This document shows, piece by piece, positions 1-64,000 of a stretch of DNA of 64,000 bases. Below the pieces are notes generated by a model. The model was not told where the DNA came from. It searched no databases and was given only the letters and a program-made list of their open reading frames with translations. Within the stretch, counting starts at the first letter, position 1, and every line of letters starts with the position of its first letter. The stretch comes from Candidatus Limnocylindrales bacterium (GTDB lineage: Bacteria > Chloroflexota > Limnocylindria > Limnocylindrales > CSP1-4), in NCBI GenBank assembly GCA_035540555.1, contig DATLGJ010000021.1, positions 4,492-68,491 of the forward strand, given 5' to 3'. The position numbers were made by a program, and so were the translations under genes.

Positions 1-576
1 CTGTCGATAGCCGCCGCGTGTGGGGGCGGCAGCCCGGCCGCAACCCCGCGGCCGCTGCCCACGGTATCGCCGACGGCGGGCCCCACCGGTCTGCCCGGCG
101 TGCTGCCCACGCCCGGTGAGCTGCCCACGCCCGTCAGCCAGCCACCGTGGCCACAGGGCTGGGATGCCGCGCTGTGTGCCACCTTCGACCAGCTGGTCGT
201 GACCCAGGAGCTGGCCGTGGACATCGGGCGGGCACTTGAGGAGGAAGATCGAGAGGACGCTCGCGGACTGACTGCCGAGCTTGCCGAGGTCGCCACCACC
301 ACCCGTGAGCTGCTCGCCGAGATGCCCGAATGGCGCACCGCCGAGACGATCGAGGCAGGCATCACTGAGCTGCTCGACCTCGCCGACGAGGTGGCGCTGC
401 GCTATGACCGTTACCTGAACGACAATCGCCGCGCGGCGCTCGGCCGGGCGCAGGAGGCAGGTGGGCAGATGGCCGGCGTCGCCGAGCCGCTGTTGGAGCG
501 GTTGACACTGCTCGGCGAGCAGGGCCTGCGCTGTCCGGGCTTGCCGTTCCGCCTGGAGACGCCGCCGGAGACATGA
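1..576 (+). CDS. putative lipoprotein, 5' end outside the window
   Basis: Frame 1 is open from nt 1. It reads LSIAAAC-GGGS (lipobox-like), then a Pro/Thr-rich linker and an acidic helical region. The stop at 574-576 overlaps the next start (ATGA). Confidence 0.45.
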   Translation: MSIAAACGGGSPAATPRPLPTVSPTAGPTGLPGVLPTPGELPTPVSQPPWPQGWDAALCATFDQLVVTQELAVDIGRALEEEDREDARGLTAELAEVATTTRELLAEMPEWRTAETIEAGITELLDLADEVALRYDRYLNDNRRAALGRAQEAGGQMAGVAEPLLERLTLLGEQGLRCPGLPFRLETPPET

Positions 577-3186
577 GCGACCTGCCGGGCGGCACCGTCA
601 CCTTCCTGTTCACTGACATCGAAGGGTCGACGCGGCTGGTCCAGGCGCTCGGCGATGCCTACCCGGCGGTCCTCGGTGATCAGCGTCGGCTGATCGAGGA
701 TGCGGTCCGGGCCCACGACGGCGTGCTGTTCGGCGCGGAGGGCGACGCGCTTTTTGCCGCGTTTTCAGCCGCTGGCCCGGCAATCCAGGCGTCCGCCGCC
801 GCGCAGCGCGCCCTGGTCAATCACCCCTGGCCGGACGGAGTGGAGCTTCGCGTCCGTATGGGCATCCACACGGGCGATGCGACGGTGGTCGGGGACGATT
901 ACGTCGGCCTGACCCTGCACGAGGTGGCGCGCGTCATGAGCGCCGGCCACGGTGGGCAGGTGCTCGTATCCGGCGACACCCATGGCCTCGTCGCGCATGC
1001 CCTTCCCGACGGACTGGACCTGGTTGACCTGGGCGAGCACCGATTGAAGGACCTACCGCGGGCGATCCGTCTCTTCCAGCTGGCCGCGGACGGATTGGGC
1101 CGTAGCTTCCCGGCGCTGCGGACGCTCGACGCGCGGCCGAACAACCTACCTGTCTCGGTGACCACTTTTGTAGAACGGGCCGAGCTGGCCGCTGCCCGCG
1201 AAAGTCTTGCCGGCTCCCGGCTGCTGACCCTGACCGGCCCGGGCGGCACGGGCAAGACCCGTCTGGCGCTCGAGCTCGCTGCGGCGGAGCTCGGTTCCTT
1301 CGTCGATGGCGTTTACTTCGTCGCTCTCGAGACGGTCACCGATGCGGACCTCGTTCCCGCCGTCGTCAGCAACACCGTCGGCGTCAGCCCGGCGCCGAAC
1401 AGGACCCCGCTGGAGGCCCTGACCGATCACCTGCGCGATCGGCGGCTGCTGCTCGTCCTGGACAACTTCGAGCAGGTGGCCGAGGCCGGGCCGACCGTCG
1501 CCCAGCTGCTGCGCGACGCGCCGGGCGTCAAGGCAATCGTCACCAGCCGCGTGGTGCTGCGGGTCTACGGCGAGCACGAGCTGGCAGTCCCGCCGCTGGC
1601 CGCGTCGGAGGCCGTGCGGCTGTTCGTCGAGCGTGCGCGCGCCGTCCGGCCCTCATTCCGCCTCGACCCGCACAACGCTGCGGCCGTCGACGAGATCGTC
1701 ACTCGGCTGGACGGCCTGCCGCTGGCAATCGAGCTGGCCGCCGCGCGCACCCGCGTGTTGTCGGTTGAGGCGATTCGCTCGAGGCTGGACCAGCGTCTGG
1801 CCCTGCTGACGGGTGGCGCACGCGACCTGCCCCAGCGCCAGCAGACGCTGCGCGGCGCCATCGACTGGAGCTACGAGATGCTCGAGCCGCCCGAGCAGCA
1901 GCTGTTCGAGCGCTTTTCCAGCTTTGCCGGAGGCGCGTTCCTGGCCGAGGCAGAACAGGTCTGCGGTCCGGCGGCCGAGGTGGGCGGCGACATGCTTGAT
2001 GGTCTCGCCGGGCTGGCCGACAAGAGCCTGCTGAGGGTCATCGTTGGAGGCGGCGAGGAGCCGCGCTTCGCAATGTTGGCCACCATCCGCGAGTACGCCG
2101 CCGGCCGGCTGGCCGAGCGGGGCAAGACCAGCGCCGTACGCGATCGCCACCTTCGCGCCTATTCCGCGCTGGTCGAGCGCTGTGCCCCGATGCTGCTGAG
2201 CAGGGAAGGGGCTGATTGGCATACCCGCCTCGAGGTCGATCACGACAACCTTCGAGCCGCCTTCGATTGGGCCGTCGAAAGCCAACGGGTGGACGCGGCG
2301 TTGGGCCTGGTTTCGGGCCTGTGGCGCTTCTGGCAGGCACGCGGGCACCTGCACGAGGCGCGGCGCCGCGCGGAGAAGGTGCTGGCCATGCCGGGCGCCG
2401 GCGAGCAGCCAGCCGACGTGCTCGCCGGCGCCTACGGTGCCGCCGGCGGCATCGCCTACTGGCAAGGGGACTTCGTGGCCGCCAACCGCTGGTACCGGCA
2501 AGCGCTGCGCGCCGCCGAGGCAACGGGCGACCAGGCGGCGATCGCGCTGGCCAGCTACAACCAGGGCTTCGCGGCGCTCGAAGTAGAAGCCGACCAGGAG
2601 GACGCGATACAGGGCCGGGAGGCCCTGGTTCGAGCGCGCCCTGGAGTCCTACCGGCTGCTCGGCCACGAGCAGGGCACGGCCGACGCCGAATGGGCCCTT
2701 TCCCTGGCCGCCGCTGGCTTCCGCGACCTCGAGGCTGCCAGCGAGCATGCCGGACGGGCGCTCGAGGCGTATGAGCGGCTTGACAACCCCTTCGGGGCGG
2801 GCTGGGCTGCCCACATGCTGGTGCTGTACCGCATGGCCGCCGACCAGCTCGGCGAATCAATGGAGCTGGCCAGGCGGGCGATGGACATCTTCGAGCGGTC
2901 ACGCGACGTCAGCGGCATGGTCCTGGTCGCCTACGACATCGGGCTGGTCCTCTTCCGCCAGGGGCGGACGGCGGAGGCGCAGCGCATCGCCGGCGCAGTG
3001 GACCGCCTGACAAGGGAGGCGGGGGTCGGTGTCATCGGCGACGGCTTCGACTACCTCGGCTGGAGCAGGCCCAGGCCACCGTCTGACCCCGACCAGGTCC
3101 CAGCCTGGCAGGAGGGAGCAAGCTGGTCGGTCGATCAGCTCGTCGAGTTCGCCCGGCAGTGCCTGTCGGAAACGCAGCAGGCGTAG
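573..3186 (+). pseudogene. class III adenylate/guanylate cyclase - STAND (NB-ARC-like) P-loop ATPase - TPR regulator, reading frame broken near 2621-2626
   Basis: The N-terminus reads VTFLFTDIEGST..GDALFAAF (cyclase). A Walker A motif (GPGGTGKTRLA) and LLVLDNFEQ follow, then TPR-like helices. The frame from 573 degenerates into Arg/Pro-rich sequence after about 2625 and stops at 2774. The +1 frame is open from 2587 and continues the TPR-like sequence (WFERALESYRLLGHEQG...) to 3186. Confidence 0.75.
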
Positions 3187-3291
3187 GTAGCGCTGGACGC
3201 CATCCGGACCAGCCGCAACCTCTCGGCGCATGGCCCAAATGGGCCGGCGCCATACCGGGACCGGGGACCTGCGAGGGGCTCGATGGGATAG

Positions 3292-3370
<79 letters not shown>

Positions 3371-3437
3371 ACCGTGTGCACCGGGCGCCATCAGCGCCGA
3401 GCCATCGACGAGTATAGCGAAGGCCCTTGGTGGAGCC

Positions 3438-3854
3438 TCAGGTCGCTTCCGACTCCCCGTCCGCGGGATCGAGATTGAGGGCGGCAGAGTTGATGCAGTA
3501 GCGCAGCCCCGTCGGCGCCGGGCCATCGTCGAAGACGTGGCCCAGGTGTCCGCCACAGCTGGCGCACAGGACCTCGGTCCTGACCATCAGCCAGGAGCGG
3601 TCCTCCTCGGTCTGGACGGCACCGCTGTCAGCCGGACGATAGAAGCTCGGCCAGCCGCTGCCCGACTCGAACTTGGTGTCGGACTCGAACAGCTCCGCCC
3701 CGCACCCTGCGCAGCGGTAGACGCCCGGACGATGCTCGTTCCAGTACTCCCCGGTGAAGGCGCGTTCGGTGCCCTTCTCGCGCAGTACCCGGTACTGCTC
3801 CGGGGTCAGCTCGGCGCGCCACTCGTGCTCGGGCTTCTCAATCTTGCGATCCAT
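3438..3854 (-). CDS. msrB: peptide-methionine (R)-S-oxide reductase
   Basis: Two CxxC zinc motifs ([17 protein letters not shown]) and the catalytic RYCINS motif are present. Length is 138 aa. Confidence 0.92.
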
Positions 3855-3863
3855 CGGTCCACC

Positions 3864-4892
3864 TTACGACGCCAAGCGCGATATCGCTTCCGGCCGGTCG
3901 GCCAGCCAGCAGGCGGAGGCCTGGCCATCGCCGACGTCGATCAGCGGCGGCTCTTCCACCCGACACCGATCGAACGCCAACGGGCAGCGCGTGTTGAAGC
4001 GGCAGCCCGGCGGTACCGCCGACGCGTCAGGCGTCTCGCCGGCCAGGATCGTGCGCCTGGCGCGCTCGCCATCAGCCGGCGGCTCGGGCGAGGGCGAGAC
4101 CGAGACAAGGGCCGCGGTGTAGGGATTGCGCGGTGCAGATATGACCCGTTCGGCCGGACCGATCTCCATCACCTTGCCCAGGTACATCACGGCAATGCGA
4201 TCGGCGATGACCCAGGCCAGCGAGAGGTCGTGGGTAATGAACAGGTAGGTCAGCGAGCGCTGGTCGCGCAGGTCGAGCATCAGCCTCAGCAGCTCGGTCC
4301 GGATCGAGACGTCGAGCATGCTCACCGGCTCGTCGGCGACCACCAGCTCGGGCTCGAGGACGAGCGCTCCGGCGATCACCACGCGTTGACGCTGGCCGCC
4401 GGACAGCTCGTGGGGGTAACGCAGAGCAAACTCGCGCGCCGGTCGCAGGCCGGCGGCCTCCAGCGCGGCAAACACCTGTTCCTCCCGCTGCACCGCACCA
4501 TCGCCGATGCCATTGACCGACAGCGGCTCGGCGACGAAGTCGTGCACCGTCTGCTTCGGGTTGAGCGTCTCGTAGGGGTCCTGGAAGATCATCTGTACCC
4601 GGCGTCGGTAGGGCCTCAGGTCGCGGACGCCCCAGCGGTCGCTGACGTCCTCTCCGTCGAAGAGGACACGGCCCTCGGTCTGGCGGGTGAGCTTGACGAT
4701 GACCCTGCCGGTGGTGGTCTTGCCCGAGCCGGATTCGCCGACGAGTGCCAGGACCTCACCCGCCCGGATCGACAGGTCAATGCCATCGACGGCGCGAACC
4801 ACACCGCGGTCGCGCCGCAGCAGGGCGTCCAGCGGGCCCTGGCGCAGTGGAAAGTGGACCTTTACCCCCTCCAGCCGCAACAGCTCCGTCAT
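3864..4892 (-). CDS. peptide/nickel-type ABC transporter ATP-binding protein (OppF/DppF-like)
   Basis: Walker A GESGSGKTT, signature LSGGQRQR and Walker B LVVADEP are present. The C-terminal oligopeptide-type extension has a CRFNTRCP cluster. Confidence 0.88.
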   Translation of the reverse strand: MTELLRLEGVKVHFPLRQGPLDALLRRDRGVVRAVDGIDLSIRAGEVLALVGESGSGKTTTGRVIVKLTRQTEGRVLFDGEDVSDRWGVRDLRPYRRRVQMIFQDPYETLNPKQTVHDFVAEPLSVNGIGDGAVQREEQVFAALEAAGLRPAREFALRYPHELSGGQRQRVVIAGALVLEPELVVADEPVSMLDVSIRTELLRLMLDLRDQRSLTYLFITHDLSLAWVIADRIAVMYLGKVMEIGPAERVISAPRNPYTAALVSVSPSPEPPADGERARRTILAGETPDASAVPPGCRFNTRCPLAFDRCRVEEPPLIDVGDGQASACWLADRPEAISRLAS

Positions 4893-6130
4893 GACGGCGG
4901 TTTACCTGGAGCGGCCGCTGCCGAACTCATCGCCTCGCCGTGCGGAGCCGCGACCGCCACCGAGCCGGGGCTGCCCGGCGGGAAGAGGTGGCAGGCTACG
5001 CGCACGCCGTCCTCGAACGTCACCTCGGGCGGCACCTGCTCGGAGCAGACCGCCATGGCAGCCGGACAGCGTGGGTGGAACCGGCAGCCGGTGGGTGGGT
5101 TGCGCAGGTCGGGCGGCGAGCCCGGGATGACGTCGAGCGTTCGCCGTGACGCGCGAATGCTCGGGAACGAGCGCAGCAGGCTGGTGGTGTATGGGTGGCG
5201 AGGCGCTGCGAAGACACGTCGCACCGGCCCCTCTTCGGCAACCATGCCGGCGTACATCACCAGCACGCGGTCACACGTCTCGGCGATCACGGACAGGTCG
5301 TGAGTGATCAGTACGAGCGACAGGCCGAGTTCGCGCCGGAGCTGCTCCAGCAGCTCGAGGATCTGAGCCTGGACCATCACGTCCAGGGCGGTCGTCGGCT
5401 CATCGCCGATGACCACTGCCGGATCACAGGCCAGCGCCATGGCGATCATCGCTCGTTGGCGCATGCCGCCCGACAGCTCGTGCGGATACGCGTTGCCACG
5501 CTGGCGCGGGATGCCGACCAGATCGAGCAGCTCCAGCGCCCGCCTGCGGGCCCGACCGCGCGACTCGCCCAGCCTCATCTCGAGCGGCTCGGCGATCTGG
5601 TGTCCCACGCGAAGCACCGGGTTGAGCGCGTTCATCGCGCCCTGGAAGACGATTGATATCTCCCGCCAGCGGTAGCGCTGCAGCGCACTCTCCGACTTCG
5701 GGACCAGGTCTATCCCGAATAGCTCGACCTTGCCCCGCTTGATACGCGCATTGGCCGGCAGCAGCCGCACCAGGGACAGGGCCGTCGTGGTCTTGCCGCA
5801 ACCCGACTCGCCGGCCAGGCCGAGCGCCTGTCCATCGTCTAGCCGGAAGCTGACGCCGTCGACTGCCCGCACCCAGCCGTCCTCGAGCCGGTAATGGACG
5901 GTCAGATCGTCGACGACGAGCAGCGGCGCGTTCGGGTCGGCCAGCTTGGGAAGCGGCCACTGGCGACGGCCTCGGGTCCTCTCGCGGGCCTCGATGACCG
6001 ACGGCGAGATCGCCTGCCGAGGGGCCTCCGGCCGGTCGTCAGATGCCGCGCTGTGCTGGGCGCGGCGGTGCTCGTCGGCCAGCGCGTCGGGGCGCTCGCG
6101 GCCTAGCCGCTGCGGGTCAGGCGGGTTCAT
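4889..6130 (-). CDS. peptide/nickel-type ABC transporter ATP-binding protein (OppD/DppD-like)
   Basis: GESGCGKTT, LSGGMRQR, VIGDEPTTALD and a C-terminal CRFHPRCP cluster are present. The start was taken at ATG 6130, which overlaps the upstream permease stop (ATGA). The longer ORF to 6295 would overlap that permease. Confidence 0.85.
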   Translation of the reverse strand: MNPPDPQRLGRERPDALADEHRRAQHSAASDDRPEAPRQAISPSVIEARERTRGRRQWPLPKLADPNAPLLVVDDLTVHYRLEDGWVRAVDGVSFRLDDGQALGLAGESGCGKTTTALSLVRLLPANARIKRGKVELFGIDLVPKSESALQRYRWREISIVFQGAMNALNPVLRVGHQIAEPLEMRLGESRGRARRRALELLDLVGIPRQRGNAYPHELSGGMRQRAMIAMALACDPAVVIGDEPTTALDVMVQAQILELLEQLRRELGLSLVLITHDLSVIAETCDRVLVMYAGMVAEEGPVRRVFAAPRHPYTTSLLRSFPSIRASRRTLDVIPGSPPDLRNPPTGCRFHPRCPAAMAVCSEQVPPEVTFEDGVRVACHLFPPGSPGSVAVAAPHGEAMSSAAAAPGKPPS

Positions 6131-7077
6131 CGGCGAGCCCGCAGGCGCGGGTTGAGCAGGTCGTCGAGCGCAGACCCGAGCAGCGTGAACGCGAGCACGA
6201 CCAGGATGATCGACGCGGCCGGCCAGGCCATGAACCACCAGGCCCCGATGGGCAGCGCGCCGGCGGCGTTGGCGGCATACAGGATCTGGCCCCACGACGG
6301 CTGGAACGGGTCGCCCAGGCCGATGAAGGAGAGCGTCGTCTCGGTCAGGATCGCGCCGGCGAAGACCAGCACCGCGTTGGCCACGACCAGGCCGACCACG
6401 TTGGGCAGGATGTGGCGGCGCATGATCTGGCCGCTGCCCGACCCGATCACGCGAGCTCGGGCAACGAATGTGCGCTCGCGCAGGGACAGAGCCTGGGACC
6501 GGATGATGCGGGCGGTCGAGGCCCAGCTCGTGACGCCGATCACGACGACGATGACGACCAACGTCACGCGCATGCCGAACAGCTGCGCATTGGCCCCGAT
6601 GATGTCCAGCAGGATTGGGGCCAGGATCAGGGCCAGCACGAACGTGGGCAGGACGAGGAAGAAGTCCGTGATCCGCATGAGGATCGTGTCGACGAGCCCG
6701 CCGAGGAAGCCCGCCACGATGCCGATCAGCGCGCCAAGGAAGACAGTGATTGCCGTCGCCAGGAGGCCGATGACCATTGAGATTCGTGTGGCGTGGACGG
6801 TGAGGTTGAGCATGTCCCGCCCGAGTCGGTCCGTGCCGAAGGGGTGCGCCGCGCTGGGCGGCTGGAGGCGGCTTCCCGAAGCGGTTGTGGCCGTCTCGAG
6901 CGCCCCGACCAGCAGCTCAGGGACTGCCGCGAGCACGCTGAAGAACGCCAGGATGATGATCCCGAGCAGGCCCTCCGGCCTCGACAGCAGGCGTCGGCCG
7001 AAGCTGGCGCTGTTACGCAGCCGGAGGCGCAGGCGAGCAGCTCGCAGCTCGCCGGGCGAGACGGTCGTCGCGCTCAT
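6127..7077 (-). CDS. ABC transporter permease (OppC/DppC-like)
   Basis: This is a polytopic protein with the BPD-transporter EAA-like loop (SFIGLGDP..). It is translationally coupled to both neighbours. Confidence 0.85.
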   Translation of the reverse strand: MSATTVSPGELRAARLRLRLRNSASFGRRLLSRPEGLLGIIILAFFSVLAAVPELLVGALETATTASGSRLQPPSAAHPFGTDRLGRDMLNLTVHATRISMVIGLLATAITVFLGALIGIVAGFLGGLVDTILMRITDFFLVLPTFVLALILAPILLDIIGANAQLFGMRVTLVVIVVVIGVTSWASTARIIRSQALSLRERTFVARARVIGSGSGQIMRRHILPNVVGLVVANAVLVFAGAILTETTLSFIGLGDPFQPSWGQILYAANAAGALPIGAWWFMAWPAASIILVVLAFTLLGSALDDLLNPRLRARR

Positions 7078-8045
7078 GCCCGGACTCGCGGGTCGAGAAC
7101 GCCGTAGATCAGATCGGCCACAAGGTTGGCCAGCACCACGGCGACCGACAGCAACAGGAAGATGCCCTGCAGCACGGGGAAGTCGCGGGCACTCAGCGCC
7201 TCGACGGTCAGGGTCCCCAGCCCCGGCCAGTTGAAGACCACCTCAACGGTGATCGCCCCGGCCACCACGTAACCGATGTTGATGGCGACGAGGGAGGCGG
7301 TGGGAAGGATGGCATTGGGCAGGGCGTGTGCGCGCAGGACGTATCCGTCGCGCAGCCCTTTCGCCCGCGCCGTCGTGACGTAGTCGTCGCCCAGGGTCTC
7401 GACGATCGAGGCACGCATCAGGATCGAGTACTGCCCGATGAGGCCGATGGCCACCGCGGTAAGGGGCAGGAAGAGGTGCCGGCCGAAGTCGATGAGCTCA
7501 TCGGCGAGGGTGGCGTGACGCACGCCGAGCGACGACATGCCCGCCGTCGGGAACCAGCCCAGCATGCTGGCGAAGACGACGAGCAGGACCATGCCGATGA
7601 TGAAGTAGGGTGCGGAATAGAAGATCAGCGATATGCCGTTGCCGACGTAGTCGGCCACACCTCCCCTCTTCCAGCCGGAATACGCGCCCAGCGCTATGCC
7701 GACGACGACGGCGATCAGCTGGCCGAGGCCGAACAGGATGACCGTCGGCCAGAACCGGCTGCCCAAGACATCCAGCACCGGCTGCCCGCGGTATTTGAAC
7801 GAGTACCCGAGGTCCCCCTGGGCGGTTGCGCCAAGGTACGAGACCAGCTGGACGGGGAGCGGCTCGTCCAGGCCCCATTGGGCACGGATCTCGGCCTTGG
7901 CTGCCGCTGAGATGTTCGGATTGCGCAGCAGCACGCGCTCGGGCGAGCCTGGCATCGCCCGGAAGAGCACGAAATTCAGGATGACGATGGCGAGGATGGT
8001 CGCCATCGCCTGGAGCAGCTTCCGACCGATGTAGCCGCCCGCCAT
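7074..8045 (-). CDS. ABC transporter permease (OppB/DppB-like)
   Basis: The N-terminus reads YIGRKLLQAMATILAIVILNFVLF, typical of OppB/DppB. It is polytopic and sits in the same operon. Confidence 0.85.
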   Translation of the reverse strand: MAGGYIGRKLLQAMATILAIVILNFVLFRAMPGSPERVLLRNPNISAAAKAEIRAQWGLDEPLPVQLVSYLGATAQGDLGYSFKYRGQPVLDVLGSRFWPTVILFGLGQLIAVVVGIALGAYSGWKRGGVADYVGNGISLIFYSAPYFIIGMVLLVVFASMLGWFPTAGMSSLGVRHATLADELIDFGRHLFLPLTAVAIGLIGQYSILMRASIVETLGDDYVTTARAKGLRDGYVLRAHALPNAILPTASLVAINIGYVVAGAITVEVVFNWPGLGTLTVEALSARDFPVLQGIFLLLSVAVVLANLVADLIYGVLDPRVRA

Positions 8046-8065
8046 ATGGCGCTCAGCCGGGCACG

Positions 8066-8096
8066 CCCGAGGCCGCCCGACAGGCGTGGCCTCGGG
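8066..8096 (-). other. intercistronic stem-loop between the solute-binding-protein gene and the first permease gene
   Basis: There are perfect 9-bp arms, cccgaggcc (8066-8074) and ggcctcggg (8088-8096), with a 13-nt loop. No U-run follows on the transcribed strand, so it looks like an mRNA-stabilising or attenuating hairpin rather than a full terminator. Confidence 0.4.
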
Positions 8097-8155
8097 CGAT
8101 CGTTCTGGGGGTCTGGGGCTGGAGCCGGCTCATCCGAACCGGGTCACGACGGCTG

Positions 8156-10153
8156 CTACTCCTCCTCGACCTCCGGCCCACGGCGCCGACGGAGGGCCAA
8201 AAAGCCGACCACTCCCAGGGCCGCCAGCGCGAGCAGGCCGAGAATCATCGGCATGTTGTCCCCGCCAGCCGGGTTCGTCGGGCCCCCGGGGCCGGCCCCC
8301 GGCGTCGCGGCCGGGCTGCCCCCGGGCTGTCCGGGGGTGGCCGCCGCCGGGTCGGTCGTGTCGGGCGTCGCCGCCGGTCCGCCGGGCGTCTCGCCGGCAG
8401 CCGGCGTTTGCTCACCTGGGGCAGGCGTCGGCTCGCCGGTGGCGGGGGTGGCGGCCGGCTCCTCGCCGGCCGGGGTCAGCGCGCCATATCCGAACGAGCC
8501 GTAGTTGAACAGCGGCACGCCGTCCTCGGGCTGGTTCTGCCAGCCTGTGAAGCGGTCGGTTCGATACGCGGCCAGCACGTCGTCGTAGTAGAGGATGTGG
8601 TAGGGCGCCTCGTCGTAGATCAGGTTCTGCATGCGGGCCAGGATCTCTGCCCGCTCCTCGGTGGACTCCGCGCGGTTCTGCTCCTGGAACATCTGGTCGT
8701 ACTCGGGGTTGCAGTAGAGGGAATCGCTTGACTGCCCGATCTGATCGCAGGTGAAGATTTCGAGCAGTGAGTTGGGATCGATGTCGCCGCCCCAGCCCCA
8801 GATGAACATGTCGAAGTCAGCGTTGTACTCATCGCCGGCCTCCGGCGGCAGGAGCAGCTCGCCGAGCGCGCCACTGTCCATCTGCTGCGCCGAGACGCCG
8901 ATCCCCAGCTCGCCGAACCAGTCGGCGATGAACTGGCCGGCCGCGGCGTAGTCCTCCGAGCTGTCCGGGAAGTAGAGCCGCAGGTTGATCGGGTTGCCGT
9001 CCTGGTCAAGGCGCCGGCCCTGGTCGTCGAGCTCATAGCCGGCGGCCTCCAGGCGGCTGCGTGCCTCGTCCAGGTCGAAGGTGCGCAGGTTGTCGGGCTG
9101 GACGTGGTATTGCGTCTGGAACGGCGGCACGTGGCTCGCGCCGGGCTCGCCGTACCCGTTGAGCAGCCGCTCGACAAGCAGCTCACGGTCGATGGCATAG
9201 CCGAGCGCGTCGCGGAAAGCCGCGTCCTGCAGGGCCGGGGTGGACGCACCGCCCCCACCTTCGATCACGTTGCCCGTACCTGTGCCGTAGGTGTTGAAGG
9301 CAAGCTCCGTGTAGCCGTTGCCCTGGCCGTTCACGGTCACGATGCCCTCGTCGCTGGCCAGCCGGTCGAAGTGCTCGGCCGAAACGTTATGGGCGTAGTC
9401 GAGCTCGTTGTTGCGCAGCGCCTCGGCCATCGAGGCCGAGTCGCGAAAGATCTGGATGACGAGACGGTCGGCGGCGAGCGTTGGGCCGTCGTAGTGGGGG
9501 TTGCGCTCGAACTCCACTCGTTGGCCGGTCACCCAGTTGACTGCCTGGTACTTGCCCGTGCCCACGACCGGCGCCTCGTTGGGATCCTCGTCGAAGTTTC
9601 GATCCTCCCAGATGTGCCGAGGCAGGATCGGGATGTACATGTACAGGACCTGCGTGTTGGGGCGGTCGGTGGTGATGACCAGCGTCTGCGGGTCGGTCGC
9701 CTCGACCGAGGTGACCCCCGCGTTGGTCAGGTACGGGTCGAGGTACCCGTAGCCGACGTAGCCGTTCTCGTCGACGAGCTCGAGCATTCGGTTGAAGGTG
9801 AATGCAGCGTCCTCGGCCGTGGCCGGCTCTCCATCGGACCAGCGCTTGTCGGGGCTGATCGTGAAGGTCCAGGTCAGCCCGTCATCGGACTGCTCCCAGG
9901 CCTGCGCGAAGGCGGGCATGGGCTGCAGGTTCTCGTCCCACTCCACCAGCAGCTCGTAGTTGAGCGCAAAGACCTCGAAACCGACCACCAGGTAGGTGAT
10001 GAAGGGGCTCATCGAGTCCAGGTCCTGCGTCGTGCCCACGCGCAGCACCAGATCGTCCTGCGCCCGGGCCACCCCGGCGGGCAGCACCAGCGCCACGGCC
10101 AGCAGGGGCACGAGCCCGATCCGGGAGATACGGGTGAACGCCGACCGTCGCAT
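8156..10153 (-). CDS. ABC transporter substrate-binding protein, family 5 (peptide/nickel), with a Pro/Thr-rich linker and C-terminal transmembrane anchor
   Basis: The start was taken at ATG 10153, preceded by GGAGGAGG. A signal peptide (MRRSAFTRISRIGLVPLLAVALVLPAGVARA) is followed by a family-5 SBP-like body. The last 108 aa are a P/T/G/A linker, then MPMILGLLALAALGVVGFLAL-RRRRG. Confidence 0.85.
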   Translation of the reverse strand: MRRSAFTRISRIGLVPLLAVALVLPAGVARAQDDLVLRVGTTQDLDSMSPFITYLVVGFEVFALNYELLVEWDENLQPMPAFAQAWEQSDDGLTWTFTISPDKRWSDGEPATAEDAAFTFNRMLELVDENGYVGYGYLDPYLTNAGVTSVEATDPQTLVITTDRPNTQVLYMYIPILPRHIWEDRNFDEDPNEAPVVGTGKYQAVNWVTGQRVEFERNPHYDGPTLAADRLVIQIFRDSASMAEALRNNELDYAHNVSAEHFDRLASDEGIVTVNGQGNGYTELAFNTYGTGTGNVIEGGGGASTPALQDAAFRDALGYAIDRELLVERLLNGYGEPGASHVPPFQTQYHVQPDNLRTFDLDEARSRLEAAGYELDDQGRRLDQDGNPINLRLYFPDSSEDYAAAGQFIADWFGELGIGVSAQQMDSGALGELLLPPEAGDEYNADFDMFIWGWGGDIDPNSLLEIFTCDQIGQSSDSLYCNPEYDQMFQEQNRAESTEERAEILARMQNLIYDEAPYHILYYDDVLAAYRTDRFTGWQNQPEDGVPLFNYGSFGYGALTPAGEEPAATPATGEPTPAPGEQTPAAGETPGGPAATPDTTDPAAATPGQPGGSPAATPGAGPGGPTNPAGGDNMPMILGLLALAALGVVGFLALRRRRGPEVEEE

Positions 10154-10226
10154 TGGGTCCTCCTCCAGGCAAGCGGTGCGTGAAGACCCTAGGTTCCCAC
10201 GCCGGAGGCGTGGATGCAACGTGAAT

Positions 10227-11405
10227 CTACGCATGGGCGTCAACCGGGTCGAGCGCCGGTCGGTCGATGGCGAACAGGTCCAGCTCGGCCGGCGGTGGTC
10301 GACACTGGCCATCCAGGGCCAGCTCCGCCAGCAGGATCCCCATCAGCGCGGCGAACTTGTAGGCGTGGGCCGCGCCCAGCGCGACGACCACGTTCGGCGC
10401 CTCGGGCAGCCGATCGACGATGAAGTCCCGGTCCGGCGTCGTGGTGTAGAGGCATGTCTTCGCACCCTGGAGGTGAACGAACGCACGTGGCAGGTGCTGA
10501 TCAAGGAACCGCCTCAGCCGCGCGGCAACCGCCGGGTCCGGATCGAAGGTGCGCGTGTCGGCGGTCGTCTCCCGGCCGCCCAGGTCCTCGCCCACCTTTG
10601 GGCCGCGCTGTCTGTGGGCGGGGAAGCCGTAGAAGGAGGGCAGGTCCAGCCAGATCCAGATCGGGAAGCGGCCGCTCGCAAACGCCCCGGGGTCGCGTGC
10701 CTCGAACCAGCTGACCTGCTCGAGCGTCACGCGCAGCGGCAGCGGCCGTCCGAGCGGTGCGAGCAGATCATTGGTCCAGGCGTCGGTCGCCAGCACGACC
10801 GAGCCCGCGGCGAAGGTGCGGCCGTCGGCCGTCCGGACCTCCAGCTCGCCGCGGTGGTCGCGCAGCTCGGTCACGCGTGCTCGCTCGCGCACGTCGGCGC
10901 CGTGCGCCAGCGCCAGCTGCTGATGCGCGGCGTTGCCCACGCTCGGGTCGGCAATGCCCGCGTCGGGTTGGTAGAGCCCCCGAGTGTCGGAATGGAGCTG
11001 CCACTGGGGCCAGCGCCGAGCGAGCTCGGCGGCATCCAGCCACTCGAACGGCACCCCAGCCACCGACATCGATGCGGCATAGTCTTCGATCGACTCGGCG
11101 GCGCCGGGAGGGGCCAGGTCCAGGCCACCGGTGATGGTGATGACCCGCGCGTCGGCCTCCGCCTCCAGCTCCCGCCAGGAGACATAGGCTCGCTTGGCCA
11201 GTTCGACGTACTCGGGCCGGTGATACGACAGCCTGATGATGCGCGACTCATCCTGCGAGGCGCCGCGGTCATGGCCCAGCTCGAACTGCTCCAGGCCGAG
11301 CACCCGCGCCCCCGACCGGGCGAGCCGGTAGAGTGCCGCGCTGCCGATGCCGCCCAGCCCGACGACTATCGCGTCGTAGTCGCCCCCGTTTGAGCGGCTG
11401 CTCAC
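10227..11405 (-). CDS. FAD-dependent sarcosine oxidase / N-methyl amino-acid oxidase family protein
   Basis: The N-terminal dinucleotide fold reads YDAIVVGLGGIGSAALYRLA. Overall similarity is to monomeric sarcosine oxidase / SolA-type enzymes. Its start is coupled to the stop of the upstream Rieske gene. Confidence 0.75.
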   Translation of the reverse strand: MSSRSNGGDYDAIVVGLGGIGSAALYRLARSGARVLGLEQFELGHDRGASQDESRIIRLSYHRPEYVELAKRAYVSWRELEAEADARVITITGGLDLAPPGAAESIEDYAASMSVAGVPFEWLDAAELARRWPQWQLHSDTRGLYQPDAGIADPSVGNAAHQQLALAHGADVRERARVTELRDHRGELEVRTADGRTFAAGSVVLATDAWTNDLLAPLGRPLPLRVTLEQVSWFEARDPGAFASGRFPIWIWLDLPSFYGFPAHRQRGPKVGEDLGGRETTADTRTFDPDPAVAARLRRFLDQHLPRAFVHLQGAKTCLYTTTPDRDFIVDRLPEAPNVVVALGAAHAYKFAALMGILLAELALDGQCRPPPAELDLFAIDRPALDPVDAHA

Positions 11406-12585
11406 TCCTCGCCGAGGCTCTCTGCGACGTAGCGCCGGATGTCCAGGCTCATGTCCTCCATCGGCGCGTAGTAGCCGGCATCGAAGACGCGCGAGGTCAT
11501 GCCGCCCTGGGTCGCCTCGCAGATCACCCAGTCCTGCCGGTTGACCAGGTCCCAGAACTCCACCGCGTCCGAGGGGTCGAAGGAGGGCTTCTCGATCTCC
11601 GTCGGATGGAAGAGCCAGTCGACCACTATCTGCGTGCGGTCGGGCGAGCGGGGCAGGAGCATGAACGAGGCGACGTGGTCGGCCGACAGGCTGATCATCA
11701 GGTTGGGATAGGCCAGCTCGCCCTTGTGCCGCTCCTTTTCCTCGTCGGACAGACCTGGAAAGGGCGCCCGGTCGGTCGTGCCGGTGAAGGTGAAGGTGAA
11801 CGTGCCCTCCGCCTGCGGCACACCCTCATCCCAATCCAGGCCAAGCCCGAAGTCCTTCTTGAAAGCGGGCACGATCTTGCACAGCTCCGGGTGCACGCCG
11901 GCGCAGTGGTAACACTCGTTGTAGTTCTCGAGGATCACCTTCCAGTTGGCGGCCACGTCGTAGACGATCCGTCGCGCTGCCCGCAGCTCGGCCAGCGGAT
12001 AGCGGCGCAGGCGCTCCGGGATGGGGCCGAGCTGGTCGTGCAGCGATCGCTCGGTGCGCCGGTTGGCTGAGATCCCGTTGTTTGAGTCGCCCCGGCTCAG
12101 CCGCACGAAGATCCAGCCGCCCCAGGTGTCAAGCTCCACCGGGTGCAGAGCGAAGGCGGCCGGGTCGAAGTCCTCACGCTCGCCGAGGAAGGGCGCGTTG
12201 CGCACGCGGCCATCCAGCTCTATGTCCACGAGTGGTATGAGCAGCGGATGATGCCCTTGAAGCGACCGTCGGCGGACGGAAAATCGCATCCCTCGGGCAC
12301 CGGCTCGCCCAGGGCCAGCCGGCTGCCACGGTGGCGGCAGACGTTGTAGTGCGCGCGCAGCTCGCCGGTGCGCGTGCGCACGACCAGGATCCGCTCGCCG
12401 GCAACGTCGACGTGAAGGTAGTCGCCGGCCTCCGGCACCATCTCCACCCGTCCGACACAGAACCACTGGCGGTGGAAGATGCGGTCCCGCTCGCGACTGA
12501 AGTGCTCGGGCGAGACATAGGCTTCCTTGGGCAGCGAGCGCTCCAGCGCCGACCGCTCCATGCGCACCTGCTGCTCGACCGTCAT
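11402..12585 (-). pseudogene. Rieske [2Fe-2S] non-heme-iron oxygenase alpha subunit (N-demethylase-like), frameshifted at about 12224
   Basis: The N-terminal ORF (12220-12585) carries CRHRG...CSYHSW and then hits TAG. The catalytic domain (ENYNECYHCAGVHP and onward) continues in another frame from DIELDGRV to the stop at 11402. Two orphan bases (12224-12225) lie between the W codon and the I codon, which implies one missing base. Confidence 0.8.
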
Positions 12586-12696
12586 CTAGACCTCCCTGCC
12601 GCCGGCCCTGCCTTCCACGATAGACCACCCCGTCACGTGGGTGCCGCCGTCGCCCTGGAGGGCCTCGGCCGAGTGGGCCTGACTAGACTGGCCGGC

Positions 12697-14748
12697 ATGG
12701 AAGAGCGAGCAGCCAGCCGGCCCGCGCATGACGTGGCGGTGCGGCAGAGTCTCGTTATCCCTGCTCGCGACGGCATCCAGCTGTCGGCCAACCTGTTCAT
12801 GCCCGACCAGGAGGGTCGCTGGCCCGCCGTGCTCAACATGGATCCCTATCGCAAAGACGATTGGTCGGCCAGCTGGGACATGGCGCTGGGCAGCTACCTT
12901 GCCGAACGGGGCTATGCGTACTGTCGTTTGGACGTGCGCGGGACGGGCAGCTCGGGCGGCCTCGCGCTGGACGAATACACCCCCGCCGAGACCCAAGACG
13001 GCTACGACGCTGTCGAGTGGCTGGCTGCACAGGAGTGGTCGAACGGGCGGGTCGGGATGTGGGGCCTGTCCTACGGAGGATTCACCTCGCTGCAGGTTGC
13101 CTGCCTTCAGCCGCCGCACCTCTTCGCGATCGTGCCCATCCAGGCGACCGACGACCGCTACACGGATGACGTCCACTACCTGGGCGGTGCGATGACGGTC
13201 AGCGAGCTGTCGCAGTACGCCGTCAGCCAGGTGGCGATGAACGCCATGCCGCCCCTGCCCGAGGCCTGGGGCGAGGATTGGCGCGGGCGCTGGCTCGAGC
13301 GGCTCCAGGGCACCCCGGTCTGGCTGTTCGAGTGGGCCCGCCAGCAGCGCGACGGTCCGTACTGGCGCCAGGGCTCGGTGGCGCCCGACTACGGCCGTAT
13401 CAGGGCAGCTGTCCTGCAGCTCGCCGGCTGGATGGACGAGTACGTCGACGCGGCGCTGCGCATACAGCAGCACTGCACCGCAGCGGCTGCCCGGCGGACA
13501 ATCGTCGGGCCGTGGGTCCACGGGCTGCCCGACCACGCCTACCCCGGGCCCAACATCGACTGGCTGCACGAGATGGTGCGCTGGTTCGATCGCTGGCTGA
13601 AGGCGGCCGACAACGGCGCCGAGATGGAGCCGGCACTAACCTGGCTGCATCGCCAGCACACGCCCCCCGAGCGCTTTCCGGCGCGGCTCAATGGTGCGTG
13701 GCGGGCCGTCCGTGACTGGCCCGTCCCGGCCACGCCGCTCAACGTGTGGCTCGATGCCGGGGACGAGCCCGGCCGAGGCGTACTGGCGACCGAGCCGACG
13801 GTCGATGAGGGCGAGGACCTTTTCGAGCATCGCCCGACGGCCGGGTCGCGCGCCGGCTCGCTGTGCTGGGGCAGCGGGCACCCGCCCAACGGCCTCGCCG
13901 CCGACCTGCGCGCCGAGGAGCACAACGGACCCGTCTACACCAGCCAGCCCTTGTCAGAAGCGGTGGACATCCTCGGCCCGCCAGTGCTTGTCTTGCACGT
14001 CTCGTCCAGCGAGCCGGTGGCGCACCTCGTTGCGCGGCTGGGCGACGTCGCCCCGGACGGAGCGGTGGAGCAGGTCAGCGCGGGCGTCCTCAACCTAACC
14101 CATCGAGAGTCGCACACCGACCCAACCCCACTCGAGCCCGGCCGCAAATACGAGATCCGGCTGCCGCTGCGCGCCGCCGGCTACCGGTTCCTGCCCGGAC
14201 ATCGCATCCGACTGAGCCTGGCCAGCTCGCACTGGCCTGTCGTCTGGCCCTCGCCGGGGCAAGCAGGGCTCGCTGTCGGACGTGGACCGAGCAAACCCTC
14301 CCGCCTGCTGCTGCCGCTCGCGCCGGCGGAGGACCGGCTGGTTGCGCCACCGGCCTTCCGAACGGGGCCCGCTGAGCTGCGCGAATTCGGCAGCGAGACA
14401 TCGGAGCCTGTCCGGTGGGAGGTGACGGAGCGGCCCCTCGACGGTACCGTCTCGGTGCGGACGCACGAGGCCTCGCGCATGGTGCTGCCCGATGGTCGCT
14501 CCGAGCTGTATCTGTCGGAGACGCTGTCCATGTCCGCTTCGGACCTGTCGCCGGGCGAGGGTCGTTTCGACAACAGATGTCGCTACGAGCTCGATCGCGA
14601 CGGCCGTCACGTGGCGATCAGGGCATCGGGCACAACGATCGCCGGCCCGCGCGAGCTGGAGATGCGCGTCCGGCTGCGAGTCGACCTGGACCGGGGGCGG
14701 CTGTTCGAGCGACGCTGGCGGCGGACGATTCAGCGCGACCTGCTCTGA
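12697..14748 (+). CDS. CocE/NonD family hydrolase (X-Pro dipeptidyl-peptidase S15-like)
   Basis: Family hallmarks are present: VIPARDGIQLSANLFMP...PAVLNMDPYRK, the nucleophile elbow GMWGLSYGG, and a C-terminal beta-sandwich domain. The start was taken at ATG 12697, because the longer ORF would run antisense through the Rieske gene. Confidence 0.8.
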   Translation: MEERAASRPAHDVAVRQSLVIPARDGIQLSANLFMPDQEGRWPAVLNMDPYRKDDWSASWDMALGSYLAERGYAYCRLDVRGTGSSGGLALDEYTPAETQDGYDAVEWLAAQEWSNGRVGMWGLSYGGFTSLQVACLQPPHLFAIVPIQATDDRYTDDVHYLGGAMTVSELSQYAVSQVAMNAMPPLPEAWGEDWRGRWLERLQGTPVWLFEWARQQRDGPYWRQGSVAPDYGRIRAAVLQLAGWMDEYVDAALRIQQHCTAAAARRTIVGPWVHGLPDHAYPGPNIDWLHEMVRWFDRWLKAADNGAEMEPALTWLHRQHTPPERFPARLNGAWRAVRDWPVPATPLNVWLDAGDEPGRGVLATEPTVDEGEDLFEHRPTAGSRAGSLCWGSGHPPNGLAADLRAEEHNGPVYTSQPLSEAVDILGPPVLVLHVSSSEPVAHLVARLGDVAPDGAVEQVSAGVLNLTHRESHTDPTPLEPGRKYEIRLPLRAAGYRFLPGHRIRLSLASSHWPVVWPSPGQAGLAVGRGPSKPSRLLLPLAPAEDRLVAPPAFRTGPAELREFGSETSEPVRWEVTERPLDGTVSVRTHEASRMVLPDGRSELYLSETLSMSASDLSPGEGRFDNRCRYELDRDGRHVAIRASGTTIAGPRELEMRVRLRVDLDRGRLFERRWRRTIQRDLL

Positions 14749-15854
14749 GCAGGCGCCGGAGGCGTCCAGAGGTGATGCGCCCCTACCTGTGACAGCTCGC
14801 TTACGCCGAGCAGCGCCATATCGCGCCGGACCTCGGCGCGGAGCAGGTCAAGGGCGTGCGCCACGCCGGCCTCGCCACCGGCACCGAGGGCAAAGAAGAT
14901 CGGCCGTCCGACGAAGGTGGCGCGTGCGCCGAGCGCCAACGCCATAAGCACGTCGGTGCCACGCCTGACGCCCCCATCCAGGTACACCTCCACTCGGCCA
15001 TCAACGGCCCGGACGACTTCCGGCAACGCGTCGAGGGCAGCCGGAAGCCGGTCCAGCTGTCGGCCGCCGTGATTGGAGACCACAACGCCATGCACCCCCA
15101 TTTCCACGGCGCGTTGGGCGTCCTCGCCAGAGAGGATGCCCTTGACGACGATCGGAAGCTCCGATAGGCCGCGGAGCCAATCGAGATCGTTCCAGCTCAA
15201 CGTGGAGTCGGTGAAGCCGCCGATGACCGCCGCGAGAACGCCGTCGGCCGCCTCCGCACGCGTCACCTCGATGTTGCCGTACGCCTGCGGATAGGGAAGG
15301 CCCCAGCGCAGGTCGCGCTCGCGATTGCCCGCCACCGGGAAGTCAACCGTCAGCACGATGGCGGTGTAGCCGGCGGCGGCGGCGCGCCGGACGAGCTCCG
15401 CCGATCGGCGCCGCTCGCGGTGCACGTAGAGCTGGAACCAGCGCGGTCCGGATCCGGCCTCGTCGGCGGCCGCGGCGACCTCCTCGATCGAACGGCTCGA
15501 CATGGTCGACAGGCAGAACAACACGTTGGCTGCCGAGGCTGCCCTGGCCGTGGCCAGCTCCGCCTGGGGGTCGGCGAAGTGCTGGAAGGCCATCGGCGCG
15601 ACGGCCGCCGGCAGGCTGACCGGGTGTCCGAGCAGGCTGGTCGAGCTGTCGACATCGGATACGTCGACCAGGACCCGCGGCCGCAGCCGCAGGCGCGCAA
15701 AGGCCGCCCTATTTGCCGCCATGGTCAGCTCGTCGTCGGCGCCGCCCGCCACGTAGTCGAGCTCGGGCCGGCCCATCCTCTCGGCCGCCAGCGTCTCGAA
15801 GTCGCTGAGGTTGACTGCACGGCTCAACGCGGGAGGCTGGCTCAGTTCGGCCAT
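14730..15854 (-). CDS. FMN-dependent alpha-hydroxy acid dehydrogenase/oxidase (lactate/glycolate oxidase family)
   Basis: The motifs SNHGGRQLD, FQLY and the GGVRRGTDV FMN-phosphate loop are present. The 3' end overlaps the convergent CocE/NonD gene by 19 nt. Confidence 0.85.
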   Translation of the reverse strand: MAELSQPPALSRAVNLSDFETLAAERMGRPELDYVAGGADDELTMAANRAAFARLRLRPRVLVDVSDVDSSTSLLGHPVSLPAAVAPMAFQHFADPQAELATARAASAANVLFCLSTMSSRSIEEVAAAADEAGSGPRWFQLYVHRERRRSAELVRRAAAAGYTAIVLTVDFPVAGNRERDLRWGLPYPQAYGNIEVTRAEAADGVLAAVIGGFTDSTLSWNDLDWLRGLSELPIVVKGILSGEDAQRAVEMGVHGVVVSNHGGRQLDRLPAALDALPEVVRAVDGRVEVYLDGGVRRGTDVLMALALGARATFVGRPIFFALGAGGEAGVAHALDLLRAEVRRDMALLGVSELSQVGAHHLWTPPAPAQSRSR

Positions 15855-15867
15855 GGTCGGCTGATGG

Positions 15868-17142
15868 TTACACAGCGTGGCTGCCCGGTGGCTCCTCGCC
15901 GGCGGCCGCCAGCCGCTCGCGAACCCGGATCGGCAGCACGAGGCAGGCAGCCGCCACGAACGCCAGGGCCATCAGGACGAAGGTCAGCGGCAGGCCGGCC
16001 GGCTCGCCCAGTGCGTCGATGAGCGCGCCGTAGAGCAGCACCCACAGCGAGCCGATCCCGAAAGCGAGCGTGAAGTAGGCCGCGAAGGATGCGTCTCGCA
16101 GGTCGCGCGGTGCGATGTCGGCAAGCAGCGCCTGCAGCTGCGGGCTCTCGACGAAGTTGAAGACGCTCAGCAGGACGATGGCCAGCCAGAGCATCGGCAC
16201 GTCTGAGCCTGCGGCCACGAAGAGCAGCAGCGATGCGGCACCGGCCAGATAGGTGATGACGATCAACAGCCGCCTTCCGAACCTGTCCGACAGCCAGCCT
16301 GCGACGATGGGACCGGGCACGCTTCCGACCACCAGGACCGTGTACATCAGCGCCACCGTCATCGTGTCCAGCCCGATCACCAGCGCCAAATAGAGCGGCA
16401 CGAACACGTTGAGCACGCCGAGCCCCCGCCCGCCTCCGCCGAGCACGGCCGAGGCGTAGACGAGCAGCAGGTCGCGATCACGCAGCACCGCCGCGTAGGC
16501 GGAGCGGACCGAGCCGTAGGCCTTCGCCGCTGCTCGATCGACACCCGATTCACGCACCAGCGCCCAGATCGCCAGCGCGACGAGGATGGCCGGCACGCCG
16601 AACAGTACGACCGTCCAGCGCCAGCCGATGCCGGCAATCAGCCACGCGCCGATGAGCGGCACGGCCACCGTGCCGACGTTGCCGCCCGCGATGTGAGCGG
16701 CGATGGCGAACCCGCGCCGGTGCGGCGGAAACTGCTCGGCCAGCAGTCCGTTTCCGACCGGGTGCTGTGGCGAACCCCCGATGCGCGAAACGATGTTCGC
16801 GGCGGCAAAGGTGGCGAAGCCCGGCGCCAGCGCCTGGGCAGCCATCCCTCCGCCGAAGACGATCCCTCCGACAGTCATGATCGAGCGCCGCGAGAAGACG
16901 CGCGTCAGCCAGCCGTAGCTGATCTGGAGCAGCCCCGCCGAGACGTTGCCCGCCGCGGCCAGGAATGCGACCGCCGCGACACCGATGTCGAACTCGCTGA
17001 TGATCGCCAGGTACACCAGCGGCAGCAGGGCGGCCTGGGCGTGGTTGACTGCGTGGCCGGCCGACAGCAGCCACAGCGTGAGCCAGGGTTTGACGTGTTC
17101 CGTCGGCGTCCCTTCCGGGTGGGCGGCCATCGTGGTGGGCAT
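15868..17142 (-). CDS. MFS transporter
   Basis: About 12 predicted hydrophobic helices with MFS-like loop motifs. The start was taken at the internal ATG 17142 to avoid overlapping the divergent gene. Confidence 0.75.
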   Translation of the reverse strand: MPTTMAAHPEGTPTEHVKPWLTLWLLSAGHAVNHAQAALLPLVYLAIISEFDIGVAAVAFLAAAGNVSAGLLQISYGWLTRVFSRRSIMTVGGIVFGGGMAAQALAPGFATFAAANIVSRIGGSPQHPVGNGLLAEQFPPHRRGFAIAAHIAGGNVGTVAVPLIGAWLIAGIGWRWTVVLFGVPAILVALAIWALVRESGVDRAAAKAYGSVRSAYAAVLRDRDLLLVYASAVLGGGGRGLGVLNVFVPLYLALVIGLDTMTVALMYTVLVVGSVPGPIVAGWLSDRFGRRLLIVITYLAGAASLLLFVAAGSDVPMLWLAIVLLSVFNFVESPQLQALLADIAPRDLRDASFAAYFTLAFGIGSLWVLLYGALIDALGEPAGLPLTFVLMALAFVAAACLVLPIRVRERLAAAGEEPPGSHAV

Positions 17143-17186
17143 GCGCCGGCCAGAGTAACGCCCGACCGGCGATAGACTGGCTGTCC

Positions 17187-18029
17187 ATGAGCAACCAGCA
17201 GCAAGCAACCGATGGGCGCGAGCGGTGGGCGGTGATCCTCGGTGCCAGCAGCGGGTTCGGCGCAGCCGCTGCCCGTGCTCTGGCCCGCGACGGATACGGC
17301 ATCGTCGGCGTGCATCTCGACCTGCGCGCCACCAAGGCTGCCGCCGAAGCGGTTCGCGATGAGATCGCCGAGCTCGGCGCGCGCGTGGTCTTTCACAACG
17401 TGAACGCCGCCGATGAGGAGAAGCGACGCGCGGTCATCGCGGACATCGAGCAGCGCTTCGCGCAGCGGCGGGCCGAGGGCGCCGATCCCTTCGTTGCGGT
17501 CTTCCTACACTCGCTCGCCTTTGGAACCACGCTTTCATACGTTGCCACCGGCCCGGAGGAGAGAGAGGTCAACCAGAAGCAGCTCGAGATGACCGCCGAT
17601 GTGATGGCGCACTCGATGGTTTACTGGGCCCGAGACCTGTTCCACGCCGGCCTTCTCGGTGATGGCAGCCGGCTCTTCGCCATGACCAGCGAAGGAGCTG
17701 TCAAGGTGGTGCCCACTTACGGGCCCGTCAGTGCGGCCAAGGCCGCGCTGGAGTCACACTGCCGGCAGCTTGCGCTTGAGCTGATCCCGCATGGCATCAC
17801 CGTCAACGCAATCCGCGCCGGGGTGACGGACACGCCAGCTCTGAGGCGCATTCCCGGCCACGAGGGGTTGATCAAGGCCTCCCTGGCGCGCAATCCCGGC
17901 GGCCGCATGACGACGCCGGAGGATGTCGCCGAGGCGCTCGTTGCGCTCGCCTCGCCCCGCCTGCACTGGATGACCGGCAACGTCATCGGCGTGGATGGAG
18001 GCGAGCTCGTCGGAGAGCGTCGCAGCTAG
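17187..18029 (+). CDS. SDR-family oxidoreductase, enoyl-[ACP] reductase-like (Y-x6-K)
   Basis: The Rossmann motif reads ILGASSGFGAAAA. The catalytic spacing YGPVSAAK (Y-x6-K) is typical of FabI/FabL-type enoyl reductases rather than classical Y-x3-K SDRs. Confidence 0.65.
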   Translation: MSNQQQATDGRERWAVILGASSGFGAAAARALARDGYGIVGVHLDLRATKAAAEAVRDEIAELGARVVFHNVNAADEEKRRAVIADIEQRFAQRRAEGADPFVAVFLHSLAFGTTLSYVATGPEEREVNQKQLEMTADVMAHSMVYWARDLFHAGLLGDGSRLFAMTSEGAVKVVPTYGPVSAAKAALESHCRQLALELIPHGITVNAIRAGVTDTPALRRIPGHEGLIKASLARNPGGRMTTPEDVAEALVALASPRLHWMTGNVIGVDGGELVGERRS

Positions 18030-18159
18030 GCCGGCAGCCGACCGCACAGGGCCCAAACGTTTGTTATGCCACGGCGATACGAGAGTCCCGCCCGTGGTCT
18101 CTCCCTGATCCCCCGCCCGTCAGGCTGGATGATCCAACAATCAGCAGTGGGGGACACCC

Positions 18160-18891
18160 ATGGATCAGACGACGGGCGGCGACGAGGTTCGCCGCAGCGC
18201 GGAGAGCACGGTCTCGACGATCGCCGAGCAGGCCCAGCAGACGGCCGAGGCGCACGTCTCGACACAGAAGGATCAGGCCGCCAGCGCCCTGCACTCGGTC
18301 GCCGAAGCGGTCCGACGCAGTGGCCAGGATCTGGGCGAGGAGCAGCCTCAGCTGGCCTCGTTGGCCAATCAGGCAGCCGACCGGGTTGACCGGGCGTCCG
18401 ACTACATTCGGAGTCACGATCTGCGCGACTTCGTGCGCGAGGCGGAAGGCTTTGCTCGTCGCGAGCCGATGATCTTCCTGGGCGGCGCCTTTGCCCTGGG
18501 CTTCCTCGCCGCGCGCTTCATCAAGGCCTCCAGCCCGAGCCAGGGCCAGGGCGGTTACGGCGCCACGGGTGGCTACGGCGCGACCCGTGGCTACGGCGCG
18601 ACCGGTGGCTACGGCGCCGCTGGCGGCTACGGCAGCCAGGGTGGCTATGGCGCGACCGGCAGCTACGGCAGCCAGGGCGGCTACGGCGCGACCGGCGGCT
18701 ACGGCAACCAGGGCGGCTTCGGGGGCTATGACGCCTACGCCGACAGCGAGCGCGAACGCAGCCTCGGCACGGCCGGTACGCTCGGCGAGACAGAAGGCCT
18801 GCGCGATGGCAGCGGCCTGACCGACGCCGACACCGGCGCGGCCGAAGAGGAGACGGTCGGCGGCTCGACGCTCCGCTCGGGCGGAAGCTGA
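18160..18891 (+). CDS. membrane-anchored stress-type protein with a (GGYGAT)n low-complexity tail
   Basis: A helical, Ala/Gln-rich N-terminal half is followed by one hydrophobic helix (MIFLGGAFALGFLAARFI). Ten Gly-Tyr hexapeptide repeats and an acidic tail follow. An RBS-like gggggacaccc precedes the ATG. Confidence 0.7.
   Translation: MDQTTGGDEVRRSAESTVSTIAEQAQQTAEAHVSTQKDQAASALHSVAEAVRRSGQDLGEEQPQLASLANQAADRVDRASDYIRSHDLRDFVREAEGFARREPMIFLGGAFALGFLAARFIKASSPSQGQGGYGATGGYGATRGYGATGGYGAAGGYGSQGGYGATGSYGSQGGYGATGGYGNQGGFGGYDAYADSERERSLGTAGTLGETEGLRDGSGLTDADTGAAEEETVGGSTLRSGGS
18550..18729 (+). repeat. in-frame 18-bp tandem repeat, 10 units, encoding GGYGAT-type hexapeptides
   Basis: Read directly from the sequence. 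The units are GGYGAT, GGYGAT, RGYGAT, GGYGAA, GGYGSQ, GGYGAT, GSYGSQ, GGYGAT, GGYGNQ and GGFGGY. The DNA unit is approximately ggctacggcgcgaccggt. Confidence 0.95.
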
Positions 18892-18899
18892 GTCGCGCG

Positions 18900-19298
18900 A
18901 TGACCAACGCCCCGCGCGAAGAGCGCTCGCTTGGCGACCTCTTCGCCGAGCTATCCCAACAGGTCTCGACCCTTGTTCGCAAGGAGTTCGAGCTGGCCCG
19001 CCACGAGCTGACGCGATCGGCCACCCGGCTCGGGCGGGCGGCGGCCCTCATCGCGGTTGGCGGCCTGCTGGCCTACGCTGGTCTGATCGTGCTTCTGATC
19101 GGGCTCGGCTTCCTGCTGGCAACCCTCGGGCTGCCGACATGGCTGGCGCTGCTCGTGGTGGGCATCGCCGTCGTCGCGATCGGCGGCTTCCTCGCCTGGC
19201 ACTTTCTCAATGAGATGAAGAAGACGGCGATAGTGCCCGAGCGGACGGTCGAGACCATCCAGGACAACGTCCAGTGGGCAAAGGAACAGACCGAATGA
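18900..19298 (+). CDS. holin-X / DUF1469-like small membrane protein (YqjE-like)
   Basis: The N-terminus reads SLGDLFAELSQQVSTLVRKEFELARHE, followed by two long hydrophobic helices. This matches my recollection of the actinobacterial 'phage holin family / Holin-X' proteins. Confidence 0.65.
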   Translation: MTNAPREERSLGDLFAELSQQVSTLVRKEFELARHELTRSATRLGRAAALIAVGGLLAYAGLIVLLIGLGFLLATLGLPTWLALLVVGIAVVAIGGFLAWHFLNEMKKTAIVPERTVETIQDNVQWAKEQTE

Positions 19299-20206
19299 AT
19301 GAGCAACACCAGCGCGACGATGCGTCCGAGGTGGACATCACCGAGGAGCAGATCGTCGTTGAAATCGAGCACACCCGCGCCGACATGAGCGGCACGATCG
19401 ATGAGATCGGCCACCGGCTGAATCCGCAGACGATTGCCAGCCAGGCGCGCGACCAGGTACGGGAGGCAACGGTAGGACGAGTGGAACGCTTCGTGGAAGA
19501 CGCGGGTCAGACCGCGCAGGAAACCAGCAACACGGTTATCGACACGCTTCGCCAGAACCCTGTGCCGGCGGCGCTCGCCGCAATCGGCATCGGCTGGCTG
19601 GCCATGCGCGCGCGCGACGCCTCGTCGGGCAACGGCGGGTCACGTCGGAGTGACTATCGCTACGCCAACACGCCGCACGGCTACGCTGACTACGCCACCG
19701 GGTACGGCGGCGCCGGTGGCTACCGTGGCTCAGGCACTGGCTATCAGGGCGTCGGCTCCGGCGCTGGCTACCAGGGCGGCCAGGTCGTGGGCGACCGCAT
19801 GTCCGAGGTGGGCGACCGCATGTCCGAGGCAGGCGACCAGCTTCGGCAGCGGACCGACGAGATGGGCCAGCAGGCTCAGCGCGTGGCCGACGACGTGGCC
19901 CAGCGATCACAGCAGGCCCTGTCGGACGCGCAGTGGCAGGCGGAGCGAGCCGCGGGCCAGGCGCAGCGACAGTTCGACCGCACGCTCCAGGAAAACCCCC
20001 TCGCGCTTGGCGCGCTGGCGATCGGCGTCGGCGCGGCGGTTGGCCTGGCCATTCCCGAGACGCGCCGCGAGCGCGAGCTGATGGGCGAGCAGCGTGACCG
20101 CCTGGTTCACCAGGTCGAGCAGGCTGCCACCGAAGCGCTGGGGCAGGCCGAGCAGGCCGCCCGCGAGACCGGCGAGCAGCTGCAGGAGGAGGCCCGCCAG
20201 GGCTGA
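19295..20206 (+). CDS. DUF3618-like membrane protein with Gly/Tyr-rich segment and coiled-coil
   Basis: The start at 19295 overlaps the preceding stop (ATGA). The N-terminus reads EEQIVVEIEHTRADMSGTIDEIGHRLNP (DUF3618-like). A hydrophobic segment is followed by GYADYATGYGGAGGYRGSGTGYQGVGSGAGYQGG, a Gln/Ala/Arg-rich helix and a second hydrophobic segment. Confidence 0.65.
   Translation: MNEQHQRDDASEVDITEEQIVVEIEHTRADMSGTIDEIGHRLNPQTIASQARDQVREATVGRVERFVEDAGQTAQETSNTVIDTLRQNPVPAALAAIGIGWLAMRARDASSGNGGSRRSDYRYANTPHGYADYATGYGGAGGYRGSGTGYQGVGSGAGYQGGQVVGDRMSEVGDRMSEAGDQLRQRTDEMGQQAQRVADDVAQRSQQALSDAQWQAERAAGQAQRQFDRTLQENPLALGALAIGVGAAVGLAIPETRRERELMGEQRDRLVHQVEQAATEALGQAEQAARETGEQLQEEARQG
19787..19828 (+). 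repeat. perfect 21-bp tandem duplication (2 copies) inside the DUF3618-like CDS
   Basis: gtgggcgaccgcatgtccgag occurs at 19787-19807 and again at 19808-19828. It encodes VGDRMSE-VGDRMSE. Confidence 0.95.
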
Positions 20207-20227
20207 CACCGACTGCAAACGCACGTC

Positions 20228-20264
20228 AAAAAGGGCCGCCCCGCTGGGGGCGGCCCTTTCTTTT
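20228..20264. terminator. bidirectional intrinsic terminator between convergent genes
   Basis: aaaaa, then gggccgcccc (20233-42), loop gctg, ggggcggccc (20247-56), then tttctttt. The 10-bp GC stem is perfect and has A- and T-runs on either side. Confidence 0.85.
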
Positions 20265-20310
20265 GGTGCGCTCGTCAGTCGACGCTCGCTGGCCTATGCC
20301 GGGCGACGCC

Positions 20311-21672
20311 TCAGATGAGCTTGCACGCGGTCACGGCACCCGCCGCGTTGAGCGTAAGGCGCAGCTTGACGTTCACACCGACCACCACCGTCAAAGGCAG
20401 GCTGACGCCGGCCTTGATCTTGAAGGTCTGGCCGCCGACAGTGATCGAGCCCGCAGTCAGGAGCGTCGCGGGTACGTAGGCCGACACCTTGCCGGAGACG
20501 GTCACGTGCGCGCTCACGAACGTGCACAGGTCAACCAGGCCCGCTGTATTGAGGCGCAGCTTGAGGCTGACGTTGACACCAACCTTGACCGCAGCCGGAA
20601 GGCTGACTCCCGCCTTGATCTTGTAGACCTTGCCACCGATGGTGATGGAACCGGTCGTCGTGGCTGTCGCCTTGACGTAGGCCGTCACAAGGCCGCTGGC
20701 GCTGACCGTCGCGCCCGCCAGGGTGCAGCCGGTGATGGCCCCAGAGGAAACCTTCAGGTTGACGTTGACCACGGCGCCAAGCTGGACGCCGGCCGGGAGC
20801 GTGACACCGGCCTTGATCTTGAGCTTGACCCCGCCGATCGTGATCGAGCCGGCGGTCGTGGCGGTCGCCTTGACGTAGGCCGTCACCTTGCCCTGCAGGG
20901 TCAGGTCGCCGGCCACGATGGAGAGGACATTGCACCCCGTGACAAGGCCAGCGGCGTTCAGCAAGAGGTCTGCCTTGAGGTTGACGCCGACCTTGACGTA
21001 CGCCGGCAGGCTGACCCCGGCCTTGATCTTGAAGGTCTGGCCGCCAACCGTGATCGAGCCGTTGCTGGTCGCAGTGGCCTTGACATAGGCAGTGATCAGC
21101 CCCGAGACGGCAACCTTGGCGCTGACCAGGGCGCAGGCGGTGATGAGGCCGGATCCATTGAGCGTCAGGTTGAGCTTCACCCAGGCCCCGACCTTCACTC
21201 CCGCGGGCAGGCTCACCCCGGCCTTGATCTTGTACGCAACCCCGCCGATGGTGATCGAGCCGTTGGTCGACGCGGTCGCCTTGGTATAGGCCGTTACCGT
21301 GCCGGATGCGGTGAGCTTCAGGCTGACGAGCGTGCAACCGACGATCAACCCGTTGAGATTGAGGCTGATCCTGAGCTGCGCCCAGACGCCGACCTTGAGG
21401 TGGGACGGCATGCTGGTGCCGGCCTTGATCTTGTACGCAACCCCGCCGATGGTGATCGAGCCGTTGGCCGCGGCGGTGGCCTTGACGTATGCGGTCACCT
21501 TGCCCGAGACGGTGACCCCGACCCCGACCAGTTGGTTCTGAACGGCCGGCGTAGACGCCGTCTCTGTGTACGCAGCGGCCGCCCTCCCGGACGGGGCGCC
21601 CAGGCTGGTCGCGACCAGAAGTGAGACCGCCAGGACCCCGACCGAGATGCGTAGCCGTGTTAACCGTGACAT
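20311..21672 (-). CDS. secreted repeat protein: signal peptide plus six tandem 67-aa beta-rich repeats, one Cys per repeat
   Basis: ATG 21672 is preceded by GGGAGGAG. The signal peptide reads MSRLTRLRISVGVLAVSLLVATSLGAPSGRAAAA. Six units follow, each of the form SG-x-VTAYVKATA-x3-GSITIGG-x3-KIKAGVSLPA-x-VKVG-x-V-x-L-x-L-x-LN-x2-GL-x3-C. The Cys residues are at 113, 180, 247, 316, 383 and 450. Confidence 0.85.
   Translation of the reverse strand: MSRLTRLRISVGVLAVSLLVATSLGAPSGRAAAAYTETASTPAVQNQLVGVGVTVSGKVTAYVKATAAANGSITIGGVAYKIKAGTSMPSHLKVGVWAQLRISLNLNGLIVGCTLVSLKLTASGTVTAYTKATASTNGSITIGGVAYKIKAGVSLPAGVKVGAWVKLNLTLNGSGLITACALVSAKVAVSGLITAYVKATATSNGSITVGGQTFKIKAGVSLPAYVKVGVNLKADLLLNAAGLVTGCNVLSIVAGDLTLQGKVTAYVKATATTAGSITIGGVKLKIKAGVTLPAGVQLGAVVNVNLKVSSGAITGCTLAGATVSASGLVTAYVKATATTTGSITIGGKVYKIKAGVSLPAAVKVGVNVSLKLRLNTAGLVDLCTFVSAHVTVSGKVSAYVPATLLTAGSITVGGQTFKIKAGVSLPLTVVVGVNVKLRLTLNAAGAVTACKLI
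20314..21516 (-). repeat. about 201-bp in-frame tandem repeat, 6 units
   Basis: Spacing between TAY motifs is 67, 67, 70, 66 and 67 aa. A 49-nt perfect match (21218-21266 vs 21419-21467) lies exactly 201 nt apart. Confidence 0.9.
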
Positions 21673-21870
21673 TTCGCTCCTCCCGTGCTGATGACGTGTG
21701 GCGGCACGTTAGGCACGGGAATGACCGACACCGACCCTTGCCGGCAGTCCATTTCATTACGTGGGCATATACCACCCCCGATAGTGGTGACCACGCGCAA
21801 CAAGCGTCGGTGGATGGCTGGGTCAACAGTGCACATACTCATGGATGGCCATGTCAGGCCGTACGAGCAC

Positions 21871-21901
21871 AAAAAGGGGGCCGTCCGTCGGGACGACCCC
21901 C
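21871..21901 (-). terminator. intrinsic terminator downstream of glnA
   Basis: The minus strand reads GGGGGUCGUCC-CGAC-GGACGGCCCCC-UUUUU. The stem is 11 bp with one G-U pair. It lies 20 nt after the glnA stop. Confidence 0.8.
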
Positions 21902-21920
21902 ATGCGCAGCAGAGTGACTG

Positions 21921-23306
21921 CTAGAACGCTTCGAGGTAGCGCTCGATCTCCCAGGACGAGACCTGCATGCGGTACTCGTCCCATTCATGGCGCTTCGCCT
22001 CGACGAAGCGACTGAAGATGTGCTCGCCGAGGGCATCGCGGATGACGTCGTCCTGCTCGAGCTCGTCGATCGCCTCGCCCAGGGTCCCGGGCAGCTCGCG
22101 GATGCCGCGCTCCCGAATACGCTCTGGTGTCATCTCGTAGAGGCTCTCCTCAACAGGGTCGGCCAGCTCCATGCCCTTCTCGATGCCGTCGAGGCCGGCG
22201 GCCAGCATGGCGGCAAAGGCGAGGTAGGTGTTCGAGGCTGGATCCGGACAGCGCACCTCGAGCCGCGTGGCCTCGATCGACCGGCCGGGCGAGACCTTGG
22301 GCACGCGGATGAGCGCCGAGCGGTTGGTTCGTCCCCAGGTCAGGTAGGTCGGTGCCTCGTAGCCCGGCACCAGCCGCTTGTAGGAGTTGACCAGGGGCGC
22401 CAGCACCGCGCTCATGCCCCGTGCGTGGGCCAGCACGCCCGCCGCATAGGATCGAGCGAGGTCGGACAGGCCGTACTTGGCGTCCGGATCGGCAAAGGCA
22501 TTTCGACCGGCCGAGATGTCGTACAGGCTCTGGTGCGTGTGCATGCCCGAGCCGTTGATGCCGAAGATCGGCTTGGGCATGAAGGTCGCGTACAGGCCGT
22601 GCAGCTGGGCGACGGCCTTGAGCGTGAACTTGAAGGTGACCGCGTTGTCGGCCGTGCGCAGGCCGTCGGCGTACTCGAAGTCGATCTCGTGCTGACCGGG
22701 CGCGACCTCGTGGTGAGCTGCCTCGACGCGGATGCCGAAAGCCTCCAGCGCGTTGACCATGTCCTGCCGCACTTCCTGGGCAAGATCGGTCGAGAAGTCG
22801 AAATAGCCGGCGCTGTCGTGAGGCAGTGCCTTGAGCGCGCCGTTCTCCCGTCGAAAGAGGAAGAACTCGAGCTCCGGACCTGCGTTCCAGACGTACCCCA
22901 GCGCACGTGCCCGCTCCAGCTGGCGCTTGAGGATGTAGCGCGGGTCGCCCAGGAAGGGATCGCCGTTCGGTGTGAACACGTCGCAGATGACACGGGCGGT
23001 GCCCCGGCTGCCCAGGGGTCCGGCTCCCTGGCTGCCGTGACCGGGCTGCCACGGGATCTCGGCAAAGGTGTCCATATCCGGCTTGAGGTACTGGTCGCTC
23101 TCGGCGATGCGGGTGAACCCCTCGACCGAGCTGCCGTCGAACCAGGTGCCGTGCTCGACCGAGCCGGCGAGCTGGTGGAGCGGGATGGTGACGCTCTTGA
23201 CCGATCCGATGATGTCGGTGAACTGAAGCTGAACGAAGCGGATGTTGTTCTCCTTGGCCGCCTCTATCTTCTCCAGCGCGCTCTTCTCGCCGAGATCCAT
23301 GACCAT
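21921..23306 (-). CDS. glnA: glutamine synthetase, type I
   Basis: Family motifs are present: FTDIIGSVKSVTIP, GPELEFFLF, HHEVAPGQHEIDF, GSGMHTHQSL, NSYKRLVPGYEAP and RVPKVSPG. The start is at ATG 23306 (or 23300). Confidence 0.93.
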   Translation of the reverse strand: MVMDLGEKSALEKIEAAKENNIRFVQLQFTDIIGSVKSVTIPLHQLAGSVEHGTWFDGSSVEGFTRIAESDQYLKPDMDTFAEIPWQPGHGSQGAGPLGSRGTARVICDVFTPNGDPFLGDPRYILKRQLERARALGYVWNAGPELEFFLFRRENGALKALPHDSAGYFDFSTDLAQEVRQDMVNALEAFGIRVEAAHHEVAPGQHEIDFEYADGLRTADNAVTFKFTLKAVAQLHGLYATFMPKPIFGINGSGMHTHQSLYDISAGRNAFADPDAKYGLSDLARSYAAGVLAHARGMSAVLAPLVNSYKRLVPGYEAPTYLTWGRTNRSALIRVPKVSPGRSIEATRLEVRCPDPASNTYLAFAAMLAAGLDGIEKGMELADPVEESLYEMTPERIRERGIRELPGTLGEAIDELEQDDVIRDALGEHIFSRFVEAKRHEWDEYRMQVSSWEIERYLEAF

Positions 23307-23400
23307 GCCGTCAGCTAGCCTCCACGGTGTTCTGGTGCATTTGGTGCCGGACGCCACACGGGCGAGGCGTCAGGACTGGTGACTGCGCCAGTTTAGGGGC

Positions 23401-24948
23401 TCAAACGGCCGGGTAGGCCAGTTTGTCCGACGCGTGCTGATCCTCGACTTGGGCGTTTTGAACAACTCTGACCGCGACCGACAGAGAGAAGCGAAGCAGT
23501 GGATCGGACAGTTTCCAGCCAGTTCGTGACTCGATGCGGTCGACCCGGTAGGCCAAGGTGTTGCGGTGGATGCCCAGTGCGGCAGCAGCCTCAGCCAGCC
23601 CAACGTGGTCGAGCAGCGCACGCAGGGTAGCCAGAGTCCGGCGGTCGCGCGATGGCCTGCCGCTGAGGATCGGCGCAAGAAGCTGGCGTGAGTGGCGCTG
23701 AGCGTCGGTCAGCGCGGTCACGCCAGCCGCCAATCGGTACGCGGGCGCGAGGTCTGTGCGTGCGACCGTGCCGCCGTCGGAGGTGGCCAGGGCATCCCTT
23801 TCGGCGAGCGGCAAGGCCTCGAAGGCGTCCAGCGTCGCGCGAGCCTGGGCTTCGACGAGCGCTCGCTCGGTCGGCTCCTCGAAGGGCGGCGACACCGCCA
23901 CCACCCGCCCGAGACGCCGGCTGAGCCGGTCGGCAATCGCCAGGCCACCCGGGTCCGCCGGGCCGGGCGCCGCGACCATCCGAAGCTCGACGCTGGTGGC
24001 GTCACCACGGAGCGCCAGCCGGCGGGCAGGCTCAGAGGTGCGCAGCTCGCTGCGCACTCGCTCGCGCTGCTCCAGGCTCTGCGGGTGATCCTGGACCACC
24101 TGGCGTGCGAGAAGCACCACCCACGGGGGGCCGTCGGCTGGCAACCCGCCCGCCGCGCGCTCGAGCGCGGATGCCGATGCATCGGTGGCACGCCCCAGGA
24201 GCAGGGCCAGGAAGCGAGCGGCGCGCCCGGCTACCACCCGCTCCAGCTCGCTGGGCGGCAGGCTTCCAAGCAGGACCAGCCAGCCCGCACCCGGCAGCTC
24301 AGCGCGCAGGGCTGTGCCGCGCCGACGTCGCAGGTATTCGGTCACCTGATGGGCCTCGTCGGCGGCTTCGATCGGGGCGTGGACTGCCAGCGGTGCGCCA
24401 TCCAGACCCTCGATCGCCGTCGGCCGCGCCAGGAATCGGGCGATCGTCGCCGCCAGGCCGTCGACCCCTGCGCCGGAAAGGGCAGCATGCTCCAGCTGCG
24501 TCTCGAGCGCGGCCGCTCGCTGCTCGAGCTCCGCACGACCGTTGACGACGTAGCCAATGGCCGACCGTTCGAGAGCGGAGACGTCACCGCCGGCCAGGCT
24601 GAAGCTGGCCAGGCCCAGGCGGGCCGCCTGCTCGAGGGTCAGGCCGACGAGGTGCCCGTCGCTGCCGGCATCACCGACCACCACCAGCCCGCTGGCGCCG
24701 GCATTGGCAAGCGCCTCGGCCACGGCCGCCGGCTCGACGGCCAGGCCGGCCAGGCTGCGCAGGGTCGACTCGGCAGCAAGTGCCAGGTCGTCCGCCTCAA
24801 GCACGTCGAAGGCGGGAGTGCGCGCCTTGAGCACGCGCACCCACGCGACCGTACGGCCGAGCGCCGCAGTGCCTTGCCCGGCACGGTCGGGAGCCGTCAG
24901 CCGGGCGCCCGGGAAGACCGCCCGCCAGAGCTCCTCGACGGTCGGCAC
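23401..24948 (-). CDS. PucR/CdaR-family transcriptional regulator
   Basis: The C-terminal HTH reads LRALLDHVGLAEAAAALGIHRNTLAYRVDRIE, typical of PucR C-terminal domains. The start was taken at GTG 24948, 4 nt after the resB-like stop. The longer ORF would overlap that gene by 110 nt. Confidence 0.75.
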   Translation of the reverse strand: MPTVEELWRAVFPGARLTAPDRAGQGTAALGRTVAWVRVLKARTPAFDVLEADDLALAAESTLRSLAGLAVEPAAVAEALANAGASGLVVVGDAGSDGHLVGLTLEQAARLGLASFSLAGGDVSALERSAIGYVVNGRAELEQRAAALETQLEHAALSGAGVDGLAATIARFLARPTAIEGLDGAPLAVHAPIEAADEAHQVTEYLRRRRGTALRAELPGAGWLVLLGSLPPSELERVVAGRAARFLALLLGRATDASASALERAAGGLPADGPPWVVLLARQVVQDHPQSLEQRERVRSELRTSEPARRLALRGDATSVELRMVAAPGPADPGGLAIADRLSRRLGRVVAVSPPFEEPTERALVEAQARATLDAFEALPLAERDALATSDGGTVARTDLAPAYRLAAGVTALTDAQRHSRQLLAPILSGRPSRDRRTLATLRALLDHVGLAEAAAALGIHRNTLAYRVDRIESRTGWKLSDPLLRFSLSVAVRVVQNAQVEDQHASDKLAYPAV

Positions 24949-24952
24949 GGCG

Positions 24953-26401
24953 TCAGCTGCGCGAGGCGCCAACGCTGGGAGCCCGTCCGCGCTCGGGGCG
25001 CCTGCCCAGCCGCACGGCCAGCCCATCGAGGAGCTGCTCGAACTCGCGCTCCGCGTTGACATAGCGGTCGGCCGTCAGGGCGACGCTGAGGCGATCGCCG
25101 TCGAGCCTCGCCCAGACCCGGCGACGCGGGAAGTAGAAGGTCAGCACGAGGCCGGTGATCAGGCTGAGGTACGCGATCCAGATCAGCACCTGTCCAGGGT
25201 CTCGCTTGACGACCATCCCGGTGAACGAGCTCGCCTGCCGCCAGTTGATCGAAAAGCCGCCCGTCTGGGTCGGATCGCTCGTGCCGCCCAGGCCCAGCCC
25301 GCGAACGAAGGCCACTTCAGCCTCCTCCGCATCGGCACCGGGAGTGAGCCCGGTCACGGCCAGCACGGGAACGCCGTCCGTGGTCCGGTCCAGGACCAGC
25401 AGCAGGCCCAGCTCGGAGCCCGGCACGGTGATGAAGCCCTGCGGCCGATCCGCCAGCTCGCCGGCCAGCAGCACCGGGCCGTCCCAGACCAGCGACCCGA
25501 GCGAATCGCGTATCTCGAGCACGGCCGCGGGGCCGAAGGTGTTCTGGTGGAATACCCAGCCATCGATCTCGAGCGGGTCGTTGACCCGGATCGTCTTGCG
25601 CTCCAGCAGCTGGCCGTTCTGGTAGACGGCCAGATCCGTCCGGAAGTCGATGAACGAGCCGTCGGGCCGTGTCGGCGCCTCGAAGCTGATGTTCTTGACC
25701 AGCATGTTGTCGGGCGTGCCGACGGGCCGGACGGGCGCGGTCTGGCCCTCACCGACGAAGAGGACCGTCTCGAAGCCGAAGGCAACGGTCACCGCCCCGC
25801 CCGCGAGAAAGAGGATCAGGCCGAGGTGGGTGAAAAGGGTCGCCATCTTGAAGTAGCGGTTGCGATCACCGTAGAGGTGGACGGCTGTCGAGCCGGCGCC
25901 ATCTTCCAGGGCATCCTCGCGACGGACCTTGAAGCGCCGTTGGCGCAGCGCGGCCGTGACGTCGCCAAGGGCCGCTTCATCAAGGCCGGTGAAGCGAGCT
26001 CGTTCGTCGAGCCGCAGGTCATAGAAGGCTGCCGGCTGAACCGGCTTGATGTGGTGCACGCTGCGCCACAGGCGGGGCGTCCGATCCAGCGTGCACACGA
26101 TGATGCTGACCACCAACAGGGTGAGCAGCAGGATGAACCAGGGTGCTGAGAAGATGCGGAAGAAGCCCAGCCGCTCGAAAACGTCGACCACTACAGGGCC
26201 GGCGTGGAAGCCGAGCACGGCCAGCGACTCGAACTGGCGCTGCAAGCCGGCCATCTCCTCGGCGTAGGCGGCCGGGTTGTGCAGGGCAAAGGCGGGCAGC
26301 TGCGGCACGAGCGTGCCGATCAGCCCGGCGACAGCCAGCAGGATGATCTGGACGACGGCGAAGCGGACGCTGGTCAGCGTCCGCCAGGCGACGCGGCCCA
26401 T
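24953..26401 (-). CDS. resB: ResB/Ccs1-family cytochrome c biogenesis protein
   Basis: The N-terminus reads SVRFAVVQIILLAVAGLIGTLVPQ...FSAPWFILLLTLLVVSIIVCTLDR. The C-terminus reads MVVKRDPGQVLIWIAYLSLITGLVLTFYFPRRRVW. The topology is ResB-like, with a large central loop. Confidence 0.8.
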   Translation of the reverse strand: MGRVAWRTLTSVRFAVVQIILLAVAGLIGTLVPQLPAFALHNPAAYAEEMAGLQRQFESLAVLGFHAGPVVVDVFERLGFFRIFSAPWFILLLTLLVVSIIVCTLDRTPRLWRSVHHIKPVQPAAFYDLRLDERARFTGLDEAALGDVTAALRQRRFKVRREDALEDGAGSTAVHLYGDRNRYFKMATLFTHLGLILFLAGGAVTVAFGFETVLFVGEGQTAPVRPVGTPDNMLVKNISFEAPTRPDGSFIDFRTDLAVYQNGQLLERKTIRVNDPLEIDGWVFHQNTFGPAAVLEIRDSLGSLVWDGPVLLAGELADRPQGFITVPGSELGLLLVLDRTTDGVPVLAVTGLTPGADAEEAEVAFVRGLGLGGTSDPTQTGGFSINWRQASSFTGMVVKRDPGQVLIWIAYLSLITGLVLTFYFPRRRVWARLDGDRLSVALTADRYVNAEREFEQLLDGLAVRLGRRPERGRAPSVGASRS

Positions 26402-26480
26402 CCGGCCGATGGGATCGATGAGGGTGGCCGGCCTGCGCCGGCCGATACTGATCGTTGCGATGACAGGTACTTCCGATGTG

Positions 26481-27710
26481 CTACGCCGGGGTGGCCACCG
26501 TGGCGGCACCGGAGCCGGCCCGGCGGGCTGCCGCCAGGCCCGACTTGAAGTCGGCCACCAGGTCAACCTCGTCCTCCAGCCCGACAGAGACGCGGACCAG
26601 GCCGACCGGGATCCCGGCCGCGGCCAGCTCTTCGTCGCTCATCTGCCGGTGGGTGCTTGACGGCGGGTGGACGCAGATGGTGCGCACGCTGCCGAGTGAC
26701 GCCGTTCGCGGCGGGATCGACAGGCCATCGACGAAAGCCGCTGCCGCCTCGCGGCTCGGCAGCTCGAAAGCGAGCATCCCGCCAGGCCCGTCCAGCAACC
26801 GCTCGGCAACCCGATGCTGGGGATGCGATGGCAGGCCGGGATAGAAGACGCGCTCGACCGTGGGATCAGCTTCAAGCGCCTCGGCCAGCACCCGCGCGCT
26901 GCGCACGTGGCGGTCCATTCGGACGTGCAACGTCTCGATGCCCCGCAGCACCAGGAAGGCCGACATCGGCGCGGCGCTGGCACCGGTATCGATCTGGAAC
27001 AAGCGCACCCGCTCGATCAGCTCGGTCGACCCGCAGACCACGCCGGCGAGCACATCCGAGTGCCCGCCGAGCCACTTCGTCGCCGACTCGATGACCAGAT
27101 CCGCGCCGTGCTCCATGGGCCGGCACAGGTACGGCGAGGCAAACGTGTTGTCGACCGCCACCAGCAGCCCGTGGCGGTGGCCCAGGTCCGCGAGCGCGGG
27201 CAGGTCCGACACGACGATGGTCGGGTTGCTGATCGTCTCGAGGTAGAGCAGCCGGGTCCGTCCGGTGATCGCGTCGGCGACCGCCCGATGATCCGTTGCG
27301 TCGACCCAGCTGACGTCGATGCCCAGGCGCCTCAGTCTCCGCTCGAAGAGGACGTATGTGCTGCCGTAGACGGCGCGAGTGGCGACGATATGATCGCCCT
27401 CCCCGAGCAGCGCGAGCAGGGCGCCGTGGATCGCGGCCATGCCTGAGGCAAATGCGTAGCCGGCCGGCGCCCCTTCCAGCTCGGCCACCGCCCGGGCCAT
27501 GGCATCCGTCGTCGGGTTGTCCAGGCGAGCGTAGGCATAGCCCGGCCGGCGGTCGCCCAGGATTTCGCCCAGGTCGGCCGAGTCGGTCGCGCTGAAGGTC
27601 ACCGACTGGTAGATCGGGACTGCGTCGGGCTCCTGCTCGACCTTTGGCTGGCGAGTCGCCGCGCGGATCGCGCGTGTGCCAAAGCCGGAGGCCGTGCGCT
27701 CACTGCTCAC
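26481..27710 (-). CDS. Cys/Met-metabolism PLP-dependent enzyme (cystathionine gamma-synthase / O-acylhomoserine sulfhydrylase / gamma-lyase family)
   Basis: PIYQSVTF, YARLDNPT and the PLP-lysine motif ESATKWLGGHSD are present. Length is about 409 aa. Confidence 0.85.
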   Translation of the reverse strand: MSSERTASGFGTRAIRAATRQPKVEQEPDAVPIYQSVTFSATDSADLGEILGDRRPGYAYARLDNPTTDAMARAVAELEGAPAGYAFASGMAAIHGALLALLGEGDHIVATRAVYGSTYVLFERRLRRLGIDVSWVDATDHRAVADAITGRTRLLYLETISNPTIVVSDLPALADLGHRHGLLVAVDNTFASPYLCRPMEHGADLVIESATKWLGGHSDVLAGVVCGSTELIERVRLFQIDTGASAAPMSAFLVLRGIETLHVRMDRHVRSARVLAEALEADPTVERVFYPGLPSHPQHRVAERLLDGPGGMLAFELPSREAAAAFVDGLSIPPRTASLGSVRTICVHPPSSTHRQMSDEELAAAGIPVGLVRVSVGLEDEVDLVADFKSGLAAARRAGSGAATVATPA

Positions 27711-27759
27711 CGGTCCATGCTACCCCGGCTTGTGCGCGATGCACGAAAAGCCGGTCGCT

Positions 27760-28977
27760 TCAGGCGAAGGGCGGCTCCTCGCGCCGGTAGGGGTCGGCTT
27801 CGACCGGCGCCGGCTCCGACTCGGCCAGCGTCGACACTGCCTCCCAGGGTGCCTGTCGGGGGTCGGCTTGCCCGCTCCGATCACGCCACTGGCCCATCGG
27901 CACCGGTCGCCGACCGCCGACCGCGTGGTAGCGCACGATCTGGTCACGCCCCCGACGCTTGGCCTCATACATCGCCGCGTCGGCGCGGCGCAGTAGCTCC
28001 GCCGCCGACCGGCCATCATCCGGGAACGCCACGACGCCGATGGAGACAGTCGAGCGGACCATCTGGCCGGTATCGGGCAAAGACATCTGGGCAATGTCGC
28101 GGCGCAGCTTCTCGGCCACCCGCACGGCACCGCCGGCATCGGTTTCGGGCAACAGGATGAGGAACTCGTCGCCACCGTAACGGCCGGCAAAGTCAGTCAC
28201 CCGCACGCTGCCGCGGATGACGTCGGCCACTCCCCGCAGCAGCCTGTCGCCGGCCTCGTGACCGAACCGGTCGTTGACCGGCTTCAGGCCATCCAGATCG
28301 AACAGCAGCAGCGCGAACGGACGGCCGCTGCGCGCCGAGCGCAGGATCTCCTGCTCAAGCGCCAGGCCGATGTAGCCGCGGCTGTGCAGCTGGGTCAACG
28401 AGTCGTAGCGCGAGAGCCTGAGCGCCGACTCATGCGCCTTGCGCTGCTCGCGCCCGATGACCGACGCGACGTAGGAGATCAGGGCCAGCGCGACGAGATT
28501 GAAGGTGACCGTGGCCCATGCCTGGGGAGGCAGGCCCTCGGGGGCCAGCGCCACTCCGAGCAGGTACGTGCCGAAGGCCGCCACGGCCAGGATGTACGGC
28601 CCGACCCCCTGCGCCCACAACGACGTCCCGGCGATCAGCAGGATGTAGCCGACGAAGAATGGGCTGCCATAGCCGCCGGTCAGGATGATCAGCAGCGTCA
28701 GGAAGGCGAGCACCGTGCCTGCCTCTATCGGACCGCGCCAGCGGCCGAGCAGGTGCATCGGCAGCAGGTCCTGCGCCGCCACCACGAGCAGCGCCCCGGT
28801 GGCCAGCACGACGTACAGCAGGGGCTGCAGGTCGGCCGGCCCCACGACGGTGATGACGATCAGCGCCGAGCCGATGAACAGGTAGGAGACCACGCGCGTG
28901 ACCCGCGCGTACAGGCCGCGCGTCAGGGGCTGATGGTCGACGGTCTGGACGGAGCTCGGGTTGTCGGTCACGCGCAC
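27760..28977 (-). CDS. membrane-bound diguanylate cyclase (GGDEF)
   Basis: About six N-terminal TM helices precede the GGDEF domain. That domain has an intact active site (RYGGDEF) and an RxxD I-site (RVTD) five residues upstream. Confidence 0.88.
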   Translation of the reverse strand: MRVTDNPSSVQTVDHQPLTRGLYARVTRVVSYLFIGSALIVITVVGPADLQPLLYVVLATGALLVVAAQDLLPMHLLGRWRGPIEAGTVLAFLTLLIILTGGYGSPFFVGYILLIAGTSLWAQGVGPYILAVAAFGTYLLGVALAPEGLPPQAWATVTFNLVALALISYVASVIGREQRKAHESALRLSRYDSLTQLHSRGYIGLALEQEILRSARSGRPFALLLFDLDGLKPVNDRFGHEAGDRLLRGVADVIRGSVRVTDFAGRYGGDEFLILLPETDAGGAVRVAEKLRRDIAQMSLPDTGQMVRSTVSIGVVAFPDDGRSAAELLRRADAAMYEAKRRGRDQIVRYHAVGGRRPVPMGQWRDRSGQADPRQAPWEAVSTLAESEPAPVEADPYRREEPPFA

Positions 28978-29184
28978 TCTCGGGAGGGGGCGGTGGTGGC
29001 TGGGTGATTGGTCCCCTCTGGCTGGGCCGATGGTACTGCCGGCTGACTGCCACTAACCGCACCAGCCGCAGATTCGTGTCGACGGCTGGCAACGCTCTGC
29101 GCAGTGTTGGCTCTGTCACGCCGCCTGAACGTCTCCGTCGCAGCCGTTGCTGGCAGGCGCGTGGGGAGCGGCTAGCGTGGGCAC

Positions 29185-30594
29185 ATGGATGTGGACCGGG
29201 AGCCTGGGCTCCATCGCGTGGTAATCATCGGCGGCGGCTTCGCCGGGCTGACGGCTGCGGTCGCGCTGGCCGACGCGCCGGTGCGGGTCACCCTCGTCGA
29301 CCGGCGTAACTTCCACCTGTTCACGCCACTCCTCTACCAGGTGGCGGTGGGTACCCTGGCAGCGGCCGACATCTGTCCTCCCCTGCGCCGCGTGCTGCAT
29401 CGCCAGGCCAACGCGGAGGTGCTGCTGGGGGAGGCACGGGATCTGGACGCCGAGCGACGACTGGTGGTCATGACCGACGGCACCCGCATCGAGTACGACA
29501 CGCTGGTGCTGGCCGCCGGGGCGCGCCCGAATTTCTTCGGGCACGAGGAATGGGAGGGCTGGGCTCCGGCGCTGAAGACGATCGAGGACGCGACTGACAT
29601 TCGGCGCCGGGTTCTGCTGGCCCTGGAGGCGGCCGAGCGCGAAGTGGACGCAGCCGAGCGCAGGGCCTGGATGACCATCGCCGTGGTAGGGGGCGGACCG
29701 ACCGGGGTCGAGCTGGCCGGCGCGCTGGCTGACGTGACCCGTCGCTCGCTGCGCGGCCACTTCCGGCGCATACGCGCAAGCGACGTGCGGATCGTGCTGC
29801 TGCACAGCGGTGACGCACTGCTCAGCCACTTCAGCCCGGGCCTCCAGCGGCTGACTCGCCGCGAGCTCGAGCGGCGCGGGGTCGAGGTGCGTTTTGGCTC
29901 GCGTGTGATCGGCGTGGACAGCGACGGGGTGAATATCAGGGCCTCCGACGGCGAATCCCGGCTGGCCGCCCGCACCGTGCTCTGGACCGCCGGAGTGCGA
30001 GCGTCTCAGGTGGGCAAGGCCGGGGCTCGCTCCCTGGGAGCCGAGATTGACCGCGCCGGCCGGGTGGCGGTCGAGCCCGACCTGACCGTCCGGGGCCACC
30101 CCGAGGTGCTGGTCATAGGCGACCTGGCCCATCTTGCCGACCGTAACGGCGACGCCATGCCCCAGCTGGCGGCCGTGGCGACGCAGCAGGGCCGGCACGC
30201 CGCCGAGGTGATCCGAGCCCGGCTCGAGGATCGCCTGCCAATGCCCTTCAGCTATCGCTCGCGGGGCAACATGGCGACCATCGGGCGCGGCGATGCCATC
30301 ACGGAGGTGGGTCCGCTCCGTTTCGCCGGCTTTCCTGCCTGGGTGGCGTGGCTGGCAGTCCATCTCGCGTACCTCGTCGGCTTCGAGAATCGTTCGGTTG
30401 TCCTGCTGCGCTGGCTGGTCGCCTTTGTCGCTCACCGCCAGCCATCGCTCGTCCTGACCGGCCAGTCACTGCCACCGGAGGTGCCTCAGCCCCGCGCGGA
30501 GGAGGGCACGCGTTGGGTGGAGGAGGAGACGGGCGGCGCCCAGCCCGTCGGCTCGCGAGCTGGGGATACGCCCGTCGCCCTCGAGCGGGATTGA
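29185..30594 (+). CDS. ndh: type II NADH dehydrogenase (NDH-2)
   Basis: Two GxGxxG folds (VVIIGGGFAGL, AVVGGGPTGVE) and the FHLFTPLLYQVA motif are present. There is a C-terminal membrane-association segment. Confidence 0.88.
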   Translation: MDVDREPGLHRVVIIGGGFAGLTAAVALADAPVRVTLVDRRNFHLFTPLLYQVAVGTLAAADICPPLRRVLHRQANAEVLLGEARDLDAERRLVVMTDGTRIEYDTLVLAAGARPNFFGHEEWEGWAPALKTIEDATDIRRRVLLALEAAEREVDAAERRAWMTIAVVGGGPTGVELAGALADVTRRSLRGHFRRIRASDVRIVLLHSGDALLSHFSPGLQRLTRRELERRGVEVRFGSRVIGVDSDGVNIRASDGESRLAARTVLWTAGVRASQVGKAGARSLGAEIDRAGRVAVEPDLTVRGHPEVLVIGDLAHLADRNGDAMPQLAAVATQQGRHAAEVIRARLEDRLPMPFSYRSRGNMATIGRGDAITEVGPLRFAGFPAWVAWLAVHLAYLVGFENRSVVLLRWLVAFVAHRQPSLVLTGQSLPPEVPQPRAEEGTRWVEEETGGAQPVGSRAGDTPVALERD

Positions 30595-30663
30595 CCGTCG
30601 ACTGATACGCCCGGGCGGCGGAGGACGGCGCCGCTGTGGCTGCCTCCGGAGGAGGCTGGCACC

Positions 30664-31143
30664 ATGCTGACCGACGCACTTCGAGGAGCCGTAGCCGGGG
30701 CTGTCGCGACCTGGGTGATGGACCAGGTCACGACGGCAATGCTCAAGAGCCAGCCTGATGAGGCGACCCGACGCGAGGAGGAAGCGCGCCCGAACGGCAA
30801 GAGCGCCATCGCCAACCTTGTCGATCGGGTCGAGAGCGTCACCGGCTTCGAGGCCGACGGCAAGACACGCCCGAGAGTCGAGTCCGCCGTCCACTACGGC
30901 CTGGGTATCGTCCCGGGAGCGCTGTACGGCCTGCTTCGGCGACGCGTGCCGTTGCTCGGGGCCGGGGGCGGCCTCGTCTTCGGCGCCCTCCTGTGGGCGC
31001 TTAACGACGAATGGCTCAACTCCCAGCTCGGGCTTTCAGGCCCGCTCGACGCGTACCCGGCCGTGACGCACTGGCGCGGCTTTGTCGGCCATGCCGTGCT
31101 CGGCGCGATGACCGAGTCGACGATCGAGCTGCTGGGCGGTTAA
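30664..31143 (+). CDS. small membrane protein, possibly DUF1440/YagU-like
   Basis: Gly/Ala-rich hydrophobic segments are present (GAVAGAVATWVMD, GGGLVFGALLWAL, GHAVLGAM). The family assignment is from memory only. Confidence 0.4.
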   Translation: MLTDALRGAVAGAVATWVMDQVTTAMLKSQPDEATRREEEARPNGKSAIANLVDRVESVTGFEADGKTRPRVESAVHYGLGIVPGALYGLLRRRVPLLGAGGGLVFGALLWALNDEWLNSQLGLSGPLDAYPAVTHWRGFVGHAVLGAMTESTIELLGG

Positions 31144-31239
31144 CCGCCGCGGGTGCTCGGGCGCCTCGTGCCGATCGGTTGGTGATCCGGCGCCTTGCTC
31201 GCCACCGCGTGGGTTTCCCGCCGCTCCGGCGACCCGGCT

Positions 31240-31677
31240 TCAGTCGTCGAGCCGCTCCGGCAGCTGCATCAGCGGCAGGCCACAGCCAGGGTCGATCTCG
31301 CGCGTCACCGCCTGCGGCTCGGGATGGAGCCAAAGCTCCACGTTCGGGTTGGCCACCGCCGCGATGACGTGGCCGCCCAGCAGCGAGAGGTCTCGCCGGC
31401 CGATCGAGGCATGCAGGTGCAGGGCCGGCTTGCCCTCGCGCATGGCCGCGTTGCCGACAAGGCTCACCAGCTCCACCTGCTCCTCGATCTGATGGACCTC
31501 GTACTCGCGCGACTCGCGCGCCCAGTAGGCCAGCTTGATGCTGCTCAGCGCACCCAGACCGGTGATCGCCGCGTAGCCAACTTCCTCGGCCTCGAGCAGC
31601 TGGAGCAGGCGCGCGGCCACCTCCTCACCCGGCTCCAACCGCACCTGCAAGCGATCATCGAAGCGCATGAATCGCAT
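31240..31677 (-). CDS. PPC (DUF296) domain protein
   Basis: The sequence reads MRFMRFDDRLQVRLEPGEEV..GLGALSSIKLAY...HLHASIG...GGHV, consistent with the PPC/DUF296 fold. It lies 46 nt downstream of the histidine kinase on the same strand. Confidence 0.6.
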   Translation of the reverse strand: MRFMRFDDRLQVRLEPGEEVAARLLQLLEAEEVGYAAITGLGALSSIKLAYWARESREYEVHQIEEQVELVSLVGNAAMREGKPALHLHASIGRRDLSLLGGHVIAAVANPNVELWLHPEPQAVTREIDPGCGLPLMQLPERLDD

Positions 31678-31723
31678 CTCGCCGAGTATCGTACGGCCCC
31701 GCGCGACGAGAGCTGCCGGTTGA

Positions 31724-33874
31724 CTACCCGAGCAGCGTGTTTGTCGCCGCCCGCTCGCGCACATCGGCGCCGCGCGGCGCCTCGCCCGGCTCGACGTACT
31801 GGGGCAGGCTGAACCCGAACTCAGCCCCCGCGCCGTCGGCGTTGGCAGCCCAGATCCGGCCGCCCATCGCCTCGACCAGGCTGCGGCAGATGAACAAACC
31901 GATGCCGGCGCCGGGGGCGGCGCTGGTCTCCGCGGCGCGGTAGTAAAGGTCGAAGATCTGATGCGCGTCCGACTCGGTCAGCCCCGGCCCATCGTCAATC
32001 ACCCGCACGAGGACCTCGTCTTCGGCGGCCGTCGCCGTCAGGTGGACGGTGGCCAAATGGCCGGCGTACTTGCCGGCATTCGAGATCAGGTTGCGCACGA
32101 CCTGCCCGAGGTAGTCCTCGTCGGCAGCAACCAGCGGCAGGCCTGCCTCCACGTCGAGCTCGATGGTCATGCCCGGCCAGAGCTGTCGCTCGCGGGCCAC
32201 CAGGCTGCTGAGCAGCTGGCGCAGCGCCACCGGCCTGAACTCGAAGAACTGGGCACCGCGCTCAACGCGCGCCAGCACGACCAGGTTCTCCGTCATGCGA
32301 AGCAGCCGCTCGGCCTCCGAGGCAACGCTGCTGAGCACCTCGCGGCGGCTGTCCGGGTCGAGTCGCTCACCGCGGCTCATCAGCAGCTGGGTCCCGCCGT
32401 AGATGGAAGTGATCGGCGTCCGCAGCTCATGTGAGAGCACGCCGAGAAAGCGGTCGCGCAACTGATTGGCCGTCGCCCGCCAGGAGGCATCCGACAGGAC
32501 GAAGAGCTCATACGTGCGGCTTTCGAGCTCGAAGGCGGTGGCCGCGACGTCGACGGGCAGCGTCGAGCCGTCTGCGCGCTGCGCGATCAGCTCGGCGCGA
32601 CGTACACGCCCGTCGCTCGAAGAAGTGTTGAGATCGAGGCCATGATCCACGAACAGGTCGCTCAATCGGCGTCCCGACAGCTCCGGCACCGGCGTGCCGA
32701 GCAGCTGACCGGTAGGGCCGGTTGACCAGACGATCGCACCTGCCTGGTCGACTGCCAGCACGGCGCTCGGCACCGCCTCGAGCAGCGCCCTGAAGCGGGC
32801 CTCGCTGGCACGCACGGCGGCGGCAGCCTCGAGCTCACGACCGGCGTCGGCCAGCCTGATCATCGCCTCTTCGCGCTCGACCGCCCGCAGCGTCATCGTG
32901 CCCAGGAGCTTGAGCACCGCGATGTCCTCCTCGAGGAAGAGGACACGTCCGGCCGTCTGGGCCAGGAGGTGCGGTGCGGTGGAAGGTGCCTCGACAAGCG
33001 GTATGTCGACATGGGTCAGCGGCTCGTCAGGAGCCGTCGCAAGGGCGCCAGTCGGTCGGTCCATGCCCTGCGGCGGAACCTCGCCCGCCGCTGCGAGCTG
33101 CTCGCCGCCCTCGGTCACGATCTCGACCCAGCCGGCCCGCAGCAGCTGCCGGGCGGTCGTGGCCAGCGTGGCCCACAGCAGCTGCGGCTCTGTGCCGGCG
33201 GGTGCCGTCAGTAATCGGCTGCCGAGATCGAACGCGACAGCGCGCTGGGCGACGTTGTGCAGCCAGGTCGGCGGCAGGAAGGCGACCAGATAGGCCAGGC
33301 CGGCGCCCAGCGCCAGCAGGTTGGCCAGCGGCAGGGCCGGATTCGGCTGACCGTTGGCGGCAACTGCGCCGAGCGCTGCAGCCACCACGGCGCTGGCGAA
33401 GAACATCGTTGCCACGCTGGCGGTGCGCAGGCGCAGGCGGGGCAGACCGAAGCGCTCCTGAGCGAGGCGCAGGAATACCAGCGCCGCGAGACCCTCGCCG
33501 ATGGCGAAGTAGGCGGCGATGAACAGCGTGACCGCGTTGATGCGCTCGGCCGGCAAGAGATAGCCGGCCATCGAAATGCCGAAGCCCACGACGAGCAGCC
33601 CGAGCAGCCAGCGCGGCTGGGGCTTGACCAGGTGTATCAGCCAGAAGATGAACAACGGCTGGGCGAGCAGGAGGCTTACCGAGAGTCGTGAGAGCAACGG
33701 CTGCAGGTCGGGCAGCTGGCCCGCTACGGCGCCGGCCGCGAATATGCCCGCCGTGGAGCCGAAGACAGCGAGCAGCGCCAGCTCCACTCGCCCGGGGCGA
33801 CGAAAGAAGCGCCAGGCTGCCACGCCGGTAACGACGTAGAAGGCCAGCTGGAGGCTGATCGCGATTAGGTCCAC
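31724..33874 (-). CDS. sensor histidine kinase (multi-TM sensor, PAS, HisKA, HATPase_c)
   Basis: About seven N-terminal TM helices are followed by a PAS-like segment. The H-box reads LSHELRTPITSI, and N/G boxes are present (NLISNAGKY, DDGPGL, GAGIGL). No response regulator is adjacent. Confidence 0.88.
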   Translation of the reverse strand: MDLIAISLQLAFYVVTGVAAWRFFRRPGRVELALLAVFGSTAGIFAAGAVAGQLPDLQPLLSRLSVSLLLAQPLFIFWLIHLVKPQPRWLLGLLVVGFGISMAGYLLPAERINAVTLFIAAYFAIGEGLAALVFLRLAQERFGLPRLRLRTASVATMFFASAVVAAALGAVAANGQPNPALPLANLLALGAGLAYLVAFLPPTWLHNVAQRAVAFDLGSRLLTAPAGTEPQLLWATLATTARQLLRAGWVEIVTEGGEQLAAAGEVPPQGMDRPTGALATAPDEPLTHVDIPLVEAPSTAPHLLAQTAGRVLFLEEDIAVLKLLGTMTLRAVEREEAMIRLADAGRELEAAAAVRASEARFRALLEAVPSAVLAVDQAGAIVWSTGPTGQLLGTPVPELSGRRLSDLFVDHGLDLNTSSSDGRVRRAELIAQRADGSTLPVDVAATAFELESRTYELFVLSDASWRATANQLRDRFLGVLSHELRTPITSIYGGTQLLMSRGERLDPDSRREVLSSVASEAERLLRMTENLVVLARVERGAQFFEFRPVALRQLLSSLVARERQLWPGMTIELDVEAGLPLVAADEDYLGQVVRNLISNAGKYAGHLATVHLTATAAEDEVLVRVIDDGPGLTESDAHQIFDLYYRAAETSAAPGAGIGLFICRSLVEAMGGRIWAANADGAGAEFGFSLPQYVEPGEAPRGADVRERAATNTLLG

Positions 33875-34032
33875 TCGCCCCTCGTTTCAGGAGGGCCGCC
33901 CCGGCGGCCGCCGGGCAGTTCCGGGTGCATTATCAACGGGCGCGCCAGACGGAGAGTCAGGCAACTTCGAACGCTCCCGAGCGCTGCCCGCGCGCGCTAG
34001 GCTGACGCCCTCATGAAAGGCGGTCACTCGAC

Positions 34033-35112
34033 GTGGACCTGATTCTGCTCGCCGCCGGACTGGTGGCATTGCTCGTCGGGGGCGAGCTGCTCGTCCGCGG
34101 CGCCTCGAGGCTGGCCGCGCTCATCGGCATATCGCCGCTCATCGTGGGCCTCACGGTCGTCTCGTTCGGCACGAGCGCGCCCGAGCTGGCAGTCAGCCTG
34201 CAAGCGGCATTCAGCGGCTTCGCCGGGCTGACCGTGGGCAACATCATCGGCAGCAACATCTACAACGTGCTGCTGGTGCTGGGAGCCGCGGCGATCATCG
34301 CCCCGCTGCTCGTCCAGCAGCAGCTGATCCGGCTCGACGTGCCGCTGATGATCGGCGCGTCGCTCGTGTTCTGGGCCGTGGCGCTCGACGGTGTGGTGAC
34401 CTTCACTGAAGGCGGGTTGATGTTCGGCCTGCTGCTGGTCTACCTGGTGTTCGTCTGGCGCGTATCACGTCGCGAGCGTGCCGATGTTGTCGCCGAATAC
34501 GCCGGCGAATTCGGCTACCGGGCAGCACCCGGCTGGCGGCCCAAGCTCATCAACATGGCACTCGTGGGCGGCGGCGTGCTGCTGCTCGTCGCGGGGGCCG
34601 GCTGGCTGGTCGATGGCGCGGTGTCGCTGGCCAGCGCGCTGGGGGTCAGCGACCTGGTCATCGGGCTGACGATCGTCGCAATCGGCACGTCGCTGCCCGA
34701 GCTGACCACATCGCTCGTCGCGGCCTTCAGGGGCGAGCGCGACATCGCCGTCGGGAACGTCGTTGGAAGCAATATCTTCAACATCCTGAGCGTGCTGGCG
34801 CTGACAGCCCTGGTCGCCCCGGCGGGGGTGGCGGTGAGCCCGGTCGCCCTCGAGGTGGACCTTCCCTTCATGGTCGCGGTGGCGATCGCCTGCCTGCCTC
34901 TGTTCGTCACCGGGCGCATCATTGCGCGGCGGGAGGGTGCCTTTCTGCTCGCCTATGGCCTCATCTACACGGCATTCGTGGCGTTGACCGCGTACGGCGC
35001 CGGGTTGCCTCCGTTCACCTTCCTCGGGCTGCTCGTGATCGCGCCACTCTCGATGCTGGTGCTCGTGCCGGCCCTGCGACGGCGGGTCTCAGGGGGCCGC
35101 GCCGCGCGCTGA
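34033..35112 (+). CDS. CaCA-family cation/Ca2+ antiporter (YrbG-like)
   Basis: Both alpha-repeat signatures (GTSAPEL and GTSLPEL) are present, with about 10 TM helices. Confidence 0.88.
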   Translation: MDLILLAAGLVALLVGGELLVRGASRLAALIGISPLIVGLTVVSFGTSAPELAVSLQAAFSGFAGLTVGNIIGSNIYNVLLVLGAAAIIAPLLVQQQLIRLDVPLMIGASLVFWAVALDGVVTFTEGGLMFGLLLVYLVFVWRVSRRERADVVAEYAGEFGYRAAPGWRPKLINMALVGGGVLLLVAGAGWLVDGAVSLASALGVSDLVIGLTIVAIGTSLPELTTSLVAAFRGERDIAVGNVVGSNIFNILSVLALTALVAPAGVAVSPVALEVDLPFMVAVAIACLPLFVTGRIIARREGAFLLAYGLIYTAFVALTAYGAGLPPFTFLGLLVIAPLSMLVLVPALRRRVSGGRAAR

Positions 35113-35129
35113 GCACGGCCGGTCCGCAG

Positions 35130-36437
35130 CTAAGGCTCGATCTGCCGCCCGCGCCCGTCGGCCGGGACATGCACCTCCGGCGTCGGACGGTCCGCCACCC
35201 CAGCCTCTTCCTCATCGTCCGGCTGACCCTGTCCGCCGTGCTCCGCGGGCGGGTCGGTCAGGGCGGGCTCGTCAGCGTCGGTCGGGGCAAGCCCCCTTGG
35301 AGTGGCCTCTGCCGGGGAGCTGCCGGAGGCTCGCCTGAACGCGTAGGTGTAGATGCCGATGCCGACGGCCGTAAGCGGCACTGACAGGATCGCACCCATC
35401 AACCCGGCGATGGCGGCACCCAGGATCAATACGAAGATGATCAGCGATGGGTGGAGCTCAACCGCGTCGCCCTGGATCTTCGGCACCAGCACCGCGTTCT
35501 CGAACTGCTGGACGATGAAGTAGAGCGCAACGACCGCGATCAGCGCGACGAGCGGATCGTTGGTGGTCAACGCGAGCAGCAGCGTCGGGATCATGGCCAG
35601 GATCGGACCGATGATCGGCAGCAGCTCGAGCACGCCGGCGATGACGGCCAGCAGCAGCGCGAACTGCAGGAAGCGCGGGTCGACGAACCAGCCCAGCAGC
35701 AGCAGGCCGAAGTAGGTCGCCACGCCGATGATCACGCCGAGCAGCAGCTGGGCGCGCAGCCAGCGACCGAATATCCGCTCGATGATGCGCAGCACTGCCC
35801 ACGTGTCGGCGCGCCAGTCGGCCGGGATGCGCCGGTCGAGGCCACCCGTCAGGCGGACGCGATCGCGCAGCAGGTAGAAGGCCCAGATCGGCACGATCAG
35901 GAAGCCGAGGAAGCCCGCGACCGTGCCCAGGATCGTCTGGGCGATGGGCAGCAGGGCGGCCGGGTCAAAGTCGGCCCCCTCCACCGCGTCAGCGATGGCC
36001 TGGTCGATGAACTCGCGCATCTGTGGCGGCAGGTCGAGCGCCTGGTAGGAACGACCCAACTCGGCCAGCGCTCCGTCGACGGCCGCCACGAGCGCCGGCA
36101 CGTCTCCGATGAAGTCGACCAGCTGTCCGACCAGCGGGCCCAGCAGCCAGGACAGGCCCTGCACGACCGCGACGAAGACGGCGACATAGACGAGCAGCAC
36201 GGCCAGGCCGCGCGGGATGTGCCAGCGGCGGACCCGCAGCCGACTCACCAGGCGAACCAGCGGGTCGAGGACATAGACCAGCAGCGCGCCGATGATGAAC
36301 GGGGTCAGCGCGTCCCGGCCGAGATAGAGCAGGACGGCGACGAGCACCGCGCCAGCGATCGCGACCGCCACCCGCGGCGTGGGCGCACGGAGGCGCGGAC
36401 GGTCATCCTTGGCAGCGGCGATTGCATCACCCGACAT
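35130..36437 (-). CDS. AI-2E family transporter (PerM/UPF0118)
   Basis: This is a polytopic protein with the family-typical C-terminal region (VPKIQGDAVELHPSLIIFVLILGAAIAGLMGAILSVPL). The tail is acidic and Pro-rich. The start was taken at ATG 36437. Confidence 0.78.
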   Translation of the reverse strand: MSGDAIAAAKDDRPRLRAPTPRVAVAIAGAVLVAVLLYLGRDALTPFIIGALLVYVLDPLVRLVSRLRVRRWHIPRGLAVLLVYVAVFVAVVQGLSWLLGPLVGQLVDFIGDVPALVAAVDGALAELGRSYQALDLPPQMREFIDQAIADAVEGADFDPAALLPIAQTILGTVAGFLGFLIVPIWAFYLLRDRVRLTGGLDRRIPADWRADTWAVLRIIERIFGRWLRAQLLLGVIIGVATYFGLLLLGWFVDPRFLQFALLLAVIAGVLELLPIIGPILAMIPTLLLALTTNDPLVALIAVVALYFIVQQFENAVLVPKIQGDAVELHPSLIIFVLILGAAIAGLMGAILSVPLTAVGIGIYTYAFRRASGSSPAEATPRGLAPTDADEPALTDPPAEHGGQGQPDDEEEAGVADRPTPEVHVPADGRGRQIEP

Positions 36438-36473
36438 GGGAGCGCAGCCTAGCGCGATCGGCCGGAGAAAGGA

Positions 36474-36878
36474 GTGCACATGGAGATCAAGCCAAAGCCG
36501 CCGACCAACAAGGCACCCGCCGAGACATTCACCGGCGACGCGTGGCTGGACGTGATCGTGCGCGGCGACGAGCCCTCACGCGTTCGCGTCAGCATGGTCC
36601 GCTTCGCGCCCGGCGCGCGCAACGCGTGGCACGCGCATGCGGTCGGCCAGACCGTCCACATCACCGAGGGAGTCGGACGGATGCAGGCACGTGGTGGCCC
36701 CAGGCTGGAGGTACGGGCGGGCGACACGGTCTACACGCCGCCTGGCGAGTGGCACTGGCACGGCGCCGCGCCGGAGCACTTCATGGCCCACCTGGCGATC
36801 TGGGAGGCGCCGCCCGAGGGCGAGGAGACCGACTGGGGCGAGCAGGTCACCGATGAGGAGTACGGCGCCGAGGGCTAG
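36474..36878 (+). CDS. cupin-domain protein
   Basis: The cupin motifs are G-x5-HxH (ARNAWHAHAVGQ) and GD-x4-P-x-G-x2-H (GDTVYTPPGEWHWH). Confidence 0.75.
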   Translation: MHMEIKPKPPTNKAPAETFTGDAWLDVIVRGDEPSRVRVSMVRFAPGARNAWHAHAVGQTVHITEGVGRMQARGGPRLEVRAGDTVYTPPGEWHWHGAAPEHFMAHLAIWEAPPEGEETDWGEQVTDEEYGAEG

Positions 36879-36938
36879 GTGCGGGAGGGAGACTCCCGGC
36901 AGCAGTCGCGGTCGGGGATGGGCGCGGCGTCGCCTGGC

Positions 36939-37586
36939 TCAGGCAGTCGGACGCGGGAAGCCGGCTCGCTCGGCCTCGACCATGGGCCGTGTGAAGCAGC
37001 CGTCCAGATGGTCGTTGACCACTCCCATTGCCTGCATCGCCGAGTAGAGCGTGGTGGGGCCGACGAACGACCAGCCACGCCGGCGCAGCTCCCGGCTCAT
37101 CTGCTTCGCCTCGGTGGTCGTCGTCACAGACGTGAGGGTGGCGCGGTCAACCAGCGCAGGCCGGCTGTCGGGCGACGGCTCGAAGGACCACAGGAAACGA
37201 GCCAGACTGCCGAACTCGTCGACGAGCTGCGGGTGCCGGCGCGCGTTGTTGATCGTTGCGAGGATCTTCGCCCGGTTGCGCACGATCGAGGCATCCCCCA
37301 TCAGCCGATCGACGTCGTCGTCGGTGAAGCGGGCGACGCGGCCGGGCTCGAAGCCCGCGAACGCCCGGCGGAAGGAGTCGCGCTTGCGCAGGATGGTCAG
37401 CCACGACAGACCCGACTGGAAGCCTTCCAGGCTGATCTTCTCGAACAGCGTGCGCTCGTCGGCCTGGGGCCGGCCCCACTCCTCGTCGTGGTAGCGCCTG
37501 TACAGGTCGTCGCCGACGCACCACCAGCAGCGGGCCAGTCCGTCGGCGCCGATAACCAGCCCCGGAGATGTCTCGTCGCGGTCCAT
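36939..37586 (-). CDS. tag: DNA-3-methyladenine glycosylase I
   Basis: CWWC...YHDEEWG, LFEKISLEGFQSGLSW and IVRNRAKI are typical Tag motifs. Confidence 0.9.
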   Translation of the reverse strand: MDRDETSPGLVIGADGLARCWWCVGDDLYRRYHDEEWGRPQADERTLFEKISLEGFQSGLSWLTILRKRDSFRRAFAGFEPGRVARFTDDDVDRLMGDASIVRNRAKILATINNARRHPQLVDEFGSLARFLWSFEPSPDSRPALVDRATLTSVTTTTEAKQMSRELRRRGWSFVGPTTLYSAMQAMGVVNDHLDGCFTRPMVEAERAGFPRPTA

Positions 37587-37622
37587 CCAACCCTGCAGCC
37601 ACCGCCCGTGGGCACCTGGACG

Positions 37623-37697
37623 TGGTCGGGGCGGCGGGATTCGAACCCGCGGCCTCGTGCTCCCAAAGCACGTGCGCTACCACTGCGCTACGCCCCG
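37623..37697 (-). tRNA. tRNA-Pro (anticodon UGG)
   Basis: The reverse complement reads CGGGGCG-UA-GCGC-AGUGGUA-GCGC-A-CGUGC-UUUGGGA-GCACG-AGGCC-GCGGG-UUCGAAU-CCCGC-CGCCCCG-A-CCA. It is 75 nt with an encoded CCA. Confidence 0.93.
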
Positions 37698-37927
37698 ACG
37701 TGAATCACGCTCAGTAAGCCTACATAACTCCGTCTGAACGTCGATTTAGGCTACCCCAGCGAACGCGGCCTGGCCCGCGTCAACAGGTTCATCACCGTCC
37801 GGACCTCCCCGACCCGCCTAGCGGAGGGTGAGGCGGCCGGACACTAGATGTTCGCCCGGTGCGCAGCCATACTCCGGCTGGCGCGTGTATGGGCACGGCT
37901 TGACAGATCATCGACGAAGGCGAGGAA

Positions 37928-38857
37928 GTGGCCAACAAGGCGGGCGACCTAAGCGATGTGGCGGTAGTTGGCACTGGTTTTGCCGGCCTGTCTACCGCTA
38001 TCGGCCTGCGCCGCCATCGGCTCAGCACAATTGCGTTTGATGGTGGACCGGTGCGCAACGAGCAGGCGAGCGAGGTGCACGGCTACCTTGGTGCCGCCGG
38101 CCTACCAGCCAAGGAGCTGCGCGATCGAGGGCGCACACAAGCGATCGAATTGGGCGCGCAAATCGTCGAAGCGCAGATCGAGCAGGTCGAACGGACCGGC
38201 GAGGTATTCATGCTGCGCGATGTTCAGGGCCGAACCTATGGTGCCCGGCGACTGGTATTGGCCACCGGTGTCGTGGACCAGCTGCCCGAGATAGCCGGGC
38301 TCGGGTCTTTTTTCGGCCGATCAGTCCATGTCTGCCCGCATTGCGATGCTTACGAGTGGCGCGACCGACCGATCGCGATCATCGGAGATACGGCGGAGCT
38401 GCGCGACTTTGCAATCAAGTTGAGCCATTGGAGCGCTCGGGTCACAGTAGTCGGCGACAACCGTCCGACCAGGGTCGAGGAGTCGGACCGCACGATCCTG
38501 GCGGTTCACGGCATTGGCGTGATCGAGACGGGCATCGATCGACTCGAGGGCGAGGACGGCCAGTTGAGCGCGATACGCTTCCTCGACGGCGAGGTCTTGG
38601 CTGTTGATGCGGCGTTCTGTCACGCCGACCAAACCTACCGCACCGAGCTCGCTGAGGCACTGGGCTGCAAGCTCACCGAGGCAGGAGCGATCGAAGTTGA
38701 CGACGAGGGGCACGCCAGCGCCGAGGGAGTGTGGGCAGTCGGTGATGTCGCCGGCGACTCCCAGTTCGTCTCGGTTGCGGTGGCTCACGGCATCAAGGCT
38801 GCGGCCGACATTTATCGCACGCTCGCCGAGACAGACCCCGACACAAAGGAGCCGTAG
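37928..38857 (+). CDS. thioredoxin-reductase-like NAD(P)/FAD-dependent oxidoreductase
   Basis: The motifs are VAVVGTGFAGL, the redox CxxC (VCPHCDAYE), a second nucleotide fold (IAIIGDT) and a C-terminal GVWAVGDV. It uses a GTG start. Confidence 0.75.
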   Translation: MANKAGDLSDVAVVGTGFAGLSTAIGLRRHRLSTIAFDGGPVRNEQASEVHGYLGAAGLPAKELRDRGRTQAIELGAQIVEAQIEQVERTGEVFMLRDVQGRTYGARRLVLATGVVDQLPEIAGLGSFFGRSVHVCPHCDAYEWRDRPIAIIGDTAELRDFAIKLSHWSARVTVVGDNRPTRVEESDRTILAVHGIGVIETGIDRLEGEDGQLSAIRFLDGEVLAVDAAFCHADQTYRTELAEALGCKLTEAGAIEVDDEGHASAEGVWAVGDVAGDSQFVSVAVAHGIKAAADIYRTLAETDPDTKEP

Positions 38858-38872
38858 ATTGCCTCACCGCCG

Positions 38873-39145
38873 ATGACGAAGAAATTGGCGTTGGCGGTCT
38901 TGCTGGTAGTGGCGTGTGGAGGCAGCCCGCCTGCAACGCCGGACCCCGGCGCCCCCACGCCGTCCGCTCCAGCCGAGCACGACATCGCAGCCTATGTGGT
39001 CGATCCGCTCAGCTCATAGCTGCTGCGGCGGTATGGCCTCGAGCCGGCAGGACCGAGCGAGTCGTCGACCTATCAGGTCACGGGGCCGGATGAAGGGGGC
39101 TGGGACATTTCGCTCGACGCATCACGAGAGATCGGTCTCGACTAA
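38873..39145 (+). pseudogene. small lipoprotein gene interrupted by an in-frame TAG
   Basis: The ATG at 38873 opens MTKKLALAVLLVVAC-GGSPP (signal peptide plus lipobox). A TAG lies at 39017-39019. The same frame stays open for 41 more codons (LLRRYGLEPAGPSESSTYQVTGPDEGGWDISLDASREIGLD) to the TAA at 39143-39145. Confidence 0.45.
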
Positions 39146-39505
39146 TCGCGCTGAGAGGCAGGCCCGTCGAGATGAGAACAACACCGGTCGTGGGCAATCT
39201 GGGGCCGCAGCATGATTGTGTGGGCTGCAGGCGGGCGAGTCCACGTCCTGGTAGTCAACCAGCAGGTCGTTGGCGCGTGGCTCAGCCGAGCGAGCGCCCC
39301 GTCGTGGGCAGGCGCTCGAGGGAGTTGCAGGCCGTAGCGCCGACCGAGGAAGACGTCGTCACGGAGATGGCGCGCTGCCTGCGAGAGATTGCCGCCGGCC
39401 GCTCGCCCAAATAGCCGCCTGGGCGGCAGCGGTAGACCGGCGGCGACGGGGCGCCACTGGGATAATTTCTATCCGGCGTTCTCAAGGCAGTAGGGGAGCA
39501 ATGCC

Positions 39506-39844
39506 ATGCCAAGCATCGAGTCACGCCCGTTCACATCGGCCGACGAGAGCCGCTCCGGCAATGGGGTCGAGGCGCACTACATCAAGCTGGGCAACGTCGA
39601 GTTTGCCCATTTGAGCTACGAGCCAGGCTGGCGCTGGTCGGAACGCATCAAGCCTGTTGCGGGTACCGAGAACTGCGAGGTCGAGCACGTCGGCTATGTC
39701 CTCTCGGGAGCCGCGCACTTTGTTCATTCCGATGGCACTACGCAGGAGGTGGCGGCCGGATCGGTCTACCGGGTAGAGCCTGGCCACGACGCGTGGGTCA
39801 TTGGCGATGAGCCCTACGTCGTACTTGAGCTGTACACCGACTGA
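39506..39844 (+). CDS. cupin-domain protein
   Basis: This 112-aa ORF has a single beta-barrel-like pattern (EVEHVGYVLSGAAHFVHSDG...GSVYRVEPGHDAWV). Confidence 0.6.
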   Translation: MPSIESRPFTSADESRSGNGVEAHYIKLGNVEFAHLSYEPGWRWSERIKPVAGTENCEVEHVGYVLSGAAHFVHSDGTTQEVAAGSVYRVEPGHDAWVIGDEPYVVLELYTD

Positions 39845-39946
39845 GGTGCTCAGTGGTCGGCAGACCTGAGGCACGACCGCCGAGCGCGAGATGGCGCCGT
39901 GTCATTTCGGGCGGTCAGCTGGGGCGGGGGAAACAAGAACCCCCTG

Positions 39947-40855
39947 CTACGGCCAGGGCGGGTCAGCGACAGCACGGGCGCCAGGCCGAGCCGAGAGCTG
40001 TTCGAGCCATGCAGCAAAGTCGTAGCGTGGGTGAAAACCGAGCTCCTTGGCGAGTCGGCTGACCGGAAATACCTCCGTGATGGGTTTTAGCGACCGGACG
40101 CCACGAGCGCGGAGCAGTTCGGACGATCCTGGCAAGTGGCGCTCGAGCGCCGCCAAAGGATCGCGTCGCAGGTCAGGCGCATCCTCCACCGTGAACGGCA
40201 CCGGCGCCTCCACGTTATACGCCCCATAAGCCACTTCGCCGCGCCCCAAGGCAGCGAGCGCCGCCAATACGGCGTCCGCGGCGTCGACCTCATCGACACC
40301 GCCGTACAGGAGGCGTATGCCGTACCGGAAGAACGACTCCGGGACGAACATTCCGAAGCGGAGCGCTATCGACGGAATCCCGTGATCGCGCCAGTGGTAA
40401 GCGCACAGCTCCTCGCCGACGACCTTGCTCCAACCGTAGATGTCAGACGGGCGTAACGGAACCCCCTCCTCCACGAACGCGACGGCGTCATTCGCGCTCG
40501 GCGTTCGGCTTTCGCCGTAGACACCCATCGTGCTACTGAAGACGACGCCCCCGACTCCGTGCTCGACGGCGGCCTGCCAGACGTTGAACGTCCCCGTGAC
40601 GTTGAGGTCGTAGAACTCCCGTAGTGAGTGATCACGCAGATGGATGCCGTGGAGGGCGGCGGCATGGACGACCATGTTTACGCCGCGCGTCGCCGACGAC
40701 ACGAACTTCCCGTCTCGCACGTCGCCGACGACGCCCTCGGCCACATCGCTGCTGGGCACGAGGTCCAAGGCAACCGGCTCATGACCTGCCTCGATCAGTC
40801 GAGGAATGAGGGCCCGCCCGAGAGTGCCGGCAGCGCCAGTTACGAGGACGCGCAT
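39947..40855 (-). CDS. NAD-dependent epimerase/dehydratase family protein
   Basis: The motifs are MRVLVTGAAGTLG (Rossmann) and catalytic Y-x3-K (YGWSK). The start was taken at ATG 40855. Confidence 0.8.
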   Translation of the reverse strand: MRVLVTGAAGTLGRALIPRLIEAGHEPVALDLVPSSDVAEGVVGDVRDGKFVSSATRGVNMVVHAAALHGIHLRDHSLREFYDLNVTGTFNVWQAAVEHGVGGVVFSSTMGVYGESRTPSANDAVAFVEEGVPLRPSDIYGWSKVVGEELCAYHWRDHGIPSIALRFGMFVPESFFRYGIRLLYGGVDEVDAADAVLAALAALGRGEVAYGAYNVEAPVPFTVEDAPDLRRDPLAALERHLPGSSELLRARGVRSLKPITEVFPVSRLAKELGFHPRYDFAAWLEQLSARPGARAVADPPWP

Positions 40856-41024
40856 GCGCAGATCATCACACGCCGTACGACCCTGGCTCACCCTCCAACT
40901 TGAATGGTCCCTCGCCGATGTCCGGTCAGGCCTCGCCCTTGTCGCCCATGTCCATGGTGGGCATCCAACTTCAGACTGGGTCAGAGCGTGCGCAGCGGGA
41001 GCGACGTCGCCGGTGGACGGCGGC

Positions 41025-41891
41025 TCAGGCGATCAGGGCGTCCAAGACGTCCGCAAACGCGCTGCCCGTGTGGAGGCTGAGATGGCCGTCGCCCGAGCGA
41101 AAGTGTGCGCGCGCTGTCGGTATGTGGGACGCCAGCCATTCGCCATGTGCGGGATGGACGCCGCGGTCGTCTGCGCCATGCCAAACGTGAACGAGCGCGG
41201 TAATCGAGGTCGCGTCGAATCCCCAGTCACCTACGAAGGCACGCTCGTCGTCAAACCAGCCCCCATAGGAGTCGCTCAGGGCTGTTCGGAATAGGGCCGC
41301 GATCCAGTCACTGAAACCCGGTGAGAGAGCCTGGAGATCGGCTCCGGCAAACTCGCCAGCCACCAACTCTTTGAACTCCTGACCCGTCAGACCACGCATC
41401 ACTGGCCAACGCTGCTCGATCTCCTCGCGCAACGCGTCGGGCCCGTTGAGTGCGGCGCTGACCAGGCGATCGTCCGGGCCTGGTCGCCACCCTAAATCAG
41501 GCGCGCGGTAGGGGGCGACGCTGCCGATCGTCGCCACGCCGATCACCCTTGTTGGCAGCAGGGCAGCCAGGGCGAGCGCGTGCGGTCCACCACCCGACCA
41601 GCCAAGGGCGTAGGCCCGCTGAGCGCCGATGTAGTCGAGGGCAACGGAGGCATCGGCGGCAACGCTCGCAACGTCCCGCCCGGGCCGGCGCGTCGATCCG
41701 CCATAGCCAGGCCTGCTCCATGCGACATAGCGAAGTCCACGTTCGGCCAGCGCACTCAGGTTCTCTTCGTAGGGCAGGCCGGTGGCAGGCGTTCCATGCT
41801 GGTACAGCAGGGGGATCCCGTCATCCGGTGAAAGATAGAGTTCCAGTGTCGCCCGGTCGTTGGTGGGTATCAGGATCGGCTCGTACACCAC
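41025..41891 (-). CDS. alpha/beta-fold hydrolase
   Basis: An HG oxyanion motif (LLYQHGTPA) and the nucleophile elbow GWSGGG are present. Length is 288 aa. Confidence 0.72.
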   Translation of the reverse strand: MVYEPILIPTNDRATLELYLSPDDGIPLLYQHGTPATGLPYEENLSALAERGLRYVAWSRPGYGGSTRRPGRDVASVAADASVALDYIGAQRAYALGWSGGGPHALALAALLPTRVIGVATIGSVAPYRAPDLGWRPGPDDRLVSAALNGPDALREEIEQRWPVMRGLTGQEFKELVAGEFAGADLQALSPGFSDWIAALFRTALSDSYGGWFDDERAFVGDWGFDATSITALVHVWHGADDRGVHPAHGEWLASHIPTARAHFRSGDGHLSLHTGSAFADVLDALIA

Positions 41892-42102
41892 GCAACCATG
41901 CCACAGCGGTACACCCCGGCCTCGTGGCGTCGCCCATTTCCCGCCGGCCTTCGGCGCTTAGTCGAGCGTGGCTCGCGTGCCCAGCCTCCACGAAGAGTCA
42001 GAGTGATCCGCGACGGCCTCCAGTGCGAAGTAGTAGTACGGCCGGCAGTGCAGGCGGTCATCGACCGCCCGCTGCAGGATCCGATATCGGGAGGACCCAT
42101 AG

Positions 42103-42738
42103 ATGGTCCAATCCTTCCAAGTAAGACAGCGCTGGCTGGGAGCCGGGCTGCTGGTGGCATTCGTCGCCACCCTGGCACTCGGGATCGGCATGGCACTCGC
42201 GTCGCCTGCCGTCGCGGGGCACAACTCGGCAGCCGGAGCCGCCAAGGGCACGACAGGCGGCTGGCTCGACGGTCGAGAAGTCACCTTTTTCTATCCCAAG
42301 GACTTCTTCTGCTCGCAGCCACCGAGCAGCGATGCGGCGTCCGGCTGCGAGGTCGGCGCTGAGCCTGAGCGGGCCCCGCGCCCCGGCGGAGGCCTTCCTG
42401 TGCTCTACGTCATGACGCCTTTCGGCATCAACGTCGACGCAGGTACGCTTCAGTGCCCGACCAGTGGCGAGTGCATCAACCACCCCGGCGACCTGGACGT
42501 TTCGCGCCTGCTGGGACCCGGTGCGGTGATCCCTCTGCCGCCGCACAGCCACATCGTCGATGTGGCCAAGGGTGGATGGTGGGAGATCGAGGTGATCCTT
42601 GTGACGGACGAAGAGGTCTGGAACGAGATCGCTCAAGCCAAGGATCTGGCCACCGTGCGTGCCCTACAGGACGCCGGAGTCGGCATCACTGGCGACATCC
42701 CGACCAACCTCTTCCTGTTCTTCAACGTGCAGAACTGA
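42103..42738 (+). CDS. secreted protein of unknown function (4 Cys, HSH motif)
   Basis: A GGGAGGA RBS precedes the start. The signal peptide ends ..ALASPAVA-GH. The mature part has two Cys pairs (FFCSQ..SGCEV and LQCPTSGEC) and PPHSHIVD. I recognise no family. Confidence 0.6.
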   Translation: MVQSFQVRQRWLGAGLLVAFVATLALGIGMALASPAVAGHNSAAGAAKGTTGGWLDGREVTFFYPKDFFCSQPPSSDAASGCEVGAEPERAPRPGGGLPVLYVMTPFGINVDAGTLQCPTSGECINHPGDLDVSRLLGPGAVIPLPPHSHIVDVAKGGWWEIEVILVTDEEVWNEIAQAKDLATVRALQDAGVGITGDIPTNLFLFFNVQN

Positions 42739-42794
42739 GATCAACTCAGCTGGCGGGTCGCTCGACGGCCCGCCAGCTGGCCGGAGGCCTCTCG

Positions 42795-43661
42795 ATGAAC
42801 AGCGTCGCCCTCACCCCAGCGTCGAGCATGCGCTCGAGGCTGCGCAACCTTGCGCCCCAGCCCCTTGTTTCCACGGTAGGCGGAATGATGGTTGGGATCG
42901 GAGCAGTCCTACCCTGGATCACCTTGTATGCCGGTCATGTCGCCCTACGTGGCATCGACGGACCAGCTGGACTCGCCCTGGCCCTGGTGGGTGCCGTCGT
43001 CGTCGTGCTCGGCGTCATCTCGGTGCGCAGCAGCGCAGCAAGCGTGATCGCCGTCCGGCGGATGATGGTCGTTGCGGTGGTGCTCATCGTGACCTACCTG
43101 CTCGTGCAATTGGTCATAACTCACGCTCAACTGGCCGCAGAGCCGTTGCTCTTGGCCGCACTGGGCCCAGGCATGTTCGTGGCGGCCGCGGGTGCGAGCC
43201 TGATGGTCATTGCCGAAGCGATGCCTCTGCTTCGGGTGACCAGGCCATCCCGGCGCAGCTGGCCGGCCAGAATGCTGACTGGCGCGGCGGTCGTCGGCCT
43301 GCTCGTCGCCGGATCCATTCATCTCGGTTTGGCGCCCGGGCACCTTGGCGCGTCGCCGGTGTTGGCGCTGGGCTTCCTGGGTGCTGGGCTTGCCCAGGCG
43401 ACCTTGGCGCTCTTCCTGATTGTCGGAGGGAGTCGGCGCACGCTGATCAGCAGCGCGGTGCTGTCGGTTGGGCTACTTGGGCTCTATGGGATCGACCTAT
43501 TGATCGGATTGCCGTTCGTGGGCCACGCTGCGCTGCACGCCCAGGCGGAACTGCACGCCCATGGAGCGGCGGGCATCGACCTAGCTGGAGTGATTGCCAA
43601 GTCCGCCGAATTGGGAACCATCATTGCAGCGGTCGCCGCGCTGCGAGAACATCACCGCTAG
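42795..43661 (+). CDS. polytopic membrane protein of unknown function (His-rich C-terminal half)
   Basis: It starts 56 nt after the preceding gene on the same strand. It has about 8 hydrophobic helices. His-containing loops read SIHLGLAPGHLG and FVGHAALHAQAELHAHG. I recognise no family. Confidence 0.55.
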   Translation: MNSVALTPASSMRSRLRNLAPQPLVSTVGGMMVGIGAVLPWITLYAGHVALRGIDGPAGLALALVGAVVVVLGVISVRSSAASVIAVRRMMVVAVVLIVTYLLVQLVITHAQLAAEPLLLAALGPGMFVAAAGASLMVIAEAMPLLRVTRPSRRSWPARMLTGAAVVGLLVAGSIHLGLAPGHLGASPVLALGFLGAGLAQATLALFLIVGGSRRTLISSAVLSVGLLGLYGIDLLIGLPFVGHAALHAQAELHAHGAAGIDLAGVIAKSAELGTIIAAVAALREHHR

Positions 43662-43676
43662 TCGGGGCGGGTGAGA

Positions 43677-45002
43677 TCAGTACGGCCAGCGCTGGCCGAA
43701 GCGCCAGCGGCGGAACGGTGCAACGCTCGGGGCCAGCAACGGGAGGCCGGACACGACGCCCACCGAGGCGCCGATCAGGATGGTGCCCGCGAACGAGCCA
43801 ACGCCGAGTGCGGGAGAGAGCAGCTCGGACATGACACCGCCGGCGACACCGCCGACCGGAATGACGCTGTACCCGATGGCGCCTCGAATGGCTGCCACCC
43901 GAGCCTGCAGGTGCCTTGGCAGTGCCACCTGGCGGACCGAGATGGCGACTATGTTCCAGATGACGCCCCAAAAGGCCGAGAGCGCCAGCGAAGCCGCCAC
44001 CAGCGGCACCGCTGCGAACCCGGGCGCAAGCGCGATGCCCGCCAGGAACGCTGACTCAAGAACGGTCGCGACAACGAGCACCCAGCCGACACCCACCCGA
44101 GCGGTCAGCCGATTTGCCGCCGCGACGCCGATCAGCGCTCCTATCCCTGGAAACGCCAGTAGCACACCCGCAATTGCCGGGTCGAGCGCCAGGGCGCGGT
44201 ACAGGTGCAACAGCAGGACGGTGTGTGCGGCCACCAGCCCCAGGTTCGAAATAGCGGCCGTCAGGGTCAGCCGCAACAGTACGGGCTCCCCTCGCAGAGC
44301 TGTGAAGCCCTCGACGAGCTCGGCTCTGAACCGGCGCGTGTGGGAGGTAACGGTACGCGGCGGAAGTCGTATGCGACGCAGCAGTAGCGCGGAGGCTCCG
44401 AAGGCCGCCACGCTGTGAGCGACAACGAAGACCGAGCCAACAGCCGATATCAGCGCGCCGGCGATACCCGGGCCGGCCACCTGGGCGATCGACCGACTGG
44501 CCTCCAGCCTCGAATTCGCCAGGGGAATTTCGGAAGAAGGCAGCGCCTCGGCGACGTACGCCGTGTTGCCCAGCTCGAAGAAGACGCCCGCCGCGCCGAC
44601 GAGGATGGCTGCGCCGATCAGCATGGGCAGGTTGAGCTGGCCCGCGATCGCCAGCAGCACCACGAGGCCGAAGACGAGGGCTCGGATGAGATTGCCCAAG
44701 ATCATCACTCGGACTCGGCTCGCCCGATCGATCCACACTCCGGCCAGAACTGCCAGAAAGGGCCAGCAGATCCAGGCGGCGGCGGCCAGGAGGCCGACCT
44801 CGAGCGGCCGAGCGCCGAGCACCAGGATGGCGAGCGTCGGCAGGGCAACTCGACTCAGCTCGTCACCGAACAGGCCGACCGTATTCCCCGCCCACAGCAC
44901 AGGGAAGTCGCCCGCCTGCGGAAGCCGCAATAGGCGCGCAGCGTTGGGCACTCTGGAGCGCCGCACCAGCCGCGGTGTGGTGCCGTCGAGGTCCGGCGAC
45001 AC
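43677..45002 (-). CDS. MFS transporter
   Basis: It has about 12 TM helices. The N-terminus (FPVLWAGNTVGLFGDELSRVALP) resembles the MFS_3/EntS-like subgroup. The start was taken at GTG 45002, 5 nt after the upstream LLM gene stop. Confidence 0.72.
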   Translation of the reverse strand: MSPDLDGTTPRLVRRSRVPNAARLLRLPQAGDFPVLWAGNTVGLFGDELSRVALPTLAILVLGARPLEVGLLAAAAWICWPFLAVLAGVWIDRASRVRVMILGNLIRALVFGLVVLLAIAGQLNLPMLIGAAILVGAAGVFFELGNTAYVAEALPSSEIPLANSRLEASRSIAQVAGPGIAGALISAVGSVFVVAHSVAAFGASALLLRRIRLPPRTVTSHTRRFRAELVEGFTALRGEPVLLRLTLTAAISNLGLVAAHTVLLLHLYRALALDPAIAGVLLAFPGIGALIGVAAANRLTARVGVGWVLVVATVLESAFLAGIALAPGFAAVPLVAASLALSAFWGVIWNIVAISVRQVALPRHLQARVAAIRGAIGYSVIPVGGVAGGVMSELLSPALGVGSFAGTILIGASVGVVSGLPLLAPSVAPFRRWRFGQRWPY

Positions 45003-45007
45003 CGGCG

Positions 45008-45841
45008 TCAGGCCGAGGCCCGCGGCCGAACCGGCTGTCGCGAACGCTGCGCGTTGATTGCGTCGCGACGGTTGAGCCAGAGTTGGCCTTGTGCGACCTG
45101 CCAGTCGGGTCCGTTGAAGCCGAGCGTGAACTGCGTAAAGCCGATCTCGAGGTACGTTTCGAAGTCTCGCTCGAGGAACCGATCCAGATCGTATGGCTCC
45201 ACGCCGACTGCCCACTCAATGTCGTTCGCATCACGACCGATCTCGGCGCACCACCGGCGAAGTGCCGCGACCTTGGGCAGCACCTCGTCCGGCCGGTCGG
45301 GAAAGCCGACGTGCCAGGCGTCGGCGTACCGCGCGACGAGCCTCGTGGTGAGCTGCTCGCCGCCGCCAGCGATCAGCAGAGGCATGGTTCCGAGAGGCGG
45401 CGGGTTGAGCACCTGGAGTCGGTGGCGTATCCGGGGCAATGACTCGCCAAGCTGGCGCAAGCGAGCAACTGCGTCCGGGAACACAAAGCCGTACTCGCGA
45501 TAGTCCCTCTCGAACCAGCCGGCACCGAGACCGAGAGTCAGCCGGCCGCCGCTGATGTGGTCGACCGTTCGAGCCATGTCGGCCAGTAGATCGGGGTTCC
45601 GGTACGAGTTACAGGCGACGAGTGGACCCAGTGCGATCCGGCTGGTTGCCTCCGCCCAGGACGCAAGAAGCGTCCAGCACTCGTAGTGCTGCCCGCTCCC
45701 TTTGCCGTACAGCGGAGAGAAGTGGTCCCACGTGTAGAGCGCGTCGTAGCCCAGCTCCTCGGCCTGCACGGCGGCTCCGCGGAGGGCCGGCAGGTCGCCA
45801 TGCTGCGGGTGCAGTTGCGCGGCCACGCGTATTGGTTTCAC
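45008..45841 (-). CDS. LLM-class (luciferase-like) flavin/F420-dependent oxidoreductase
   Basis: Typical motifs are present: YDALYTWDHF, NPDLLADMARTVDHISGGRLTLGLGAGW. GTG 45841 is preceded by GGTGAGGAG. Confidence 0.78.
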   Translation of the reverse strand: MKPIRVAAQLHPQHGDLPALRGAAVQAEELGYDALYTWDHFSPLYGKGSGQHYECWTLLASWAEATSRIALGPLVACNSYRNPDLLADMARTVDHISGGRLTLGLGAGWFERDYREYGFVFPDAVARLRQLGESLPRIRHRLQVLNPPPLGTMPLLIAGGGEQLTTRLVARYADAWHVGFPDRPDEVLPKVAALRRWCAEIGRDANDIEWAVGVEPYDLDRFLERDFETYLEIGFTQFTLGFNGPDWQVAQGQLWLNRRDAINAQRSRQPVRPRASA

Positions 45842-45885
45842 GGTCTCCTCACCTGCGTGCGTCGCCAGTGCGAGCACCGTGAGGG

Positions 45886-45900
45886 TTCCCCTAAGGGGAA
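45886..45900. promoter_or_regulatory. 7-1-7 perfect inverted repeat in the merR/LLM divergent region (candidate operator)
   Basis: The repeat is ttcccct-a-aggggaa. It abuts the ATG at 45900 and sits within the 58-bp divergent intergenic region. Confidence 0.35.
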
Positions 45901-46730
45901 TGTCAAGGGGTATTCTTCGCCGCGTGTTTACCGTCGGTGCGTTTGCCAGCCTGAGTGGCGTTTCCGCCAAGGCCCTCCGCGCTTACGACGAGATCGGACT
46001 CTTCAAGCCCGCCTGGGTAGACCCGCAGAACGGTTACCGCCTCTACTCGCCTGCCCAGCTTCCCGAGATCCGCCGCATCGTCGCCCTGCGCAGCGTGGGC
46101 ATGGGGCTGGCCGACATCGCAAAACTGCTTTCAGGGGGCGACGACCTGCGCGCGGCACTGGACCGCCGGCGCGCCGAGCTCGAATCCGAGCGGCAGCAGG
46201 TCGAGGCGCGGCTCGCCGCCCTGGGCATTCATGTCGAGCTGGCAGCCGCCGGCGACAAGCCAGACGTGGTCATACGGCCTGTCGCGGCCCAGCCGATTGC
46301 GGCTCTGGCAATGTCGCTCGTTCCGAATGGCAACGTGGAGCGCGCCTATTACGAGCTGGAGGCCTACGTCCGCGATGCTGGACGCCGCGCTCCGCGACCG
46401 CCGGGCCTGATCGCGTCCAATGGCGAGGACGGCGCAGAAATATTCGTACCGCTCACCGGGCCGATTGCGCCAACCGAGCGCATACGGTATCGCCGCCTTG
46501 CCGCGATGCGGATGGCGACGACGCTGCACCACGGCTCCTACGCCACGCTTCCCGACACCGTCGGCGAGCTCGAAGAGTGGGTCCGTGGCGCCGGCCTGAC
46601 CATTGCGGGGCCCCTTCACATCCTGTACCTGCAGTTCGGCGCGGAGCCGGAGCTGCGCATTCCCCGCGGGTACGTCGTGGAGGACTCGACCGACTACCTC
46701 ACCGAGGTGCAGCTGCCCATCGGCGATTGA
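45900..46730 (+). CDS. MerR-family transcriptional regulator with GyrI-like effector-binding domain
   Basis: The HTH reads FTVGAFASLSGVSAKALRAYDEIGLFKP...YRLYS and is followed by a coiled coil. The C-terminal domain is GyrI-like (HHGSYATLPDTVGELEEWV). The start could be GTG 45879, ATG 45900 or a downstream GTG. Confidence 0.8.
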   Translation: MSRGILRRVFTVGAFASLSGVSAKALRAYDEIGLFKPAWVDPQNGYRLYSPAQLPEIRRIVALRSVGMGLADIAKLLSGGDDLRAALDRRRAELESERQQVEARLAALGIHVELAAAGDKPDVVIRPVAAQPIAALAMSLVPNGNVERAYYELEAYVRDAGRRAPRPPGLIASNGEDGAEIFVPLTGPIAPTERIRYRRLAAMRMATTLHHGSYATLPDTVGELEEWVRGAGLTIAGPLHILYLQFGAEPELRIPRGYVVEDSTDYLTEVQLPIGD

Positions 46731-46747
46731 AGTCCCGCCGGCTTCGC

Positions 46748-47632
46748 TCAGTAGTGCTCGGGCACGAATTTCTGCTCTCCCAGGGGCGGACGCACGTAGG
46801 CCCGGTCAGGCTCGCGTGGCGGTAGCTCGATGGCTTCGGGCGTGAGGTCTCGGTAGGGTATGAGCTCGAGCAGGTGGCGGATGACATTGAGGCGCGCGCG
46901 CTTCTTGTTGTCGGCGTTGACCACGTACCACGGGGACTGGTCCGTGTCGGTGTGGGCGAACATGGTGTCCTTCGCCTGTGAGTACTCCACCCAGCGAGCG
47001 CGCGACTCGAGATCCATCGGGCTCAGCTTCCAGCGCCTGGTGGGATCCTTGATGCGCTTCTGGAAACGGCGCTCCTGCTCGGCGTCACTCACGCTGAACC
47101 AGTACTTGATGAGAGTGATTCCAGACCGGATGAGCATGGCCTCGAACTCTGGGCAGGCGCGCAGGAACTCCTCGTACTCGTCGTCGGTACAGAACCCCAT
47201 CACCCGTTCAACGCCCGCGCGGTTGTACCAGCTGCGGTCGAACAGGACCATCTCGCCCGCCGCCGGCAGCTGCGCCACGTAGCGCTGGAAGTACCACTGC
47301 GTCTTCTCGCGCTCAGTCGGCGTGCCGAGCGCAACCACGCGCGCATAGCGGGGATTGAGGCGCAGGGTGATCGTCTTGATGGCCCCGCCTTTGCCGGCAG
47401 CGTCTCGGCCCTCGAACAGCACGACGACCTTGAGGCCACTGTGCCTGATCCACTCCTGCAGCTTGACCAGCTCGACGTGCAGCCGGTCGAGCTCGCGCGC
47501 GTACTCCTTGTTGGTCATCTTCCTGGGCGGCGCATCCGACTCGTCAAGCCGATCTGGCGAGATGGAGTCCGCCTCGGGCCTCTCTGCAGAGGCGTCATCT
47601 TCGGCGTGCGGCGCGTCGCTTTTGTTCGTCAT
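46748..47632 (-). CDS. ppk2: polyphosphate kinase 2
   Basis: The motifs are VVLFEGRDAAGKGG (Walker A), QWYFQRY and FDRSWYNRAGVERV. It is a single-domain PPK2. Confidence 0.9.
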   Translation of the reverse strand: MTNKSDAPHAEDDASAERPEADSISPDRLDESDAPPRKMTNKEYARELDRLHVELVKLQEWIRHSGLKVVVLFEGRDAAGKGGAIKTITLRLNPRYARVVALGTPTEREKTQWYFQRYVAQLPAAGEMVLFDRSWYNRAGVERVMGFCTDDEYEEFLRACPEFEAMLIRSGITLIKYWFSVSDAEQERRFQKRIKDPTRRWKLSPMDLESRARWVEYSQAKDTMFAHTDTDQSPWYVVNADNKKRARLNVIRHLLELIPYRDLTPEAIELPPREPDRAYVRPPLGEQKFVPEHY

Positions 47633-47754
47633 CGGATGAGGTTGGGCGCAGGCGTGCGTTTGGTCAACCCGTGAAAGCCAATCGTCGTCGCCATCCCCGA
47701 GCTACAGCAATGGCGCGGACACTCTGTGGCATCACGCGCCGGTATTCTGGCCCG

Positions 47755-48648
47755 ATGCGTGTAGGACTCGTACTTCCGATCGGTGAGCGTGGCGATCCGC
47801 CACGCGCCACCCCGTACCGCGACATGCGCGAGCTCGCCGTCCAGGCAGAGAACAGCGGGCTGGACTCGATCTGGGTCGCCGACCACCTCTTCTACGCGCC
47901 GGAGGGTGAGAAACCGCGCGGGATGTGGGAGGCATGGACGGTGCTTGCGGCGCTGGCCGATGCGACGCGGCGAGTCGAGCTCGGCCCACTGGTGCTGTGC
48001 GGCCCATTCCGCAACCCCGGCCTGCTGGCCTGGATGGCCAACACGCTCGACGAGGTCAGCGGAGGCAGGCTCGTGCTCGGCCTGGGCGCCGGCTGGCACG
48101 AGCCTGAGTTTGAAGCCTTCGGCTTCGAGTTCGAGCGGCGGGTGAGCTACTTCGAGGACATGCTGGAGATCACCGTGCCGCTGCTGCGGGAGGGCCGTGT
48201 CGCGCATGACGGCCAGCTCACCAGCGGGCACGGCGAGCTCCGGCCGCGGGGTCCCCGCGAGGGTGGCCCGCCAATCCTGATTGCCGCTGTTCGGCCGCGA
48301 ATGATGCGGCTGACTGCGCGGTGGGCGGATCGCTTCAACACGGTCTGGTATGGCCGCCCTAATGAGGCCTTCTTCGACGATCGACGTCAGCTCGAGCAGG
48401 CCTGCGAGGACATCGGCCGGGACGTCAGCGAGATCCAGGTGACTGCCGGCGTGCAGGTCGCCGGCGAGCTGACTCTCGATAGTGTTGCCCGCTCCGAGAA
48501 CACGCTCTCCGGCTCAGCCGAGCGGGTCGCCGACGGCCTGAACGCCTGGCGGGAGCAGGGCGTCCAGGAGGTGATGTGCCGGATCGACCCGGCTACTCCG
48601 CAGATGGTCGAGCGCATCGCCCGCGCGAAGGACCTTCTCGACGCCTGA
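47755..48648 (+). CDS. LLM-class (luciferase-like) flavin/F420-dependent oxidoreductase
   Basis: The motifs are LDSIWVADHLF and NPGLLAWMANTLDEVSGGRLVLGLGAGW. The start was taken at ATG 47755 (MRVGLVLP). Confidence 0.78.
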   Translation: MRVGLVLPIGERGDPPRATPYRDMRELAVQAENSGLDSIWVADHLFYAPEGEKPRGMWEAWTVLAALADATRRVELGPLVLCGPFRNPGLLAWMANTLDEVSGGRLVLGLGAGWHEPEFEAFGFEFERRVSYFEDMLEITVPLLREGRVAHDGQLTSGHGELRPRGPREGGPPILIAAVRPRMMRLTARWADRFNTVWYGRPNEAFFDDRRQLEQACEDIGRDVSEIQVTAGVQVAGELTLDSVARSENTLSGSAERVADGLNAWREQGVQEVMCRIDPATPQMVERIARAKDLLDA

Positions 48649-48666
48649 ACGCCGCTACGCCCCTTA

Positions 48667-49275
48667 TCAGTAGCCCCGGTCGCGCAACAGCCTGCCCATG
48701 GCCCGCGCCGCCTCCGCGCGGTGCGAGATGGCGTTTTTCTGGGCGGGGGTCAGCTGGCCGACCGTCCGGCCCCCGATCGGCTCATCGGCCGGCTCGAAGA
48801 TCGGGTCGTAGCCAAAGCCACCCGCCCCGCGTGGCTCAAGCGCGATGCGGCCCTCCAGCGATCCGTCGCTGACCTCGACCACGTCGTCGGGCCCCACGAA
48901 GGCCAGCACGCAGCGGTACCGTGCCCCGCGCTGCTCGGGCGGTACGCCCGCCAGAAGCCGCAGAAGGTGCATGTTGTTCTGGTCGTCGGTGGCGTCCTCG
49001 CCGGCGAAACGGCGGGTGCGCACCCCCGGCCGGCCGTCGAGGTGGTCGACCTCCAGCCCGGAGTCGTCGGCCAGCGTCGGCAGCCCCGACAGGCGGGCAT
49101 ACCAGAGCGCCTTGAAGCGGGCGTTCTCCTCGAATGTCTCGCCGTCCTCCGGCGCATCGCCGGCCAGGCCCAGGTCCGCCAGCGAGACAAGCTCCGTCGC
49201 GGGCAGCTCGAGCAGCTCGCGCAGCTCGTCAAGCTTGTGCTGCGAGCCGGTTGCCACGAGGAGCCGGCGGCTCAC
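48667..49275 (-). CDS. rdgB: non-canonical purine NTP pyrophosphatase (RdgB/HAM1)
   Basis: The motifs are [26 protein letters not shown] and GFGYDPIF...[12 protein letters not shown]. Confidence 0.9.
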
Positions 49276-49997
49276 GACTTGGCGAGCACCTCACGCTGGG
49301 CGGCGAAGAGCCGCTGAAGGCCCTCGTCGGCAAGGCCCAGCAGAGCGTCCATGCCGGCCCGGTTGAAGGGCTTGCCCTCGGCCGTGCCCTGCACCTCGAC
49401 GTACTCGCCGGCGTCTGTGCCGACGACGTTGAAATCGACCTCCGCGCGGGAGTCCTCCGAATAGTCGAGGTCGAGCAGCGGCACGCCATCGACGATGCCG
49501 ACGCTGATCGCGGCAACCTGGCCGGTGAGCGCGCGCTCGGTGCCGATCTTGCGCAGGGCCAGCGCCAGCGCCACGTAGCCACCCGTTATCGAGGCCGTCC
49601 GGGTTCCGCCATCCGCCTGCAGGACGTCGCAGTCGACCGTCACCGTGCGCTCGCCGGTCTTGGAGGTGTCGACCACGCCGCGCAGGGCGCGCCCAATGAG
49701 CCGCTGGATCTCCATCGTGCGGCCCCCCTGGCGGCCCTTGACCACCTCGCGCTGGGTGCGCTCGTTGGTGGCTCGGGGAAGCATGTTGTACTCGGCGGTC
49801 ACCCAGCCGAGACCCTTGCCGCGAAGATGCGGCGGGATCCGGTCCTCGATCGTCGCCGCGCAGAGCACGCGTGTGTCGCCCATCTCGATGATGCACGAGC
49901 CTTCGGCCCACTTCTGCACGTCGAGCGCGATGCGCAGCTTGCGGAACTGGCGCGGGCTGCGCCCGTCGTTGCGGAACTGGCCTCCACCGATGCTCAC
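49272..49997 (-). CDS. rph: ribonuclease PH
   Basis: The motifs are [45 protein letters not shown] and [17 protein letters not shown]. The GTG start at 49997 overlaps the mazG stop (GTGA). Confidence 0.92.
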
Positions 49998-51190
49998 CTG
50001 GCTCCCTCCAGCGATCCCTGCTTGGCCTCGCGCCACAGATCATCCAGTTGCTCGAGCGTCATTTCCCGCAGCGCCAGCCCTCGCTCGGCGGCAAGCCGCT
50101 CGACCGCGGCGAAGCGATCAGCGAACTTGGCGCTCGCCGAGCGCAGGGCCGCCTCGGCGTCGATCCCGAGCCGGCGGGCCAGGTTGACGATGACCAGCAG
50201 CAGGTCGCCGAGCTCCTCGCGGCGCGCACCATCATCCGTGGCTGCGGCGAGCTCGGCCGACTCCTCGGCGATCTTCTCGATCACACCTTCGACCGACGGC
50301 CAGTCGTAGCCGAGCGCTGCCGCCCGACCCTGGATCTCCTGCGCATAGGCCAGCGCCGGGAGCGACCTCGACAACCCGGCGAAGGCAGCCGGCATGGCCG
50401 GGTCGACCGGCGCCGGCTGCCGACCGGGGCTGGCAGCAACGCCGTTGCTCGTCGCCTGCTCGGCGCGCTCGTCGGCCTTGATCTGCTCCCAGTTGCGGAT
50501 CACCTCGTCGGCCGTGCCGGCGACCGCGTCGCCGAAGACATGCGGGTGGCGGCGGATGATCTTGGTCATCGTCGAGCGAGTTACGTCGGTCAGGTCGAAG
50601 ACGCCGGCCTCCGCGCCATAGTGGGCGTGGAGGACCACCTGCAGCAACAGGTCGCCCAGCTCCCCGGCCAGCGCCGGCGTGGACCCCTGCTCGAGGGCGT
50701 CGTAGACCTCGTACGCCTCTTCGAGCAGGAACGGCCGCAGCGACAGGTGATCCTGCTCGCGGTCCCAGGGGCAGCCGCCGGGTGCGCGCAGCCGTGCGAC
50801 GAGCCAGGGCAGCCCGTGCGGGCTGGCCACGTTCAGGATCGGCTCCAGCGCCGGCAGCAGGTACGCATCCACCTCGAGCGACTCCACGCTGAGCCGTCCG
50901 ACGACCGTATCGGCTGCTCCGGCGAGACCATGCGCGGGGTGATCAGCCGGGTAGAGCGATCGAAGCAGCTCCGCGGCATCGGTGGCATGGGCAGCCCGGC
51001 CAGGCATGGCAACCGACGCCTTATCGTCAGCCTGCTCATCGTCCATCGCTGAACGGGCCGCCGGTGCCAGGATCAGCGCCAGCCCTGGGTCGAACGGGCG
51101 GCGCGCCAGTGCATCAGCGCTCAGCACCTGGACGCCGTCAGCCGCACTCAGGCCAAAGCGGCGTGTCGCCTCATCGAGCAGGCGGTGCAT
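49994..51190 (-). CDS. mazG: MazG-family nucleoside triphosphate pyrophosphohydrolase with a short N-terminal methylase-like remnant
   Basis: Two MazG repeats are present (CPWDREQ...[15 protein letters not shown] and ..[22 protein letters not shown]). About 130 aa precede them and resemble only the C-terminal part of the YabN-type tetrapyrrole-methylase-like domain. Confidence 0.82.
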
Positions 51191-51238
51191 CGGTCCAGCC
51201 TAGCGCGACTGCCGCCGGGGAATGTCCCGCGCACCTGC

Positions 51239-53155
51239 TCAGGGCAGCTCCCCATCGTCGATGGCGGGGTCCTCGTCCGGGCCGAAGCCCTCATCCAAGC
51301 CGGGCTCTTCGTCGATACCGGGGACCTCCCCCGGCTCCTCGCCGAAATCGATGCCCGGATCGGTGTCCGGCTCCTGGTCGGTCCGCCGAATTGTGCCGTC
51401 CGCCTCGGCCTGGTCCTTGCGGTCGGCGTACCAGTCATCGAAGTGGCCGGTGCCGGTGCCCGGCTGGCCGCGGATGAAGCGGGCCATGTCGGCATCGATC
51501 TCTCGCTCGGCCCGCTCCACGACCCTGAAGACGTGCGTCGAGTTGCCCAGCCCTATCGGGTCGGCGATGCCGCCGGTTTCGAGCGCAAAGACGGTGTCGC
51601 CCACCTCGTCCTGGATCTGGTTGAGCATCGCCCGGGTAAACCAGCCGATCTCGCCACCCTCGTCTCGGCTCTGAGTGTCGTCGGAGTACTCCTCGACCAG
51701 CGCCTCCCAGTCGATGGTCGGCTGATCCAGAGCCTCGCGCAGCTGCGCCAGGCGTTCCGCCGGCGGGTCGAGGCGCTCATGGAACCAGAGCAGGTAGTAG
51801 CCGTTCTCGGCGCGCACCGGCCCGATCAGCGTCTCTTCTTCGTGCTGCTGGTCGAACAGCGCGTCGGCCACCTCCGACGGTGGAATTTCACGGGTCACGG
51901 CGCCCGCGTCGCCACCTTCGGCCGCGCTGCCTTCACTGTCGCTCTGCTCGCGTGCGATCTCCCGAAAGCGCTCGAGCTGCTCGGTCTCGTCCTCGATGGC
52001 CTCCAGCTCGTCGGCGACCTGCTGGGCCTGCTGCTCCGCCTCTGCCCAGGCGGGGTCGTCCTCGTCGAGGTTGGGAGCCTCGATCGGATCGTCGCCCGGC
52101 GAGAACAGGATCTCGCTGTAGCGGACCTCGTCCTGGTCCTCACCGCCTATCTCGTCGTCGGGCGAGACGTTGTCAATGCGGATGTGGGCCAGTCGCACCT
52201 GCTCGTGCGTACCCTCGAGCGCCTCGGCCGTCACCCGCTGCTCGAGCCGCTCGGCGGCAATCTCCCAGGCAAGGAACTGGCGATAGGTCTCGATCGACAG
52301 CCGCTCCTGCACGCGCGACCGGAAGACCTGGTCCTCGGTGCCCGGCCGGACCTCGACCAGCTGCCCGATGTAGTAGTTGCCGTCCTGTCCGCGGATGACC
52401 TGGGTATGCTCGTTCGGCTCGAGCTCGAAGAGCCGGTTGAGCAAGGCGAAATCGAGCGGGTTGAAGCGGGAGATGAAGCCCAGGTCCCCGCCTTCGGCCA
52501 AGCTGTCGTCGTTGCCGAACTCTGCCTCAACCTGCTCGAATGGAACGCCCTGCTGCAGCTGCGCAAGAGCCTGGCCCGCTCTCTCGCGGGCGGCTCGCTG
52601 CTGGCCGAACGTGGGACCGGTCGCCCCTTCGGAGGTCTCCGGCTCGATCGAGATGACGCGCACATGGCGTCGCTCCACGCCGGACATCTCGCGGGCCTCG
52701 CGCGCGGCCACTTCCTCCTGGCTGACGGTGATGTCCATCTCGGCCGCGAGCTGCGACTGGTAGACAAGGTCGATCAGGCTCTCGGTGGAGGTGAAGCGCA
52801 ATTCCTCGCGACGGGTCGAGAGCTCCTGCAGCCTGGTTGCGGCCTGGCTCGATGTCAGCTCGTCAGCGGCCCGGGCCTCGACGACCCGATCCTCCTCGCG
52901 GGTGAGGCGCAGCAGCTCCAGGCTGGCTCGATCGCGAACCAGACCGGGCGAGACCTCAAACCCACCGACGTTCGCCACCGCCCGGATGTTGGTCTGGTAG
53001 AAGTTCAGCGCCCACGCACCGAGCAGCAGCAGCACCAGCAGTCCGATGACGGCGGCGAAGCCACCCACGATCAGCGCGCTCCGACGGTCCTCGTCACCGA
53101 GCGAGAAGCGCGAGCGGCGGCGCGTGGTCGGTCGAAGGCGTGACGGCGTGGTCAT
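51239..53155 (-). CDS. membrane-anchored peptidyl-prolyl isomerase (PpiD/PrsA/SurA-like, two parvulin-like modules)
   Basis: One N-terminal TM helix is present (ALIVGGFAAVIGLLVLLLLGAWAL). Chaperone-like helices are followed by two parvulin-like cores (GGDLGFISR.. and GGEIGWFTR..). The extreme C-terminus is an acidic tail with PGID/EEPG repeats. Confidence 0.7.
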   Translation of the reverse strand: MTTPSRLRPTTRRRSRFSLGDEDRRSALIVGGFAAVIGLLVLLLLGAWALNFYQTNIRAVANVGGFEVSPGLVRDRASLELLRLTREEDRVVEARAADELTSSQAATRLQELSTRREELRFTSTESLIDLVYQSQLAAEMDITVSQEEVAAREAREMSGVERRHVRVISIEPETSEGATGPTFGQQRAARERAGQALAQLQQGVPFEQVEAEFGNDDSLAEGGDLGFISRFNPLDFALLNRLFELEPNEHTQVIRGQDGNYYIGQLVEVRPGTEDQVFRSRVQERLSIETYRQFLAWEIAAERLEQRVTAEALEGTHEQVRLAHIRIDNVSPDDEIGGEDQDEVRYSEILFSPGDDPIEAPNLDEDDPAWAEAEQQAQQVADELEAIEDETEQLERFREIAREQSDSEGSAAEGGDAGAVTREIPPSEVADALFDQQHEEETLIGPVRAENGYYLLWFHERLDPPAERLAQLREALDQPTIDWEALVEEYSDDTQSRDEGGEIGWFTRAMLNQIQDEVGDTVFALETGGIADPIGLGNSTHVFRVVERAEREIDADMARFIRGQPGTGTGHFDDWYADRKDQAEADGTIRRTDQEPDTDPGIDFGEEPGEVPGIDEEPGLDEGFGPDEDPAIDDGELP

Positions 53156-53175
53156 GGGCTCCGGTCTCGAACGCT

Positions 53176-53595
53176 TCAGCGACGCCGGAGGACGGCGAGG
53201 GCTATCCCAAACGCCCCGCCCAGTGCCGCCGCCGCGCGCCAGTCGAGCAGCGGACGAACGTCGCCGCCGACGCTGCGAGCGATTATCAGCATCGCGTTGG
53301 AGCCGCCCTCGAAGGTCATCTCGTCGGCCGCGGCCGCGCCCACGCTTGAGCCACCGCGCAAGTGGATCCGGCGCGCTCGTGCCAGTCCGACGCCCCCCTG
53401 GCTGACCGAGAGCTCGTTCGCGCTGACCCTGGCGGCGCCGCCCTTGGTGATGCTGACGGTGGTGGCCTGGATCGAGTTGGCGCCGCCCCGGCTCAGCTCG
53501 ACGTGCTCGGCGCGTAGGTCATCGGGGCGCGGCTGCCCGTCGGCGGTGACTGTCTGGGTCAAGTGACGATCTCCTGACGCTCTCTGCGTGCGCAA
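53176..53595 (-). CDS. tail-anchored protein with about five 15-aa GG-containing repeats, unknown function
   Basis: The units are VELSRGGANSIQATT, VSITKGGAARVSANE, LSVSQGGVGLARARR, IHLRGGSSVGAAAADE and MTFEGGSNAMLIIARS. A C-terminal hydrophobic helix (AAAALGGAFGIALAVL-RRR) follows. Confidence 0.5.
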   Translation of the reverse strand: MRTQRASGDRHLTQTVTADGQPRPDDLRAEHVELSRGGANSIQATTVSITKGGAARVSANELSVSQGGVGLARARRIHLRGGSSVGAAAADEMTFEGGSNAMLIIARSVGGDVRPLLDWRAAAALGGAFGIALAVLRRR

Positions 53596-53634
53596 CAGCC
53601 TACCCCGAGACGCCCGATGGCGCAGCCGGCCCGG

Positions 53635-54870
53635 TCAAGTCGGCGGCGATTTGACGCTCGCCCGGGCAGCGTCGGCGTAGACCTGGCGGGTCTCACGGGC
53701 CACGTCACGCCAGCGGCGCTCATCCGCCTCCGCTCGCCTGCGGGCCGCCCCACGGATCTGTTCGGCCAGTGGGCCTCCCGCCCACAGCGCATCGATCGCC
53801 GATGCCATCCGCCGTGGATCTCGCGGCTCGACGATGACGCCTGCCCCACCGACTTGCTCGGGCAGCGCGCCGGCTCTCGAGCAGATCACCGGCACCCCCA
53901 CCGACAGGGCCTCGAGCACCGGCAGCCCGGTCGCCTCGGACAGGGCAGGGTAGACGAAGCCCGTCGCCCCCCCGACCAGGGCGGCCAGCTCGGTGCGCGA
54001 CAGGTCGGGCAGGACCACCGCCCTGGACGTCGCTCGGGCGCGGTCCACCGCCCGCTGAAGAGCGGCCTGGTCCGAGCTGGCGTCATATCTGCCGGCCAGG
54101 GCGACAAAGGGTCCGTCCTCCGCCCCTGCACCGGCAGATGACAGCGCCGCAAGGAAGGTGGCCATGTCCTTGCGCGCGTCATAGCGTCCTCCGAATACCA
54201 GGTAACGCTCGGGCAGCCCGAAGCGACGGCGCAGCGCAGCCTGCATTGCGCGGTCTCGCCCGGCTTCTCGAAAGTCGTCGTCCACGGCCAGTGGTACCAC
54301 CGCGACGCGGGCTTCGGGGACGTGCAGCAGCCGCCGCGCCGCGTCGCCGGTTGCGCGCGAGCAGACGATCAGCCGAGCTGCGTCCTGCAGGATCCGTGCC
54401 CGCAGGCGATGACCGAAGCGCGCTGCCGGGGTGGCCGCATAGACGTTCGGCAGCTCCCAGGGGGCCAGGTCCAGCACGGTCGCGACCAGAGGCAGGCGCG
54501 ATGCCAGCGGCGTCGCCCCGCCGGCGCTGTGGTAGACGGCACCACGCGTGCCGACCTCCGCGCCGCGCAGCAGGAACGAGTCGAGGGTCAGGCCGGCCGA
54601 GCGCAGCACTTTGCCCGTCGGCGGCAGCAGCCGCCGGCCCTCGACGGCCAGCCCCTGTTGCTCGAGCTGCTGTGAGGGATCGGCGCGCATCGTCCGGGCA
54701 ATCGTGACGAACGACTCGCCGGGAAGCGGATCCGCCGCAAAAGCCTGTGTCAGCCGGCCGAGGTATTCGGCGGTGATCGGCATCCGCTCCGGCTCCTGCA
54801 ACGGCCGCAGGTCGATGACCACGCGCGTCGGCGGCAGATCGGGCAGCGGCACGGGCTCCAGCCGTGCCAT
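53635..54870 (-). CDS. glycosyltransferase family 1 (GT4-type, GT-B fold)
   Basis: The C-terminal domain reads YLVFGGRYDARKD...FVYPALSEATGLPVLEALSVGVPVI (E-x7-E region). The start was taken at ATG 54870, sharing one base with the upstream stop (TGATG). Confidence 0.8.
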   Translation of the reverse strand: MARLEPVPLPDLPPTRVVIDLRPLQEPERMPITAEYLGRLTQAFAADPLPGESFVTIARTMRADPSQQLEQQGLAVEGRRLLPPTGKVLRSAGLTLDSFLLRGAEVGTRGAVYHSAGGATPLASRLPLVATVLDLAPWELPNVYAATPAARFGHRLRARILQDAARLIVCSRATGDAARRLLHVPEARVAVVPLAVDDDFREAGRDRAMQAALRRRFGLPERYLVFGGRYDARKDMATFLAALSSAGAGAEDGPFVALAGRYDASSDQAALQRAVDRARATSRAVVLPDLSRTELAALVGGATGFVYPALSEATGLPVLEALSVGVPVICSRAGALPEQVGGAGVIVEPRDPRRMASAIDALWAGGPLAEQIRGAARRRAEADERRWRDVARETRQVYADAARASVKSPPT

Positions 54871-55595
54871 CAGCGCGGGGTCCGGCGGCGCAGCTCTTCC
54901 CAGCGCAGGCGCAGGACGACGACGAGCGCCTCGACGATGATCCGCCGCGACATCTTCGACGCGCCGGCCCGGCGGTCGACGAATACGATCGGCACCTCGC
55001 GCAGGCGGGCGCCGCGGCGGACGGCAAGGTAGGTCATCTCGATCTGGAAGACGTAGCCGCCAGAGTGCAGTCGGTGCCACGGGGTCGCCGCGAGCGTCTC
55101 GCCGCGCCACGCCTTGAAGCCGCCGGTCAGGTCGTGTGCCGGCAGGGACAGCACGAGCCGGGCGAACATGGAGCCGCCGCGCGATACGAGCCGACGCAGC
55201 AGGCCCCAGTTGCGCACGCCGCCACCGCCGACGTAGCGCGAGCCGATTACCAGGTCCGCCTCGCCGAGCGCTTCGACCAGATCGGGAAGGTGGTCGGGGT
55301 TGTGCGAGAAGTCGGCGTCCATCTGGATGACCTGCTGAGCGCCTTCGGCGAGGGCGTGGCGGAAGCCGGCGACGTAGGCCGGGCCGAGCCCTTCCTTGGC
55401 CTGCCTGTGCATGACTCGGACCCGCGGATCGGTGGCCGCCATCTGCTCAGCAATCCGGCCCGTGCCATCAGGCGACGAGTCGTCCACGACGAGGAGAGTG
55501 GCCAGCGGCAAACGGGCCAGGATCGCCGGCGCGATCACGGGCAGGTTCTCGGCCTCGTTGTACGTCGGCAGCACCACCCAGGTGCCCCCGTGCAT
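54870..55595 (-). CDS. polyprenol-phosphate mannose synthase-like GT2 glycosyltransferase
   Basis: The motifs are VVLPTYNEAENL, VVDDSSPDGT, MDADFSH and GSRY..GG...W. These are typical of Dpm1/Ppm1-type enzymes. Confidence 0.82.
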   Translation of the reverse strand: MHGGTWVVLPTYNEAENLPVIAPAILARLPLATLLVVDDSSPDGTGRIAEQMAATDPRVRVMHRQAKEGLGPAYVAGFRHALAEGAQQVIQMDADFSHNPDHLPDLVEALGEADLVIGSRYVGGGGVRNWGLLRRLVSRGGSMFARLVLSLPAHDLTGGFKAWRGETLAATPWHRLHSGGYVFQIEMTYLAVRRGARLREVPIVFVDRRAGASKMSRRIIVEALVVVLRLRWEELRRRTPR

Positions 55596-55701
55596 GGCGC
55601 TCTGCTCTGGCACGCCGGCAAGTCTAGCCGCCGCCGATCCAACCAACAGCCGCCCGGTCATGTGACCGGGCGGCTGCCTGTGGCCCCTGGGCCCCTCCGC
55701 G

Positions 55702-57570
55702 TCAGGGTTTGGTGGTGATCGTTATCGGCGGCGACAGAGCACTCCTGCGGCCGGCCGAGTCGATCGCCCGCACCTGGTAGGTGAACGTGTTGACCTTGTT
55801 GCGCTGGTCGATGAACGTCAGTGCCGTCTGCTTCGTGCCAATGGCCTTGCCGTTACGGAACACCCGATAGTGGATGGGCCCGGCCGCACTGGACGAGCTC
55901 GCGTGCCACGTCAGCTTGACCACGAAGCCGGTTTCGGCCGTGGCCGTGAGCGCCTGCGGGACCGTTGGGCCGGTGTTCTGGCCGGGGTTGGTGCTTCCGG
56001 AGCTACCCGCCACCAGGACCGACGAGACGGTTACGGCCGCCGACAGCGCGCTCTTGTTGCCGGCCGCGTCGATGGCCCGGACCTGGTACTTGAAGGTGGC
56101 AGCCGCCAAGTGCTGGTCGGTGAAGGTCGTCGCTGTCTGCTTGGTCCCGATGGCAACGCCGTCGCGGAAAACGCGGTACCTGACCGTGCCCGCCGCTGCC
56201 GACACGCTGGCGTTCCAGGAGAGCTTCACGACGAAGTTGTCATGGGCGGTGGCCGCCAGACCCTGCGGCACGCTCGGTGCGGCGGCCGGCGCCGTTGTAG
56301 GCGAAGGTGACGGGCTGGCGCTGGGCGAAGGTGACGGCGATGCTGTCGGCACCGTCACCTGGACGCTGACCGGCGGCGTGGACAGATCGCTCTTGTTGTC
56401 CGCCGCGTCGATTGCCCGCACCTGGTAGCTGTACGTGCCCGACTTCGACGGCCTGTCGACATAGGTACGCGCCGTCTGCTGGCTGCCGATGGCGGAGCCG
56501 TTGCGAAACACGCGGTACCTGATCGTGCCGGCAACGGTCGCGGTGCTCGCGTTCCAGGCCAGCGACACGGCGCCGGTCGCATCGGCTGACGCGATCAGGC
56601 CGGTGGGCACGCTCGGCGGGCTGGACGGGGGCGGCACGACTTCAGTCGGCGGCTGCCCGCCGGACCACTCGCTGGTTGTCATCTCCAGGGTGCCGCTGAG
56701 TGCCCGCAGGAAGCCGCTCGTCGAGTGCGGATCGAGATGGTTCCTGAAACCGGGCATGCGGCCGGAGTCGAGCCGACGGTTGTCCCAGCCAAGGAAGCCC
56801 GACGAGGGGCTGCTGCCCGAGCCGCGCGTCATGAAGATCTCGTCCATGGTCTTGGTCGTGGTGAAGAGCTGGTCGACGATGCTGTTGACCGACTGCCAGC
56901 CGTAGGCAAAGACGGCTCGCGCGCCGACCGCCAGGAAGGCGGCGGCATAGTTGTCCACGCGCTGATGGGCGACGCTCCAGGTGGGGATGGGCATGCTCGG
57001 CTCGCCGTTGCCCTCTGCATAGCAGAGCCCGTTGAGCAGGACCACCGCGTTCTGGGCCAGGGTGACGTTACTGCGGATCCAGTTGCCACCGTGGTAGGCC
57101 ACGTCGTTCTGCGACCCGCCCTCGACGGCATTCAGGCCGATGCCATTCTTGGTTCGTTCCTGGAACGGCGCATATGGGCTGGGCCAGCCGTTGCCATGAC
57201 CCAAATAGGCGACGATGTTGGCCCCCTGGATGTTGTTCAGCACGCGCTGGGGTGTGGCCCTCGGATGGAAAACGCGTCGAACGTCCATGCCGTACTTCTC
57301 GCCGGTCTGGGCCAGCGTCTCTCCACGCGAGAGATAGCTGCTGGTCGAGCTGTGTGTCGGTCCAACGATGACGACCATCTTCAGCCGGGCAGCGTTCTGC
57401 GGCTGGCCATCGGTGCCAGCGCCGGCAACCGGCGCGGCTTGAGCGGCGGCCGGGCCGACGGCGGTGGCAAGGAGCGCGATGACGACGGCGGCCACCAGCA
57501 GCACGAGTCGTGACTGGCGCAGATCGGCAGCATGTCGAACGGCGATGGACTGCATCTCCCTCTCTCTCAT
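55702..57570 (-). CDS. secreted protein: N-terminal His/Cys-dyad (clan-CD-peptidase-like) domain plus three fibronectin type III domains
   Basis: The signal peptide reads LVLLVAAVVIALLATAVGPAAAQA. The N-terminal domain has IVAYLGHGNG (H125) and AVVLLNGLCYAEG (C183). Pro/Ser linkers follow. Three FN3-like units of about 90 aa then occur (..LSWNAS....RYRVFR-G..IG....T.F.D.......Y.VRAID.AGN.S..S). Confidence 0.7.
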   Translation of the reverse strand: MREREMQSIAVRHAADLRQSRLVLLVAAVVIALLATAVGPAAAQAAPVAGAGTDGQPQNAARLKMVVIVGPTHSSTSSYLSRGETLAQTGEKYGMDVRRVFHPRATPQRVLNNIQGANIVAYLGHGNGWPSPYAPFQERTKNGIGLNAVEGGSQNDVAYHGGNWIRSNVTLAQNAVVLLNGLCYAEGNGEPSMPIPTWSVAHQRVDNYAAAFLAVGARAVFAYGWQSVNSIVDQLFTTTKTMDEIFMTRGSGSSPSSGFLGWDNRRLDSGRMPGFRNHLDPHSTSGFLRALSGTLEMTTSEWSGGQPPTEVVPPPSSPPSVPTGLIASADATGAVSLAWNASTATVAGTIRYRVFRNGSAIGSQQTARTYVDRPSKSGTYSYQVRAIDAADNKSDLSTPPVSVQVTVPTASPSPSPSASPSPSPTTAPAAAPSVPQGLAATAHDNFVVKLSWNASVSAAAGTVRYRVFRDGVAIGTKQTATTFTDQHLAAATFKYQVRAIDAAGNKSALSAAVTVSSVLVAGSSGSTNPGQNTGPTVPQALTATAETGFVVKLTWHASSSSAAGPIHYRVFRNGKAIGTKQTALTFIDQRNKVNTFTYQVRAIDSAGRRSALSPPITITTKP

Positions 57571-57902
57571 TCCGGCAGTTGCTGGGGCACGCCCGGAAAA
57601 CGCACCTGGTGACTTGCCGCCAGCGTCGCGGCGCGAGGGTTCATGGCCAATGCCGATTTGGTCACCGTCCGGCTAGCCCCATCGGCGGGCGGTTTGACGG
57701 CCCGGCGGGCCGCCGCGGCGTTGCAGGCGGCCCCGCTACGGGTGTGCTTGACGCGGGAGCAGTGCGCTGAGGTGTGAACGGATGCACTGGGCGGTACTGG
57801 TCCGCGACCACCCGCCGGTAATGGCGCTGACAGGCTGCAACACGTAGCGACCACGTAGCCGGTCCCAGTGCGCGCGGACTGATTCCCCGGTGAACGCTAC
57901 CC

Positions 57903-58418
57903 TTGCGCCCGGTGGTCGAGCCGCATCCCGAGCCCGGGAACCCTGACGCAGCCCCCGCTGCCTCGCCGCCGTCCGGTCGGCGCAGGCTTCATCCGGCGCT
58001 GCCCTGGGTGGTGGCCGTCGCCGCTTTGCTGCTGTTGGCCGGCATCGCCGGTCTGGGCACGGCCTATCTGGTCGCCAACCTGAGCGCCGCCCCCTCGCCC
58101 GATGCGGCCTTCCTGCCCACGCCCACGCCACCATCGACGCCGACAGTCCCGCCGACCCCCGCCACGACCGACCCTGCGCCTGAGCCGACTGGCGCCCCGA
58201 CGGCGGAGCCCTCGCCGGAGCTGACGCCAGAGCCGAGCCCCGGCGCGACACCGCTCGAGTACGTGGTCCAGCGCGGAGATTCGATCGGCCGGATCGCCCT
58301 CCGCTTCGGCGTTACGCCGGAGTCGATTGTCGAGCTGAATCAGCTGCGCAACCCGAACCGGATATTTCCCGGGCAGGTGCTGCTCATCCCCGAGGGATCC
58401 GCTACACCCTCCCCCTGA
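57903..58418 (+). CDS. membrane-anchored LysM-domain protein
   Basis: One TM helix (WVVAVAALLLLAGIAGLGTAYLV) is followed by a Pro/Thr-rich linker. The C-terminal LysM domain reads YVVQRGDSIGRIALRFGVTPESIVELNQLRNPNRIFPGQVLLIP. Confidence 0.85.
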   Translation: MRPVVEPHPEPGNPDAAPAASPPSGRRRLHPALPWVVAVAALLLLAGIAGLGTAYLVANLSAAPSPDAAFLPTPTPPSTPTVPPTPATTDPAPEPTGAPTAEPSPELTPEPSPGATPLEYVVQRGDSIGRIALRFGVTPESIVELNQLRNPNRIFPGQVLLIPEGSATPSP

Positions 58419-58465
58419 TCGCTGCGACCGGCACATGACGGAGGTCCGGCGCCCGACAAAGAGAA

Positions 58466-58492
58466 GCCGCCCGGCACTTCGTGCCGGGCGGC
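58466..58492 (-). terminator. intrinsic terminator after the GlsB-like gene (shared with the convergent LysM gene)
   Basis: The stem is a perfect 12 bp: gccgcccggcac (58466-77) and gtgccgggcggc (58481-92), with a 3-nt loop. On the minus strand it is followed by uucucuuugu. Confidence 0.7.
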
Positions 58493-58514
58493 TGTCAAGT
58501 TCTCCCCAGCAGGG

Positions 58515-58781
58515 TCAGGCCCTGCTGCGGTTCCCCACCACCATCCGGGCGATCGCGATGACGATGACCGCGCCGATCACGGCGACCACGAACCCGGCGA
58601 TGCTGAACGCATCGGGGCTTTCGCCCGTCAGCGCCTGAGCAAGGAACCCGCCGATCACGGCACCGACGATGCCCAGCACGATCGTGGCGATCGTGCCCAG
58701 ACCGGTACCGCCCATGAGCACGCCGGCCAGCCAGCCAGCCAGCCCGCCGACGATGATCCAGGCGATGATGTTGATCAACAT
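58515..58781 (-). CDS. GlsB/YeaQ/YmgE-family (transglycosylase-associated) small membrane protein
   Basis: The sequence reads MLINIIAWIIVGGLAGWLAG...IVGAVIGGFL. There are three Gly-rich TM helices. A GGGAGG RBS precedes ATG 58781. Confidence 0.8.
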   Translation of the reverse strand: MLINIIAWIIVGGLAGWLAGVLMGGTGLGTIATIVLGIVGAVIGGFLAQALTGESPDAFSIAGFVVAVIGAVIVIAIARMVVGNRSRA

Positions 58782-58900
58782 CCTTTGGCTACCTCCCTTC
58801 CCACGTTGAAGCGGCCCGTCATAGGCCGCTTGGGAGAAGTTTCGCGCGTCTGGCAAGCCCCGTCGACCCCGGTTTGCAGCGGGCTGCTATCAGTTCCGTC

Positions 58901-59815
58901 TCAGGGAGCCGGAACGAGCGTCCGGTTGGGGGCCTCGGTGGGCGTGTTGCCGGGCGACTCCCCCGGCTCGAGCGTGGGGCCAGTGGTGTAGTCGGTGATC
59001 ACGAGGACGTACTCGAGTCGCTCCAGCGGCGCGGCCGGCACCAGCAGCGCCGACTGGACGACCTCGGCCGGCGGGCGCTGGACGTCTACGACGGTGCCGA
59101 TCAAAAGCCCCCGCGGGAAGGGCGAGCGGATACCGCCACCCAGGTCGATGCCGGCCGTGATGACGGAGTCACCGACGCTGATCTCCTCCGTCGCCGGGAT
59201 GTTGGACATGGCCAGCGGCCGGTCGAGCTGACCCGTCACCAGCCCCGTCGACCGCGTCTCCTCGTCGAGGCCGACCACCCGAAACCGCGAATCGTTGAGC
59301 AGGTGGACATGGCTGAAGCCGGTGCCGACGGCCACCACCTGGCCGACCAGCGCACCACCGCCGGCGATCACGACGTCGCCCTCGCGAACGCCCGTCTCGG
59401 CACCGCGACCGAGGGTGACCACTCGCTCGCCGGTGGTCAGGCGGCGGCTGATGACCTCCGCCGCGACGGTGTTGTAGCCGAGCGACGCGCGAACCTTCAG
59501 CAGCTCTGCGAGCTGCTCGTTCTGCCGGCGAATGCTCTCCAGCTGGCGGTTCTCGAGCTCCAGCTCCTGGGCACGCTGGCTCAACTCGGCGTTGAGTACT
59601 CGCAGCCGCTCGATCTCGCCGATGGCGGCGAAGATGGACGTGACCTGGCGGGTGCCGTCTCGCAGCGCGCCCTGGATGGGAGCGACCGCGAAACCGACCC
59701 CTCGTCGCAGCTCGAGCAGGGGCTCAGATGCGCTGAAGGCGAGCAGCAGCAGGGTGATCGCGACCAGGACGGCGTAGATGGCTCCCCTGCGGCGGGCTGA
59801 TGGCGACGAAAGCAT
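58901..59815 (-). CDS. mreC: rod shape-determining protein MreC
   Basis: An N-terminal TM helix is followed by a coiled coil (ELELENRQLESIRRQNEQLAELL) and beta-barrel domains (GDVVIAGG..GQVV; GDSVITAG). It lies immediately downstream of mreB. Confidence 0.85.
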   Translation of the reverse strand: MLSSPSARRRGAIYAVLVAITLLLLAFSASEPLLELRRGVGFAVAPIQGALRDGTRQVTSIFAAIGEIERLRVLNAELSQRAQELELENRQLESIRRQNEQLAELLKVRASLGYNTVAAEVISRRLTTGERVVTLGRGAETGVREGDVVIAGGGALVGQVVAVGTGFSHVHLLNDSRFRVVGLDEETRSTGLVTGQLDRPLAMSNIPATEEISVGDSVITAGIDLGGGIRSPFPRGLLIGTVVDVQRPPAEVVQSALLVPAAPLERLEYVLVITDYTTGPTLEPGESPGNTPTEAPNRTLVPAP

Positions 59816-59833
59816 CCGCTGGCGCCGGCCCGA

Positions 59834-60886
59834 TCAGCGAGGGGCGCGCGAGTAGGTCTCCGCGACGAGGGTCCGCTCCATCACGTCCAGCTCCTCGAGC
59901 GCCTTGCCGGTCCCGCGGGCCACGCACGTCAGCGGGTCATCGGCGACGTGGACCGGCATCTGGGTCGCCTCGGTAACACGCCGATCGAGCCCCTGCAGCA
60001 GGGCCCCTCCGCCGGCCAGCACGATGCCCTGATCCATGATGTCGGCGACCAGCTCGGGAGGCGTCTCCTCGATCGTGTCGCGGATGGTGTCGACGATCTG
60101 CTGGACGGATGGCTCGAGCGCCTCGCGCACCTGCTCGGCCGTGATCTCGACCGAGCGCGGGAGGCCGGTGAGCAGATCGCGACCGCGCAGAGTCACCCGC
60201 TGGTCATCCCACTCACCGGACGTCGCCGAGCCCACGGCGATCTTGATGTCCTCTGCAGTGCGCTCGCCCAGCAGCAGGTTGTACTCACGCCGGCCGAAAG
60301 CAATGATGTCCTGGTCCATCTCGTCCCCGCCGATGCGGATGCTGCGGCTGACCACGATCCCGCCGAGGCTGATCACGGCCACCTCGGTCGTGCCGCCGCC
60401 GATGTCAACGATCAGGCTGCCGGTCGGCTCCGCAACGGGAAGCCCGGCACCGATCGCGGCGGCCATCGGCTCCTCGATCAGCCGGGCCCAGCGCGCGCCG
60501 GCATTGAGCGCCGCGTCGCGGACGGCACGCTTCTCCACCTCGGTGACGCCGGATGGGATGCCGAGCAGCATGCGTGGCCGCGGGATCAGCCCGATCCGGT
60601 CGTGGACCCGGTGGACGAAGTACTTGATCATCTGCTCGGTCACGTCAAAGTCGCTGATCACGCCGTCACGCAGCGGTCGCACGGCGATGATGCTGGCCGG
60701 CGTGCGGCCGAGCATGCGCTTGGCCTCCGCGCCGATGGCGAGCACGCGCTTGGAACGGGCCTCGATGGCGACCACGCTCGGCTCGCTTATGACGATGCCG
60801 CGGTCACGAACGTGGACGAGCGTGTTGGCTGTTCCAAGGTCGATGCCGATATCGCGCGAGAACAGGCCGAGGAAGGCGTCGAGCAT
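59834..60886 (-). CDS. mreB: rod shape-determining protein MreB
   Basis: The sequence reads DIGIDLGTANTLV, EPSVVAI, PLRDGVI, DIGGGTTEVAVISLGG, and ends in the actin-fold C-terminus. The start is at ATG 60886. Confidence 0.93.
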   Translation of the reverse strand: MLDAFLGLFSRDIGIDLGTANTLVHVRDRGIVISEPSVVAIEARSKRVLAIGAEAKRMLGRTPASIIAVRPLRDGVISDFDVTEQMIKYFVHRVHDRIGLIPRPRMLLGIPSGVTEVEKRAVRDAALNAGARWARLIEEPMAAAIGAGLPVAEPTGSLIVDIGGGTTEVAVISLGGIVVSRSIRIGGDEMDQDIIAFGRREYNLLLGERTAEDIKIAVGSATSGEWDDQRVTLRGRDLLTGLPRSVEITAEQVREALEPSVQQIVDTIRDTIEETPPELVADIMDQGIVLAGGGALLQGLDRRVTEATQMPVHVADDPLTCVARGTGKALEELDVMERTLVAETYSRAPR

Positions 60887-61031
60887 GAGCGGGGTGTGCC
60901 TCTGGCGTGGATGGTCCGACTGGCGCCACGCCGGCGGTCGCGGTCGGCCGACGAAGGCGCTCGCAGTGTATAACGATCGACCCACCGGGCCGGTCCGACC
61001 ACCGGCGACCGCATGGCGAGCGGGCTGCCGG

Positions 61032-61808
61032 TCAGCGCCGCGTGGTGGGACGATCGAAGGCGACACCCCGGTCGCGCAGGCTGACGTGGCCGCCGCTGGC
61101 GATGACGATGTGGTCCAAGACCGGGATGTCCAGCAGCCTGCCGGCGGCGATCGCTTCGGCGGTCAGGTGCAGGTCGTCGGGGCTGGGCTCAGGGTCGCCC
61201 GACGGGTGGTTGTGGACCACGATCAGGCCAGCCGCGTGGATGCGCACCGCGTCACGAAACAGCTCCGCCACCCGCACCAGCGCGGTTGACACGTTGCCCT
61301 GGTAGACAAGCTGCTCGCGCAGCACGACGTTGCGAGTGTTGAGCAGGAGCACACGCAGCTCTTCGCGCGGCAGGCCGGCCATCGTGGCAGCCAGCCGATC
61401 GACGACGTCGCGCGGCGAGCGGATCGACCAGCGACCCGGTCCGCGACCGGACAGGCTGCGCCGACCGATCTCGAATGCAGCGACCAGCTGGGCGGCGCGG
61501 GCGCTGCCGATCCCGGCCACCGCCGTCAGCTCCAGCGGATCCGCGTCGGCCAGCTCGGGCAAGCCGCCGTGGCGGCTGAGAAGGTGGTTGGCGAGGTCAA
61601 TCGAGGACCCGCGGGCGCCGCGCGACCCCCACAGCACGGCCAGCAGCTCACCTGCGCTCAGGCCGGCCGGACCGTGCAGCGCCAGGCGCGCGCGGGGCTG
61701 CTCGGAGACCGGCAGGTCTGCGACGCGCCCGGTTGCAACTGTGGGTTGGGGCAAGTTGAGGCAACTCCGTGCGGCGGCTGCGAGGGGGATGCCCTCGCAC
61801 CCGGACAA
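61032..61808 (-). CDS. radC: RadC-family JAMM-motif protein (UPF0758)
   Basis: An HhH-like N-terminal domain (LAVLWGSRG..., GIGSARAAQL) is followed by the JAMM motif HNHPSGDPEPSPDD. The exact start is uncertain. Confidence 0.82.
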   Translation of the reverse strand: MSGCEGIPLAAAARSCLNLPQPTVATGRVADLPVSEQPRARLALHGPAGLSAGELLAVLWGSRGARGSSIDLANHLLSRHGGLPELADADPLELTAVAGIGSARAAQLVAAFEIGRRSLSGRGPGRWSIRSPRDVVDRLAATMAGLPREELRVLLLNTRNVVLREQLVYQGNVSTALVRVAELFRDAVRIHAAGLIVVHNHPSGDPEPSPDDLHLTAEAIAAGRLLDIPVLDHIVIASGGHVSLRDRGVAFDRPTTRR

Positions 61809-61911
61809 CGGAGCCCGCCGATTTCCCCGCCGTCCGAATGCGAGAGCAGGGCCATCGTAGAACGGGCCTATTAGCCAACGGTTGGCTTCGCCTTGCCGGT
61901 CAGTTTGTGGA

Positions 61912-63030
61912 TCAGGACGGCGGGGTCATGTCCTGCGGCAGTCCCTCGGCCAGCAGCCGGCCGAAGTAGCCGATGCCGTTGTAGATGGCATGCGCGCCCA
62001 TGGCCGCCAGCAGCCCGCGGCGAGTGAACATCAGGCCCAGCACGACGCCGACGGGCAGGATGATCAGGATCACCCCCAGCGCCTGGCGAGCACCTTCATC
62101 GAAAGTGGTCGCCTGGATGTTGATGATGTGGAACACGGCGAAGAAGAATGAGCTTCGCGCGACGGCCGCCCGCTCGCCGAGGTCACGCAGCCAGGCGGTC
62201 AGGGCGAAGCCGCGGAAGAAGAGCTCTTCCGCTATGGGGACCAGCAGGACGGCGGCCAGGCCCACGAGCGCGAGCTGCAGTGGATCGCGAGGCGTCGGCA
62301 CCACCTGCGGCGGTGTAACGCCGAGGACCGTGAACACGATCGCCGTGACGATCAGGATGATGAGCGTGGCCGGGACCATGACCGCAGCGCCGACCAGCAC
62401 ATCCCCGAGCAGTCGGCCCGCTGTCAGCGGCCGGCGCAGATCCATGTCATGCCAGCTCAAGGCCCCCGTCCGCACCGCAAACAGCCAGATCGCGACGATA
62501 TAACCCGCCACCTGCGCGATCAGCGCCAGCGCGATGCCCGTCGGTGTCTGGATGTCGAGTCCCAGCGCTACCAGGGCCACGACGATGGCGTTGACCAGCA
62601 CGAAGAACGCGCCGAACACGATCAGTGGCGCCGGCCCGCGGTAGGCCGACGGCGGACGGTCGCGACGGGCGACCACCTGATAGCCGGCGGCGGCGGCGAG
62701 GCCTGCGGTGACCATCAGCAGGCCGGCCATCAACAGCAGCCCGCGCGCGGGAGGGTCGGCCATCGAGCCAAGGAAGGCCACCGCCACGCCGCCTCCTGAG
62801 AGCAGCCAGGCGACCAGATACAGGCCCGCCGCGGGCCGGCCCTCGAGCGAGAACGTGCCGCCACCCGGCGGCGAGCCGGTTGGCGCCTCGCTGGGCGATC
62901 CGCGCTGGGCGGCTTCGTCCGCGGGCTGCTGGCTCAGCTGCCGGCCGGCGCGCCCTTGCCGATCAGTGATCGCCCGGTGCCGCCTGGGCTCGGCCGGCGC
63001 CGCTGGTACGCGGCTGCAGTCCGCCCGCAT
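61912..63030 (-). CDS. CPBP-family intramembrane glutamic endopeptidase (CAAX protease-like)
   Basis: The motifs are EELFFRGF, FAVFH and HAIYN in a polytopic protein. The start is uncertain: the only ATG (63030) overlaps the upstream zinc-ribbon gene by 68 nt. Confidence 0.72.
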   Translation of the reverse strand: MRADCSRVPAAPAEPRRHRAITDRQGRAGRQLSQQPADEAAQRGSPSEAPTGSPPGGGTFSLEGRPAAGLYLVAWLLSGGGVAVAFLGSMADPPARGLLLMAGLLMVTAGLAAAAGYQVVARRDRPPSAYRGPAPLIVFGAFFVLVNAIVVALVALGLDIQTPTGIALALIAQVAGYIVAIWLFAVRTGALSWHDMDLRRPLTAGRLLGDVLVGAAVMVPATLIILIVTAIVFTVLGVTPPQVVPTPRDPLQLALVGLAAVLLVPIAEELFFRGFALTAWLRDLGERAAVARSSFFFAVFHIINIQATTFDEGARQALGVILIILPVGVVLGLMFTRRGLLAAMGAHAIYNGIGYFGRLLAEGLPQDMTPPS

Positions 63031-63634
63031 CGATAGCCGGCACCTCTGACTGCTCGGTGTCGGATGGGAGCGCCGGACCGCTATCCCCGGGCGAGATCGG
63101 GCGCCCGACCGGTGGCGGGACGGTCACCTCGTGCAGCAGGTCGGGGCGCTCGAAGTCCTTGCCGCACCACGCGCAGAGGGACCAATCCAGCTCGACCAAC
63201 CGGCTGCAGTTCGGGCAGACCCGACGCAGCCGGTTGCGGCAGGTGGGGCAGATGATCCAGTCCTCGTGGACCTGGCGCGAGCAGTTCGCGCAGTGCGGCT
63301 GCGACTCGATCTCGACCATCATCGCCTCTTCGGCGAGCGCCCTCTCGTTCGCCTCGGCGACCGTCTCCGACGGCCGGATGATCCGGTAGATGATGTAGCC
63401 GAAGACGAAAAAGAACGGCGTGAAGAGGATGATCAGAACCGCGGCCAGGTATGGCGCGATTGGGTTGCTGGTGCGCTGCTGCAGGTCGCGGTAGGCCCAG
63501 TAGGCGGTTGCTGCCCAGAGCGCGAACAGGTACCAGAAGATGGCCAGGATGACCAGCTGGACGGCCGGCGAGGCGAAGAACGCACCGATCTCGTCGGTCA
63601 GCCTTTGGATCAGCTGCTCGAATGCGTTGGGCAT
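62963..63634 (-). CDS. membrane protein with C-terminal double zinc-ribbon
   Basis: Two N-terminal TM helices are followed by CANCSRQV..CPTCRNRL and CPNCSRLV..CAWCGKDF, four CxxC pairs in total. Confidence 0.7.
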   Translation of the reverse strand: MPNAFEQLIQRLTDEIGAFFASPAVQLVILAIFWYLFALWAATAYWAYRDLQQRTSNPIAPYLAAVLIILFTPFFFVFGYIIYRIIRPSETVAEANERALAEEAMMVEIESQPHCANCSRQVHEDWIICPTCRNRLRRVCPNCSRLVELDWSLCAWCGKDFERPDLLHEVTVPPPVGRPISPGDSGPALPSDTEQSEVPAIDAGGLQPRTSGAGRAQAAPGDH

Positions 63635-63771
63635 CTGAAAGGAGTCTCAGTCGGTCCTGCTAGGGCCCGCGCCAAAGATCAGAGAGGGGAGCAGCGGGCG
63701 CGGCCGAGTGTAGCACCGGCCGATCGGCCACTCGGCCACAGCGACCGGCGGCCGTCCTCAGAACGCCTCGG

Positions 63772-64000
63772 TCAGCGCAACTCCTCGCTGGTCCACAGGC
63801 CGGCACGCAGCGATGACGCGATACCGGCGAGGCCCAGGCCGCCGAGCCAGACCACGGTCAGCAGAGTCGCCGTCGTCAGCAATACCGGCAATGCGGCCGG
63901 GGACAAGCCGGCGAGGAATTGCGCCCGAACCGCGCTCCAGGCCAGGCCGAGCGCCCAGCTCAGCGGGGCGAGCACGGCGAGCATGGCCAGCCAGCCGAGC
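63772..64000 (-). CDS. hydrophobic membrane protein, 5' end probably outside the window
   Basis: The frame stays open upstream of the ATG at 63984 to the window edge (..LGWLAMLAVLAPLSW..). The product is very hydrophobic. Confidence 0.35.
   Translation of the reverse strand, partial: LGWLAMLAVLAPLSWALGLAWSAVRAQFLAGLSPAALPVLLTTATLLTVVWLGGLGLAGIASSLRAGLWTSEELR

Follow-up and report, generated by a model that had tools for sequence, protein, structure and literature searches.

A predicted exported, lysine-rich array of six DUF5666-type domains from an uncultured Chloroflexota bacterium

The DUF5666 domain (Pfam PF18914) is short (~60-67 aa), all-beta, often present in several copies and extracytoplasmic, and the protein described here shares these traits. 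In the literature on DUF5666/PF18914, the family appears only as a DUF in table listings. In Dissulfuribacter thermophilus, one DUF5666 protein ranks in the top 20 by abundance (PMC13490349). This case indicates that a distant member of the family can be abundant. Among exported basic proteins, the S-layer proteins of Lactobacillus stay on the wall by binding its anionic polymers non-covalently. OB folds are the classic oligonucleotide- and oligosaccharide-binding modules. The Limnocylindria are uncultured soil and freshwater Chloroflexota, and their cell surface is poorly known.

The gene lies in a window of 64,000 nucleotides (the whole stretch of Candidatus Limnocylindrales DNA that was analysed, 69% GC). 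The coding sequence at 20311-21672 on the minus strand is complete, with 453 aa plus stop according to the ORF list and its translation, and consists of a signal peptide, a short linker and six DUF5666-type units. Its GC content by codon position was 0.57/0.51/0.88, which matches the coding pattern of the window; an ORF of the same length on the plus strand (20263-21624) was without the codon-position GC pattern of coding sequence. A 100% identical protein (P0001, HVM30043.1 at NCBI) is on record, annotated as hypothetical, from a metagenome-assembled genome of Candidatus Limnocylindrales, and an exact-sequence look-up found no independent contig carrying the same sequence. The 67 homologues found with the query protein and an AlphaFold2 model at pLDDT 90.5 are more than chance would give, and the repeat protein picked out by an earlier sequence-only reading of this DNA holds as a real gene of an uncultured Chloroflexota bacterium. 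Its supposed novelty does not: the protein is unusual in composition, yet it is not a new kind of system, since the family is already catalogued in Pfam and the identical protein is in NCBI. The codon bias of the gene (Nc 36.5) was ordinary for the window and therefore uninformative on its expression. The features at the two ends of the gene are as follows:

20230-20259, no strand assigned: GC-rich hairpin with A- and T-runs on its flanks (terminator scan, plus strand)
21574-21672, minus strand: predicted Sec signal peptide, residues 1 to ~33 (heuristic analysis)
21677-21684, minus strand: strong Shine-Dalgarno sequence GGGAGGAG, read from the sequence; the GGAGG core stops 6 nt short of the ATG
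21876-21901, minus strand: terminator-like hairpin with a T-run after glnA (terminator scan)

The start codon is the ATG at 21672. Inspection of the hairpin at 20230-20259 revealed the minus-strand T-run CCCTTTTTGACG, so that T-runs are present on both strands, and the hairpin is a bidirectional terminator common to the repeat gene and the convergent DUF3618 gene. At the other end, the glnA hairpin divides glnA from the repeat gene and leaves a leader of ~200 nt (21673-21875). The gene is monocistronic, and the two terminators and the leader noted in the sequence-only reading were confirmed by terminator scan and inspection. A search of 19800-22400 against Rfam gave no match to the leader and just sub-threshold matches on the terminator hairpin, no conserved element emerged when the leaders at five orthologue loci were aligned, and a sigma-70 scan found no promoter for the gene. 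A putative extended -10-like element, TGGTATAT, was seen by eye at 21774-21767. No neighbour was common to the five orthologue loci, no assembly partner or dedicated secretion gene was found near the gene, and there was no paralogue in the window. A scan of representative genomes gave only two loci. A PPK2 gene adjoins two of the orthologues; the PPK2-like gene of the window is 25 kb away and 33% identical, and a link to the repeat gene was therefore rejected.

The repeat array and the tract shared by its first two units are laid out as follows:

21334-21534, minus strand: unit 1, residues 47-113 (Cys113 codon 21334-21336)
21133-21333, minus strand: unit 2, residues 114-180 (Cys180 codon 21133-21135)
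20932-21132, minus strand: unit 3, residues 181-247 (Cys247 codon 20932-20934)
20725-20931, minus strand: unit 4, residues 248-316, the 69-aa variant (Cys316 codon 20725-20727)
20524-20724, minus strand: unit 5, residues 317-383 (Cys383 codon 20524-20526)
20314-20523, minus strand: unit 6 and KLI tail, residues 384-453 (Cys450 codon 20323-20325)
21218-21266, no strand assigned: unit 2 copy of the 49-nt tract (same sequence as 21419-21467), encoding NGSITIGGVAYKIKAG
21419-21467, no strand assigned: unit 1 copy of the 49-nt tract (same sequence as 21218-21266)

Each of the six units (67-69 aa) carries one Cys, at positions 113, 180, 247, 316, 383 and 450. The array had been read as six units with a 201-bp period and strictly periodic Cys residues; the number of units and the Cys positions stood, and the strictness did not, with nucleotide spacings of 201, 198, 210, 201 and 201 and Cys spacings of 67, 67, 69, 67 and 67 (unit 4 having 69 aa). 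The motifs attributed to all units turned out to be consensus only, with VTAYTKATA in unit 2, VSAYVPATL in unit 6, GSITVGG in units 3 and 6 and VQLG in unit 4. The last unit is a terminal 'cap' with YVPATLLT, and its VPATLLT signature is common to P0005, P0006, P0014, P0016 and P0088. The enlarged unit-4 junction is also present in the orthologues P0002-P0004. A repeat search recovered six 170-nt copies at 61-72% identity, and the units were 48-69% identical in amino acids and 57-70% in nucleotides. Tandem Repeats Finder did not detect the array because the identity of the units is too low.

The perfect match of 49 nt between units 1 and 2 proved exact, with no extension on either side, against a background of 70% nucleotide identity between these two units. 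At the position of the tract, orthologues differ between the two units, as in P0002 with GGIRYGIKAG in unit 1 against GGKTYVIKAG in unit 2. The match had been taken to mean recent expansion or gene conversion. Orthologues at 53-59% identity have the same six-unit layout, near-identical unit lengths and the enlarged junction in the same place; this argues against recent expansion and places the array before their divergence, so that on sequence comparison it is old. Local gene conversion between units 1 and 2 is the best reading, and probably produced the tract. Unit number differs between near-identical loci, with four units in P0006 and three in P0016 on the same upstream DNA, and six in P0002 against three in P0068.

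The resemblance to DUF5666 suggested in the sequence-only reading is right: the whole protein scored 30.0 bits against PF18914 (gathering score 27, E 6.2e-7, four matched stretches). The margin over the gathering score is small: single units reached 14-18 bits, and units 4 and 5 alone gave no PF18914 match. PF18914 also stands in the precomputed annotation of the identical protein and of many homologues, and the homologue P0018 scores 49.5 bits, above the query protein. There was no NCBIfam match to the protein. The family of the repeat protein comprises 242 representatives among 1.84 billion, and its basic subfamily is rare, with about a dozen clusters of 2-6 units, no anchor, a pI of ~10 and K+R well above D+E.

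AlphaFold2 predicted six five-stranded barrels with pLDDT >95 in the whole protein (pTM 0.67), and a single-unit model of unit 2 also had five strands (pLDDT 95.4), in line with the small beta-barrel expected for each unit. In the whole-protein model, strands 109-129, 175-196, 243-266, 311-332 and 379-399 cross the unit boundaries. As the last strand of one barrel would run unbroken into the first strand of the next, the array is predicted to be one stiff rod and not beads on a string; the rod shape is inferred from the secondary-structure string and the pTM. In a sequence search the orthologue profile matched no PDB chain even at E 10, and Foldseek found nothing significant for the whole model in the PDB. 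One unit alone gave only weak OB-fold matches (E 0.13-2, TM 0.4-0.57), and the best probabilities for both the whole model and the single unit were OB-fold proteins, none of them significant. Four viral models matched at E 1e-3 or better, all uncharacterised or unnamed proteins of giant-virus type; their TM-scores of 0.10-0.18 make these matches uninformative.

The N-terminus has the tripartite anatomy of a Sec signal peptide by heuristic analysis, as had been proposed, with the n-region MSRLTRLR (net +3), the h-region ISVGVLAVSLLVATSL (mean Kyte-Doolittle 2.7 over a 12-aa window) and then an Ala-rich segment (AxA sites, residues 31-34). The AlphaFold2 pLDDT was <50 over residues 1-45, and the same anatomy was present in all orthologues checked. 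There is no lipobox Cys, the first Cys being residue 113, and the n-region RLTRLR has no RR pair or other twin-Arg motif for Tat export. The C-terminus (...AAGAVTACKLI) carries no LPXTG sorting signal, and Pfam and NCBIfam show no SLH, CWB2, SLAP or similar S-layer or wall-binding module besides DUF5666. Some distant relatives show an LPxT[DGS]-like motif together with a Pro/Ser-rich linker, a hydrophobic segment and a stop-transfer sequence rich in Arg; the motif is followed by the hydrophobic segment and Arg-rich tail in, for example, P0060, P0063, P0066, P0007 and P0010. Others have extra C-terminal domains. C-terminal membrane or sortase-like anchors are frequent among the distant relatives, which have the look of surface proteins. 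The Sec-type N-terminus here and in the orthologues, together with the C-terminal anchors of distant relatives, supports the surface or extracellular location suggested earlier, and the protein is probably a structural protein of the cell surface or matrix.

The expectation of a strongly basic protein with few acidic residues was borne out. The mature part (~41 kDa after loss of the ~33-residue signal peptide) contains 34 Lys, 3 Arg, 3 Asp and 1 Glu, with a pI of 10.15 and a GRAVY of +0.73, and aliphatic and aromatic residues (Ala included) make up approximately half of the total. The net charge of about +33 is evenly spread at +5 to +6 per unit, and each unit has 0-1 Asp/Glu, none of them conserved. 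The amount of Lys was 7.5% compared to a mean of 1.2% in the other 46 ORFs of the window, K/(K+R) was 0.83 compared to a pooled 0.11 in the same 46 ORFs, and D+E was 0.9% compared to a mean of 12% in the other window ORFs. The preference for Lys over Arg is found in the orthologues as well. On these sequence counts Lys is clearly selected against the strong bias of the genome towards Arg.

The explanation that we tentatively put first is that the protein is a structural rod, exported and polycationic, that is kept in place by anionic polymers of the envelope or matrix; the export signal, the domain family, the predicted fold, the composition and the family architectures are shown, and the location, the binding partner and the assembly are inferred. 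The protein would be exported via Sec, lose a signal peptide of ~33 residues and carry no anchor. The mature product would be six five-stranded, OB-like DUF5666-type barrels in one stiff rod, whose Lys stripes would bind anionic wall or matrix polymers in a multivalent, electrostatic manner and so keep the rod at the surface or in the matrix. The rods would probably self-associate laterally and serve as coat, spacer or matrix element. In the basic subfamily, positive charge may take over from the anchors, covalent or in the membrane, that related proteins have, and unit number, hence rod length, may shift through recombination between units. The anionic partner in the Limnocylindria envelope is hypothetical, and the protein has no known wall-binding, S-layer or anchoring domain. 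The family's small size (242 representatives) argues against a core envelope function. Electrostatic retention accounts neither for the preference for Lys over Arg nor for the invariance of the unit Cys.

This Cys was found in 41 of 41 distinct units of the basic subfamily, while ordinary core positions varied (L50 76%, L54 85%), and the Cys therefore matters; Thr16 is invariant as well. It would be essential to the domain in strand 5, either as a buried structural residue or as a cross-linking site. If it were exposed on every barrel, intermolecular disulfides could join the proteins side by side or staggered into a covalent extracellular fibre, sheath or lattice. The invariance of the Cys is consistent with such a fibre, as is the strong hydrophobicity indicated by the GRAVY, which favours self-association. 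Total Cys per orthologue ranged from 5 to 11 among those counted, both odd and even, and the odd totals (5, 7 and 11) in several of them mean that not all Cys can pair intramolecularly. Several orthologues have an added N-terminal CxxC-like pair and a C-terminal CxC that would suit head-to-tail linking; however, these terminal motifs are absent from the protein studied here. In the orthologues P0002-P0004 a second Cys (LPxC) in units 1-3 may simply form an intradomain pair with the invariant one. The exposure of the Cys is ambiguous, as strand alternation and hairpin register give a contradictory picture of its burial (position 59 is Q in most orthologues and position 65 is hydrophobic), and no thiol-oxidoreductase gene is linked. 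A disulfide fibre is unlikely. We hold it doubtful as well that reactive surface Cys and selected Lys together cross-link the rods, by a disulfide ladder or Lys-Cys bridges, into a polycationic lattice or sheath; if true, this lattice would be a previously undescribed Chloroflexota envelope polymer built of OB-like DUF5666 domains.

It is also rather improbable that the protein is a soluble secreted binder without a structural role, whose Lys-rich faces, and possibly thiols, bind an external polyanion or soft metal, possibly extracellular DNA, polyphosphate, humic or mineral surfaces, or Cu(I)/Ag(I)/Hg(II). The classic binding role of OB folds fits this reading, as do the weak fold matches, which include RPA, HIN and cold-shock domains and the metal-binding C-terminal domain of SilB, and a high positive charge on a protein without an anchor. 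However, every one of those matches was non-significant (E above 0.1, TM about 0.5), a polycation should repel metal cations, and the single thiol of each domain cannot chelate alone. Uptake or nuclease genes were not found nearby, and the distant PPK2-like gene is not linked to the repeat gene here.

Lys-Cys redox bridges and Lys-based isopeptide cross-links are known in other proteins. The selected Lys and the invariance of both Cys and Thr16 would suit covalent chemistry of this kind, for example a Lys-Cys N-O-S bridge, or an enzymatic cross-link with Lys as the nucleophile that joins the protein to the wall or to another subunit. Yet hardly any Asp/Glu is available to catalyse isopeptide formation and none is conserved, the neighbourhood is without sortase, transglutaminase or modifying enzyme, and Pfam shows no match to CnaB, thioester (TED), pilin or Cpe0147-type ester-bond adhesin domains. 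This explanation is highly improbable. The chance that the array is an assembly error or a non-coding ORF arising from high GC is negligible: the sequence does come from a metagenome-assembled genome and near-identical database entries do show collapsed or expanded unit numbers, but mis-assembly is unlikely because the units are only 57-70% identical in nucleotides, other samples yield six-unit orthologues with the same unit-length pattern, and the GC3 of 0.88, the Pfam match and the very confident fold prediction all indicate a real gene.

The polycationic rod, if it belongs to the envelope or the matrix, would extend the picture of the Limnocylindria cell surface and would also offer an easy experimental entry to the family. 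The protein has no bearing on a long-standing open question. It sharpens the question of what DUF5666 does. It consists of the array alone, lacking an anchor and any further domain, and the barrels themselves must therefore carry the function. Its Lys is selected against the Arg bias of the genome, its Cys is as invariant as the structural glycines, and in the predicted rod neighbouring domains would share strands.

Compared with known systems, the protein recalls by functional analogy the basic S-layer proteins of Lactobacillus, which are likewise ~40-50 kDa, of pI ~10, rich in Lys, Thr, Ala and Val and exported via Sec, and whose genes are also monocistronic, with a long leader and a strong terminator. 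The searches found nothing similar to them in sequence or fold, and unlike the repeat protein they are typically without Cys and without regular tandem repeats. The G5-E repeats of SasG/Aap and the Rib domains form stiff rods of small beta domains, as predicted here, they stand at the cell surface, as proposed here, and their repeat number varies between strains as unit number varies among these loci. Those Gram-positive proteins are LPXTG-anchored, usually acidic and of other folds, whereas the repeat protein ends in ...TACKLI. The Ena (DUF3992) endospore appendages of Bacillus are likewise built of extracellular beta-rich subunits with conserved Cys and are cross-linked by disulfides; terminal Cys motifs occur in some orthologues of the repeat protein, which itself has no terminal Cys connector, and the Ena fold is a jellyroll instead of the OB-like barrel predicted here, and there was no DUF3992 match. 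Tandem OB-fold proteins (RPA, EF-P, the cold-shock domains of Unr, HIN) have five-stranded small barrels of the kind predicted here. They are cytoplasmic nucleic-acid binders with inter-domain linkers, whereas the repeat protein appears to be exported and its strands are predicted to be continuous between barrels. Within DUF5666 itself, the repeat protein represents a divergent branch that is Lys-rich, nearly acid-free and anchorless. The relatives carry two Cys per unit, in VCG of strand 1 and xCL of strand 4; the basic subfamily has Ser and Lys/Ser at these two sites and its one invariant Cys in strand 5, at a site that is Gly in the relatives.

The gene for P0001, a 453-aa protein, lies on the minus strand, and the features around it are as follows.

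20311-21672, minus strand: coding sequence of P0001, 453 aa, from the ORF list
21901-21876, minus strand: glnA terminator, from the terminator scan
20230-20259, T-runs in both directions: hairpin at the 3' end of the P0001 gene, from the terminator scan and sequence inspection
Upstream of the P0001 gene, same strand: glnA, with its own terminator
Upstream of glnA: a PucR-type regulator and ResB
19274-20206, plus strand: DUF3618 protein, also with a Gly/Tyr-rich stretch
18900-19298, plus strand: Holin-X (PF07332)
18160-18891, plus strand: Gly/Tyr-rich protein containing serial GGYGAT-type Gly/Tyr repeats; Pfam gave no match

The GC content by codon position of the P0001 ORF was 0.57, 0.51 and 0.88, respectively, which is the coding pattern of the 69% GC window, and GGGAGGAG was found ahead of the ATG at 21672. 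An antisense ORF of the same length (20263-21624) lacked the coding GC-by-position pattern. The sequence-only reading had placed a gene at 20311-21672 but left its minus strand unstated; the ORF proved to be real, and the glnA terminator and bidirectional 3' hairpin described there were both recovered. The leader gave no match in Rfam, and no conserved element was found when it was compared with the orthologue leaders. The P0001 gene is real and well formed.

The gene stands alone. It is monocistronic, as had been proposed, with its own flanking terminators and neighbours that are not conserved; no neighbour was common to the five orthologue loci, and the window contained no paralogue of P0001. 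The three-gene block at 18160-20206 (plus strand) converges on it from downstream, and the farther genes of the window are housekeeping. The DUF3618 gene contains two short tandem repeats, at 19727-19778 (period 27) and 19787-19838 (period 21). A polyphosphate kinase 2 (PPK2) gene (L003:4504-5346 and L004:3300-4118) was found within 2-3 kb of two orthologues. A functional link with P0001 was rejected in favour of apparent local synteny, because the PPK2-like gene of the window (46748-47632, minus strand) is 25 kb away and only approximately 33% identical. After a tRNA-Pro(TGG) at 37623-37697, GC fell from approximately 0.69-0.71 to 0.65-0.67 over about 10 kb (37623-48000), where few ORFs clear the GC3 coding filter; this stretch is a candidate genomic island or integrated element. 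ARAGORN called a tRNA-SeC at 26492-26586 (minus strand), within or overlapping the start of ResB and the end of a Cys/Met PLP enzyme gene. Rfam gave no match for it at the gathering score, and the call is probably a false positive.

The translation of P0001 contained Cys at residues 113, 180, 247, 316, 383 and 450. The repeat search returned six 170-nt copies (61-72% identity) with spacings of 201, 198, 210, 201 and 201, and the units, numbered from the N-terminus, were 48-69% identical to one another in protein and 57-70% in DNA. Tandem Repeats Finder made no call on the array, its copies having diverged too far. Six tandem units with one Cys each were thus rightly described at the outset; the strict period was not, because unit 4 has 69 aa, and the motifs claimed for all units are a consensus rather than invariant. 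The six-unit orthologues P0002-P0004 were 53-59% identical to P0001 and had the same unit-length pattern, the same enlarged unit 3/4 junction and the same distinct terminal unit. By these comparisons the six-unit array is old. The 49-nt perfect match (21218-21266 and 21419-21467) was exact, and at this position units 1 and 2 of the orthologues differ from each other. In an old array, the identity is best explained by conversion of a short stretch between units 1 and 2, so that of the two origins suggested for it, gene conversion is retained in this local form, whereas recent expansion is not, P0002-P0004 sharing the six-unit layout. P0006 (four units; L005:3386-4342) and P0016 (three units; L007:4673-5428) had identical ends and upstream DNA, and P0068 was a three-unit version of the six-unit P0002; both pairs are near-identical loci from different samples. 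Unit number would still shift on short time scales if these pairs reflect real polymorphism rather than assembly collapse.

Pfam assigned P0001 to DUF5666 (PF18914) at 30.0 bits, above the gathering score of 27 (E 6e-7), bearing out the resemblance first proposed and making P0001 a member by the curated threshold; NCBIfam gave no match. Single units scored only 14-18 bits, which places P0001 in a divergent DUF5666 branch. P0001 was 100% identical to HVM30043.1, annotated as hypothetical in a Candidatus Limnocylindrales MAG (Chloroflexota). In the AlphaFold2 model (58-sequence alignment; pLDDT 90.5, pTM 0.67), residues 1-45 were disordered and the remainder was all-beta, with five strands per unit. 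A single unit modelled alone reached a pLDDT of 95.4, in agreement with the small beta-barrel anticipated for each unit. Strands 109-129, 175-196, 243-266, 311-332 and 379-399 crossed the unit boundaries unbroken, and the barrels are therefore predicted to be fused without flexible linkers. Foldseek gave no significant match for the P0001 model or the single unit; the best matches were OB folds (HIN, Ten1, SilB C-terminal domain, RPA, CcmE and CspA; E >0.1, TM approximately 0.5). PDB sequences gave no match to the orthologue profile. The predicted signal peptide has the expected anatomy: its n-region is basic, its hydrophobic core spans 16 residues and AxA sites lie at residues 31-34. All orthologues checked were built alike. 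Neither a lipobox nor a twin-arginine motif was present at the N-terminus of P0001.

A word-indexed search with P0001 found 67 homologues. When 1.84 billion representatives were searched exhaustively with a profile, only 242 matched at E ≤ 1e-3 and 58 at E ≤ 1e-30, indicating that the family is rare. Four groups were assigned by inspection. Group A is basic (P0001-P0006, P0014, P0016, P0068, P0088, P0099, P0114 and P0128), with two to six units, a pI of approximately 10 and a single Cys at every unit's end; anchors are absent. Group B is acidic, and its units carry a pair of Cys (VCG... and ...xCL...). These proteins also have a linker rich in Pro/Ser and an LPxTD-like motif, together with a hydrophobic segment and a stop-transfer sequence rich in Arg. 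Group C is almost uncharged (P0025, 490 aa, has no D/E and three K/R), with a conserved C-terminal PLSAT motif, possibly a signal for processing or sorting. Group D has extra C-terminal domains, one with a Vgb_lyase-type propeller. The group B anchors, together with LPSTG/LPSTS motifs in P0063, P0066 and P0060, indicate that the domain family is extracellular. At L008:8605-9534, L010:8593-9549 and the genes that follow, the acidic, membrane-anchored P0010 and P0008 have downstream of them a conserved gene for an approximately 310-aa product. Some of its segments look hydrophobic and membrane-like by eye, and Pfam gave no match; next comes a LuxR-type response regulator, with a GGDEF/HD-GYP protein nearby. 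These genes may be a regulatory module of this subfamily; no such gene set adjoins the P0001 gene. The almost uncharged relatives at L011:5225-8473 and 8685-10070 are tandem paralogues adjoined by a PMT_2-type glycosyltransferase.

Mature P0001 contained 34 K, 3 R, 3 D and 1 E (pI 10.15, GRAVY +0.73), as basic and almost acid-free as had been supposed. Lys was 7.5%, K/(K+R) 0.83 and D+E 0.9%, compared to a mean of 1.2%, a pooled 0.11 and a mean of 12%, respectively, in the window's 46 other ORFs. In orthologues on contigs of 61-66% GC, K likewise outnumbered R, by as much as 17:1 and 11:0. These findings show that Lys is specifically selected in the P0001 subfamily. Each unit of P0001 had a net charge of +5 to +6 and was 46-52% aliphatic or aromatic. 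The genome is extremely Lys-poor, several window ORFs of 250-370 aa having no Lys; besides P0001, only glnA (3.3%), the PPK2-like ORF (5.4%) and a few others exceeded 3%.

Since the relatives are tethered surface proteins with the barrel array as their only extracellular part, function would reside in the array. Group A lacks the tether and shows instead a dense, evenly spaced Lys surface, and on the simplest reading P0001 would be an exported rod, stiff and polycationic, kept on anionic polymers of the wall or matrix through multivalent charge and probably also through lateral hydrophobic contacts. The rod would act as a coat, a spacer or part of the matrix, its length set by unit number. This reading is put forward tentatively, as a real possibility. 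It accounts for neither the preference for Lys over Arg nor the invariant Cys.

Only G7, T16, G21, G27, G45 and C63 (alignment columns) were invariant in 41 distinct units from ten group A proteins, while ordinary core positions varied (L50 76%, L54 85%, V9 85%); by this alignment the unit Cys is under the same constraint as the structural glycines. Total Cys ranged from 5 to 11 among the orthologues counted, odd and even, and strand-alternation arguments on Cys burial from the single-unit model and the 41-unit alignment pointed opposite ways. The two-Cys positions of groups B-D align with Ser and Lys/Ser in P0001, and in the same alignment the P0001 unit Cys falls on Gly in distant members. 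Several orthologues have further Cys, in a CxxC-like pair at the N-terminus and a CxC at the C-terminus, and units 1-3 of P0002-P0004 have an LPxC Cys; all are absent from P0001. A fibre or sheath cross-linked by disulfides is doubtful, and a soluble protein that binds polyanions or metals is unlikely; a covalently cross-linked polycationic envelope lattice is also improbable. Covalent chemistry at Lys and Cys, the residues the rod leaves unexplained, is a distant prospect, and that the array is an artefact is scarcely credible.

The papers that mention DUF5666 give no function for it; one of them (PMC13490349) ranks a DUF5666 protein in the top 20 of Dissulfuribacter thermophilus by abundance. 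The defining features of the LPXTG, S-layer-module, isopeptide/thioester, lipoprotein and Tat classes were sought in P0001 and found absent. P0001 belongs to a known, uncharacterised family, and its subfamily is rare and unusual in composition. P0001 is analogous to the basic S-layer proteins of Lactobacillus in its size, charge, composition and gene layout, and to rod-like repeat adhesins in its predicted architecture.
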